Shown: positions 1 to 64,000, numbered from the stretch's first letter. The stretch: 64,000 nt of DNA from Octopus bimaculoides (GCF_001194135.2 NC_068982.1:27651640-27715639); one strand, 5' to 3'. Notes: generated by a model not told the origin, from the letters alone. A program made the numbers and translations.

Positions 1-1608
1 GATGGCACTATCATGTAAGAAAATTCCTTTAATTTCGAAAGATTTTTTGAAATGTTTCTGTTTTTTTTTAACTGATTATGTTGTTATAGGGGAGTTCAAT
101 TGACAGTTTCTCTCAAGTATTGTATAGTCTTGGTCAGGACTATCAAATTTGGATGTTATGAAAAGAGGTTAGTCCTTTAGTATTGAAACTGGACACATCA
201 GTCCCCAATATTCTACTTGTTTTTTTTTGTTCAAACTAGCCAAATCTAGCCTCTCACTCCTACCCTACAATGTCATTTTAAAAATCTCAAAGCTACAAAA
301 TCATTAAAATCTCAAAGCTACAAGATAACGTATGTGTTTAGTAACCGAGTGTCGTAAGCGCCACCCCGGCCATTTTCAAGATTAGTATAACATTTTCTTT
401 GTCTCGACATCTAGAATCCCAAAAAGTTGGGAAGAAGAACCAGTGAAGCTTGCAATAAGTTCAAAAATCTTGCTGCAAAAATTGTACCTCAACGCTGTTG
501 ACACGATGCTCGCTCACCCAAACTCGGACCAGAGAATTTAGTAACACACCATCATGAGCACACACACTCAATCAATAACTTCAGTGTGGTTCCTGTATCG
601 TTTTTCAAGGTGTTATGGCTCATTTTCTAATATTCCTCATTTCCATCATAACGATAATGGGTTATTATCTTACTATCTTGTCTTACTTACCTCTTAAAGA
701 TACTTACCTTGGTATATTAAAACACAAACAGTACCTTTGTGGGGTCTCTGTATGTTTTTTACTAGGTATTATGGCTAAAATATGCAATGCAATACACCGT
801 TTTGTTGTACCAGTATATTCTACAAAATGAGAAAGACGCAGTCATTGTTTCATCTTTCAGATGCATACCTAAATAAATAATTATACATAGGTGGAATGAC
901 TAGAGGAGGTCTTCACAGTCATTTTAAGACCAAAACCAGCTTCCTAACATCGTTCCTTGCTGAGATATCGCATTCTGAAAGTTGTGAAACTTTGACTTTT
1001 TTCTCGGTTTTTAAGTTGTGGTACTTATGATGGTCTGTTACTAAACACCTCATTTAACAGAGTAATCTGAATACTAAAAGGTTAAATCTATTGTTTCTGG
1101 CTGGTCTCTTTAACTCTTTTGATACCAACCTGCTTGAGGCTTTGTGGACTGGTTCTCTGATACAAAGACAGTGTACAAGTAATGTGTAAAGTATTAAATC
1201 TCATCATCATCATTTTTACTCTCCCATATGTCCACTTTACCATGCTTGCATGGATCAGATGGAATTCATTAAGACAGATTTTCTATGGCTGCATACCCTT
1301 GTTGGCATTTGTAATCCAGTCAAGGTAACATTTCCATATGGTTAGACATGTTTTTATTGAAAGACTGGAAACAAGGGATACCACTTGCATGGTAGTGACA
1401 TTCATTTATAACTACAGCATAATCTCAAGACAAAGAAACACAAATACTCTCACATACAGCCATGCAGACACAGACAGACAGGCACACACACAGACACACA
1501 ATAAGTTACTTTCACTTTCCCTTTACGTAGATATAGAATTTATTTTTGTTGCTCCCATTTTTTTTTATTGACTCTTCTCATTCATTGCTTTTCTCAATAT
1601 CCTAATAG

Positions 1609-1833
1609 GCAATTTGATCTGCGAACTCCAATTATCTGTGATAGCACACCCCAGAATGTTTTAATCAATCTTAATGCACATATGGGACTTCATGCTGAAG
1701 CAAAGTGCATTGCTATCAATCCTTTACGGCCAGATGAGATGGCAGTTGGAGCTAATGATCCTTATGTTCGGGTGTATGACAGAAGAATGTTGTCATGCAA
1801 AAGTATCAAATTTCCTACTGATAATGGATCACG
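1609..1833 (+). CDS. WDTC1: WDTC1 exon, WD40 (QFDLRTP...AVGANDPYVRVYDRR)
   Basis: ag at 1607-1608, gtaagt at 1834; phase 2-2; matches ORF 1568..1837. Confidence 0.93.
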
Positions 1834-4800
1834 GTAAGTTGAGTTACTTCAATGTGTCAAATCCTTATTTTTCTTATATTGTAACATATTTATAATCAAC
1901 TGGATTTTACTCTATCTTTATTTACAACTAGATTCAGTAACTATAAATATTAAACTGTAAAGCTTTAAGATAAATCTCAGATCAGTTATTTGCATTGGTC
2001 TGTGCGGGTATTAACTTGCATATTCTCTGCATAGTCGGTTTTTCCTTTGTGTATTCTTTTAAAAAAAAAAAAAAACTGGCCTATTTTACAGATCAGAAGA
2101 GTCCATTAAAGCAGTGCCTATCTCTGTTTCCTTAACACTAATCTAATGATAAATATGTTTTTCTTGGATTGTAACATTAGTTTATCTGGGTAACTTTCAC
2201 TAAGGGGGTTAGCACACAGTCTTATCTAAGTGAACTAAGATACTTTGAATAAAAATATCCTGCCCACTAGAAATAAAGAATTCTAATACCTGTGATGAAT
2301 TTGATCTTATAACATAGGAGCTGACTGGGCCATTTAACATCACAATAAATTTATTATAGATTAACACATTCTTTGCTTATATTTTAATAAAACAAATAAA
2401 CTTTATATTTTAGTTTTAAAAAGGTTTTCAAACTTTGAGGTCATGGTGACTTTTGTTAGGTTTTAACCGCTTTCTTACTAATGAATATTTGTAAATTAGA
2501 TAGTATAGATTCTGTGTGATTATCTCTCTTTTTTGTATCTCTTTTTACTCAGTATTTTTTCTTGCTTTTTTTTTTTTTTTTGATGTCAAATATAATTTGT
2601 ATTCAAAAATGCATCCACCAATTTGCACTAAATATTTTGCAAAACATTGAGCAGTAACCTTCAAATTTGGATTATATTTTGTGTTTTACATAAATTCTGT
2701 TTAAAACTATTCAACTCTCAGATTCTCTTTTTCTGAAATTTCAAAGACAAAATTCTTTTAAGGTTTTTTTCATAAATTTTGGAAGATGTTTTTATTTCTT
2801 TCCTTCTTGATCAGTATTTATACACAGAGTCAAGAATAATAATAATGATAATTTTTTCAGATCTTTAACTTCAGCTTTAGGGATGAAATTTTTTTTTTTT
2901 ATATCTACATCTACACTGTTTCAATTGGTTTGGTCTGTGATCATCACCAGATGCCTCACTCTAGGATGTGTACATAGAAACAAAAGTTTCTAATTTGAAT
3001 CCAGTTTAAATTTAACATCTCTATTCATTTTCTAAATATTATAAGCAAGAATCAACTCTGATATTTTTCTATTCCTTGCTTTAGTTTCATAACCCAATTT
3101 TGATCCTCTCTCTTACTAGGTTACAATGGGATAGCCCTGTGACTCCACCCAGCTTAAGGGAAGAGGACTACAACTTACATTCGGGCTGTGTACAATACTT
3201 TGTTGCAGGTATAAATCTGTTTGTTTTAATTGTTCTTCTAGGTCATTTGAGGACACTCTGTCTCTGATGCGGTCTGCGTACAGTGCGGAGTTCCCTATGC
3301 CTCAAGGCTGTGTTAAGTTCTACATAGCAGGTAATACAACTGCAATTAATGCCTGCAACTGTCTACTGGTGTTACTTCAACTCATTGCACACAATTCTCA
3401 TTATGTATCTGCTCTCTTTAGATTTCTTAATTGGTTTAAAGAAGCACATCAAAGTCTTTTTAACCTTTCACTTTTGGAATTGAAATCGCAATGATCTGTG
3501 TTTTATAATTGGGTTTGCATGTATCCCATTTATAAAATATCTCCTTTGAATTAAAATAAAAACAACAGCATTTACATCACATGGCATTGAAGAATAATTC
3601 TATTTTAATTATATCAGCAAATATTCATGTTTGAAAAAATTATAAAATATACAGTAGGAGATTTTAAGCCAGTAATTTTTTATCCTTGATTTTACAAAAC
3701 CAAAAAGCAACAATGATTTTGAAATGAATTACAGCTCATTAATAGCTGTGATTTTAAAACTACTTTAATATTTAAATTTCAATTACAATTGATCTTTAAA
3801 CCAATTAAATGTTTGTATTACTTTGTAAAATATTGCTGCATATTTTACATTGGTTATATTAGAAATGTTGTATTATTGGAATATAATTCAGTTTTAATGT
3901 GTGTTTGCCTGAACATTAGCTAAACTATGTAAATTCATCTTGGCTATAATGGTAAACCATTTATTCTGCCTCTGCAGTTACATTTTCACTCAGTCTGCTT
4001 CCATCATTGCTTACCTACTTCCCCCTATCTGATAAATTAAAGCTGTTATCAATATTATAGCCCTTATTTTTAGTATTTATTCATATTGAAATGAATTTTC
4101 GTCAATGATTTAAATCTCACATGTGATATCTTGCATGAATAAAAGAATCTTGACTCTAAACAGAACTAAAGTGGCTGTCAAGTTATTGATGAAGCAGGTA
4201 GTACGCTGTTGAGGTTAAAAGTTCAGCTAAAGCATGCAGGCATAACTAATTTGATAAGAAAGGGAATGCAACATCAGTGTAATGTAGTTGAAAACCATTA
4301 TTCCTTGGTAAGAGAAAGAAATGTAGTTTGAAACCTGTCCATAGGTTTGTTCTCTTTCATTTTTAAATTGTTGTTTCGAAAAGTATTATATTCTATTATT
4401 GTTTGTCTGTATATACATATGAGAGATGGATGTTGTATTTATAGGTGGTAGGTCTGTGAGTTTTGTATGATGGGGCTGGGGATGAGGAGCTTTTAACTTT
4501 GTTTGTACACATTTTAATCTGTGTGTTGTGGGAGAGGGGTCTGTTCCCTTGGAAATAAGAGTTACTTGTTCATGCCAAAGCAATTTTGAAAATAAGAACT
4601 GAACATTTACTGATGGTGAAACTCAACTCAATACTAAGAGCAGAGTAAAATTTATTTTAATATTACATTCAACTGGGTCTTGTAGTTTTGCTTAGTATTT
4701 TATTCAGCCACTGGATAAATCACTGTCAAGTGAAATTTAAAATCAGTGAGCTGGCAGAAACATTAGCGTGCCAAAGAAAATGCTTAGCAATATTTTTCTT

Positions 4801-7800
4801 CTGTTCAAATTCTAAGTTCACCGAGGTCAACTTTGCCTTTCATCCTTTCAGAGTCAACAAAGTAAGTACTAGTTGAACACTGGGGTCAATATAATCAGCT
4901 TATCCCATCCTCTGAAATTGTTGGCCTTGTCCCAAAATTTAAAATCATTATTATTATCATCAGTGGTGTGCACAGCTAACCAATAAGTTAGCTTCGCTAA
5001 CTGCTAATCCATTAACGAAAAAAGTTAGCTTCGCAAATGCTAAACCGCTAAACAGGTAAAAAAATTAGCAGAAGCTAATGCTAACTTTTATCATATGAAT
5101 TTAGTTTTGGTTTGTTTTTTTTTTTGCTCTATAACCCTTAAAAATAAACCGAGAGAGCTGACATTTTCATGTTGTAGCTTAGACATAGAGCTTTCCAAAA
5201 AGGTGTAGCATGCCAAGATCAGATTATGATCAAGGTGTATGCAAATAATTAAATGAACAAATGAAATTAAGCTTTAGTTTTTCAGTCATCATACATTTTG
5301 TTTACTGTACAAAAAGTATTAAATGAATCAAAACGATACAGTATTGCATAGGTATCATGCTAAGATCAAATGATGATCAAGTTGTACTACTCTGGTTGAG
5401 CCTTCTCCATCACCTCAACGTGTTGTTGGTTGCCCTTCATAAACATCAGCATCTCAAAGTTACCGTCTGATAGAATGGCTCTCTTGGCCCTCAAAATATC
5501 TTTGCTTATAGAGAATAGGCGCTCAACCGCAGCACTAGATGGGATGACGTTGTTATACTTGGTGAACAGGTCGATCAAGACCTGCTTACCCCAAAAGGCG
5601 ACTTTGGGCATGACCTCCTTCAAGATGCCCTTTTGCCAGGTCTTCACCAAGTTTTATTCCTTGGATTTCAGTGACCTGTGGCTCCTGCTCTCCTGAAACT
5701 GAGTGTTGTTGTTGAAGAAATCATTTTCATCCTCATTGCTGGTGGTGCTGCTGTCCTCCTCATTGGTTTCCATTAGGGCTGTCTCTACAACGGTCTCCAT
5801 GGCATTCATTACTCTGTTAACCTGGCTGTTATTATACTGCTCCAGCCAGAACAGGTAAAACTTGGGGTGTTACTCCAGGTCTTCTAGGAGGAGCCCAAGT
5901 CTTTGCATGATGCCTGCCAGTATTGCATCTACCAGAGGACTGCAGTACAGAAGATGTTTGAACTTGGCCTCCTTCAACTTCATGATGGAAGCCAATACAA
6001 TCGGCTGAAGGATCCCGAGGTAGGCCTGGTCTTCCTCCTGGATTTTATCCAAGGCCTTGGCAACATTAGACATCACCTAGGTGTACTCTGTCAAGAAGCC
6101 GACATCAGAATCAGTGAAGGTCTGCAGCTTCAGCTATGTCATGACCCTGTGGACAGCTCCCCTATTCTTCTCCAGCAGGTTGTTGAGGACAACAACAGAG
6201 TCATAGGTAGAACTCCATTTGGTACTGTTGGGGACCACCAGCCTCCTCTTCAACACATCCAAAATGCTGCATGTCACCATTGTGCTGTGGCTCTGCAGAT
6301 TCCACAGCCACTGTGCCTTGGACATGGCTTTCCTCTAGGCTGACTTGAATGAAGTGCTGTCAAGAACCTTGTTGGCATCCATACTGGCTGCCAAGTTGAA
6401 GGTATGGGCTGTGCACTTCCTGCGCACTGGCAAGTTTAGGCCCAGGCCACTGGACTCTTCAAGGATGGCATCAACAGAAATGTACTCACCTTCGCCCACA
6501 TCCTCAGCCTCGGGATCCAGGTCCAGGTCCACATCCTTGATGCCCTCCACATCTGGATCAGCAGCAGCCTCGGGAATGTCTGGCGAGAGTTCAACTTCTG
6601 TACCAAACTGCATAAATGTCGTAACAAAGTTTTTGCCGTAATCCATTCTGGTCACCTTGATATGAAATTGGAACTTGTAATGAGTATCCACCTTGGCCTA
6701 GGTGAGAACATCTAAGGTGTGATATCCTCTGAGCCAAGAGCAGGCCAGGACAGCATGTTGTCTCGTGTGGGTCTTGAGGTCCAGCCAGTATGCCGTCATC
6801 CCCAGATAGGATCTGTTGTGAGCCAACCAACAGTCTACAGTGGTCGCCATCCAGAAGACATCCTTGAGCAATCTGTAATATCAAAGTGGATTGCAGCAAT
6901 TTAAAACCAACAAGGAAATAATTCACTGTCACTAAGAGTGACAAAGGTTCAGTGAGCACCAGCATTGCTAGAAATAGGAGCCCTAGACTCCTTAGCCACA
7001 AAGCACATGATCTCTTTGTATTGACAGGAGAGAAAACCCTCTCAGCTGTGAATGAGATGCATTAGATTAGCATGCTAATTTTGTATAGGAAATTAATACT
7101 CATCAGTAATGCTTACTCCATCACAACTGATAGAGGCCAACTCACCCTGTCAATATTATGGAGAATGCCATTGGAATCAGTGACTGATTTCACCAAATGG
7201 TAATGTGAAAATTATAAAATAATCAAGGTGACTAGCAGCGATTTAAAACCAACAGGGAAATAACTCACCATCACTATATATAAACCGACGAAGGGTATGA
7301 TCAAGGCCTACTAAAAAAATAGAAACTAACCTCTCATCCACATCTCCACACAAGCTGCAATGGTTTTTGTGAGTCCATGGTTTGTACAATTTTTTGTGGG
7401 TAGGAAGGAGGCAGGACACTTGATAGCAATATCTTATAACCATATTTTATTTATAGAAATCACACATAATGTATTTTAACATTTGTTACTAGTCTGTTCT
7501 AGATTCATGGAAATATTGCTTGTAATTTAAAGCCATGTTATTAAACTTTTGAAAATAGTGACACTACCTCGATAGGTGATGCATTGGTTGGAGGTGGGGA
7601 GGGATGAATAACCAAGAAGAGAGATGGAATGAGGGTCAGAATTTGATAAGTTCTGAACTTAAGGTTCGTTTATTCGTTATTTCATTAAAGACTGCTGTTT
7701 TGACTGTACAGACTTAATCATAAGTGGAATATATGTATATACCATATATTATATATTATGACGTTTATTTCAATTAGCTATTATACATTTTATTACATTA

Positions 7801-10800
7801 ATTAAGAAAATAATTATTTGATAAATAAATTGAATTAAGAAAACGTGAAGTACACCATAATAATAATTTAATAAACTTGTATAATTTTAATTTATAAATA
7901 CCTTGTAAGACACTCCTGCAGCTGTTTATGGCTGGCCAAAATCATCCTGCCCAGAGTCCAGTTGGACATCAATGTCTTGCTGAGGTTCAGCGTCTTGATC
8001 AGGCTGACCAAGGTGGGGGACTCCACTACATGTAGTGGTAGCATGTTGTTGACAAACAGGTCTACAATCCTTCTGTCCACCATAGACTGACAGATGCCAA
8101 TGCCAGCAGTTTGGGCAAATGCCTCGCCAATGCTGAGCTGGTGTGCTTTCATTGCATATAGCTGTTGCGACTGGTTACTAGCACTACTACCTGAAGATTG
8201 TCTGTGTTTCTCACGGGAAGAGCTAGCCTTGATCCTCTCCTCAAACTGGTTGGCATGCACTGGGTGTTTCCTCTTGACATGTGACTTAAATTGTAGAGGC
8301 TCTCTGCTTGTCCCTCAATGGTGGTCTCCTTGGGCTGGCACATGGCACTGGAAGCACAGGATTTTAACATTCCTCTTACCCCTTGATGTAAGGACAAAAG
8401 TAGTCCTCCAGGTGGAGCCACAGCTTCTGAGACTCCTGGCTTTCAACCTGAGTGACCTCTGCCTCACCAACAGCCATTGCAGACTCAACTCCTCAACAGG
8501 GCTTTCAAGACATGACCACAACAGACAGGAACAAATGTATGAATTTTGTTAGCGGAGCTAAATTTAATGGAAGCTAATTGGTCTGCTTAAGATTTCCAAA
8601 GTTAGCAAAAAACGCTAGTCCACTAAACATAAAATTAGCTTCGCTAATTAGCTGTTTGCAGATTAGCAGAACCATGCCTACCATTGATTATCATTATTTT
8701 TTGATTTCAAATGCAACTGAGGCCAACTTTGTTTTTTGTCCTTTTAGGTTCAATAATACAAGTATCAGTTGACCACCGGTGTTGATATAATCAATTAGAC
8801 TCTATTCCCCCAAAGTATCTGGCTGTGTGCCTGCAGTAGAAATGGTTATTATTATTATCATTATTATTACCTCTGCCATAGCGAAGGTGGAGGTATTGTT
8901 TTCAGTCGTGTTTGTTTGTTTGTTTATGGACAAGATATCTGAAGAACTGCTGGATGGATTCAAATGAAACTTTTAGGGATGTTTGGCCTCGTGACTGGCA
9001 CAAACTGATTAGATTTTGGGATCAATCCAGTACCGAACAAGGATTCTGGATTATTTTTCCTGTTTTTTTACTCAATTTTTGAGAGTGGTCAGGTTCATTT
9101 TTAGCTTTCTAGTTTGTGAGAGCAGTCGAGTTTATTTCAGATATTCTCATTTTAAAAATCACCTCTCGCTAATCGTTGAGAGGACGTTGGTGTTGCCTTG
9201 GCGGAGGTTTGCGCTCTCTGAGTGCTCTTGTTATTATTGTTATTGTTATTATTAAGGTGGCAACCTGGCAGAATCATTAGCATGCTGGGCAAAATGCTAA
9301 ACAGCATTTTGTCTGACTTTATGGTCTGAGTTCAAATTCCACCGTGGTCAAATTTGTCTTTCATCTTTTTGAAGTCGATAAAATAAGTACCAGTTGAACA
9401 CTGGGGTCGATGTAATCGACTGGTCCCCTTCCTCCAAAATTGCTGCCCTTGTAGCAAAATTTAAACCATTATTATTAAGTTGGCAAGCTGGCAGAATTGT
9501 TAGCATGCCAGGCAAAATGCTAAGCGGCATTTCATCTGTCTTTACTTTCTGAGTTCAAATTCTGCCAAGGCCTATTTTGCCTTTCATGTATTCGGGATCT
9601 GTAAAATAAGTACCAGTTGTGTACTGGGATTGATGTAATCAACTATCCCCCTACCCTAAAATTTCAGGACTTGTGCCTATAGCAGAAAGGATTGTTATTA
9701 TTATAAATGCAAGCATGGCTTTGTAGTAAGAAGTTTGCTTTTCAACCACATGTAATCAACTTACACCACCCCTAAAATTGCAGGCCTTGTACCAAAATTT
9801 GACACTTTGGGTGGTGAGCAGGCAGATTCAGCGCTTTGGGCAAAATGCTTGACAGCATTTCTTCAGGCTCTTTAGATTCTGAGTTCAAATCCTCCCATGG
9901 TCGACTTTGCTTTGATCCGTCCTGTGTCAGTAAAATAATGTACCAATCATGTACTGGGAATAATGACATTGACTAAACCCCTCCTCCAAATTTCAGGCCT
10001 TTTGCTTGTTTCAAAAATGGTTTTGAGGGCAGTGATCTAGTAGAATCACTGTGTTGAACAAAATGCTTAGCAGCATTTCTTCAGGCTCTTTATGTTTTGA
10101 GTTCAAATCTTACCGAAGTCAGCTTTGCCTTTCCTCCCTTTGGGGGTGATGAAATAAAGTACCAGGCAAATACCAATGTTGTTGTTGTTGATGATGATGA
10201 TGATGATTTCAAATTTTGGCACTAGGCCAGCAATTTTAGGGGTCGGGATAAGTTGATTACATCAACCCCCCACCTCCAGTGCTCAAATGATATTTATTTT
10301 GTCAACCTTGAAAGGATGAAAGGCAAAGTTGATTTTGGCAACATTTGAACAGCAACAACTACACCACCACTACAACAAAAATAATAGCTTCTGATTTAAA
10401 AACAAGGCTAGGAATTTTGAAGCGATATTGTTAGTTGATTGCATCAACCCTAATACCTAAGTATCAATCAGGTATTGGGGGTCAGTGTAAATGAGTTTAC
10501 TCTTTATCACATTATGATTATATTAATAATGCTTGTGGAGCTAATTGGCTTCAGCTTTGTGCTACAAGAGAAGTATATTTTCATGAAACAGCTTTAATTT
10601 TGAGTAGGCTGCACATTCTCCAGTTGACTCTCCCTAAATCTGCTTTATATTAAGCTTGTTAGGTTAGATATAAAACACCTGTTTTCTATCTGTGCACATA
10701 TGTATTTGCATATGTCAATTTGTGATTATATATTATGTATTTATGTATGTGCGTGTGTGTTTACATATACATGTGTATGTGTATGTGTGTGTGTGTGGCA

Positions 10801-10896
10801 CATAAAAAACACCTTTTGAGCGAGGCCGTTGCTAGTACCATGTGACTGGCCCTCGTGCTGGTGGCATGTAAAAGCACCCACTACACNNNNNNNNNN

Positions 10897-10940
<44 letters not shown>

Positions 10941-13900
10941 TCCTCATGTACACACTTTTGAATGAATGTATGTATTTGTAAATATGTATGTGTATATGTG
11001 CACACATACACACACACACAGGGCTTGTATATATCTGTTTTTGTTTGTGTGTGTGTAAGTATGTCTAATGACCAAACAATTTTATTTCAGGCCATTTACC
11101 TCAGAAACAGATGGACTACCGTAAGCGGTATCGCACCCTTGCCTCCACCTATGTCACATATAGTCCAGATGGGTCTGAGCTGTTGGTTAACCTTGGGGGC
11201 GAACAAATTTATTTGTTTGATGTAAATAAAAAAAGAAAACCACAAAAGTTTGACACGTCTTTGGTACTAGGTAATGCAAACGGCATAGTAAAAGGTAAGT
11301 TTCTTTTTTTTTTTTTCACATAGTTTTAACCTGTAACAAGTTCAATCTCTATCTATTTTTCATTAGCTACTCGTGTTGATTATTCCTAAAATTCATGTTT
11401 TTATCCTGATAAATGATTCTTAAATAATAATAAAGGAGTTACGACGCAAAAACGTATATATTTAAATGAACATATTTATCTTCTTCAATATATATTTCAG
11501 TATAAAGAATTCATTAAGAGACTTAATAAATCAAAATTTTTTTACACATCTTCAGGAAAAATAAATATTACACCAGAAAATTACATTCGGTTTAAAAATA
11601 CAAACCATTCATAAGATGTGTAAAGAAATTTTGATTTATTAAGTCTCTTAATGAATTCTTTATACTGAAATATATATTGAAGAAGATAAATGTGTTCATT
11701 TAAATATATATGTTTTTGCGTCGTAACTCCTTTATTATTATTAATATAACCAAAAGGATCGATTCTTGAAGAGTCTACATACCTTCACTGTCGTTTTTTT
11801 CTGCTATTTTGGTGATGATTTTTTGAGTTAGCTTACGAATTATTTTTGTTGGTAGTTAATTTATAATATATTGATATTGATTCTTAAATAGATATTTTGT
11901 ATTATATTTTCAAAGATTTTAAGCTTAAAACAAAACCCATTACCATCATCACCATTTTTTTAAATGCTGTTTTACCATTCCAGAACTACCTGGAAAGGTT
12001 TGTAGTTCAGGATCTTCCCTATAGTTCTCAATCTTCTGTAATCTTGTTTATGAGACTTGACGGTCTTAAATCTATCTCACCGCCTCCTTCCATATTTTCC
12101 TTAGTCTATGACCCTAATGGTTACTTTTTACCATCAACCCACAATGCTTTTTCCATTGACATGCATAAGCTGTTGTAATTGTCTATCCACACCATTAAAA
12201 CTGTTTTTTTGTGTTATTGTTACTCATTAGCATATACCTTCAGTGCTTAACCACTTTCTCAACTCACTTCAGCTCAAACCTTTGATGTAAATTAGTATTG
12301 TGCATTCAACACACTACAACCAGTTTATAGGCAATTGGTTGAGGTTTTAGAGCATAGGATAGATTGCCTTGCAGTCTTTTCTCTGGCTCTCTCTCTCTGC
12401 TCTGAGTTCAATTACTACCAAGTTGAACTTTGCACTTCATTCTTCCGGAAACAATAAAGTACCAGTCCTCTACTGGGATCTATTCTTCTGCTTCTGTCTC
12501 TCTTTTTCTTTCTGTTTGTCTGTCTCTTTAGATATAAAAATACCCATCATATGCCTTATGTCACAGCTTCATCAAGGATTGCGGGCCTAAAGACAAGGCA
12601 ATCAGCTCATATGTCTTCAGTCAGTGACCATCTCCTTTCTCTGCCTTCCATGTTTGTCTGCCATACAACATCACATTACTTACATGTACTTCATATGATC
12701 TGCTTTTGTGAAAGATTGAAACAGGTTCTTCTTGAGCAGTCTTTTTTTGTTGTTTTTCTTATTAACCAGTATTTAAAGTTTTTTTTTAGCCTTTTCTGTG
12801 TTTGTCTTTAGCCTTTTGACTCCAACACACTCATCCACATTTTGAACTTTTTTCTGGGTTCCTCAACGGATTCTACAATGAGGATCATGTCATAAATATC
12901 CCAAAGTTTCCAGCTCCTCTAAAGCTTGTTTTAAGTATATTTAATTCCTACATATTCTTTTACTCTTTTACTTGTTTCAGCTTGAGAGCTGTAGCCATAC
13001 TGAGGCACCACCATTGGTGCTGTTACATCTTCATTTCCTCTTTTAATTGTTGGCATTTGGTGAATGAGGGAGTTTGATGTTGCTGCCCTCATCTGTGTTT
13101 CCTGCCATGAAGTTGGTTCATCTAGGACTCTTGCCAGTAAGAGATCCACTTCTGGTTTGAAGAGCTATGGGCCCTTGAATCCTAAACTATTGCAGTATTT
13201 GGTCCTTTGATAGCAAGTGCGATATCTTTAGCACTATATACTGATACCCTGTTTTGATGTTAGTATAAATTTTATTGCCAAAGTTGGGACAATCTTAAAT
13301 GAAACTGCAATACATAATTTCAGAATCTTGAAATAGTATTCCACTGTTTCTAAAATGTAGATTCCTGGATGGTTATTAAGGTGTTGTTGTTTAAGTGTTT
13401 TGCAGGTCTTTATATGATACAGACTAACAGTTTCGATTAACAGTCTTTTTGTTATACTTGCTTTTCATCTTCATTGTTTTCAATTCCAACAGAAGCAACT
13501 CTATCAACTAATGGCTTCAGTGTACCACATCGAGCAGGTACGAATGGAGTTACAACACCAATGGTGCCAAAATCTAGTAGATCAACATCTCCTTCTTCCT
13601 CAACAACTTCATTACAAGCAGAAGATGATCCTGAAAAGTTTAAATGTAGGATTGGGAAAAGGTAGATGTGATGTATTCTCCTTCTGTTCTTTTCGTTTCT
13701 TTTTCCATTCCATAAAATGTGTTGAAATATAGATATATTGTATATGAGTGTACACACATGTGCACACACACACAGGTAGACAGACAGACATAAATATAAA
13801 TACATAGACAACAAACTCATGCAAGTGTATAAACATACATATGTGCTTTCATATACTTACACACACACACACACATACACACACACACACATATACAAGA

Positions 13901-16900
13901 TGGTAAGTGGTGACATGGAGGAAGAAGGAAAAGATAAAGAGGTAGAAGGAGAAGTGGAACTTTATCCTACTCATTAACGACATGGGTTGCAGCATTACAT
14001 ATATGATATAAATGTTTATACACATATACACAATGAATTTCTATTAGTTTCTGCCAACCAGATCAATTGACAAGGCTTTGTTAGGCTTGGGATTACAGAG
14101 GTTATAAACATACAAACAAGAAAAATGTTTATTTTATTATGCTTGTCAAATTATCACCTTTCTGACTACTGTTACATACGTTTTTCTTTTGTTTAATCTG
14201 AAATCAACAGTACTTTCCCTTTTATAGGTATAAACGAGATACCAAACGTTTGTCACCTCCAGTGGAAGCTCTTAAAAAGAAAGCCAACAATTATTTTGAA
14301 AAAGACCAATGTAGGAAAGCCATTATTTTATATAACCAAGCGATTTCAATGATGCCTCATGCTTCAGTTCTCTATGGCAACAGAGCAGCAGCATATATGA
14401 AGCGAAAATGGTAAATTCTCTTTATGCATACGCTTTGTTTTTGAGGTTGCATGTACAGGACAAAAATATTCTAGTTCATGTCTACCAAATTTTTCTTGAA
14501 TTAAAAAGTGGATAAGTATTAAACCAATGTTACTTGCACCATTCTAAATGAAGTACAAATAAGATTAGAGTACCAGTCTAAGAGGGTAGGATGGCAGAAT
14601 CATTGTTGTTGGTCAGTATGCCTTGCAATATTTGTTCCAGCTCTTTTGCATTCCAAGCTCAAATTCTGTTGTAGCCTACTTATATGATAAATTTAATCTA
14701 TTGATGGTTTAACACCCACCACCTCACCTTTAGATGCTTTTTATAGAGAAGTCCATTCTATTGCAAGCAATTGGGCCAGGCCTCCAGTTAAAAATACCTC
14801 CCTCCCTCTCACGAGTCTTAGAGGCCCTGAAATGGGCAATAGGCATTGTGTTCCATCTTGAATAAGTGATAAAAAAAAAAATGGAATATTGATGAAATTT
14901 GTGATGAAATCTTCAGTTTTGGGATATTTAGAAAGAAGGCTACAATAATATGAATTATACATAGTTATCAAAAATACACTGAATTCACACTTTGTTTTGT
15001 TCTTCATTTTTATGTCTGCTTTTTTAATGCTAGCATGGGTTAAGTGAGTTGGATGCCCTTCCTGTTGCTAAGCTTTACCTACTTGTCAAATAAAGGATCT
15101 TAGACAATTTGTTCACAGGGCAAATGACAACAGCATCACTTGTAGTTCAGTTATTTTCAGAGAAGCATAAATATAAACAAACAAACACACACAAAACAGC
15201 TTTCTTTCAGTTCCCTTTTTCCAAACCCACTCGTACCCACTTGGTCTGTTGCCAGTACCGCCTGACTGGCCTTCGTAGGATTTTCGAGCGAGATCGTTGC
15301 CAGTACCCTGGACTGGCTCTTGTGCAGGTGGCACATAAAATACACCATTTTGAGTGTGACTGTTGCCAGTACCACCTGACTGGCCTTCGTAGGATTTTCG
15401 AGCGAGATCGTTGCCAGTGCCCTGGACTGGCTCTTGTGCGGGTGGCACATAAAATACACCATTTTGAGCATGGCCGTTGCCAGTACCATTTGACTGGCCT
15501 TCGTGCGGGTGACACGTAAAAGCACCCACTACACTCTCTGAGTGGTTGGCGTTAGGAAGGGCATCCAGCTGTAGAAACTCTGCCAAATCAGATTGGAGCC
15601 TGGTGTTGCCATCCAGTTTCACCAGTCCTCAGTCAAATCGTGTAACCCATGCTAGCATGGAAAGCGGATGTTAAACGATGATGATGATGATAATTTAATG
15701 ATTCAACAATAGAAACCAATAGAATAAGTACCAGATTTAAAAAGAAAATAAGTACTGAGGTTGATTTGTTTAACTAAACTTTCCGAGGCAGTCCAATGAA
15801 CGAAACAAGTAAGAGATAAATATGCTATTGCTTTCTTTTTTTTTTTTTTATCTTCGTTTATTAGTTTTAATTTTGATTATGTGTTGATCTCTTCATTAGG
15901 GACGGAGATTTGTATGCTGCTTTACGGGACTGTCATAGCGCTCTCCAGTTGGATCTCAATTATTTGAAAGCTCATTTCCGTCTGGCTCGCTGCCTCTATG
16001 AATTGTCATGGCCCCAAGAAGCTCATGACTGCTTACAGCAGTTCAAGTCCAAATTTCCAGACTATGCCAGAAACAGTGCCTGTGAGACTCTTGACAGAGA
16101 CATCAAAGCTGCAATGTTTTCAAAAACTGATCATGGTACGAGTTTTACCTTCTTTTCTAAAAGTCTGTGATTCATTGATTTAGTTATGTCATCATATCAT
16201 TTGATTGTAAAATGTGTGTGTGTGTGTGTGTACTCTGGCTACCAGAGTCTTCTGATAAGGATAACGTTATTTTACATCACAGATCTCTCCAAAGTCATGT
16301 TAATCCATAACCCTTTCAGTATTATTGAGCTTTTGTATAATAATAACAATGAAATTATTGTATACAGTGCTCAGGTGCACTACAACTTGTCAAAAGTGCA
16401 TATAAAGCATACGCAGTAATGTACAAATGTCTGGAAAGTGAACAGTGTAATATACAGTAATAATATACAGTAATCCCTTGCCATATTGCAGTTCACCTAT
16501 CACAGTTTATTATTTAAGCTTACATCGATTCCTCTGAGGTGTTGTTTTGCATTTATAATAAAATAAATATATACATATTATAAAAATAGTAAAAAAATAT
16601 ACAGTACATTACTGTTTCTACTTCGCAGATTTTCACCTATTGTGGGACAGTTTTGGAATGTAACACTCATGATAGTCAAGGGATTATTGTACATGGTTTT
16701 GGCTCCAGTGGTTATTTAGCTAAATCAGCTGTAAAATAAGACTTGATTACATCATTCATATATTTGTATATGCGGCTTCCCATGAAAATACACTCCTTGT
16801 GCCTGCTTTTGTTTATCTGACTTTTTTTATTTATATACACACCTGACAAAAGATTGTTCTTATTAATTTATTAATTAATCATCCTGGTAATTACTCTTGA

Positions 16901-19289
16901 TTTGTTAAATCTCAGTTATTACATCTGATCAACTTTTTTTTAAATCAGTTGTATTTAAAGCTGTCTTATGGTCTCCATTCATGTAATTTATCTTTTCTAG
17001 ATGAAGCCGAGTCAGGGAAGAGTGAAAGTGAACTATCCTCTCGCAAAAAGGCTATGGCAATATCTGAACAGGAGAAAATATGGCGAAGAGATGCTTATGA
17101 TTATGAGATGAGGTTCTGTGGACACTGTAATACAACCACTGATATTAAAGAAGCTAATTTTTTCGGAAGGTAAGTTGTATTAAATCTTACAAATGGGCAT
17201 AGAGTATTGTCTGTAGCTTTTGCAGACCTTCCTAGTGGAGGTTGCAGAAAAGCCAAAAATTGTTATTGTTGTAGTAGTTTACCTTTCAGGAGAGAATTTC
17301 TTAATTCTATTCACTCTGTGTGTGCATATATGTGTGTGATTTCAAAAGCCATTCACTGATACTCCAATCTTCTCCCTACAGGTGTGCTGTCTCTTATATT
17401 CTGCTTTTCTACCACTACAGTAATGGTCTTTGCCACCTCTACTCAGGCATTCCTGTCCTTGCCTCTCTTCACCTCATTGCCTTGCTGATTCCGCCCCCAC
17501 CTCCAAGTCCTGCACTAATCACTATGTCCAGTTCGTCCTAACCAGAACATCAGCCCCCTTGAATTCCTTCCTTACTCATGTCTTCCTCACAGGTGTTGTA
17601 TTTCAGAGGTTCAAGAATACTGACATCAATCTTACAGGTCTAGGGAGGCTTGTGAAGGCCATGAGCATTGCCCCTTCCTCCAGACCCAGAAAGTATAAAA
17701 GAAATTCAAATAGTTACATATATCAAGGTTTTAATCTGCCACTCATAAGAAATTCTCTATTCTTCATATAACAGTAGTTTAACATATTTTTGGAGCAATA
17801 ATGTTAATAATATCTCTCTAGATCTTTAGTTTGCTTACAAATTCCCACACAAATTATCTTACTCTGAATAAAACTTTTCTTGGAAGTACTGTGATAACCC
17901 CCAAATTTCCAAACTTTTTAATTTTAAATTGTCTTTTAATGCAGTGAAGTCTGTTCTTTATACTTTCTGGGTCTGGAGGAAGGGGCAATGCTCATGGCCT
18001 CCACAAGCCTCCCTAGACCTGTGACACTGATGTCAGTATTCTTGAACCTCTGAAACCTGTGAGGAAGACATGAGCAAGGATAATAAATTTAATGACTGTA
18101 TTTATCTTTGTGGGTAGATTTGGTAGACAAAGACCAAAAGGAGCTCACTCTGTGTGTGTGTGCCCTTGTCTAGATACTAGATGATGGTTGGAAATGAACA
18201 TCATCATAAAAGTGAGGTTCTATAAAAAAAAAAAAAACGTGTAGCTATGGAAAGATATTACCATGCTTGGAAACAAGTGAGTGTTGGCAACAGGAAGGTC
18301 ATCCATCTGTAGAAAATCTGCCTCAACACATTACGTTTGATTCATGCAAGCATAGGAAAGTGGACATTAAATTATGACGATGATGATATTCAATATCAAC
18401 TGTGGCAGTGTTGATATTGAATTATAGCAATTATTCATATTTGTATATTATCACATGTTTATGTATTCTCACTGTTCTGGTGATTTCTTTGGTATTAGAA
18501 CTGAAAACAATTAATTTTCTTTTCCAGTAATGGTCAATACATTGTTGCTGGATCCGACGATGGTTCATTTTTTATTTGGGAGAAAAGTACAACCAACATC
18601 GTACGGGTGCTACATGGAGATGAGTCAATTGTTAACTGTTTACAGCCACACCCTACTTACTGCCTTTTGGCCACCAGTGGTATAGACCCTGTGGTACGTC
18701 TCTGGAGTCCAAGAGCTGAGGTAAGTAACACTCTTTATCATCAAAAATTAGCTATTATAACTGTGTGCGGACAGGATACTGAGTGCACTTTTGCCAAAGG
18801 ACAAGAAGCTGAACAGACATAAAGACACAATGCCAAACAGACATGAATGGACAAAATAATAAAAAAATTAAAATATTCCTACCTATATAGTTTACTGACC
18901 ATTTTAGTCTGTCAAATGGTCATATTATGGGAATAAAATGATTATCATATATTTTAATTTTCATATGTCTTTTCAGCATCTTATCTGTTCAGCATCTTGT
19001 CCGTTTGGTATCACATCCATGTAGCGTTATAACTTATCCTCGCTTAAGATGAAAAGAACGAAATTTATTTGTTGGTTTTAGTCATTGGACTGTGACTGTG
19101 ATGGGGCATCATCATGGCTGTAATCCATTAAACCTATAAAATTCTACTTTAAATTGATCATACTGGCCTCAGTGCTTATTTAAGTGTGGTACTTAATTTC
19201 ACTGAATATTTTATTAAGTAGCTAAGTTACTTTTTTGATAATAGCACAGGTTTTCAACTGGTGGTATTATGTCAGACACATAAACAAAT

Positions 19290-19324
<35 letters not shown>

Positions 19325-21429
19325 TTTCTTTTGTAGAAAGAACCATAAGAGCTAAGAGACAAGTTGGGAAAGACTTGAGCAAATGTGGGTAGCAGAGAAA
19401 ATATGAACTGGCTAGAAAAGAAGTTAGATGTAATGTATATTTACCAGGGAGAGATGCAGAAAGAAAGCAGTTTGCTAATGTTCTATGATGTGAGGATCAG
19501 AGGCATAAGTGTTTTGGATTGCTAGGTAGTGTATTAGAGAGAATCAAGGTGTAGTTGGAAAGATGTTTGTATAGAATGATGACACACGTCTCTTATTTAT
19601 TTCTTTATTGCCCTCAGAGGGCTAAACAGAGAGGAGACAAACAAGGACAGACAAAGGGATTAAGTCGATTACACCAACCCCAGTGTGTAATTGGTCGACC
19701 CCAAAAGGATGAAAGGAAAAGTCGACCTCGGCAGAATTTGAACTCAGAACGTAATGGCAGACAAAATACTGCTAAGCATTTCACCCGGCATGCTAACGAT
19801 TCTGCCAGCTAGCCGCCTTCACGCACATCTTTTATTGACACTGAAAAGAAATGACTTAGTTCTTGTAGAAAAATCTGTAGATTTGTATAAGAAATTTGAG
19901 ACATGAGAGCAAAGTATGGAATTGAAAGACTTTAAAGTAAACTTAGGAAAGACAAAAATGTTTGTAAATGGAAACAAAAAAAGCCAGAACTCTGCTACCG
20001 TCAAGGAAATATTTGTGCTTAGTGTGCAGAAAAGATTTAGTAGGAATTCTGTACAGTGTACTCAATGTAAAGAATGTTTGCACAAGAAGTGTAGTAGAAA
20101 TATAGGCGAATGAATGGAGAACTTTGTATGCAGCAGATACACTGGGGAAATAAGCATGTTAAGTATGCAAATGCCCAGATCTCTTTGAAGTAGTTAAAAA
20201 TTTCTGTTACCTAGGTGATTTAATTTGTAGGAGAGTTGAGCGTTTCAAAAGTACAGTAGCCAGAAAAAAAACAGGCTGGAAAACATTCAGGGAACTATTA
20301 GCTCTGCTGTTTACAGAGGGTTTCTAAAGACAGATTGTATGTTGCTTGGGTATGAAGTTTGATGTTGCATAAGAGTAGACATGGGTCCTGAATGCAGAGG
20401 ATTTCCAAAGACGAGAAAAATAAAGTGAGCTTGTTCTGTTGGATGTGTAATGTTAGTGTGCATAAATGATGGAGTACAACTGAGCTGAGAGAAAAACTGA
20501 AAAAAAAAGAGGAGTTGCATTTTCCCTAGCTCTATACATTCTGAGCTCAAATCCTACAAAGATTGACTTTACCTTTCATCCTTTCAGGGTCAAGAAATAA
20601 GTACTAGTTGAGCACTGAGGTCAATGCAACTGACTTACCTCTTCCCCTAAAATTACTGGCCTTATACTTGGTGATATTGATAGAGTGCAATTGCATACTG
20701 CCCAAGAATCTGTTTTTAAAACATCAAAATTTGAAGAGATTTATTATGGTTCAACTGAAAAAAAATGTACATAGAATTAAATTTTTTTTCTTATTCTTCC
20801 AATTTAGAAGAGATTCTTAAGATATTCACTCAGGCATGTAAATATTTTACTGGAAGGCAAGTACGGGTTTGACTATGTAGTAAATATGTTTGCAACTGCA
20901 TGGTTTTGATTCAATCACACTTTGTGGTACCTTGGGCAAGTGTTCTTTACCATAGCTTTGGACCATCGCCTTGTGAGTAAATTTGGTAGTTGGAAACTGT
21001 GTCTGTGTGGATATTTTCATTGTTCTACGCTGAGCTATGGTTGGTAATGTTTTTTGACATTTCCACCCACAAATTGTCGATAATAAATATTTGCCTTTAT
21101 TTATTAAGGCAAATAAATATTGCCTTAATTTGGCTCATGCTAGCATAAATAATAAATACTTCAATAATGTTTCTAATATTTGGAGAGGTAGTTAATTTTT
21201 CTCCTTTTCACCTTTCCAGGATGGGACAAAGAATGAGCGAGAAATTGATAACTCAGATGATGCAGCATTAGCCAACCAAAGAAGAATGAATGCAGACCCA
21301 CTGGAAGTGATGCTGATGAATATGGGATACCGGATCACTGGAGTATTAGATATGGATGATGAAGATCAGGAGAGTGGACCGTCTACAGATAGCCGAAGTG
21401 AGCAACATTTGCAATGTCGGCCTAGTTAG
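1609..21429 (+). CDS. WDTC1: WD and tetratricopeptide repeats protein 1 (DCAF-type WD40+TPR); 3' portion, 5' exons lie upstream of the window
   Basis: Exons 1609-1833, (3120-3208 or 3242-3330), 11091-11294, 13493-13661, 14228-14410, 15900-16135, 17001-17169, 18528-18720, 21220-21429 join in frame with GT-AG ends. Hallmarks: AVGANDPYVRVYDRR, GHCNTTTDIKEANFFG, SGIDPVVRLWSP, ANQRRMNADPLEVML...QCRPS*. Confidence 0.95.
3120..3208 (+). CDS. WDTC1: WDTC1 alternative exon A (LQWDSPVTPPSLREEDYNLHSGCVQYFVAG)
   Basis: ag at 3118-3119, gtataa at 3209; 89 nt, phase 2-1; joins in frame to GHL at 11091. Confidence 0.88.
3242..3330 (+). CDS. WDTC1: WDTC1 alternative exon B (SFEDTLSLMRSAYSAEFPMPQGCVKFYIAG)
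   Basis: ttcttctag acceptor ending 3241, gtaata at 3331; 89 nt, phase 2-1, open frame; C-terminus homologous to exon A. Confidence 0.8.
4746..4960 (+). mobile_element. tRNA-derived SINE whose ATT/ATC tail is the hAT target site
   Basis: gagctggcagaa head, gcctttcatcctttc core and tail shared with many copies in the window. Confidence 0.8.
4961..8686 (-). mobile_element. Full-length decayed hAT DNA transposon in a WDTC1 intron
   Basis: 8-bp TSD ATTATCAT (4953-4960, 8687-8694); imperfect TIR CAGTGGTGTGCA vs CAATGGTAGGCA (9/12); subterminal TTAGCTTCGC(T/A)AA repeats. Confidence 0.92.
5387..8477 (-). pseudogene. hAT transposase pseudogene in two exons (8477-7902 and 6872-5387)
   Basis: BED finger (CFQC...HVKRKH), TTVDCW..RSYLGMTAYW, RMDYGKNFV, CTAH, KWSSTY and the dimerisation motif PSSAAVERLFS; several frameshifts and stops. 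Confidence 0.9.
8864..9232 (+). mobile_element. Non-autonomous Helentron-associated (HINE/DINE-1-like) element
   Basis: 5' TTATTACCTCTGCC..GGTGGAGG hairpin, (GTTT)n tract, 3' CCTTGGCGGAGG subterminal repeat and GCGCTC-TCT-GAGTGC hairpin. Confidence 0.65.
9255..10175 (+). mobile_element. Head-to-tail chain of about 4 tRNA-derived SINEs
   Basis: Repeated ctggcagaat..gagttcaaat (B-box-like)..gcctttcatc..gtaccag units separated by (ATT)n; boundaries approximate. Confidence 0.8.
10205..10345 (-). mobile_element. SINE 3' fragment
   Basis: Reverse complement of the SINE core and tail (aaaggatgaaaggcaaagttga). Confidence 0.65.
10741..11060. repeat. (TG)n/(TA)n/(CA)n microsatellites around a 10-N gap, plus an RTE-tail repeat fragment
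   Basis: Direct reading. Confidence 0.85.
11091..11294 (+). CDS. WDTC1: WDTC1 exon (GHLPQKQMDY...TYSPDGSELLVNLGGEQIYLFDV)
   Basis: tttcag acceptor, gtaagt donor at 11295; phase 1-1. Confidence 0.93.
11423..11742. repeat. Inverted repeat with 130-bp arms and 60-nt loop (Penelope-like foldback)
   Basis: 11423-11552 is the reverse complement of 11613-11742 with 3 substitutions. Confidence 0.95.
11474..11566 (-). ncRNA. Type I hammerhead ribozyme motif (minimal, palindromic helix III)
   Basis: ATTTATTTTTC-CTGAAGA-T-stem II-GAAA-TATATA-TT-GAAGAAGATAAAT; helices I and II pair by eye. Confidence 0.6.
13493..13661 (+). CDS. WDTC1: WDTC1 Ser/Thr-rich linker exon
   Basis: ccaacag acceptor; open frame EATLSTNGF...CRIGKR; only phase-compatible donor is the weak gtagat at 13662. 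Confidence 0.7.
14228..14410 (+). CDS. WDTC1: WDTC1 TPR exon (LKKKANNYFEK...LYGNRAAAYMKRKW)
   Basis: tttatag acceptor, gtaaat donor; TPR consensus; absent from ORF track. Confidence 0.92.
15240..15692 (+). mobile_element. Non-autonomous retroelement with RTE-like 3' end and internal 114-bp tandem duplication
   Basis: gttggcgttaggaagggcatccagc...gttaaacgatgatgat tail; duplicated unit starts at 15249 and 15363. Confidence 0.75.
15900..16135 (+). CDS. WDTC1: WDTC1 TPR exon (DGDLYAALRDC...KAHFRLARCL)
   Basis: cattag acceptor, gtacga donor; ORF 15910..16170. Confidence 0.93.
16468..16689. mobile_element. Tc1/pogo-type MITE
   Basis: TIR CAGTAATCCCTTG vs CAATAATCCCTTG (12/13), TA on both flanks. 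Confidence 0.75.
17001..17169 (+). CDS. WDTC1: WDTC1 exon (...RFCGHCNTTTDIKEANFFG)
   Basis: ttttctag acceptor, gtaagt donor; ORF 16949..17173. Confidence 0.93.
17575..18074. repeat. Inverted repeat with about 125-bp arms and 250-nt spacer
   Basis: 17575-17703 vs reverse complement of 17954-18074: a 7-nt and a 1-nt indel plus 4 substitutions. Confidence 0.92.
18528..18720 (+). CDS. WDTC1: WDTC1 WD40 exon (GQYIVAGSDDGSFFIW...VRLWSP)
   Basis: tttccag acceptor, gtaagt donor. Confidence 0.94.
19605..19819 (-). mobile_element. tRNA-derived SINE
   Basis: Reverse complement of the copy at 47995-48210. Confidence 0.85.
19840..20530 (+). mobile_element. RTE-clade LINE remnant (RT C-terminus with Cys-rich insert)
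   Basis: FKVNLGKTK, NSVQCTQCKECLHKKCS and LEVVKNFCYLGD-like segment; frameshifted. Confidence 0.7.
20865..21005 (+). mobile_element. Second SINE type (CORE-like), degraded
   Basis: gtaccttgggcaagtgt...gccttgtgagtaaatttggtag, shared with 31672-32040 and 46105-46270. Confidence 0.6.
21220..21429 (+). CDS. WDTC1: WDTC1 last coding exon
   Basis: cctttccag acceptor; ANQRRMNADPLEVMLMNMGY...QCRPS, TAG at 21427-21429. Confidence 0.93.
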   Translation, partial: DGTKNEREIDNSDDAALANQRRMNADPLEVMLMNMGYRITGVLDMDDEDQESGPSTDSRSEQHLQCRPS

Positions 21430-21895
21430 GTTATATTGGACTTATGGATTAGTTTTAATTGAAAGCAGTTATGCTTTCATTCACATGGCCAACTTAACTT
21501 TTTGCAATGAAAACACAAACAGTTATTAAAATGGTTGTAAAGGAGATATAGCAGAGTTTTTCCCCTTGTTCATCCTAATGGGTTTTTTTTTAACCAACCA
21601 ATGCCATTCCCTTTTTTTATTTTATTTTTTTTTATTTTACTGATGTTTTCTTTACCTTAAACCTACATTACTTTGTGTGTGATTTCTTTTTCGTTATTTT
21701 TTCTGATTTCACATAAAATTAATTTCCTTTGCATTTAATTTTATTTATTTTTTTCACCTGTTATTGTCAACATCACACTTATTTTTTTTATACTTTATTT
21801 TATTTTTTTAAAAATTAGTTTATGATCGTTTTGCACATGTTTACCACCTGGAATCAACGTGCATTTAGCATATAACAGGTGTTTTAACTTAGGTG

Positions 21896-22243
21896 AATAA
21901 AAAGATTATGCTGGAGAAAGTATTAGGGTGTTTTTTGTTTTGTTTTTTTTTTCCAATCAAAATTGCAAAAGAAAAGAAGTCAACTATTTGAAACTCTGCA
22001 TTGAACAGAGAGATGTTTTTCTATGCTGTTTGTAATAAGAATAATTAATATTATTATGATATTAATAAACCCACTTGAAATAGGGCTCCATTATCACCAT
22101 ACAAATTAAGAACCTTTCTTGTCTATTTTTAAACACCATTTGGAATTTAGTCTTGCATATCATACAGGACTTCCTTTTTATTAATTTGGCTTGGTTAACT
22201 TAAAAGATGCAAAGTACTGTTTTGTTAAAAAAAAAATAATAAA
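21896..22243 (+). terminator. Candidate WDTC1 polyadenylation signals
   Basis: AATAAA at 21896, 22064 and 22238 in a T-rich 3' UTR; which one is used is unknown. Confidence 0.3.
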
Positions 22244-22623
22244 TTATTGATGATATAATAAAAAGAATGGAGAATTGTAGCAATTTGTTAGAACATTTTT
22301 CTTTTATTTGTGGCAGGTGCCATGGTGAGGTGATAAATTTTCGGCAAATCGAAGCCACAGCCTGGTTTCAATTCCTACCCAGAACCATTTCATTTCTGAC
22401 ACTAATGCCTTTGGGGAGGGCATGAAGATCACAAATCCCATGTCATTTTCTCAAGTCTGAGGCATGCATCATGTCTGCTGAAAGAAAGATTTACATCCTA
22501 TGAAATATTAGTGGTGGAGCTGTTATGAAGTGGTATTCTTTCATCTCAGTGTTTCTACAAACATTTCTTTCATATTGGACTTGTGATATTTGAGCAAGAA
22601 TTTTTTTTTTTATGTAGTTATTT

Positions 22624-22835
22624 TTAACCCTTTAGCATTCGGATTACTGTCAAATGTAATGCTTATTTATTCACATTGTTTTGAATTAATCATGCATTAT
22701 CTTGTAGTTTTGATAATGTGATTATTTTTATAATAACATTGTAGTAGTGTATGTGTGAGAGGCTGCATCTGGCCAGTTTGAACTTAAAACAGGTAGAATA
22801 TGTAGGCCAGATATTACTGGTTTAAATGAATCAAA
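22624..22835. mobile_element. TTAA-flanked piggyBac-like MITE, decayed right end
   Basis: ttaa-ccctttagcatt start; a matching end fragment (aatactaaaaggttaa) lies near 1068-1085. Confidence 0.45.
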
Positions 22836-23299
22836 GTTTATGTTTAAGATAGAAGAGGTGAAATAGTTGAGCTGATCTATTGTATTAGTGGCATTAAAAA
22901 ATAAAACCATGATTTTTCTTTGAAAATATTAGTAAAAAAGAAAAGGGTTTTCTCTTTTTAAAAGAAGCCATTTATAAACAAGTTTCATTTTATTTTTTTA
23001 GAAGTTACTTAGTAACAGAAGGGCAGTACCTCTCATGAGCTTCACATATTCTGGCAAGATTGATGCTTAATTTGAACATGTCAGTTAACATCTGCCGGAA
23101 GAGAAAGATCAAGGGGGTGCCTTTTAGGAATGAAGGCTAGGTAAAATGTAGTGGAAGAAGGAGAGAGAGAGCAAGGGATATCGAGTGATCCAGGGTAGAT
23201 GTATTCAGTAAAGTAGAATCGTTTTTGATATTGGTTGAATAAGCAGAGAGAAAAAAATATCTGAGTGAATCTTTACAAATCACAATCAGCTTGATCTTT

Positions 23300-24340
23300 T
23301 GGCTGCAATCTACAATATGTTTGTTCTCCAGCAGCCATATTCCAATGAGGGCCTTGAATTTCTTTGCATTTTCAAATGACAAGAGCAGGCCTGATCTTTC
23401 AGGTTGCAGTTTGGCAGGCCAGCTCCTATTCAAACCGTCCAACTCATGCCAGCATAGAAAACAAACATTAAATGACAATGACATTGATTCTTAGAAGAGA
23501 ATGCACGGCTTAGAATTTCTAGTGAGTTTGAGAGGTTTTAATTTTGTTGTTTATCAAGTGGGTATATGATACAAAAATGTTTTCTTGCCTTAAGTAGGGA
23601 ATATTATTTGGAGTTTTACACTGACTTCCATTAAAGAATGTTTTCAAGGTTTCTGTTGAAGGCAGCAGCTCATATCTAGCATAAATTATCTAAATTGCAA
23701 TGGAAAGAGGCCTTTGTATGTGTACTTGGAAGGTTAATGAGTTAAGTGTGGTTCCATCTGCATAGGAGATGAAGTAAGAAGTGACAGAGAAAGCATTAAT
23801 GTATAGCAAGGAGTGTAAAAGATATAACTGACCCTGGGGTACATCAGAATTTTTAGTGTTAGTAATCTCTTGAGAACACACAATCTATCCAAGGTATGAG
23901 AGATGAAATTTTGAAGTTCCTACTTGTAAAGACTCCAGACCATTCATTGACTGGAAAATCAGTGTTGTACCTGTAGTCTAAAAAGCCAGTAGCTTAAGTA
24001 GAAATTTCTCAACATTATAAATATAGTTGAATATTTCCTGTCAAAAGCAACAGCATTCTTCTCACTGAAGTTCTTTTGTTTAGTCTCGAGGTAAAAGCAA
24101 GATGGGTAGCAGATGTGGCTTTATCAACACAAATGTTATTTACTCCCATATTAGTCCTAGAGTGGTTTGACTGCTACATAATTAGTGGCCTTACAAATCT
24201 TTACAATTGTTTACTTTGATCAAAGGAGAGTTGCAATTTCGATGAAAGATTAGGTAAAGTGTCCAGATAGGTTGACAAAAGCCTTGTGCTGGTTTGGGTC
24301 AAGGTGGTATGAAGTGGCAACAGAAAGAAAAAAATGTTTC
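23300..24340 (-). mobile_element. Old LINE (CR1/L2/Jockey-like) reverse transcriptase remnant
   Basis: ORF 23690..23881 has degenerate VPQG...LLYIN...YAD motifs; boundaries approximate. Confidence 0.55.
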
Positions 24341-25690
24341 AGTACCAATGAGCAACATATTGCTTAAGCAAAGTTCTTTTCTTTTTGGGTGTGGAGCACT
24401 TTTTGGTCTTGAAACAAAATATTCATTGTAAAAGAACTTAGAATACTTCCAAAATGAGGAACTTCCATAAGGTCATCAAAAATCATATTTAGTGTTTATA
24501 CATGTTTCATTTTGTATTATATATAACTAGACTGTTTTAAAAATTAATTTTCAGGTCCTCATAACACACTATTTTGTTGTTAGTGAAAAACATATTGAGG
24601 TGGCAAGAGGATAAAAGTGATGTCAGAATATGAGAGTATAGAAGTATTATTAATCTAAAAGTGGAGCTGAAAGTAATGCAGAAAAGATTAGCGAGATTAT
24701 TCCTTTTTTCTTATGTTGGCTTTATTAGTGAAGTTTCATGTATCCATAATTTTTCTATCTCTATCGGCTTAAAAAAGAAAACAAGCAGTAAAAAAAAGCA
24801 GATTGTTTCTCTCACTACTGAAGTTAAATCAAATGTAACGCAATTGTTTAAATGGTTTGTCTAAAACAACAGGATAAACTATCCCCTAAAAGATTGGTAC
24901 AATAACTTCCTGTCAAAGGCAATCGTTATTTTTGAAAGTAGAGAGAGGTCATGGTCAGAGAAAAAAAAGCCATGAACATGCATTACTTGATTTTCAATGA
25001 ACACTTTGTTGATTAATAAAAGTACATTGAAATTGCTTTAGAGAAATTATTTTTTTCTATATAGAAAAACAATTTTGATTTATAACTAGCAGTAAAACAA
25101 GTTGATGGAACCTTGTGTAAATTTGATAGGAAAAGTAATTTCATTATAATAACTTTTACATGTACTTTCAAAGCAAGTCTAAAACTTTTCCTGATATTAT
25201 TTGAAATGGAAGAGTTATAAACAGAAAAATATAAATATTGTATACATCAATAGGGAGATTGGAAATAGGAAAATGTTTTGTATGGATAAAAAAATTGCAT
25301 ATAAGTTAGAAAAAGAAAAAAATCTTTTTAATGAGACAATGAGAATAAAATTATGCAAAATGAATTTTATCATGAATGAATAGATAAGTACAGTCAAATG
25401 AAAATCATCCAAATGGTCTGTGAAGTGACTGGCTTTTAAACAAAAAATAACATGATACTAATAATTAGAACTATGTAGGAATATCCAGTGAGTTCTCATT
25501 AAATGGTTCCAATTTATTTGAAGTCCATAATCATTTCTCATTTTTTTTTTAAGAGGAAATGTTCAATATATATATATTTTTTGTAATTATTTATTTATAT
25601 TAATAAGAAAATTAGTGAAAGGACTTGACCAAACATCCATCCACCATAACTCTTGTCTGTTGCAGTCTTAAGTTCTTAAAAGAACAGCTT

Positions 25691-25802
25691 TCATCTTGAA
25701 GAACTAGAGCTAGAGCGACTATACCGCCGTCGCCTAGCAGGAGATCTGGACCGAGTGCGCCGTCTTGGAGGAGAACGTCGTCTTGGAGGCGGGGGAGGAG
25801 AC
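25691..25802 (-). CDS. RNPS1: RNPS1 last coding exon
   Basis: gatttcag acceptor; SPPPPPRRRSPPRRRTRSRSPARRRRYSRSSSSSSR TGA. Confidence 0.92.
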
Positions 25803-28800
25803 CTGAAATCAGACATTGAGTATATTCAAACAGATATATATATGCCTATTAATGCTAAGATGATAGTTTCGATATACATCCACTCAATTTGCTGGAGAGC
25901 AAAATCTACCTCTTGCAAGTGGCCATTTATAATTATAAAAATAGTGAACAAGTAAAAGACATTTACAGTTTCTAGTCTTATTCACTTTTGCATGTTTCCT
26001 TTTATTTTTTTAGTGCAAATATTGAAAAAACAATCAATTTACAACAAAAGGCTTTGCCTTGGGTATCGTTGCAGCTCCACTTAGTTAACTTTAATCAGTG
26101 TACAAGTAAAACTGATCACTCTCAGAAACTGATGTGTATCACCGAATTGAAACTAATTTGATTATCTGGTCTTTTAAAGTATTACATTTTATACTTGAAC
26201 ATCTAACCAGCATATAAAAGAGGCATTGTAAATTTGCCAATATATTTCTGGCCAAACTAAAAAAGATACTGAAACAAGTTTCTGATTTTAAATTTCATAT
26301 TAAAACAAAAGGCTCAAAATAATTTGCCCAATGACTAATCCTCAAGCTAACATACCAGAAATTAAAAAAACAGTGCAAAGAGCAATATCTTAATAATACC
26401 AGTTATTTCTTTCCCTGGTATCTTTTTCCCCACTTCAAGTCTTTCACACAATTTTTTTTTTTATTATCAACTTGATATCCATTTTTCCATGCTTGCATGG
26501 GTGAAATGGCTCTTTTGTAGGAGCAATTGTCTTTACAGATGGATGCCTTTCCTACTATTAATCACTCAACTATGAAATAAAAGTGGAACACAAATTTGGG
26601 GCTTTATAATTCCTAGAGAGAACATGCAAGTCTAACGACCAAAGGATTGCAATTATAACCTAGTTGAGTCGCATTTAGCTTCGGTGCTGTTAGATGTTGG
26701 TAAGTATTTCTATTATATTTCAATACTATATTAGAATTTTAATCAATTGCTCTTTTGTTAGAGTACAGAAAGTTAGGACTGAACCTGGATAGCTGTGTCT
26801 GCTGTCTGATGTTGGCCATCTTCCAGCTTGGTTGAAATCGGCTTGATTTGAAGTTGTTTGTTAAAACCTTAGCAAAGTCTTTTCTGGAAGTAGGAAGTAT
26901 AGTAACAGAAAGTTAAGAGGTTAGCTAGATGATGCAGTCAACAGGACACCAATGTGTTCAAGACAGTGATAACAGTAAGGCTTCCCTGCACTTTCTCAAG
27001 TACTTTTCGAGTGCATTGAATTTCAAGCATTTGCAGTATATCAGCCACCACTTTTAACACTGTACACAACACATCAATAATAATTTAACCACTACGGAAT
27101 TCAACGGGTAGGTATTCCTCTAGACATGTTAAGCACCAACATGCCTAACTGGCTGCATAAGAGGCCAATACTGAGAAAGCATAGACATTTAAAAACAAGT
27201 TCTGTTGACATAATTTTAGTGATATTCAAGCATGATGACCAGTCAGTTGCAATGGAGCCAGCTAAACCCGACCTGACTAATGAAACCTAAGTGAAGATAC
27301 CAAGGGGAGAAAGAAAAATATGGTCTATAGAATAAAGTGTAAAAAATACAAACCTGCGCCTATCTCTGAATCTCGGAGGAGATGGACGCCATCGTGGAGG
27401 TAGTCTACGTATAGGACTACGACGAGGGATCACTCTAGTAGGTCTAGGTGCAAGTACAGCAGCTGCTGTAATTTCTTGGCCATCAATTTGAGCTAAAAAC
27501 AGAAATAGAAACAAAATCATTATTAAGAAAACACAATTTCAATCAAATAAATTAGTAGCTGACATTTCTTAGTTTATATAAGTTTAAAAATGCTTAACAT
27601 CCACTTTTCCATGCTTTTATAGGCAAGACAGAATTCTTTGAGGCAGATTTCCTATGGCCACGCATGTTTTAGTATTATTCTTCATATTACTAATATCAAT
27701 TCAACTCTAAACTTGTAGTAATATTGATAATATAATTAATCTGAATTTGCACTTAATTTCGTTTAAAAATAGTTAAGATGGGACTACAGTTTGAAGTGTC
27801 AGATGTTTCTCAACAACTGATTGTAATGAAATCCTGTACTGGTGACTGTGATTGGTTAAAATGCTTCTTTTAATAAGTGCTGTCAATGTGTTACTGCAGT
27901 CATCAAACCATCACACCTAAGCCCCATATTGATTGGTCAAAATAGTGTTCATAAGCTTCAACCAGGTGGAGCCTAGCAAAAAGTATTTAAAGGAAAAAAT
28001 TCAATCATTTCACTTCGGTTATCAAATGTGAACATTAGTTGTTTGTTAATCTACTACATAAACATTTACCTGAAGATTGTTACGAAATATGTAAGCACCT
28101 GTAATATGCAATATTGAAAAAATTGTAAAAGTACGAAACATGTGATAATCAAACTATGTTGGAATTTGATTGACAAATATATTTATAAGCAACTTCATAA
28201 ACCCTGAATGACAAATAGACATATAATTCAGGGTTTGTAAAATTGTGTGTATATATATATATATATATATATCAAGCTGAGTAAAAAGTAAGCAATGGTT
28301 TCAAACATGAAATTCATCACAATTTCAACAATGCAGAAATTTTATTCCTCAAAGTAAGTTCCATTACACTCAACACATTTTTGCCAACGAGTTACAGGTT
28401 TGTTTATTCCGGTGACATAAAAATCTAGAATTCTGGAGTGGATGAACTCTCTGAACGTACTTTCAGCATCGGTTTGATTTTTGAACTCCTTCTCTCGCAG
28501 GAAACCATCAAGGTGCTTGAAAAAGTGATAGTCAGCAGGAGAAAGGTCTTGGGAATAAGCTGGGTGGGGAAGAACTTCATAGCCAAGTTCCCTCAACTTC
28601 TGGAGCATCATTAGTGAAACATGTGGTTGAGCATTGTCATGAACAATGATTGGCCCTCTTCTGTTGACCAGTCTGGGATGGAAGAGTAGCAGTTTTTCGT
28701 TCATTTTAGCAATTTCATGGCAATATGTTTCTGCAGTAATGGTTTTAAAAGGTTTTAAGAAGTTATAGTAGATGAGTCCAGCAGTACACCACCAAACAGT

Positions 28801-31800
28801 CACCATAACCTTTGAAGAGCTCTGGTTTAGGGAAGGTTTTCGGTGCTTCATTTTGGTCCAACCACTGCAAAGAACATTTTTTATTATTGTATAGAATCCA
28901 CTTTTCATTGCAAGTTACAATACAGTTGGATTGATCTGGTTACAGAGAAGAAGCGACAAGCAAATTTCATATCTGTGCATTATCTAATTTTCATTGAAAT
29001 CATGTAGTACCCATTTGTCGAGCTTTTTTGATTTTCCGATTGCATGCAAATGGTTACAGGCAGTTTTTTTGCTAACCTGAAGTTCTTTTGCCAGTTCTCA
29101 AGTGGTTTTACGTGGATATTTCTCAATGATGGTCTTTAATTGACCGTCATTGATGACAGATGGGCATCCATTATGCTTTCCAAGGCTCAGGTTTCCACTG
29201 CGAAATCATTTAAACCATTTTTGAGCTGACCACTCACTGGTCATTTCCTCACCAAACGTTTTGTTAATATCGCAGTTACAGCTACTTTACGTCCTTTTTT
29301 GAAGGAATATTGCACTTTGACAGTTCCATTTCAGATGATTGTAACAATGATGAAAAAATGTCAATGTTAATTTATTGATGTATTTGGGCAAGTCTATGTT
29401 TGTATTATCAGACAATTGCAAAAGAATGTTTAAAAAATATCCAAAATTTTGCAAAATTCCAGTACAAATTCTTCATGGTTCCAAACGTTGTTTACTTTTT
29501 ACTCAACCTGATATATAATGGGTTTCTTTCAGTTTCTGCTTATCCATTCACAAGGCTTCGGTTGGCCAAGGTGATGCACAATGGGACTGAAACTAAAACC
29601 ACATGTCATCAGAATTAAAAGAAATGACTACAGAAATTATTGAAACTTTACTAACTCAAATAGTAATATAAGTGTCTTATAACAGTGAAATCCTGCACCT
29701 CTGGGTAAGCAAGAACAAGTGGAGTAGACCTATAAAAGAACACTCAATACATACCACCATCCATGTACTTAATGGCTTTTTCTGCTTCAGCTGCATTTTC
29801 ATATTCAACATATGCAAAACCACGAGAAAAATTTGGATGAATCCGATCTGTAGGCATCTCTATATGTCTTATACTACCATATACAGAGAAAATTTCCATA
29901 ATATGATCCTTGGAGACATTACGAGTTAATTTGCCAATATGTACTTTAGCAGTTTTGGGAGTGGGGCTACGTTGTTTTTTCCTTCTTGGAGATCTGAAAG
30001 ATAAAATTAAAAGCACAAATGGGTGTTATATGATAGTCAAAGAGGTATTGAGTTCAAAGAACTAGCAATGTATTTCTACGTAAAAGTTTGAAGGACAAAT
30101 AAGTAAATAAATAAAGGATAAAGGAAAAATTATTTAAACAGCTCAAAATTTGGTAAGACTAATAAATTTTACAGTTACTTTTATTCTCTCATATATATAT
30201 ATATATATATAAGCAGATTCACATTTTTTTAACTTATATCTTGTAGGGTTTAACTACATTGTTTTTTTTATATCCTTGGCTTAAGTTTGTCTTTCATCTT
30301 TCTCCGATAACAGTACTATACTAATGTTGATTCATAACATACAAATCCATAGCCTTTTACCAATTTGGAAAATTAATAGATCAAAGATTCTGAAAAATAT
30401 ATTTTCATATATTTCATATACTTTAGAAGTAATAGAAAAGTTAGTCATGGAAATCCGTTAAAAATATTAAATCAAATTTACTTCAGAAACTAGCTATGAC
30501 ATTTTAGTTTTAAATAAATAACAACATAGAAATGTATCTATATAAAAGAAAATTATTTTAACATGCAGGGAAGACTATTGTTATGTGTTTATTAATCCCT
30601 TCTTACATTAGGAAATGAATTCAAACAGATAAGTTTAGTGCAGTTAATGTTTAAATTTGAATAGTTACAGGATACAAATTGGCAATTACACAAACACACA
30701 TACAGAAGTGTCTCAGAGAGATGTAGTGTTCATAGTGTTAGAAATTTAGTACATGGTAGTTCAGTAATCATTTTATATCATGCTATTATTAGCATTCTCA
30801 GAAGTAAATACTATTTTTCAAAATTTATCACACACACAAAGTTACCATATATATTATTCTAACTATAAACCAATATTATGAATAAGTTAAAGTGACATGA
30901 AGTGCTGAAATGCAATAAATATTATTTAAAAGTAATTATTTCCTAAGATATTAATTATTAACTACTGACAGATATAGTGTTGTAAACTAAATGAAAATCA
31001 TTCTTACAAAGATTTATGTCTGTTGCTGGCACCTCGTCCAACTGCTGAAGAACGACTATGTGAAGATCTGCTGGAACTTGAGCTAGAGGAACGAGAGGTG
31101 CTCACACTGCTGCTACTGCTGCTGCTGCTGCTGCCAGATGAACTCGATCCACTGGAAGATGATGATGAGCGTGACCTGCTACGAGATGAACTACTACTTC
31201 CACTGAAAAAGACACAAGCAAATGTTGTTATGATTATTATTACTATTAAATCATTGTTGTTGTTGTTACTATTATCATTATTAAGTTGGCAAGCTGGCAG
31301 AATTGTTAGCACACCAGACAAAATGCTTAGCAGTAGTTTGTCTGTCTTTATGTTCCGAGTTCAAATGCTACCCGAGTTGACTTGCTTTTCATCCTTTCAG
31401 GGTTGATAAAATAATAAATTGAATACTAGAGTTGAAGTAATTGATGTGTCCCATCCACCTAAATTGCTGGCCTTGTATCAAAATTTGAAATCACTATTAT
31501 TTGGTTTCAAATGCAGCCAAGGTCAACTTTGCCTCTCATCATTTCAGGGTCAATAATGTAAGTACCAGTTGACCACTGGGTCAATATAATTGACTAGCCC
31601 CTGCTCTCCCAAAATTTCAGGCCTTGTGCCTATAGTAGAAAGGATTATTACTATTATTATTACACCCATAGATGCAAGGGTGGCTGTGTGGCAAGAAGTT
31701 TGCTTCCCAACTACATAGTTCTGGGTTCAGTCCCACTGCATGGCACTTGGAGCAAGTGTCTTCTACTATAGCCTAGGGCCAACCAAAGCCTTGTGAGTGG

Positions 31801-31832
31801 ATTTAGTAGATGGAAACTGAGAGAAGCCCATC

Positions 31833-31868
<36 letters not shown>

Positions 31869-34800
31869 CTTTGTGTCTGCTCTCCACCATTGCCCGAGAA
31901 CTGGCTTGTTTAGGCCCCCAGCAAAAGAGACTGATAGAATAAGTATTAAGCTTTAAAAAAAGTATTGGGGTTGATTCATTCAACTAAATTTCAAAGTGGG
32001 GTCACAGCATGGCCACAGTCTATTGACTGAAACAAATAAAAGATACTCTCACTCTGTCTCTTGCATCTGAGAAGCTCAGCAAAAAAGGCTCAATACGTTT
32101 TAAACCACTTAAAATGATTATGCCAAATAAAAGTTTCAAAACTTTTGTCAGATATTGTCTACGGCATTCTACCCCCCACCCCCACCCCAAAAAAAAAAGA
32201 GTATTGAAAAGCTATCAGTGTCTCCTCTAATTAGGGGAAAAAAATCAACTGCCCATTTTTCTGTAGTCTGCATCATTTTTACTGTAAATGCCACCTCATG
32301 TAAAAGCATATTTTATAAATATCAACACAGGTAAAACTCATGCTGAAGGAGGCAGGAGTGGTAGGAAACAGTCAAAACAGCCATAAAGGCACAAGGGTTA
32401 TTATGCATGTCATCTGCTTAGAGAATGACAGTTTCAAAAGTGAAAACAATGCAGGTACTTTCAGTAAGATTTCCTACCAGTGCAACCAACAATTCCTTCA
32501 CTGGCATGATCTAGAAATAAAGGTGCTTTTGTAGCAATAAAGACAATACCAAAAGCAGTAACAATGGGGGAAGGACTCAAACCAGCATTACCAACATGTC
32601 TAGCAAGTGATAATAGTAACAACATTATGACAAGATCTACAAGCAGAAACAACATTGCCATTAGCACCACAGCCAGCGACTATTCCAATGTGGCTATAGG
32701 ACAGCTTTTTTTGCAGTTGCACCACGGCCAATAGAATATTCAAGAGTTATTAAGTGAAGCCAAGAAGCTGGAGATAATGAAGAATACTGTCTATGTCCTG
32801 ATCAAAGAAGGATAAATGAATTTCCTCTGATGTCTATAAGCTTTCTTTAGAGCCAGTTAGTGACTAGAATATCTTAAATGCACACTGGGATTGTGTGGGG
32901 TTAGCTAATAGGAGACAGCAAAATAAATCTCAGGAAACCTACTCAGACAGTTCCAACTAACAAGCACCAACAGAATTTCTCAAATTAACCAGTGTAGACA
33001 AGGAGTATCTGCACCAAGTCATTTAGGTTAGCAGATAGAAATATGAAGGGTGTCCACAATTTCAAACAATCTGTTATATTCACCACAGTTAATGGAAGCT
33101 GTGTCGTTCACAGAGAATAACCTCTTCAGTGGTCAGATTAGTTAAGTGGAATTTGACAGGGGTGATCGTCAACAACATGTGGTGGGGTACTCTCAAGAGG
33201 ATTAAAGTAGAATATATAACATTCAATAATGAACTAATTAATAGAGAGCAAGTGAGCAAATTAGAAAAGGGATTGTGACCAATGTGCTACCTACAAAAAT
33301 GATTTCCAGTGTTAAACACAATTGTATGACTAGGGCAAAGCATGCACACTAAAGAAACAAAAGCCTTTTGATGGGCCTGCAATGCAGCAACTAAACCACA
33401 ATTTGGTCTTTGACAGAGCAGAATGGGTGTGTACTGCTTGATTCTAAAAATATGTGCAGCTTTTCAATGGCTGTTCAAAAGCTTTTCAAAGGCTGTTCAA
33501 GACAAATAGTAGATGTAAGATATTGCAAAAAGCTGATAAGAGCAGTTGAGGCTTGAATGGTGCAGACAGTTGAGCAAGAACTGGTTTGGATGACCTGCTC
33601 TACAAGTAACATCAAGGTAGAAGTCTATCTCATCTGGCAGTAGAATGGGAGCATTCATTTTAGACACAGTGGGTGGTAGTGCTGCTCAAGAAGGAAATGA
33701 ATAAGGGGATGTTCTAGTTCATAACTCTACTGAATCCAGGTTTTTAATATTTAGGCCACTGGTTAGTAGGTATAGATACTCTTTCTCAAGCAGCTAGTTT
33801 GGGCACTTGTCAATTGGAAATATTATCAGGAGCTCACGGCCCTCTATATCAGCAATCTATAAAGAGAACTAGTGATGGCATTCTCAATTTAACTCTGGAT
33901 ATCAACAAAAATGAACTTGCTGATATCTTCAGAAATCCTTGACCTGGCAATAATACAATGGAATATTACCTGTTTGAGACAAAATCTAAATGCAAAATGA
34001 CAAAACCACACTTCAGTGTCAAAGTATTACTAATTCATGGAGTTTTCTTTAACAGCTGCCATTGCAAGTACGATAGATCCAAGTATCAGCTAAGCATTCA
34101 AGAAGATTGCCACACTATCACTTTTTGGTTGGGAAGGGCAAGCAGTGTCCTTCTATCTGGTGGCTATAGAGCAGGGGTGGGGAAACCCCCGCCTGTGGGT
34201 GCAATTGCACCCACAAACCCATTTTATTATGCCCACAGGCTGATATAGCCATATGTACAAAATATAGTAAACTTTTCAATCATAAAATTTATACAATATT
34301 CGTATGGCTATTTGTGACAGAGGTCGCATTTCCATTATGACTCAAAATGGTCAGACTCAAACAGAAATCATCCGATAATTGCCATTTGAATGGAAATTTT
34401 GTTTTCACTATGTAACACGTATTGCTAGGTTTGCACCACCTTCTTGAGACCCAACTACACTCTAGCTGAAAAATATAGAATACCTCATAGGTAACATAAA
34501 CCTCCTAAATTCAGTAGTAGTGTTAATGAAGATGTTACGCATTAATTTAATGTGTTAAACTTATCTACATTAATGTGTATCGAATTATATATAGATGTAT
34601 ACAAGAGTTACACAGATATAAGACTTAGAACTTGTGATCCACCCACGGACCTTTTTCTTAGGAAATTTATGCCCATTGCACTAAAAAGTTTCCCCCACCT
34701 ACTATAGAGTAATAAAACGTGGTGCCTCATCAACTTTTTTTGAGTTCCACAAATAGTTTTATATATTTTCAAAAAAATGTTATCAAAAGGAGAGAATATC

Positions 34801-35751
34801 GAGTATATATATATATAAATATACCTCATTCATTGAGATAAATATATACAGAATTGAGGATGGCTTGGTGTTATGTACCCTGCTTTTTTGCCAGCTGGTT
34901 TATATCTTAATGTCGTCACAAGCAGATATAGAAATCCTCTCAACCCTCCCATCTTTGATATGACAGCTGAAAGGAGAGTGAGTTACAACGGAACTCATTC
35001 AGTACTTGTTTTATCTAAGCAAACAAGAGCAATGTCAAATGAAGTACTCACTAAAGGACACATGCTGCTCAATCCAGGAATCAAACATAAGACCTAATGA
35101 TCAGGTGTTCAAATAATAATATATTCATAAGCTAAAAGGACTTTTGAATTACATACATATTTTAAAAGACACAACAAGTGAATTGAAGAATGATAAGTAT
35201 CAAGTGATCTAATAAATATTATCTGGAAAAATAAATACCTGTAAATTTAAATTACATAGAAGATCAGCAAACAGACAACCCTGAAGTTAGGATAATGACT
35301 AAAAAAGGATTAAATTTTAAACTAAAAATCCAACCCAGATTCTGAACAGAACAACCACAAAGAAAATATATCTGAAATGATTGGAATTTTTAAAAAATAT
35401 ATAAAACCTATACATGAAACAGTTATTGAAAAAAACCTCCTGGGCCAAAAGAGGTGAATGTCTATAATTTGGCAAAATGTTTAGTGGAATAATTTCACAA
35501 AAAAAGGAAAAAAAAAAAAATTCAAGCTAACTCACCTTGAACTTCCTGAGCTGCCACTACTACTCGTACTACTGGAAGAAACACTGCGTCTTTTTTTGTC
35601 ACGACCCCGCTCAGTCGTTGCAGCTGCCGTAGTACTCCCAGACCCACCACCACCTCCACCACCGCTGCCGCCACCACCACCTCCTCCTCCTCCTCCACTA
35701 GCATTACCACTGCTTGTCTTTTTCTTTTCTCTAGTTAATGTACTTCTTGTC
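25691..35751 (-). CDS. RNPS1: RNA-binding protein with serine-rich domain 1 (EJC/ASAP component); start exon unresolved
   Basis: Exons 35751-35536, 31202-31008, 29993-29755, 27492-27354, 25802-25691 join in frame: Ser-rich domain, RRM (KVHIGKLTRNVSKDHIMEIFS..QIDGQEITAAAVLAP), RS/P tail ending RSSSSSSR*. Confidence 0.95.
27354..27492 (-). CDS. RNPS1: RNPS1 exon (end of RRM, Arg/Pro-rich)
   Basis: gtttttag acceptor, gtttgt donor; phase 1-2. Confidence 0.9.
28272..29511 (-). mobile_element. Mariner (DD34D) transposon, full length, 5' half decayed
   Basis: 40-bp TIRs (32/40 identical), TA flanks; ORF 28342..28908 has HDNAQPH, HPAYSQDLSPADYHFF and WQKCVECNGTYF. Confidence 0.93.
29755..29993 (-). 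CDS. RNPS1: RNPS1 RRM exon
   Basis: ctttcag acceptor, gtatgt donor; RNP1 RGFAYVEY. Confidence 0.95.
31008..31202 (-). CDS. RNPS1: RNPS1 Ser-rich exon
   Basis: tttttcag acceptor, gtaaga donor; phase 2-2. Confidence 0.9.
31278..31660 (+). mobile_element. Two tandem tRNA-derived SINEs
   Basis: Same head, core and tail as other copies. Confidence 0.75.
31672..32040 (+). mobile_element. CORE-like SINE with internal (TG)n
   Basis: gggttcagtccc B-box-like, ggcacttggagcaagtgtcttctactatagcc core. Confidence 0.65.
35536..35751 (-). CDS. RNPS1: RNPS1 exon with poly-Gly tract
   Basis: cttgcag acceptor, gtgagt donor; phase 2-2. Confidence 0.88.
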
Positions 35752-36004
35752 CTGCAAGTATCAAAGAAGTAATTTAGATGACTAAACAAATTAAGGCTGT
35801 AAAACATTCTCCAACCATAGCCAAAAATTTTAATATCAATATGTAAACTTACCAATAAGTAATTAACCTATCTAATAAGAAAAACAATTTCTATCCTCTA
35901 AGTTTGAAGAGCTTTTTTATCAGAGTGGCATGCATTTAAAACTAAACCAATATAGAGTTAGTACTTATTTTAATTACTTCAGGCAAAACCAATTCTATTT
36001 ATTA

Positions 36005-36272
36005 TAGTTTTGTGCGGGTGGCACATAAAATACACCATTTTGAGCGTGGCCGTTGCCAGTACCGCCTGACTGGCCTTCGTGTGGGTGACACGTAAAAGCA
36101 CCCACTACACTCTCTGAGTGGTTGGCGTTAGGAAGGGCATCCAGCTGTAGAAACTCTGCCAAATCAGATTGGAGCCTGGTGTTGCCATCCAGTTTCACCA
36201 GTCCTCAGTCAAATCGTCCAACCCATGATAGCATGGAAAGCGGACGTTAAACGATGATGATGATAATGATGA
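36005..36272 (+). mobile_element. RTE-tailed non-autonomous retroelement (young twin of the 15240-15692 copy)
   Basis: Near-identical 3' 200 bp and (GAT)n tail. Confidence 0.8.
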
Positions 36273-37104
36273 TAGTTATGAGGTTAAGATGTTTGCTTTG
36301 CAGCTACAAGGTTCTGGGTTCAAAACCCATTAAGTGGCGCACCAAAGCTTTAGGTTGACTAAATGTCATGTAAATAAAATTTAGTTGGCTGAATGTGCAA
36401 TTGTGTATCAGATGACAAAGAACAATGACAAGTGGCAAAAATTTAAAAAAGGCAGAGTTAGAACAGACTTGTCCAACCAATACCAGCTTAGAAATTGTTG
36501 AAAATCCTTTTGATTTAAAGAAGCAAATGCATATAGTTTTTACATTGTGTGTATGTGTATGCCTGTGTTTGTATACATTGATGTGGTATTTGTGTATACC
36601 TTGTGGTTTTTATTTAAAGGGATACAAACTCAATACAGTGAATCTAGCTATTCATTAAATATAAGTTGATAAAATAAGTACTAGACTAAAATCACCCAAA
36701 AAAGTACCCCATTTTGCAGCAGTCCAATTAGTTAAACCAGTAAAAGTATTAAAAACCAAAAGTTTGAAAATATATGTAATTCCTGGCCCTATCAAATTTA
36801 ATCAACCCAAATGTAGATCTGATCACAAGATGTCTCAAAATAAGTTATTGATCTTAAATAGTTGAAGACTCTTTTCTAAATCTCTTTGGGTTTCTCTCTC
36901 TTTTTCTTTACCATAATACTATCAATTTATAATAGTCAAACATGATAACTAATTCATTCTGCTGGTGGTAACATTAACCTTTTTGATACCAAACAACTTG
37001 AGACTGACTCTGATTCCATGATAAAAGTCATCTAAATTAAAATCTCACATCAAAATTTCAAGTTAATTTATGTTCCAATCTTCAACTTAATAATAAAGTT
37101 CATC

Positions 37105-37525
37105 ATCATTGTTTAACGTCTGCTTTCCATGCTAGCATGTGTTGGACGATTTCACCGAGGACTGGCAAACCAGATGGCTGCACCAGGCTCCAATCTGATC
37201 TGGCAGAGTTTCTACAGCTGGATGCCCTTCCTAACGCCAACCACTCCAAGAGTGTAGTGGGTGCTTTTACGTGCCACCAGCATGAGCGCCAGTCAGGCAG
37301 TACTGGCAATGGCCACACTCAAAATGGTGTATTTTACGAGCCACCCGCACAGGAGCCACTCCAGCGGCACTGGCAACGACCTCACTCGAATGATTTTTCA
37401 CGTGCCAGTAAGGTGACGCTGGTAATGATCACACTCAAATGGTGCTATTTACGTGCCACCAGCACGGAAGCCAGACAGCTGTTCTGGCAATGATCACGCT
37501 CGGACAGTACTGTTAGCGCCCCACT
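37105..37525 (-). mobile_element. RTE-tailed non-autonomous retroelement
   Basis: catcatcattgtttaacgtc...ggatgcccttcctaacgccaacc. Confidence 0.8.
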
Positions 37526-37699
37526 TATGTCACAAAATTCTGCAATAATGTCAAAATTAATTGAAACAAAAGCAGTGTATTTTAATGAAAATAGGGTAAG
37601 AAAAGGGTTCTTCAACTTCATAAAATTTTGAAACATGTTAGAACACTGCCAACTAAGATAACACTCTTCGTAACAATTGCCCTGAAAAAACGTTTTGGT

Positions 37700-38600
37700 A
37701 CTTCTATGTAACTGGTTGGTACTCTACCAATTCTTCACTGACTACTTTTGACAGTAAATGTGTTTCACCTCTGACGCATCAGAGATAGCTAAGTGGGTGA
37801 CCAATACCATTCCTGTAGGGTATGTTCCTCCTCATCCTTCATAATACCCAGATGTACAAATACTATCCATGACACCTCCCATAACACACAAGATATTATG
37901 ACCCCTTGTCAAAAGCACTATCAATTTTCCATTTTTTGTACTTGCCACACCTCAACTTAGATTAGTCTGTAATGAGAGCACTTAACAAACCCAATGAATT
38001 TGCAACTCACTCATACACAACAAAGCCTCTCAAATACTCTCTCTGCCTTACCAATTTCATCCCCTCATACGAATAGTTGCATAACATGAAAACTTTTCTG
38101 ATCACTCCACCCTAACAAAGTGAGTGATCTAAGTATCTAGTCCATTAAACTCAAACTGTATGCTGCAGTGCTAGTTCCTATCCTCACTAAACTCTTCTGT
38201 GACCGTTCCTCAAAAGAGTACCCAACGTTTCAAAGGTGAAAGAAACAACAATAAACAAGGATCTTTAACTCTTTGAGGTTCTCTTCCATTTTTAGTGACT
38301 ATCAACAATATCTTATAGAACTAGATTTAATAAGACTTACTCTTTTTACACAAGGAAATAATCATGCAATATAACTTTACTACACATGATCAACTCACAG
38401 CTATAGCTCTCAAAGTTGCTCTAAATACTATAGTTCTTGTTAAACAATTTCTAATGACCTCTCATGGTGACCTCACAATATAACTGTTAAATCTTCGTTT
38501 CAAACACTAGCCATCTTCTTCAAAGTCATATATATAAGGCTACACCATTGGTTCACAGACATTGTTTCTTCTCTACTATTTAAATCAGTGCTATAATGCC
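37700..38600 (-). mobile_element. Probable decayed LINE RT fragment
   Basis: Minus strand gatagtgcttttgacaagg (SAFDK-like) near 37905-37925; otherwise heavily degraded. Confidence 0.35.
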
Positions 38601-38623
38601 ATCTGCTCCTTTGAATAAGTTAC

Positions 38624-38810
38624 CTGCAAACCGCTTCCGCTACGGTTCACTCGATACACTTCCTTTTTCTACCTTGGAGCTGCAACGCTCAAGAATTTTC
38701 TCTCTCTCTCTCTCACGTTTTCCCTGAAGAATTTCTAGTTAAGCATTAATTTCATCGCTCTCTCACGTCTAGGAGGCCTAGAAAAGATCAAAGGCGCTGC
38801 TCGACCTCTT
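38624..38810 (-). other. Candidate non-coding or poison exon of RNPS1
   Basis: ttattagttag acceptor, gtaact donor, GC-richer than flanks; stops in all three frames. Confidence 0.45.
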
Positions 38811-40345
38811 CTAACTAATAAAACAAAAACATTTGTTGTAAATAGTCGCTTTACATTTGACCTGTGTAATACAACAGTATTATTCCACGAAATAGTTTAA
38901 TATTCATTTCACTGAAATATGAAATATCAAAGGGTGAAAAACACAAGGTATTACATCCCTTTGTATGTGCCCCCTTTCTCTGAATGTTTTTGTTTAGTCC
39001 CAGATCAGACATTGCATCGATCTCGGTCTCAGTCTTTATGGCTAAAATTTGGCTGCTACTTCGTGCAGGTCGAGAGACCACTACTCTATGTCAGTTAATA
39101 TCAAGTGTAAGAATATTTGAACCGACGAAGGAAACTTCTACGCAGTTGTACAGCTTGCTAGAAATATCAAGCAAAATCTTCAAATTAAAAACCGCCGTTT
39201 AAGAATAGGAACACACTGGATAAATGTAGTTGGACAGACTGAAAAAAGTCGTGGCTGGTATAGATCTTTACGATAAGGGTTGACCAGGGGCTCAGTTACA
39301 ATAATACACTGATTAAGTATAATTATAAAAGGTAAAAATCAGGATATATTTTGAAATTTGGCAGAATTCACTGATTGTGGGCCATAAAAAATACTGAGAA
39401 CACAACGTAGTGTAATACAAGAGAAACACAGACATTAAAAAACCACTCATACTTTAATCTTTATACTTAATAGAATAATAAATACTAACAACCAAACGCT
39501 AAGAGCAGTACATATCCATGGAACCAAACTGATTAAATTTCGTATACGCAACTATAGCAACCGCTGACCCACAGATTTCGACATAAGAACATGAATAGTG
39601 AAAAAGGAAGCAAATAAAAGGTCAATGGAGTTTTAAAAGAAGTAAGAGAAGTTGTAGGAAGTTTCCTGAGATGGATTGGCGTCTTCTCCAGGAGAGGGTT
39701 TATCTACCGTCTGCATAACGCTGGGAAAACCAAGACTGGACCTACGAATTCTCGTGATTCGTGAAAGAGTTAAATAATATTAAGGTTTATAACATTTCCA
39801 CATCAGTTCATCTGAATAAAGGGAAAAACTGACTGCATAGTTGGCGGTTGATAGGTAACAAAAATAAAATAAAAGCCGAGTAATTTCTAGATAGACAACG
39901 ATGCAAATAGCAATAAAAAAAAAAAAGAAACATGAAATGTTTTGACTTGATGGCCATTGTTATTACCGCTTTCTTTTTATTTTTTCAACTTGTCTAACTC
40001 CCTGGTCAAATAGCTACACGTACACAACGTCCATTGTTCGTTAATTAAACATGACTTGTACATGCCTGTTTTAGTATTGGAATGTTAAAACGGTAAGCGA
40101 CAATAAACAACATTTAGGACGAATTATGGCTAAAAAATAATGAATATTAGGAAGAAAAGATACAATTCAAAATCAAAAATGTGTTTACGAAGATGTACTA
40201 AGAATAGAAAGAAATAGAAACTAATGAAATTTATTAAATCAATGAGTGTTTCTCTCCTTTTTCTTTTCAGTTTCTTTATTCAAAAATGGCAAATAAAAGG
40301 AGATTTTGTGGCTAAAGCTTTACCGGTTTCACGTGTTGTATCCAT

Positions 40346-40698
40346 CTTGTCGGGACTATTAACAGCAAGTAGAAAAGATCACAGAAACAAAGTCAATAGA
40401 TTTACAAAATTACACATTAAAGGACACATGCATACAACGAAATAAAATACTCGACTATGGAATGTTTTTAAAAGGTTTTGATTTTACGGTAAATAATGGA
40501 ATTATTGAAAAAAAAGTCCCCAAAAAACTTACATTGTAACAAAAATATTATAAATCCAACGCTTGTTTAATGGTCGTCGTAGAAGTGAGGGGGGGTATTA
40601 AAAAGTCAACTTTTGTATGGAGGATTCTGATTGGTGGAAATGCAACGAGGTAACTAAACGAACTAATCAAATTGAATGAAGCATTTATCAAGATAAAG
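40346..40698. promoter_or_regulatory. Probable divergent promoter region between RNPS1 and EEF2KMT
   Basis: Head-to-head arrangement; AAGATGG start contexts at 40345(-) and 40699(+); AAGATGGCGGC resembles a YY1 site. Confidence 0.45.
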
Positions 40699-40800
40699 AT
40701 GGCGGCGTGTGTGAGTGGCAGTTCCTTGGAAGATAAACTTCTTTGGGAAACTGTAACTCAGTTCTTCGAAATGGTGCCTATAAGAAAAATGAAATGGGGT
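40699..40800 (+). CDS. EEF2KMT: EEF2KMT exon 1
   Basis: ATG in aagATGGCG; gtaagt at 40801; phase 0. Confidence 0.85.
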
Positions 40801-41356
40801 GTAAGTTACTCTTAGATGCAATGCCATCTGTTATTCTACTTCTTTCGCTGTTCATACTTAATAACTGTTCTTTTGTTTCTTCAGAATACATTTATCCTCT
40901 TCTTTGGGATATTAAATTATTTTATTGTTTTCTTTCTTCAAGCAGAATCTGTTTACTTAAAAACCATCTCTGCTGACATAATTTAATGTTTTGTTTTGTT
41001 GTATTTCATACGTAATTACTAAACAAAACAACGATATATAATTACTTTCATCTCTATAGATGTTTTTGTTTTTAATTTATATTTCACACTTGCAATGAAA
41101 AGCTACATAATTATTGCAGTTTGATGTTTTTAAAAAGTGCTTCATTAAAAAAAATAAAAATTATCAATTCGTTGATGCTTCATCTCAATGTTTAATTCTT
41201 TTTTTCTTCATTACCTTTCAAATAAATATAACCATTTTCATGTGTACCGAAATTCATTACGATCAAATTATGTAAAAATTTGATTACAAAAATTATCTTT
41301 AAAACAAAAATAAATATGACGCCTCATTTCAAATTTATTTGTTAGCGGTCCATCTT

Positions 41357-41428
<72 letters not shown>

Positions 41429-44400
41429 TACACTAATACGGTGACCTTTTTGAGAAACCGTGATGAAGTGAAATAATAATTACCAAGTGCTAATTAGACG
41501 ATTCTTTGAATAAAAGAAGATTTATGAATTTGTTGTTGAATTATGATTATTCCATGTATCTATCACAATCTTTAACAAAAATGCTGCATTTCACACTTTA
41601 TCCATTCAATCTGAAATCGATTCTGTCTATACGGAAATTAACATTGAATGAGAAGAAAAAATGTTTTCGCGATTATAAATTTTACAGCTAGTATATAAAG
41701 CAAGTGCCGCTAATGTAAGACTTAGGCCGTTGACGATTATATTTATCTGTTATCTAAAAAATTTGTATTTGGTATCTAAGAAATACATACCAGTAATGTA
41801 TTGTGTGGTCAAACAATCTACTGCATCCTTTTAAAATCGGTTTTGTGTTTTAAGACGTTACTAAACTGACAAGATTAGTTTAGAAAAAAAAACCCAAAAC
41901 TGTTTTACTGTATCTTGTATGTTCATTGAATGCTTGTGATCATTTTAAATATATTATGTGAGCTTATTTTATGAAACCAATTATTCCAAGTCAATTTCGC
42001 AAAACCCTACAAAAAAGTTTATTTTTTCTTTTTCAGAATTATACTTTTGAAGGATCAGAACTGGGACCAGAAACTCAAAAGAAGGTTTTAAGTGCCACTG
42101 TAACCAGTCCTCTTTGTGAAAAATATCCACCCTCTCTTACTTACCAACGTAATTTTGTGAAACATTTCCTTCATAAAGTAAGTAATTTGTTACTAGTAAC
42201 AGTTTTCTTCTATCCTGCTTAATTATCATTTTTAATTGTCATGATTAATGGCACTTATATCCTGATCATCATAAGTGTCTTTATGTGGTTTTTAATTTTA
42301 TTTTAGAATCTTGAAATAGTTATATTTTCCATATAGTTTTATTTGATACTGGCACCATAGAGAGGGTAAACACCCAGCATGCAAAGACTGCAACTTGGCT
42401 TTAATTCCTGATTATTGCTATATCAATTCACTTATGAACAGATGTCTTCTTGAAGTAATGAGCTTGTCTGAAGCAGGCAATGGAAAACTGTCTAAAGATG
42501 TCATCAGTTTACCTTTTGAATGCAATATAATATTCCATACTTGTATACAATATACATAATCTATTTGCTTCAGTATACATATCTGGAAAATACCATACTC
42601 GATGACTAGCACCTGCGCCAGTGGAGCCTTAACAGCACTGTCCGAGCGTTTTCATTGCCAGAGCAGCTGTCTGGCTTCCGTGCTAGTGGCCTGTAAATAG
42701 CACCATTTGAGCATAATCATTACCAGCGTTACGGAGATGCACTTGCATAGCAAGTGACCTGATGCAGCACAGAATTTTGTCAGTGAACAGGTCGCGGTCT
42801 CAAAGCGACGAAAATATTTTGACAAATTAAATTTAAATGTTGAAGTGAATCTAACGAATTTTGTGTGTTATTTTAAATGGCTTATAAACACCTTCCACAC
42901 TGCAATTACCAGCGTTGCTTTCTAGAAAATCATTCGAGTGAGGTCGTTGCCAGTGCCACTAGACTGGCTCCCGTGCAGGTGGCACGTAAAAGCACCCACT
43001 ACACTCTCGGAGTGGTTGGCGTTAGGAAGGGCATCCAGCTGTAGAAACTCTGCCAGATCAGATTGGAGCCTGGTGCAGCCTTCTGGCTTGCCAGTCCTCA
43101 GTCAAATCGTCCAACCCATGCTAGCATGGAAAGCGGACGTTAAACAATGGTAGTGATGTTATCACTGTCAATTACTAGGTTAGTTTTATAAAAATTATTC
43201 AGCTATAAAACTTTTGTGCAAATTTAGGAAGTCTGAGTATGGAGTTCTATGAGGCTGATAGAAAAAGTTCCACCAAGAAGCCGTTAAACATAGTTGATTA
43301 ACAGTTTCAGAATCCATATTATTTCTATTCTATCTTTTTTTTTTTTTTTTTTTTTTTTNNNNNNNNNNNNNNNNNNNNNNNNNNNNNNNNNNNNNNNNNN
43401 NNNNNNNNNNNNNNNNNNNNNNNNNNNNNNNNNNNNNNNNNNNNNNNNNNNNNNNNNNNNNNNNNNNNNNNNNNNNNNNNNNNNNNNNNNNNNNNNNNNN
43501 NNNNNNNNNNNNNNNNNNNNNNNNNNNNNNNNNNNNNNNNNNNNNNNNNNNNNNNNNNNNNNNNNNNNNNNNNNNNNNNNNNNNNNNNNNNNNNNNNNNN
43601 NNNNNNNNNNNNNNNNNNNNNNNNNNNNNNNNNNNNNNNNNNNNNNNNNNNNNNNNNNNNNNNNNNNNNNNNNNNNNNNNNNNNNNNNNNNNNNNNNNNN
43701 NNNNNNNNNNNNNNNNNNNNNNNNNNNNNNNTTTTTTTTTTTTTTTTTTTTTTCAATAAGTACATTAATAAAATCTACAGTTCTAACTCCTGATACATAT
43801 TCAGTACTTATAAATTCAAACTACAGTCTCTCACAGTTAAAAATGGTAAATATCTTGTATTAAGGTCATCATCATTGTTTGAATATCTGCAGCATGATAA
43901 ATTGCTGTTCGTCCCATTCTATGAAGTCCAGCATCTTGAGATCTGGCTTATTCATTTCATTGGCCCCTCTTTCCTACAGGTATCTTACCTTGTCAGTGCT
44001 TAGCACTTTTTCACCTAGTACTCTTTGTCTATTCACATCACATGTCCATATCAGTCCAGTAACTTCATTTGGCTACATTGGCTGAGGCTTTTAAGACCTA
44101 GTCAGTCTCCCATCAGTTGTGCCAAGGAGAATCCTAGTGTTCACAATAATTTGCAAATCTAATTTTCTCACAAGAATAGAGTTGATCCAGCTCCCCTGCC
44201 CTATATAGTAGTAGGTATCCTGTTGGTTAGATGGGTTTTTTAATCTTCAGTTTTTCATTGTGTACCATAGCCATATCTTATCAGAATAGTTATCCTGGCG
44301 TTTCCCAGTACAATCATTAAAATTGCCTGCTGTGATGTCTATATTTAACTGTTTCACAGCCACACTTATTTAACAATATTCAAAATTGGTGTTAAGAAAG

Positions 44401-47400
44401 GTATCCAGCAATAGAAATAATGCAAAAACTTGTACATACGAGCAAGATGTAGTCTTCTTTCTCTTCAAAAAGGGCAGTAACTCCAAATAATAACTGACTT
44501 GGACTGCCATCATGGAAAACATGCAAAACGATGATGATTGTTAAATTTTTATTTTCTATCTCATTAGGTATAGGACACAGAAACATAACATTGAAGTGTG
44601 ATTACGGTCTGTTTTCAAAAGGATTCTCTATACGCAATTGTTTTTACAAAAACTCATTTTTAGACAAATGAACTGTTATGTAAATGTACAGAATACTTTA
44701 AATACAATGTAAATTAACTGTGTATGTATTCTTTTACGTATGTGATTATATTTAACTTGTTTATTCTTTATAGCCTTCATCTAATACAGTGAGCCTTCAG
44801 GAATCTGTTCACCTGGTGACACAAGGTACAACTGGATTAAGCACATGGCAGGTATGTCTAATTATAAGATCTGTCAAACTGTTTTTATCTATTTATTTCT
44901 ATATTTAAGAGATGAGGAATTATGTACATTATTTACATTTGACGGATATGTCCTCATCTTGCTTGTTATTAACACAAAATTTCAGCTGATATACCCTCCG
45001 GTCATCATCAGGTGTCTTGGGGAAATTTCGAACCTGGGTTCTCATGTTATTATTATTACTATTACTGATCAGGTCACTGCCTGGAATCGAACTTGGAATC
45101 TTGGGGTTAGTAGTCCGCACTCTTAACCAGTACAATGGAGTGAATTTTAGGGCTTATAAATCTAATATTTTCCTACCCTTTCTTAATACCGGTTCCCATA
45201 TGCTACTCATATCTGCATTTGGTCTACTTAGGATACAACAACCTCCTAGCAGACCAAGTGCGGATATGAGTAGCATATGGGAACCGGTATTAAGAAAGGA
45301 TAGGAAAATATTAAAATTTATAAGCCCTAAAATTCACTCCATAATTGCCCACGGGCATATGGTGTAGTGGTTAAGAGCACGGACTACTAACCCCAAGATT
45401 CCAAGTTCAATTCCAGGCAGTGACTTGAACAATAATAGTAGTAATAATAATGATATCAGAAAATACCTTAGGAATGAGAACCCAGGTTCGAAATTTCCCC
45501 AAGTCACCTGAAGAAGGTTGGAGGGTATATCAGCTGAAACATTGTGTTAACAACAAACAAGATTAGGTCAAATGTAAATATTGTTGTTATCTAGTGATTA
45601 CATTTTATGTTGATGTCGGGGAATAAAAATGACTGTTGATCTTACAAATAGACATTCTCATAAAATTTATTTCAATAGTTAAAATAATAATGGCTATTTC
45701 TATCTACAGTTTATTTATGCAGGATCTTAACGTTTTACAATGGTGACGAAATAAGATGTGGACATAAGATGGAGTTAAGTCTCTTGGTTATTGATTTAGG
45801 ATTTTTTTCGATTTGAGGATGTTGAAATATCCTTAGATTTAGTTTCATTGGCTTCTTAATTTATTGCTTTTAGCTATTTAACTTACCCTCTCACGACGAT
45901 TAATCAATCCAGTATTAAACTCTTTCCATTTTATTTTTAAGTAAGACTAATATATTCCTTTAACATATTGCTGCCTTCTTCTTTCTTGTCTAAATATAAC
46001 AAAGTAAACTAATTTAAATAAAAATTGCTTATTTTAGTTAGAAACAAAGTCAAGGCTACAGAGTTGACTTGATTTATTGATATTAATGGTGTTACATTTT
46101 ACATTGGTGTGTGATAAAAGAGGTTTGCTTCCCAACTACATGGTTTTGATTTCAGTCTCACTGCATGGCACCTTGGGCAAGTGTCTTCTACTATATCCCT
46201 GAGGTGACCAAAACATTAACTGGAGTTTGTAGACAATTGAAAGAAGCTCATCGCGTGTGTGTGTGTGTATCAAGAGATGGCTTCCTATGGAAGGAACACA
46301 TCACCAACAATGAAGTCCTCCAGCAGGTCACGTTTCATGCATGGACAATGGGCAGGCCATGTTTCATGCATGGACAAATCCAGAATGCCAAAAGTCATAT
46401 TCTACAGGGATCTCAGCCAGGGCGAAAGAGACAGAAGAGTAAACACCACCACTCCCAAAGCATTTTAAAGACTGAAATACCAGCTTCCTCCAGATAGAGA
46501 TAGACTCCACGTGATGGGAGAAAGTGGCAATACCTGGGAAAGTATGGCATCCAGACCATTGCAAGCAACTTTGAGAAGGACAGAGCAACTGCAGCAGCTG
46601 AGAAATGCCAAATGGCTCCCATCTGAGCAAAACCTACATATTTGCCCAAAGTACCTCAAAGCCTATCAGTCAAGGGATCAGTTTACATAGCCACTTAAGG
46701 GCTTGCTGCTTTTCCTCATGATTTTTTCGACATGAACTGCCGTCATTATTGTGTGTATGTATAAGCATTTAACAGCTATCTTCCATGCTGGCATGGGTTG
46801 GACAGTTTGACAGGACATGGCAAGCCTGAGGACTATGCCAAACTCCACTGTCAGAATGGACTGGCTTTTTTTATATGGCATCAGCACCAGCGAGGTCTGC
46901 TTTGGCATGGTTTTTACAGCTGGGTGCCCTTTCTAACACCAACCACTTTACAACAGACTGGCTGCTTTTTACATGACACCAGCACCAGTGAAGTCTTTTG
47001 TGGCATGGTTTTTACAGCTGGATGCCCTTCCAAACACCAGCCACTTTACAGAGTGGACTGGGTGCTTTTTACATGGCACCAGCACTAACAAGGTCACCAA
47101 GTAACTTGCTAGACAAAGATCCTTTGAGAGGAGGGCTGGTGTTGAAGGAGGTGGCTTTGTAACAGGTGATGAGAGGTTAGAGGAAGGACAGAAGCAGGTA
47201 TCTTGCTGTAGAGATAGATGATACCTGGTTGCCCCAGTTAGAAAGAGATGGTGGTGATGTACCATGGACATACTCTCGTAGTACTCTCATCATCATTTAA
47301 CATTCGCTTTCCATGTTGGCAGGGTTGGATTGTTTGACAGGAGATGGTTAAGCAGAAGACTGCACTGGGCTTCAGTGTCTGTTTTGGCATGGTTTTTTTT

Positions 47401-47796
47401 ACAGCTGGATGCCCTTCCTGAATGGGATGGTTGAGGATTGTCCAGGTTGTGTGATTAGGAAGTTCACACAATTCCAAAAAGGGATTGGGGAGGGCAGTGA
47501 CTGGTGACAGGGGAAACAACAGGATAATGATACAGTTGGCAGGGCAAGGAGGATAGAATTGGGCTGCAGGAATGGGGAGGAGGAGATAGATATAGTGCAT
47601 GAAGAAGAGATGTAATTTGGTTTATTGGAATAGGGTTGTGAAAAACTAAATGTTAAATGTGGGTGGAAAACACACTGCTTCCAGAACTCAGTTTCACTGA
47701 GGTGGGCAGGTCTTCTCAAGAATCTCATATCCCCAGAAATCTCAGTCCATCATTATCTCTTCCATGAAGCCCAACATCTATATATATGTTTTTGTG

Positions 47797-47831
<35 letters not shown>

Positions 47832-50800
47832 TTGTGATCTTTCTTCTAATAGTTGTAAATAAGTATCACTTTTGAGTAAGTAGTATCATTGATTTTCAAT
47901 ATTCTGTGGAAACATATCTGGCCATAGAAAAATATTACCTTACTTGAAAATAGATGAGGGTTAGCAACAGGAATGGCATTATGTCATAGGAAATCAGTGA
48001 GCTGGCAGAAATGTTAGCAGGTCGGGCAAAATGCTTAGCGGTATTTCGTCTGCTGTTACATTCTGAGTTCAAATTCCTCCGAGGTCGACTTTGCCTTTCA
48101 TCCTTTCGTAGTTGATAAATTAAGTAACAGTTACACATTGGGGTCAATGTAATCAACTTAATCGCTTTATCTGTCTTTGTTTGGCCCCTTGCGGGCAATA
48201 AAGGAATAGGAAATCAGCCTCATTAAACTCCATCCAGCCCATGGGAAAGTGGACATAACATCATCATCGTCGTTTAACGTCCGCTTTCCATGCTAGCATG
48301 GGTTGGACGATTTGACTGAGGACTGGTGAAACCAGATGGCTACACCAGGCTCCAATCTGCCAGTAATGATATTTCAAAATCAGGCCAAGTTCAAATTCAA
48401 AAGAGTAGAACATTGAATTCAGGTTAACTTTACTAGAATCTGATCTTCTCTACTTGTGAAAGCATTAAATAGAAACTTAGAAATGTCTGATTGTTATTAA
48501 TTAATGTTGTATGCATATTGGGGTAATGTTTGTTTGAAATATCTTTTTGTGTAGTTAATGAAGAATATTGTTACTCCATTGCCTAAATAATTATATAACA
48601 AATCAATCTAAAAATATTTCATTAGGAATTCCTTAACTAATTATCATCATTATTTATTATAAAAGATTTGCTTTAAGCAAAGATTATTAAACTAACAAAT
48701 GTTATACATAATAATGTTTATAATGAAAACCAAGCACAAATCATTATATATAACGAGCAAGAATAATATAAGTATACAATCAACGACAAGTATTTAATAA
48801 ACATATCTATACTTGAAATAATATAATTATACATATCAATTAAGATCATTGTTTTTTCTTTGATATTTAAATAAACTTTATATATTAAACAAACTCAAAA
48901 AAAATTATTTTAAGTAACCAGTGGTACATCTAATTCTTTCAAAATCTAACAGTGAATCCTGCTTTTACAGTTGGTATTGTTTTTGAAGTTTATCTTTAGC
49001 AATGTCTATCTTGTTATGAGTGGCTATTAAAGGATATATAAAATTGTTAGAGTTTAGTTTTAGATTTTAATGTCTTATTTTAAATTTGCTAATTATTCTT
49101 ACTGGAATAATATTAATCACTAGTACTTCCAATCCAAACTAATCTTTGTATAATCTTTTGATTAACATATCTGTAGCTACTTTGTAGTGTGAACACCCCA
49201 GGTTTATTGTCAGCAATGAGGGCAACATACCTTACAATCTTTGCAGGTTCCTTACCAAGGTGAACAAGTCATTTGATTTAAGTGACTAATCCCCCTACCT
49301 TAAAACTTCAGGCCTTGTGTCTGTATTAGAAATAATTATTCTCCAGCAGTTGATTATTTCTTTAAGAAAATCCCAGAAAGGTGTGAATTACAGGTATTGC
49401 ATCAATTTTTTAGTATGGCAACTAATTAGTGAAGAACTGATTTAATACAAAATGTTAATATTAATCTCGCTTATACTTCTTGAAAATTTTGGCTTCATCT
49501 TTCTTCTAAACACCTGTCTGAATACTCATCGCTTTTGGAAACTAATTCCATTGGCATTCCTCTCTTGAAGAAAAATTTCAATTATCTTTTATATTTGTTG
49601 CAGGCTGCTCAACATTTAGCTGAATGGTCCATTGAAAATAGCGAGGTATTTCAGAATAAGTAAGATATCATTTTCAAACATATTGGTCATAAAAGTAATT
49701 TTGCTACTAAAAGAAGTTCAGACTCTACATTGTCTTTTTTTATTTGAGCACATTTTTAATAGCATGTATTGAAGATCAATTATGCTCAAACTCTTTTAAG
49801 TAGTCTATCTGAATTGCATGTTTATAATATTTTGTATTTAACAAGTATAATAAATATGAGATAAATACTTTATTTGCTGGTGTATAAGACGCACCCCTAT
49901 TTTACAAGTATATTTTGGGAAGTAAAATAAATTTAGTAAGTTTTGTCATACACTTCTTAAAAGTTATTTTAAAGAAGTTTTGTTGGGGAAAACTTAGGAT
50001 TTTGTGCATGTAAATGCAGTGCTGCAACAGTGTATTGGAATAAAGTTTGAACTACAAATTCATCATAAACAAACATTATACAAGTACTGTATTTCAGTTT
50101 TGTCTTCTTTCAGATCATTTATATAATTGTGTATATTTTTATGGAGAGAATTGATATTCAAGATGTTAACACTTGTAGTTTTGGCTATGATGTTTGTGTT
50201 ACTAAAATCAACCATCCGAGTTGTACACCACCTCTATGGTTTTTGCCATCCACTCATTGCAATTAGCTGACAGGCAAATGAAAATTTAACATTCCTTTCA
50301 TTTTTCTAGCAGAGGTTTCATTTAGATAATTAAAAAATTATTTTTAAAGGTAACACAGCCATTACATAATGTTAGGCCGTATCTGGTGGGGGTTATGTAA
50401 GCTGGGAAAGAAAGTATAATGAAATGATCTGACCTCTCCACAAGACTGCTGACATGCTGTAAGTAATGTCTTGTCAGTTTATACTAGGAGACTGACATTT
50501 TGGCTTGTTTTCAATATTTTATGAGTAACAATTATTATGCTTATTCAGCTCCCTAGCCCACAATACTTGGTCTCCCATCTGTAATTTGGCCGCATTAAAC
50601 ACAGGGCACTGTTTTGATTCATATAGAAATAAAAAAGCTTGTTTAATATGCCAGCAAATATGGTAATAGTTGCTGTTAAAACAGTATTTGTATTATTCAT
50701 TCCACAGAATGCATATTCATTTCATAGTAATTTAAATATTACTATGCATGTGTTAGCATTCATCTTATGATATGTTTGCTTATGTAGAAAACTTTATATG

Positions 50801-53705
50801 GCTAGTTGCCTGTATTCAACTAAACTCTGGTTGTGCTAAAGATTTCATCTCACTCTTTTGCTATATAGAAGTTGCTTCTGCTTATCTTTTCATTAATTTT
50901 TTTCTTTATTTGAATTACATTTCAATGCTGTTTAAACAATGTATTTTTACTAACAGCTATTCAGAACTGAAGTAATTTAATTTCTGGATATGGCAGCGAG
51001 CTGGCAGAAACATTAGCATGCTTAGCGGTATTTTGCCTGGCTTTACGTTCTGAGTTCAAATTCCACTGAAGTCGACTTTTCCTTTCATCCTTTCAGGGTC
51101 AATAAATTAAGTACCAGTTACATACTGGGGTCAATCTAATCGGTTGCCCCTCCCCCATCCCTTCCCAAAAATTTCAGGCCTTATGCTTAGAGTAGAAAAG
51201 AATTTGGTTTCTGGATCTGAAGAGTTTTGACTACATTGAAATACTGCAAATATTATTCTCTTAGCTTCAAGATAATTCTTGTCATTGCTTTGCTGTTTGT
51301 TATTCCTTTCAAAATCCCTTTGGGACTTGTAAAGTACCAGTCAAGTACTGGTGTAGGTGGGGGGAGTATTAATTAGCCCCATCCCCTCAAAATTGTTGGC
51401 CTAGTACCTAAATCAGAAACCATTATTTTCTGAAATTAGTTGTAAAACATTACTTATAGTAACTTATGGATTATCTGTCAGAATTGAGGAACTCTGTATG
51501 TTGTCCCTCAACCTGTTAGAAACAGTAGCTAATCAATCTCTCAAACTTTTCACAGTTTTAAAAATGGAAGGACACATTAGATAATGTAGTCTTACTTACC
51601 CCTAAAAAGATTGGAGCTGATTAGGGTTGGAATTATTTTGAACATGTCTCCTCTGCTTAGTCAGGTCTCACTTGGGGCTAAGTGGTAACAACTGGCAAGT
51701 AAAATAGGTAGCAGCTGTTAGTTTTTTGGGGTTTTTTTAAATAACAAAATATATTTTATGTTGAACTAATATTTTTCTCCTAATTATTTTTGCTTATTTG
51801 TTTACTATCATGTTTAATTTTTTTGTGCGTGTGTTGTTTCTTTCCAGAAAAATTTTGGAACTAGGATGTGGTCTTGGTTTGACAGGCATAGTAATTTGCA
51901 AGAATTGCCAACCAACACATTTTTGCTTTACAGACTGTCACCCTCAAGTATTGTATCTCTTGTCTAAGAATATTGAACTCAACATGCTGCAAAACAATCA
52001 AAGTGAGACAGACAATACCCAGGAGGACATTCACTTATCACCTATCAACATAAATAATAAAAACGATGAAAAAATAATGCGGAAGATTCGTCGACAGCTT
52101 AGTTTAAGTGCTGATAACAATACTTCAAATGACATGACTGATATCATTGAGATCTGCCTGTCTCCATCTACACCTCCTAGTGATGAGAGTGAAATCATGC
52201 AGAAAGACCCTGTGGAAGATTTTGCAGATTTTGAGCTCTACTCTAAGTCATGGAAGAAGGACTCTGAAAGCAAAATTGCTACACTTAAAAAAAATGACAA
52301 AATTAGTGTTGCAAAACTGGACTGGGAGTGTTTCGATGATAGTTTTCTCAAATGGTATTGTCCAGAAGTTATCATTGCTGCAGGTATTATCATCATCTAT
52401 GTCATCAATAGTAATGCTGTGTTTCTTAATATTTCATATCATCACTTGCTCTATTACTTCACTTGATCCAGTATTTTCTCTTTAGAATCATTATATTACC
52501 TTTATGTACAGTTCCTGCTAAATGAATTTCAAACCTTATGAGTCATATTTCTGTACCTTTCAGTAAGTTACATCAGCCTTCAAGTTAGACAAAAATTCCC
52601 ATTGTTGTTAACTAATCATAAAACTAGTTTCTCTTTTGAAAGTTTCATTTTTCAAATTGATAACCAGGAACTATTTCAGACTTTTATTCTATGAATTCTT
52701 TCAGTATGTTTTTTTTTGTTATTTAGTTTCTGTGTTAACTTGGGAGGTGGGTGTGATTTTTGCTAAAAACAATAATTGCCCTTCCTACCACAAAATTCTG
52801 AAGTGGTGGATTGCTTGTCAAGGCATATAATGTTATGTACCTTGATTAAGAATAAAACACAACAGCTTTGAACTCTTGAAAATGTTGATAATCCTGTACT
52901 ATAATTGTAGTAGCCCTGTAATTGCAATAGATTGAAATACATTTTGTTAAAAAAATTTTTTGTAATTTTCTTAGCGTTGTAAAACTGTGATTCATAACGA
53001 TGAACTTCATTATCTTTCAGATGTGGTTTATGATACAACAGTAATTCCATCCTTGGTACTTGTGTTGAAAAAATTACTGTCTGTTACTCTTGAGAATGGT
53101 GAAAAGCCAGTGGCTTATGTAGCATCAACTGTGCGTTTAGAAGACACTCGAGATCAGTTCCTGTTTACATTAGGTAAATGGTCAATATTTTCTTAATTTC
53201 TCTCTCTTTTGTTTGTTTGTTTTTTTAAGTAACCCTATTCCCACAATTTTTATTACTGAGAGTGTAAACTTTCTCTTTCTTTTGTAATTTCCTGCTTCTT
53301 TTGATGTCCTGTGAACACCTGAGTGAAATAAATGAAAAACAGATACAATCTAATGAATTATTTTAAATGTTTTTTTCTTATGTTGATTTTTGATGTAAGT
53401 CACATGTCTTTGGACCCATTAACAGTGTAAGCTGAGGTGTGCCTGTACTTGTCTTTCTATTACAGAAGATTTAAAGTTTTATTAATGGATGATTTAGTAA
53501 ATTCCTGAAGTTGAAGTTATTTGGGTTGATAAACTATTGCACACTTTCTTTAGTATATCTGAGAACATGTTTCATTTATGCATTTATATTTTATTTTATA
53601 GGTGTTCAAGATCTTCATTTTGAATCCTTGATGGCACCTAATGATGATATTTTGCATTATGACCGTGCTGTGCCAATTGAGTTGTTGAAGATAACTGCAA
53701 TGTAA
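40699..53705 (+). CDS. EEF2KMT: Protein-lysine N-methyltransferase EEF2KMT (FAM86A; METTL21-like 7-beta-strand family)
   Basis: Exons 40699-40800, 42037-42177, 44774-44851, 49604-49659, 51848-52383, 53021-53173, 53602-53705 in frame; FAM86 N-domain (KYPPS..Y), GTTGLSTWQAA, motif I ILELGCGLG, FTDCHP, LDW, AADVVYD. Confidence 0.92.
41360..41424. repeat. (TA)n microsatellite
   Basis: Direct reading. Confidence 0.95.
42037..42177 (+). CDS. EEF2KMT: EEF2KMT exon 2 (FAM86 domain)
   Basis: ttttcag acceptor, gtaagt donor; TVTSPLCEKYPPSLTY. Confidence 0.88.
42615..43150 (+). mobile_element. RTE-tailed retroelement interrupted by a 174-bp insertion
   Basis: Same family as 15240, 36005 and 37105; direct repeat ATTACCAGCGTT at 42719-42730 and 42905-42916. 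Confidence 0.75.
43359..43731. other. Assembly gap (N run) flanked by poly-T
   Basis: Direct reading. Confidence 0.98.
44774..44851 (+). CDS. EEF2KMT: EEF2KMT exon (SLQESVHLVTQGTTGLSTWQ)
   Basis: ctttatag acceptor, gtatgt donor. Confidence 0.92.
45353..45425 (+). pseudogene. tRNA-like Pol III head (A/B boxes) inside the foldback element; not a functional tRNA
   Basis: TGGTGTAGTGG A-box and AGTTCAATTCC B-box; no pairable acceptor stem. Confidence 0.7.
45503..45548 (+). ncRNA. Degenerate type I hammerhead motif
   Basis: GTCAC-CTGAAGA-A-GGTTG(gagggtatat)CAGCT-GAAAC-ATT-GTGTT. Confidence 0.5.
46105..46270 (+). mobile_element. CORE-like SINE fragment
   Basis: ggtttgcttcccaactacatgg...ggcaccttgggcaagtgtcttctactata. 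Confidence 0.7.
46275..46680 (+). mobile_element. RTE/BovB-like LINE 3' coding remnant
   Basis: WKEHITNNEVL and WAGHVSCMDKSRMPKVIFY across shifted frames. Confidence 0.7.
46770..47100 (-). repeat. RTE-tail-related repeat with about 98-bp tandem units
   Basis: gactgg..ctttt..atg.ca.cagcac recurs near 46859, 46957 and 47056. Confidence 0.65.
47995..48210 (+). mobile_element. tRNA-derived SINE, well preserved
   Basis: Complete head-core-tail. Confidence 0.85.
49604..49659 (+). CDS. EEF2KMT: EEF2KMT exon (AAQHLAEWSIENSEVFQNK)
   Basis: ttgttgcag acceptor, gtaaga donor. Confidence 0.92.
50990..51205 (+). mobile_element. tRNA-derived SINE
   Basis: ggcagcgagctggcagaaac head through aaaatttcaggcc tail. 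Confidence 0.82.
51848..52383 (+). CDS. EEF2KMT: EEF2KMT SAM-binding exon with long acidic insert
   Basis: tttccag acceptor, gtatta donor; ORF 51798..52466. Confidence 0.93.
53021..53173 (+). CDS. EEF2KMT: EEF2KMT exon (DVVYD...AYVASTVR)
   Basis: ctttcag acceptor, gtaaat donor. Confidence 0.92.
53602..53705 (+). CDS. EEF2KMT: EEF2KMT last coding exon
   Basis: ttttatag acceptor; ...IELLKITAM TAA. Confidence 0.88.
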
Positions 53706-54485
53706 AGACAAGGACTGATACAAGCAGACTGCTGGCAACCAGATCTTACTTTTTATCTCTGATCAATATGATCAAATATTTGTTGTTCAGTATTTATGTT
53801 GATATACAAGTTGTAGTAATCATTACTATATTTTTGTTTATTATTATTATTATTATATTTTTGTTTAATATATTAAGCTTGGTCGGCCGTCTTCTATTTT
53901 CAGATCCATTTACAAATTTTCTTTATAATCTGGACTAACAATCTCATATAGCATTGTTATAGTGAATATTCTTTGATATCATTCAGTTTCAAAATACTGC
54001 TAGACATGACCTGCAATTATAAAAATATTTAGTAATCTTATATAACCATTGAAGCATGATAATTAGGCTTAAAACCATTGGTTTATAAGATTACTTTTGC
54101 AGTAAGTGAACTACGTTTTTATGCTTACTTTAAAAAAATTTTTCTATGAAAAGTTGTTTTTTTTTTTAAATTAAAAATTTAAAATCTAAAAAATTTTTAT
54201 TTTAAAATACAAATATCTTTTCTTATTTGAAGAGAAGATGTCGTCAACTTAATAAGTTTCATTCCAAATTTCTGTTGAATTTATAGTTATATGATGTTAT
54301 TAAAACTATAGTATTTTGTCTTCATTGAGAAGCCCATATTTCTATTTAACTGACCTCCAGGCTACACACTAGGATCCAGTTGACTGACTCTTTTTATGGT
54401 AGCCCATAAAATGTGCCTCTTTATTTTTAACAGAATGTTTATAAGAGAGCTTAAATAGTGCAGACTGAACATGAGTATGTATAAT

Positions 54486-54488
<3 letters not shown>

Positions 54489-54529
<41 letters not shown>

Positions 54530-54539
54530 NNNNNNNNNN

Positions 54540-54571
<32 letters not shown>
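54489..54571. repeat. (TA)n microsatellite spanning a 10-N gap
   Basis: Direct reading. Confidence 0.95.
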
Positions 54572-54575
<4 letters not shown>

Positions 54576-57500
54576 TCCTTATTGGACACATCTTCCAAAG
54601 AGAGTGTTGGAAGTTAAGGGTTGTAAGTCAGTTTGTCCCATGCATAGGCTTTGTTGTACTTATGGAAACCCAAATGGTTTCATAATTCCTTAAGAATGAA
54701 AAAGATATTCCAGTCTGTATTAAAATTTTGTACGAACCATTTTATCAGGATTGTAGCTGCCTTTTTATAGTGCAAATTTTTGTCCCAAAGTATTTCGTGT
54801 AAACACTAGGCAAAAGCTTCATACCAAAGTTCCATAGCAATAAGTATGTCATCTCTGCAGGAAGTTTTGTAGTGTGTCAATGTTTTCAGTCAGTAACTCT
54901 TTTTTATTTATGTAATTGTATATTTCAACCACTATATTCAATATCTATTAACCAGAACATAAATATACAATATTTTGTGAAATTATATGTCTAGTGTTTG
55001 GGAAAGCATTTTGATCTGCTTAAACCAAACATGAAAATAAAAGCTTACTGCTGCTTACATTGACCAATACAACAATAGTTACCAATGTTCTACTGGTAGT
55101 TTCTTTTCAGGCTATTGATTTCGTTTGACTAGACACCAGGGAAAATTTTGTAAGGAAGAGGATGTGCTCATTTAACTTTCGTTATATTAATTATACTTAT
55201 TGGCCATAAAGTTATTAATACCAATGATAATGATGATGTACATTTTAAACTCAAAACCAAGAGGGAAGAATATGGGTAGTGTATTTGTGGAACAGTCCTG
55301 GTTGAATATAGCAATCTCTACAATTGGAAGCATGTCTAGTCATTTGACAGAATTCCCAGTTGGGGAATTTGTTGGTGCTTGTGATGTATGAAACGGTGTT
55401 CAGTTGACTGTTTCATGATTAGTTTATGTCTTGTTGAAAGCAAAAAGTTTCGTTATCTTTTGGTACTTAAAAGGATTTTTTATAAACTTTCATATTTATA
55501 TTATGTAATTTTCAAAAATGTTAAACACTATTATATAAGGATGTACATTAGTATCTTTGACTAATAGTGTCACTGAGAAAAATTGATTCATTTGAATATC
55601 CAAGAACACAAGATTAATTTAACAAGCAGTGAAATTTTTCATTAGTAAAATGTTGGAAAATCATTTCTCATAGCTTGTAACAACTTTCCAGCAGAATTCA
55701 GACATGATTATGTTGTAGCATTGGCAGTTAAACAGCATACCTACAGTTAAAAAAGTTTTCAGGTGGTTTAAGTCAAACATGGGCAACCTTGTTTTGAGAA
55801 GTGGGCCACATAACACAATCGGGCTGCACTACTAAAAAAAAATTCAAGGTAAATTTTCATTGTGTACCATTCAGAAAGTTCAGTTTGCCCATGATTGGTA
55901 AAAATGATGTGATTCAGGATTCTTTCAAATAACCTTTTATTGACAGCTTCCACAAAGCCCTTATTGTGTATTAAAGACTTTTAAAAGTTTTTATTTGTAT
56001 GTGAGAGTTAATGTATACTTCCCAAAGTTGAATGAATCTAAAAGATTTCGAGTGTTTTTTTTTTTTTTTTTTTTTTTTTTTGTAAATTAAGTATTCTACT
56101 ACTTATTAATACTTGACCTAATGATGCAAGTTTTCCTTGCCAGAAATATTTCATATTTATGTTATGAATTTTTTTTTTGTTTTATATATACAGATACAGG
56201 GTGAATTAAAAGTCACACCTCATCACAGCATTCACCTACTTTTCCACTGCATTCATTAACACTCCCATCCAGTTTGACAACCAAGGATAAGGGATTATAG
56301 GATAGCTGGTCTACTGCCTTGCTCTTCATATTGCCAGCTGCTTGGACAACTCTGGGCAGTTGCACTAAGTATGTCTGAACAATGAAACTGGATTACTGTT
56401 TTGTATTGGACTGTTTTTAGGATGAATGTACATTCATCTTTTGATAATGACATCTTACTGAAATATATAACTATATATGTACATATATCAAGATTTTCAC
56501 AAGGACTAAGGTAGTATTGAAAAAGAAATATTGTAAAATAAAAAAAAATTAATTTTATATATAATTTAAATGTTAGAGACTTCTAAATCTATATATAATG
56601 ATATATTTATATTCCTGTTATTGAAGTTCATTTCAAATAATACTAGGCTAAATAATATTAAATCATCTACTACAGGTGATCTCAGCTTACTAGATTTGTT
56701 TAATTATAACAGAAGTTTCTTCATTTCTGTCTTTGAGACAAATTGAAAATGTTTTCATTAATGGAAATTTTATGGCATTACAAAAGGGAAAATGTTTGTT
56801 AAAGTTTAATTTTTTTTAACTATAATATGCATCCATATCTAGCTGAACAAATATAGCTTTTAAAAAATATCATTACTTTTGAAAGTAAAATATATGAAAT
56901 ATGAATTTTATATTCTCAACATAATTGTAAGAATTGATAAGACAAATCTGAAGTTGAACCACAAAAAGAAATTGAAAGAAGAAAAAAAAAAACAAACAAA
57001 TACTGCTGGTGATTACATTCATGTGAATGTATGAGTCTGGTGTGCTTGATAAAATAACTTACAAGAAAATCTGGCTGACATTGATTTTGGCTAATTACCA
57101 ACTAGATTGCTAAGTTGGATGTTATTTGCAAGTTTGTGAGTGTATGTACTGCTGGAAGATTAGTGCCTATCTGTGAGTTTGGAGTCATATATTTATTTTT
57201 TGTTTCGATGTACTCCTGAAGTTGAGAGTAATAATTTATTTGTTGAATCTTTGATGTTGTTTGTTGCATTTCCATATATAAAAATATTTGCTGCTATGTA
57301 AAGCAGAAAACAAATCAATGGTCTTATGATGTGAGCAAGAAATTGCAGATTTTGTAACCATGTACTCTTTCTAGGCTGCATGCAACAAAACAACTCATGG
57401 ACTTGAAACTGTAATATCTTAAGTCAATGTAAAGAAGAAAAAAAATCAGTGTTATACACTAACAGAGTAAATAAATTTTTTTTCTTTTTTGGACTTTTCC

Positions 57501-60500
57501 ATTTATCTTTATTTCGTTTTTATACAATTTTTAGATCCAAAACTTTCTTAAGTATTTCTCTATATACTTCTAATGAAATTTATACTGGAAAAAAATTTTT
57601 GCATGAACCTTTTAAAAATGGTTGTCATGATTAAAAAGAAAAAAACTTAATGGTAAGATACTTCTAATCTCAATCTCTAGTTGATTAACATTTCTTCTGC
57701 AATCATTAAGTATTTGGGGACTATAATACAGTTATATGTTGTAATTACAACTGTAGTAGCATGAATTGTAAAACATCTTAACTGTTTAATATTGTTGCTC
57801 AGTCACTAGTCTTTTGATATATTTTAAATATTAGATGAAGTACATATCAAAACATTGTATGATCAAAAGCAATAAAGATAGATGTTAAAGTCCACACAAA
57901 CAAAACAAAACAAAAAAATGTTATTTGTTATGCAAACATAATTTATTTTTTTCTTATTCACTGATTATATAATCTCAGAAATTAAATCTAAAATTTTGGA
58001 GTTTTCCATTAAATGACTAGAGTTCATCTGCTATTTTAATAAAAACTTCATTATATTTCAAATCATTACTATTCATTTTGTAATAAAAAAAAAATAAAGA
58101 AAATGTTTTGAATTCTATTTCTATCTTTTGTTACCTTTTAATTTTAGTGGCTTAGACAATCCTGATGTATCAATCATTGCAAATAAATTTCTGTATTCTC
58201 TTAGTTGTTCTATAGAAGCAGCTTCAACTGTTTTGGCATCAGTGTTTATGACTTTTTACTCATAATCTTGAATTTTTTTTCTTTCTTACAACTGTTCAAT
58301 GCTATATGATATTAAATCCAGTTTATTTTTTTGCACGTTACAAACATCATTTTAATAGCCACAAATGTGGCTTTTAAAATGGTGATGTTTGCATGGGTTG
58401 AATGAAATTTGTGGAGGCAAATTTTCTATGACTGAATGTCCTTCCAGTCGCTGAAAGTAATCTTTCTCTTTGGCTGGACATGTTCCCACAGAAGTTTGGA
58501 AATGAAAGATACCACTTGTATGATGTTTATGTTACGCAATAAGATAGCAACTTACACAGACAGGGGCTTCTTTCAGTTTCCATCCACAAATCCACTCTTA
58601 AGTCTATGGTTGACCCAAGGTTATAATAAAAGTCATGGTATCACACAGTGAGACAACTGGAAAGCAAGCTTAACAGCACAGCCATGCCTATCCCTATGTT
58701 TCTAATAAAATTACTTCAAAAATAATGACTTTAATATAAGCACCTATATACAAGTATTCATTTTTTCCCCATTAGAATGTCATAATTTATAGTTATGTCC
58801 ACAATGATTTCCTGATATTGCACTCAAGAACAGAGTGGGTTTTTTTTTTTTTATCTAGGTTGAAGGCAGAAATGAGGGATGTCCCTGTATTTGACTGACA
58901 TTTGAACAGAAAGCCAAAGTATTTCTCACAATTATTTTAAGTTGCCTAATTGGTAGATGTTATGTTCGTGTTTTTTTCCTGTCAGAACCCTTAATCTCAA
59001 TCATACAGGATATATTGGATGCTGATTAGTTAGTTTCATAGTTGTCTTATTGCCAAAATTTTGATTCAATCTCCACTGCATTCCTCCCGTTTAACATGCA
59101 GTTGTCTCCCTTGACTACAATTAGCCGTGTGATTTTAATGTGAACATTTCCCCAACAATTCCCTTTAACTGTAAAGAATGGGGAACATTGGGAGGATATA
59201 TTTGCTGATGTAAATGTGATTATAGAGTGGGGCATGTGCGTTTAAATAATTGGATGTTCTCTTTGTGCAAAATCATGGATGATCTTGAATCCATAGTTGA
59301 CAAGGAATATCTGCTATTAAATTGAACACTTGACATAGATTATGTTAACTAGTTGAAATTTATAGAAAAACAAAAGACGAAGACAGGTGTATGAACAACA
59401 AGCAAGTGTATTAGTTTGACGTTTGGTAAAATGAAAAAGTCCTTATCTTTCGAGCCTACGCTCTTCAACAGAAAGAAATAAGAGAAAATATGTGGATGAA
59501 GAGAGGTGCTGAAAGTTCGGGAAGTGGTTCAGACATGCAAGTCCAAAGAGTAGAAAATTCAGTCAGGATTAAACTGGGGTAACCACGTGAGTGTATAATA
59601 TGTAGTTGAAATTTATAGGATAGTGAGATAGTAAATATAATCATTGTCCTATAGGACAATTGGATAATGAAAGAAGCTTCAAACGTAACTTTTTCTCGTG
59701 GTAATATGTTTAAGGTTTACAGACTCCCATATCTTTGTTAGTTCAACTGAAGAGGTTATCAAAGCTTAGCATATGTAATGATTCTTTAAACCTTGTCTTC
59801 TGATTTTGGACCTTATTTATCTTCACTTTCTTCCACAAAGGTTAGTGACTTATCATTACCTTTTACAAAGGGTCAGCCATATATATATTTTTTATGTCAC
59901 CCTACAGATTATAGTGGTTAGATGTTCCATGCCTCACTTTCTATGGGTAACAGGTCTCGCTGATATAATTACATAGATGACACCTTTATACTCTGGACTT
60001 GTCAAGAAGATGCACAATTATTCAGTAAGACTTTAAATACAGTCCCCAACTGAAAAGGCAATTGGCTTTCTTGAAGGTGCTAATTTCTTACAGAGTGCTT
60101 ACATTTTTATATCACAAAACTACATTCACTGGAACTGAGCTATCTGTGTACCTACTGTCCTGTACAAGTCTGAGACCAGAACCCTTTATTGGCACCAAAT
60201 CAAACAACTCAGATTCCATTTCAGATTGCTCCAAATCATCACAGAAGGTACCTCATACCAACATCCCCCTGGTAGGTTGGGATCAACAGCATTGAGGCCT
60301 GCATCCTTCACTGTCATCTCTGCTGGGTTTGCCCATATGATTCAAATACCAGATTACTGGTTGCCATAGATGGTCCTCTTCAGTGAGATCAAGGCTAGAG
60401 TCAAGCCTCATGCACACCCAAAACTTTATTTTCATGATCATCTAAAGCAATGTCTCATTTTATGTTGTATCCCTCCCAATCAGTTGGAGGCCTTGGCTGT

Positions 60501-61339
60501 TGCTTGGAAGGCATGTGCTGAATCAGTGCTTTGAAACCAAATGCAGGAGACTGTCAGCCCCCTGTGGTTGTTGTTCAGGTCACTTGCTGTGCCCTTAGTG
60601 TCACGTAATTTGCTTATCTTATGGCTCTCTTGTCAGCCACATTTCCCATAGGGAACAATGTGCTGGAAGAGGAGGAGGATGATGAATGTCCTGGATAGAC
60701 ATTGTCATCACTTTTGATAGGTCATCATAAGTAGACAAGTAAGTACATTCGCTGAGCCATATTTAATTCTTGCATCTGTACAACAGGAAGAAAAGGATTG
60801 TCTATGGCCTACAACATTGACTGTAAGTAGTAACCCAAACACATACCAGTAAAAGATGATAAGGATTAGCTTCTAACAGCAAAGATGTCAGTCAAAAAGC
60901 AGCAACAACCTGTCTGCCTTGCATAAGAAGCATGTTTGCAAGACTTCAAATCTGCAGTGTGTACAACATCATGACAATATTTAAAAGCAGATCTACACTT
61001 CAGAGACATTTCTCTCAAACAAATTATGACCAAGAATTCTGTATATCCCATCTCTTGTAGATGTGTCACTGAATATAAAAGTAAGACAAGCAAAACATTG
61101 TAAAGTCATAACTAATGACAAGATAGAAATGTTCAGCATCACACTGGATGCTTTATAGTCAACACTCTATTGTCTGCTGTTTTACTTTCTTTACTGAATA
61201 GTTTCATTTCGTGGGAAAATATTTTCACTTTTTGGTGAGGAAAACAACTGCTTTCAATAACATAAATACTTTTATTTTCAAATTAGACCTGGAAATGAAG
61301 AAATATCCAGACTTCCACAAACTTGCAACTCAAATTTTG

Positions 61340-62055
61340 AGTAATTCTTTAAAAGGCTTTTTACCAACGGTTCAGGCCTTGTGTCCATGGTAGAAAGGAT
61401 TATTATTATCATTAAGGTGGTGAGCTGGCAAAACTGTTAGCTAACTGGGCAAAATGTTTTGCAGCTTTTCTTCTTGCCAAACATTCTACCAAAGCTGACT
61501 CTGCCTTTCATCTTTGCAGGGTCAATGTAATCGACTAATCCACTTACCCAAAATTTCAGGCTTTGCGCCTTTAGTAGAAAGGATCATCATCATCATTATC
61601 ATCATCAAGGCAGCGAACTGGCAGAATGGTTAACATGCTGGACAAAATGCTTAGCGGTATTTCGCCAGTCTTTACATTCTGAGTTCAAATTCTATCAAGG
61701 TTGACTTTGCCTTCCATCCTTTTGGGGGTCAATAAATTAAGTACCTGTGTAACACTGGGGTAGATGTAATCAACTAGTCACCACCCCCAAAATTTTAGGT
61801 CATGTGCCTATAGTAGAAAGGATCATCATCATCATCAAGTGTGCTGGCAGAATGGTTAACATGCTGGACAAAATGCTTAGCGGTATTTCGCATCACTATG
61901 TTCTGAGTTCAAATTCTGCTGAGGTTGACTTTGCCTTTCATCCTTTCAGGGTCAATAAATTAAGTACCAGTGAAACACTGGGGTAGATGTAATCGACTCA
62001 TCCCCTCCCGCAAAAGTGCTGTCCTTGTGACAAAATTTGAAACCATTATTATTAT
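61340..62055 (+). mobile_element. Tandem array of 3-4 SINE units
   Basis: Repeated tagtagaaaggat(cat)n-head junctions. Confidence 0.8.
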
Positions 62056-62332
62056 TATTCATTCAATATCTGTTTTCCAAGCTGGCATGGGTTGGACGGT
62101 TTGATGGGGGCTGGCTAGGCAGAAAACTACGCCAGTCATAAAAACCCTGCTAAAACAGTGAAGCCATCTTACAGAGTGGACTGAGGGTGCTTTTTACATA
62201 GCTCCATGGTTCCGAAATCAGAAACCATTATTTTGAGCAATTATTCCTTGTTTGAAATTTATTGTTTCTTTATTTCTGTTATTTTACTTTTTACGTGCTC
62301 CTTCATGTACTCCCACACTATATCATCCCATA

Positions 62333-63005
62333 CTGGCCCCAATTTTTTTTATCAATCCTCTGTTGATAAAGAAAGAATGAAAAAACTCATTGCATCAAAA
62401 ACTGAGTAAAATTCTGCTTCAAACACCCCATATAAACCCTCATAACTTTTTTTTTGTTTGGGAATTTTCAAGAAATTCTCGCGAATTTGTATTCAACACA
62501 TGAGAAGTCATACGGCTACGTAAAAAAAAAATTCTTATTCTTCTGAATTATTTTTTAAGCTTTTTTTTAATTTACCGATTTTTTTTTCTTTTGTAAAATA
62601 CGGACAGTTCGAAGTTTTTGATTAAATCCCGGCAATAGATCATTGAATGAGTGTATAGAGAGAAAGATATTGAAAAACATCAATACGAGAAGGGTATCAA
62701 GTGGTCGTGAGATGTACCTAAAATAACAGCTAAATTGCACTTAAATCATACACAATTTTTGTTGATTTTGCATAATTGTATGAATTCCCGAGTGTAGAAC
62801 ACAAATTCGCAAAATTTTTCTGAAAATTATAAAAGAATATGATTATGAAGGATTATATGGGGTGCTTAAAAGAGAATTTTGCCAAAGACTATTAATTTCA
62901 CTTATTTGCAGTTTTAGTATGTTTTTAAATAACTAATATTTCTTCCACGCTGCAATTGTTTTAGTTTCAACACACGGTGTCAGATAAAATTATTTGCCAG
63001 GCCAG
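62333..63005. mobile_element. Probable Tc1/mariner-type MITE with long internal inverted repeats
   Basis: TA-CTGGCC...GGCCAG-TA ends; 62410-62495 mirrors 62790-62880 imperfectly. Confidence 0.5.
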
Positions 63006-64000
63006 TAACCTCTAAAAATAAAATAAAAATATAATTAATTTCATTCATTTGTGTAAATTAAAAAGAAAACTAAAGTTAACGAAAGTTAAAACGCTAGCTA
63101 ATATCATCGAATTATTAATACTCGATATTGAGATGGGAAGTTCCTTCATGAATGGACAACCTTTTTCGAGAAGCAGACCGCATAAGACATGGCTCATAAG
63201 GCGGGCCGCAATATTAAAAAAAATTTCAAGGTAAGTTTTCGTTGGGCGTGCCGTGCAGAAAGTCCTGCGGGCCGCAGATTGCCCCTGACTGACTCTTTCT
63301 TATAGACACACTCCTCCCTCTCTCTCTAAGATTACGAGAGTTAGTTCCCCTAAAAAAAAATTTTGTCTAATTTCCTTTCAAACACTTGTCTTTTATGCAA
63401 TTATGTGTTCATTAGAAGCTGATTTTCTCTGTTGCTGCTCAGATTTTCTCGCTACGTCTAACTCATCGTGCACCATATCTTCTATCTATCTAGTGCAATT
63501 AGATGTTAGACTGATGTAAAGGTCTAAGACAAAGAAACATTACATTAATTGTCTTTGTGATTTTTGTCTGGAGAAATAATTTCATGAGTTAGAAGTTGGT
63601 GGTAAGACTAATTGTCCCTTCTAAACCTTAATACGACATCTGTTAAATTTCACGATCCGCTTACGTTGGTAAGTTTTACAAACATCGTATTCGATATTTT
63701 ATTTTTTACGAAAATACAACTGCATTAATAACCTGAAGTCTTTTATTGACATAACTACAATTTGGTATACCTACTCACGTAACTTTTTCAATAATACATA
63801 TCTTTTAATGAAATTTTGCTGAGATATGTTTTCGAAGGCGGTGATGATTATGTGGCTAAAATTTGTTCAAGTTTATTTTTCTCAAAAATTTCATACGTTT
63901 TTAAGCATTCAATAACTTGCTTGTAATCATTACACAACAAAACAGTACATTACAATGATTGATATTTTTCAATAATAATACTATCGATTTGTATTGTAAG

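Follow-up and report, generated by a model that had tools for sequence, protein, structure and literature searches.

Tandem exons of probable mutually exclusive use in the WDTC1 gene of Octopus and their counterparts in other invertebrates

Exons 2 and 3 of alpha-tropomyosin are an example of an exon pair governed by steric hindrance. In C. elegans, the steric pairs egl-15 5B/5A and let-2 9/10 are separated by 14 nt and 30 nt, respectively, and introns shorter than 40 nt, including those of 14-30 nt that separate such pairs, are never excised (Kuroyanagi et al. 2014, PMC4165533). For human clusters, a distance of less than 50 nt between donor and branch point is regarded as steric interference, and homologous mutually exclusive exons are recognised by adjacency, own splice sites, equal phase, similar length and homology (Hatje et al. 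2017, PMC5740500). Among the human clusters composed of exons of non-3n length, reads that join both exons are found in a minority of cases (PMC5740500).

In this work, we present an analysis of two adjacent 89-nt exons, A and B, located in a window of 64,000 nucleotides (the whole stretch of DNA that was analysed) from Octopus bimaculoides (NC_068982.1:27651640-27715639). The gene to which they belong is WDTC1, Drosophila adipose (adp), also called DCAF9, a substrate receptor of CRL4 (CUL4-DDB1) built of WD40 and TPR repeats. We consider it highly probable that A and B are mutually exclusive exons of Octopus WDTC1 originating from an old tandem duplication, that one of them is present in each mRNA, giving two 719-aa proteins which differ at residues 237-264, and that their exclusivity is most likely secured by a too-short intron together with frameshift and decay. 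All five of the features by which the human clusters are recognised are present in this pair.

Exon anatomy and annotated isoforms of WDTC1

The constitutive upstream exon of WDTC1 (1609..1833, + strand; …QFDLRTP…YDRRMLSCKSIKFPTDNGS) is an exact match to the Octopus WDTC1 proteins P0286 and P0403; its 3' end carries two bases of a split Arg codon and its donor, GTAAGT, begins at 1834. Exon A (3120..3208, + strand, 89 nt; AG at 3118-3119, GT at 3209-3210) encodes (R)LQWDSPVTPPSLREEDYNLHSGCVQYFVA(G) and is present in the annotated isoform X1. It is separated by an intron of 33 nt (3209..3241, + strand), composed of the GTATAA donor, a pyrimidine tract and AG, from exon B (3242..3330, + strand, 89 nt; AG at 3240-3241, GT at 3331-3332), which encodes (R)SFEDTLSLMRSAYSAEFPMPQGCVKFYIA(G) and is present in the annotated isoform X2. 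A pyrimidine tract and AG stand before each exon, each has its own donor (GTATAA for A, GTAATA for B), and both have the same phase and are stop-free in the phase set by the exon ending at 1833. The next constitutive exon (11091..11294, + strand; GHLPQKQMDYRKRYRTLASTYVTYSPDG…GIVK) encodes the following WD blade, and the remaining ones (13493-13661, 14228-14410, 15900-16135, 17001-17169, 18528-18720 and 21220-21429, all on the + strand and all with AG/GT) lead to the stop at 21427-21429.

The frame from 1833 to 11091 is maintained by A alone or by B alone, and in each case the product remains open up to that stop. By conceptual splicing, inclusion of A and B together shifts the frame to an early stop (…AGHLRTLCL-stop), as does omission of both (…SRPFTSETDGLP-stop), and retention of the 33-nt intron shifts the frame to a stop inside exon B; every non-exclusive combination stops within a few codons. 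The first-pass annotation of this DNA had proposed two open 89-nt exons of identical phase with their own AG/GT sites, each able to join 1833 to 11091 in frame, and its coordinates, lengths and peptides were all reproduced here. The small size of the A-B intron, only 33 nt, had been little stressed there.

An alternative 3'-terminal coding exon ((…S)AMVR-stop; 22317..22334, + strand) is reached from a donor (A/GTGAGC) at ~21398 inside the last exon. Use of this donor reproduces the annotated 714-aa isoforms, namely X3, which has exon A, and O. vulgaris CAI9718791, which has exon B, and the choice of the C-terminal end appears independent of the A/B choice.

The window contains Octopus WDTC1 without its first 161 codons (the N-terminal 161 residues are encoded upstream of the window), and the 558-aa products with A and B are exact substrings of P0286 and P0403, respectively. 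P0286 is isoform X1 with exon A (XP_014775311/2 of O. bimaculoides, XP_029654796 of O. sinensis, CAI9718792 of O. vulgaris), and P0403 is isoform X2 with exon B (XP_014775313 of O. bimaculoides, XP_029654802 of O. sinensis, CAI9718793 of O. vulgaris). Each is 719 aa long, and the 23 positions at which they differ all fall in residues 237-264. Compared with 120 listed matches, all of them WDTC1-named or unnamed, the window protein showed 49-96% identity. Both forms are also annotated in the cuttlefish Sepia (Acanthosepion) pharaonis, where CAE1324425 (A) and CAE1324423 (B) differ only in residues 236-263, and in the snail Gigantopelta aegis, where X2 (702 aa) has A and X1 (704 aa) has B; Argonauta hians is annotated with a B exon identical to that of octopus at 28/29 residues. 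Exactly one of the two exons is found in every annotated product of Octopus, Argonauta, Sepia and Gigantopelta, and no annotated protein of these genera has both or neither; the records are computational (pipeline) annotations coming from several independent projects. The idea of a tandem duplication giving two either/or isoforms, put forward on first inspection, is borne out by X1 and X2 in Octopus and by the pairs annotated in Sepia pharaonis and Gigantopelta aegis, and the B exon expected in related species is present and frame-intact in Sepia pharaonis, Argonauta hians and Gigantopelta aegis.

An intermediate statement that no B isoform was on record, derived from queries with a 173-aa product and with concatenated junction peptides, was overturned by the 558-aa query, which retrieved the Octopus and Sepia clusters. 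With a word index, short protein queries yield only few candidates, and the cephalopod matches missing from their results carry no weight.

Several other features were observed in the window. A dispersed repeat with a shared long open frame (…DALPNANHS·SVVGAFTCH…) occurs within a WDTC1 intron (15113-15622) and 22 kb downstream (37137-37493), the first copy containing a tandem array at 15246-15504 (114-bp unit x2.3, 93% match). Downstream of WDTC1, a 188-aa ORF at 28342-28908 (- strand) with a match to Pfam Transposase_1 (mariner-type partial DDE domain, E 3.6e-16) is a transposon remnant, and a 222-aa open frame at 51798-52466 (+ strand) with a match to Methyltransf_16 (lysine methyltransferase, E 2e-9) probably belongs, as a large exon, to a methyltransferase gene nearby. 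A run of N, i.e. an assembly gap, with poly-T/poly-A on its flanks lies at ~43390-43760.

Homology and age of the A and B classes

In register, the DNA of A and B is identical at 35/89 positions, compared with 22.5 +/- 4.1 for intronic windows of the gene (p ~0.002). The similarity of the last third, noticed already in the first-pass annotation, amounts to 18 matches in the 3' 29 nt (p ~2e-4). An HMM trained on 17 orthologous exons that occur as single copies in other animals, all pair members being kept out, was scored against all phase-compatible open AG..GT/GC segments at 1834-11090. Exon A obtained 43 bits (E 3.5e-12) and exon B 24 bits (E 3.7e-6), and no other segment of this interval, apart from overlapping variants of these two, was significant. 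The resemblance between A and B exceeds chance, and their scores point to an origin by exon duplication, the homology by which mutually exclusive exons are recognised.

Other invertebrate WDTC1 loci, mostly host contigs in metagenome assemblies, were scanned in the interval between the flanking exons. Pairs were found at five of them: L001 (86+92 nt, intron of 1143 nt), L004 (95+92 nt, intron of 45 nt), L014 (92+92 nt, intron of 468 nt), L053 (92+92 nt, intron of 253 nt) and L017 (an exon of 92 nt and a B exon with altered 5' half). The order is always A then B, the lengths are 3n+2 and AG/GT sites are present; the B exon of L001 is nearly identical to that of Gigantopelta aegis isoform X1. 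Two class HMMs were prepared, one from the upstream and one from the downstream exons, each time with the tested locus left out. All 6/6 upstream exons were assigned to class A and all 6/6 downstream exons to class B (12/12), with margins of 12-43 bits; octopus exon A scored 33.4 bits for class A and 20.3 for class B, and octopus exon B 29.6 bits for class B and 17.3 for class A. The signature of class A is …PW(D/E)·P·L·P····G·DY·LP, and that of class B is SPWER·NL(L/M)··L(F/Y)S·(D/E)(E/K)F·(L/M)P.

Two candidates were reinterpreted or set aside. In L004 the canonical exon had at first been taken to be the downstream one, which would have implied an independent duplication, and class HMMs built with more pairs gave A then B. 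The equally long isoforms X1 and X2 of Mytilus californianus, considered as a possible pair, are distinguished by just one residue, located elsewhere, and only one exon is present at the Mytilus coruscus locus. In L017 (3181-3299), the B exon retains its 3' half (…MQTLFSAEEFTLPQNAVNYYVAG) without the SPWERQNLL 5' part, and the nearest in-phase acceptor gives an exon of 119 nt; this exon may be in the course of remodelling or loss.

Most sampled genomes have one exon only at the A/B position. A single A-like exon is found in Haliotis, Patella, Lottia, Pomacea, Littorina, Biomphalaria, Aplysia, Lamellibrachia and Lineus, and a single B-like exon in oysters, scallops, unionids, venerids, the chiton Liolophura, Lingula and Tubulanus; the sequences in which the A/B alternative was seen were all of lophotrochozoan type. 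Two gastropod-like loci have A only: in L002 (261-429) only 83 nt separate it from the downstream exon, too little to accommodate B, and in L010 (4114-11670) the intron contains ORFs of 706-718 aa, probably of a mobile element. Both are consistent with a loss of B in most gastropods. In a venerid-like bivalve lineage, represented by L005 (8952-9007) and L006 (7435-7490), the matching exon has just 56 nt (ASPSEF·LPHGCVDYYIAG), which indicates that the loop part is dispensable in length and the strand is kept.

The sorting of all 12/12 exons into their classes indicates that the duplication is old, and one old duplication followed by differential loss would be the simplest reading of the sequences. 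A broader scenario can be put forward only tentatively, as possible but doubtful in its full extent. According to it, the A/B pair would be an ancient lophotrochozoan invention, predating the split of cephalopods and gastropods and probably that of brachiopods, nemerteans and annelids too, which was kept as an either/or switch in cephalopods, peltospirid snails and several further marine invertebrates, with B lost in most gastropods and A lost in bivalves and chitons. Through this switch, one WD-blade loop of the CRL4 receptor would alternate between a disordered form rich in proline and possibly open to phosphorylation (A) and an amphipathic helix (B), giving two partner or substrate specificities.

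The pairs could also have arisen by independent, recurrent duplications of a duplication-prone exon, and the single exon in most sampled genomes, the scattered occurrence of pair-bearing loci and the weak phylogenetic signal of ~30-codon exons would all agree with that, as would the N-terminal similarity of octopus B to L001 B, whose p is just 0.007 before multiple-test correction. We nevertheless regard such recurrence as unlikely, given that the leave-one-locus-out profiles place upstream exons in A and downstream exons in B without exception (12/12), that the A-then-B order is common to all six loci, and that single-exon lineages are cleanly A-like (most gastropods, Lamellibrachia) or B-like (oysters, scallops, unionids, chiton, Lingula), which fits differential loss after a single duplication.

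Probable exclusivity and use of the two exons

Two classical mechanisms may keep A and B apart. An intron of 33 nt would be too short for the spliceosome to assemble on the A donor and on the B branch site and acceptor at once, so that A would not be spliced to B. Since 89 nt equals 3n+2, double inclusion, double skipping and intron retention would all produce early stops and expose the mRNA to nonsense-mediated decay. Judging from the sequence, we infer that steric block and decay are the most likely enforcing mechanisms. The sole yUnAy-like branch site within the 33-nt intron, read from the sequence and putative, is TTAAT at 3226-3230, with its A at 3229, i.e. 21 nt from the A donor and 13 nt from exon B. 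The distance from donor to branch point is below the ~50 nt taken as the steric limit and the intron is of sub-minimal size, by limits established for human and C. elegans which may not be those of octopus.

As to RNA structure, the fold of 3080-3400 gave an unremarkable z of -1.35 for docking or selector elements in what is a weak test with one species, and no exon-proximal complementary elements were found in 1834-11090, where the inverted repeats are dispersed repeats situated far from the exons.

A short A-B intron is found in octopus (33 nt) and L004 (45 nt), as against 253-1143 nt in L001, L014 and L053; apart from L004, every one of the five other pairs has an intron of ordinary length. 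Since the short intron is absent from most other pairs, steric hindrance is neither conserved nor ancestral, and the short intron is a lineage-specific reinforcement.

Between octopus and cuttlefish, exon A is identical at 23/29 residues and exon B at 25/29, and the first 18 residues of B are unchanged. Over the whole 558-aa query, a decapodiform transcript (P0287) reaches 84% identity; set against this level, these values indicate purifying selection on both exons.

It could be argued that A and B are both used, but that the choice mainly tunes the level of WDTC1, mis-paired products with both exons or neither being made on purpose and degraded, with no two functional proteins involved. The early stop in each non-exclusive combination would serve such regulation, and exon-joining reads do occur in a minority of human clusters with non-3n exons (PMC5740500). 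However, the 33-nt intron should block the joining of A to B, the single-exon products are both full-length and conserved, and the identity of the B loop over 18 residues in octopus and cuttlefish points to selection on the protein, so we find this alternative very unlikely and retain two mutually exclusive exons, each serving its own protein.

The decapodiform Logan transcript assemblies in the protein collection, a set of six full-length ORFs of which five are represented on 51, 27, 13, 1 and 1 contigs, all carry A. This suggests, without proving it, that A is the major form, and B may be rare or tissue-restricted. That B is a decaying duplicate or pseudo-exon caught by homology-based gene predictors, with A alone really used, would agree with these assemblies and with the lack of a transcript-derived ORF with B among the results of short B-centred queries (to be disregarded, since such queries retrieve few candidates), but it is hardly credible for an exon that is intact in frame, in its two splice sites and in the family motif, is conserved at least as well as A (25/29 between octopus and cuttlefish, 28/29 between octopus and Argonauta), represents the annotated form in chiton, unionid mussels, Lingula and Tubulanus and lies downstream of A in five other loci, as a neutral relic would not persist so long.

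The swapped segment and comparison with known systems

The window product has the layout WD-TPR-WD, as in WDTC1 orthologues. The PDB holds no WDTC1 structure, and only a weak match to DCAF8 was usable for positioning; in this match the flanking exons align to successive blades (9u7t_B residues 378-406 and 433-459), with the A/B exon between them. AlphaFold was run on the window-encoded partial isoforms, which are devoid of the three N-terminal blades, and the models are of low overall confidence (mean pLDDT 59, pTM 0.35); the numbers given here refer to these partial products. In both isoforms the models contain three strands at 31-57, then the exon, with its last third as a strand at 99-102, and the next blade at 123-148. 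In isoform A residues 73-87 have pLDDT <50, and in isoform B residues 77-89 (FEDTLSLMRSAYS) are helical with pLDDT ~63.

On these partial models, the exon would comprise the loop after the third strand of one WD blade and the next beta-strand (…GCV-x-[YF][YF][VI]AG-HLP). They suggest that its last third is a conserved beta-strand kept in both versions, preceded by two thirds that seem to be disordered in A and helical in B. Loop A, acidic and rich in proline, is predicted to be disordered and has SP and TP motifs, and for loop B the prediction is a short amphipathic helix. Judged by the topology of WD40 proteins in general, the swapped segment would correspond to a c-d loop and would lie on the opposite side from the top surface that usually receives substrates. 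The initial suggestion of a swapped WD40 loop was roughly right, as the exon is positioned between two WD blades in the DCAF8 alignment, and in the partial models it encodes a loop plus one conserved beta-strand; the models of both isoforms have this strand (99-102) in common, with a loop of low confidence in A and a helix in B. Any functional or binding difference between the two isoforms is hypothetical.

WDTC1 is not mentioned in the main text of the human survey (PMC5740500), and in the searchable literature we found no paper that pairs WDTC1 with mutually exclusive exons or treats its isoforms as such, and nothing relevant on mutually exclusive exons in cephalopods. The earlier remark that no description was known holds for searchable papers; it does not hold for databases, where both isoforms are public RefSeq/GenBank entries, and isoforms are already available for three Octopus species, a cuttlefish and a snail. 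This is a real feature of an ordinary textbook kind, already known at the database level. New with respect to the annotation and the searched papers are the recognition of the WDTC1 isoforms as a mutually exclusive pair with a 33-nt spacer predicted to be unspliceable, and of A and B classes conserved and differentially lost in molluscs and other lophotrochozoans. Of modest evolutionary interest, and so far unreported, are the age of these classes and their lineage-specific loss. In practical terms the gain is small: the pair confirms that real alternative exons can be recognised from raw sequence. If the two loops do bind different partners, which is a hypothesis, the pair would offer a natural handle on the target choice of the WDTC1 (adipose) ligase receptor.

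The window encodes the Octopus orthologue of WDTC1/adp, and the named molluscan, arthropod, echinoderm and lamprey matches show 49-68% identity to its product. Vertebrates, arthropods and most other sampled animals differ from octopus in having a single exon or segment at the A/B position, e.g. …LPDGAVQYYVAG in lamprey. The steric pairs, i.e. alpha-tropomyosin 2/3, egl-15 and let-2, have a sub-spliceable intron like that of octopus (33 nt) and L004 (45 nt); unlike in those pairs, the short A-B intron is not kept across pair-bearing species, and the octopus branch point is putative. With respect to the described clusters of mutually exclusive exons in human (Hatje et al. 2017, PMC5740500) and C. 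elegans (Kuroyanagi et al. 2014, PMC4165533), the difference lies in the kind of evidence, as exclusivity in octopus is judged from annotation and sequence logic and not from junction counts. In common with these clusters, the octopus exons are homologous neighbours of equal length and the same phase with their own splice sites, their non-3n length makes joint inclusion shift the frame, and the encoded peptides end within a folded domain, so that one exon is required.
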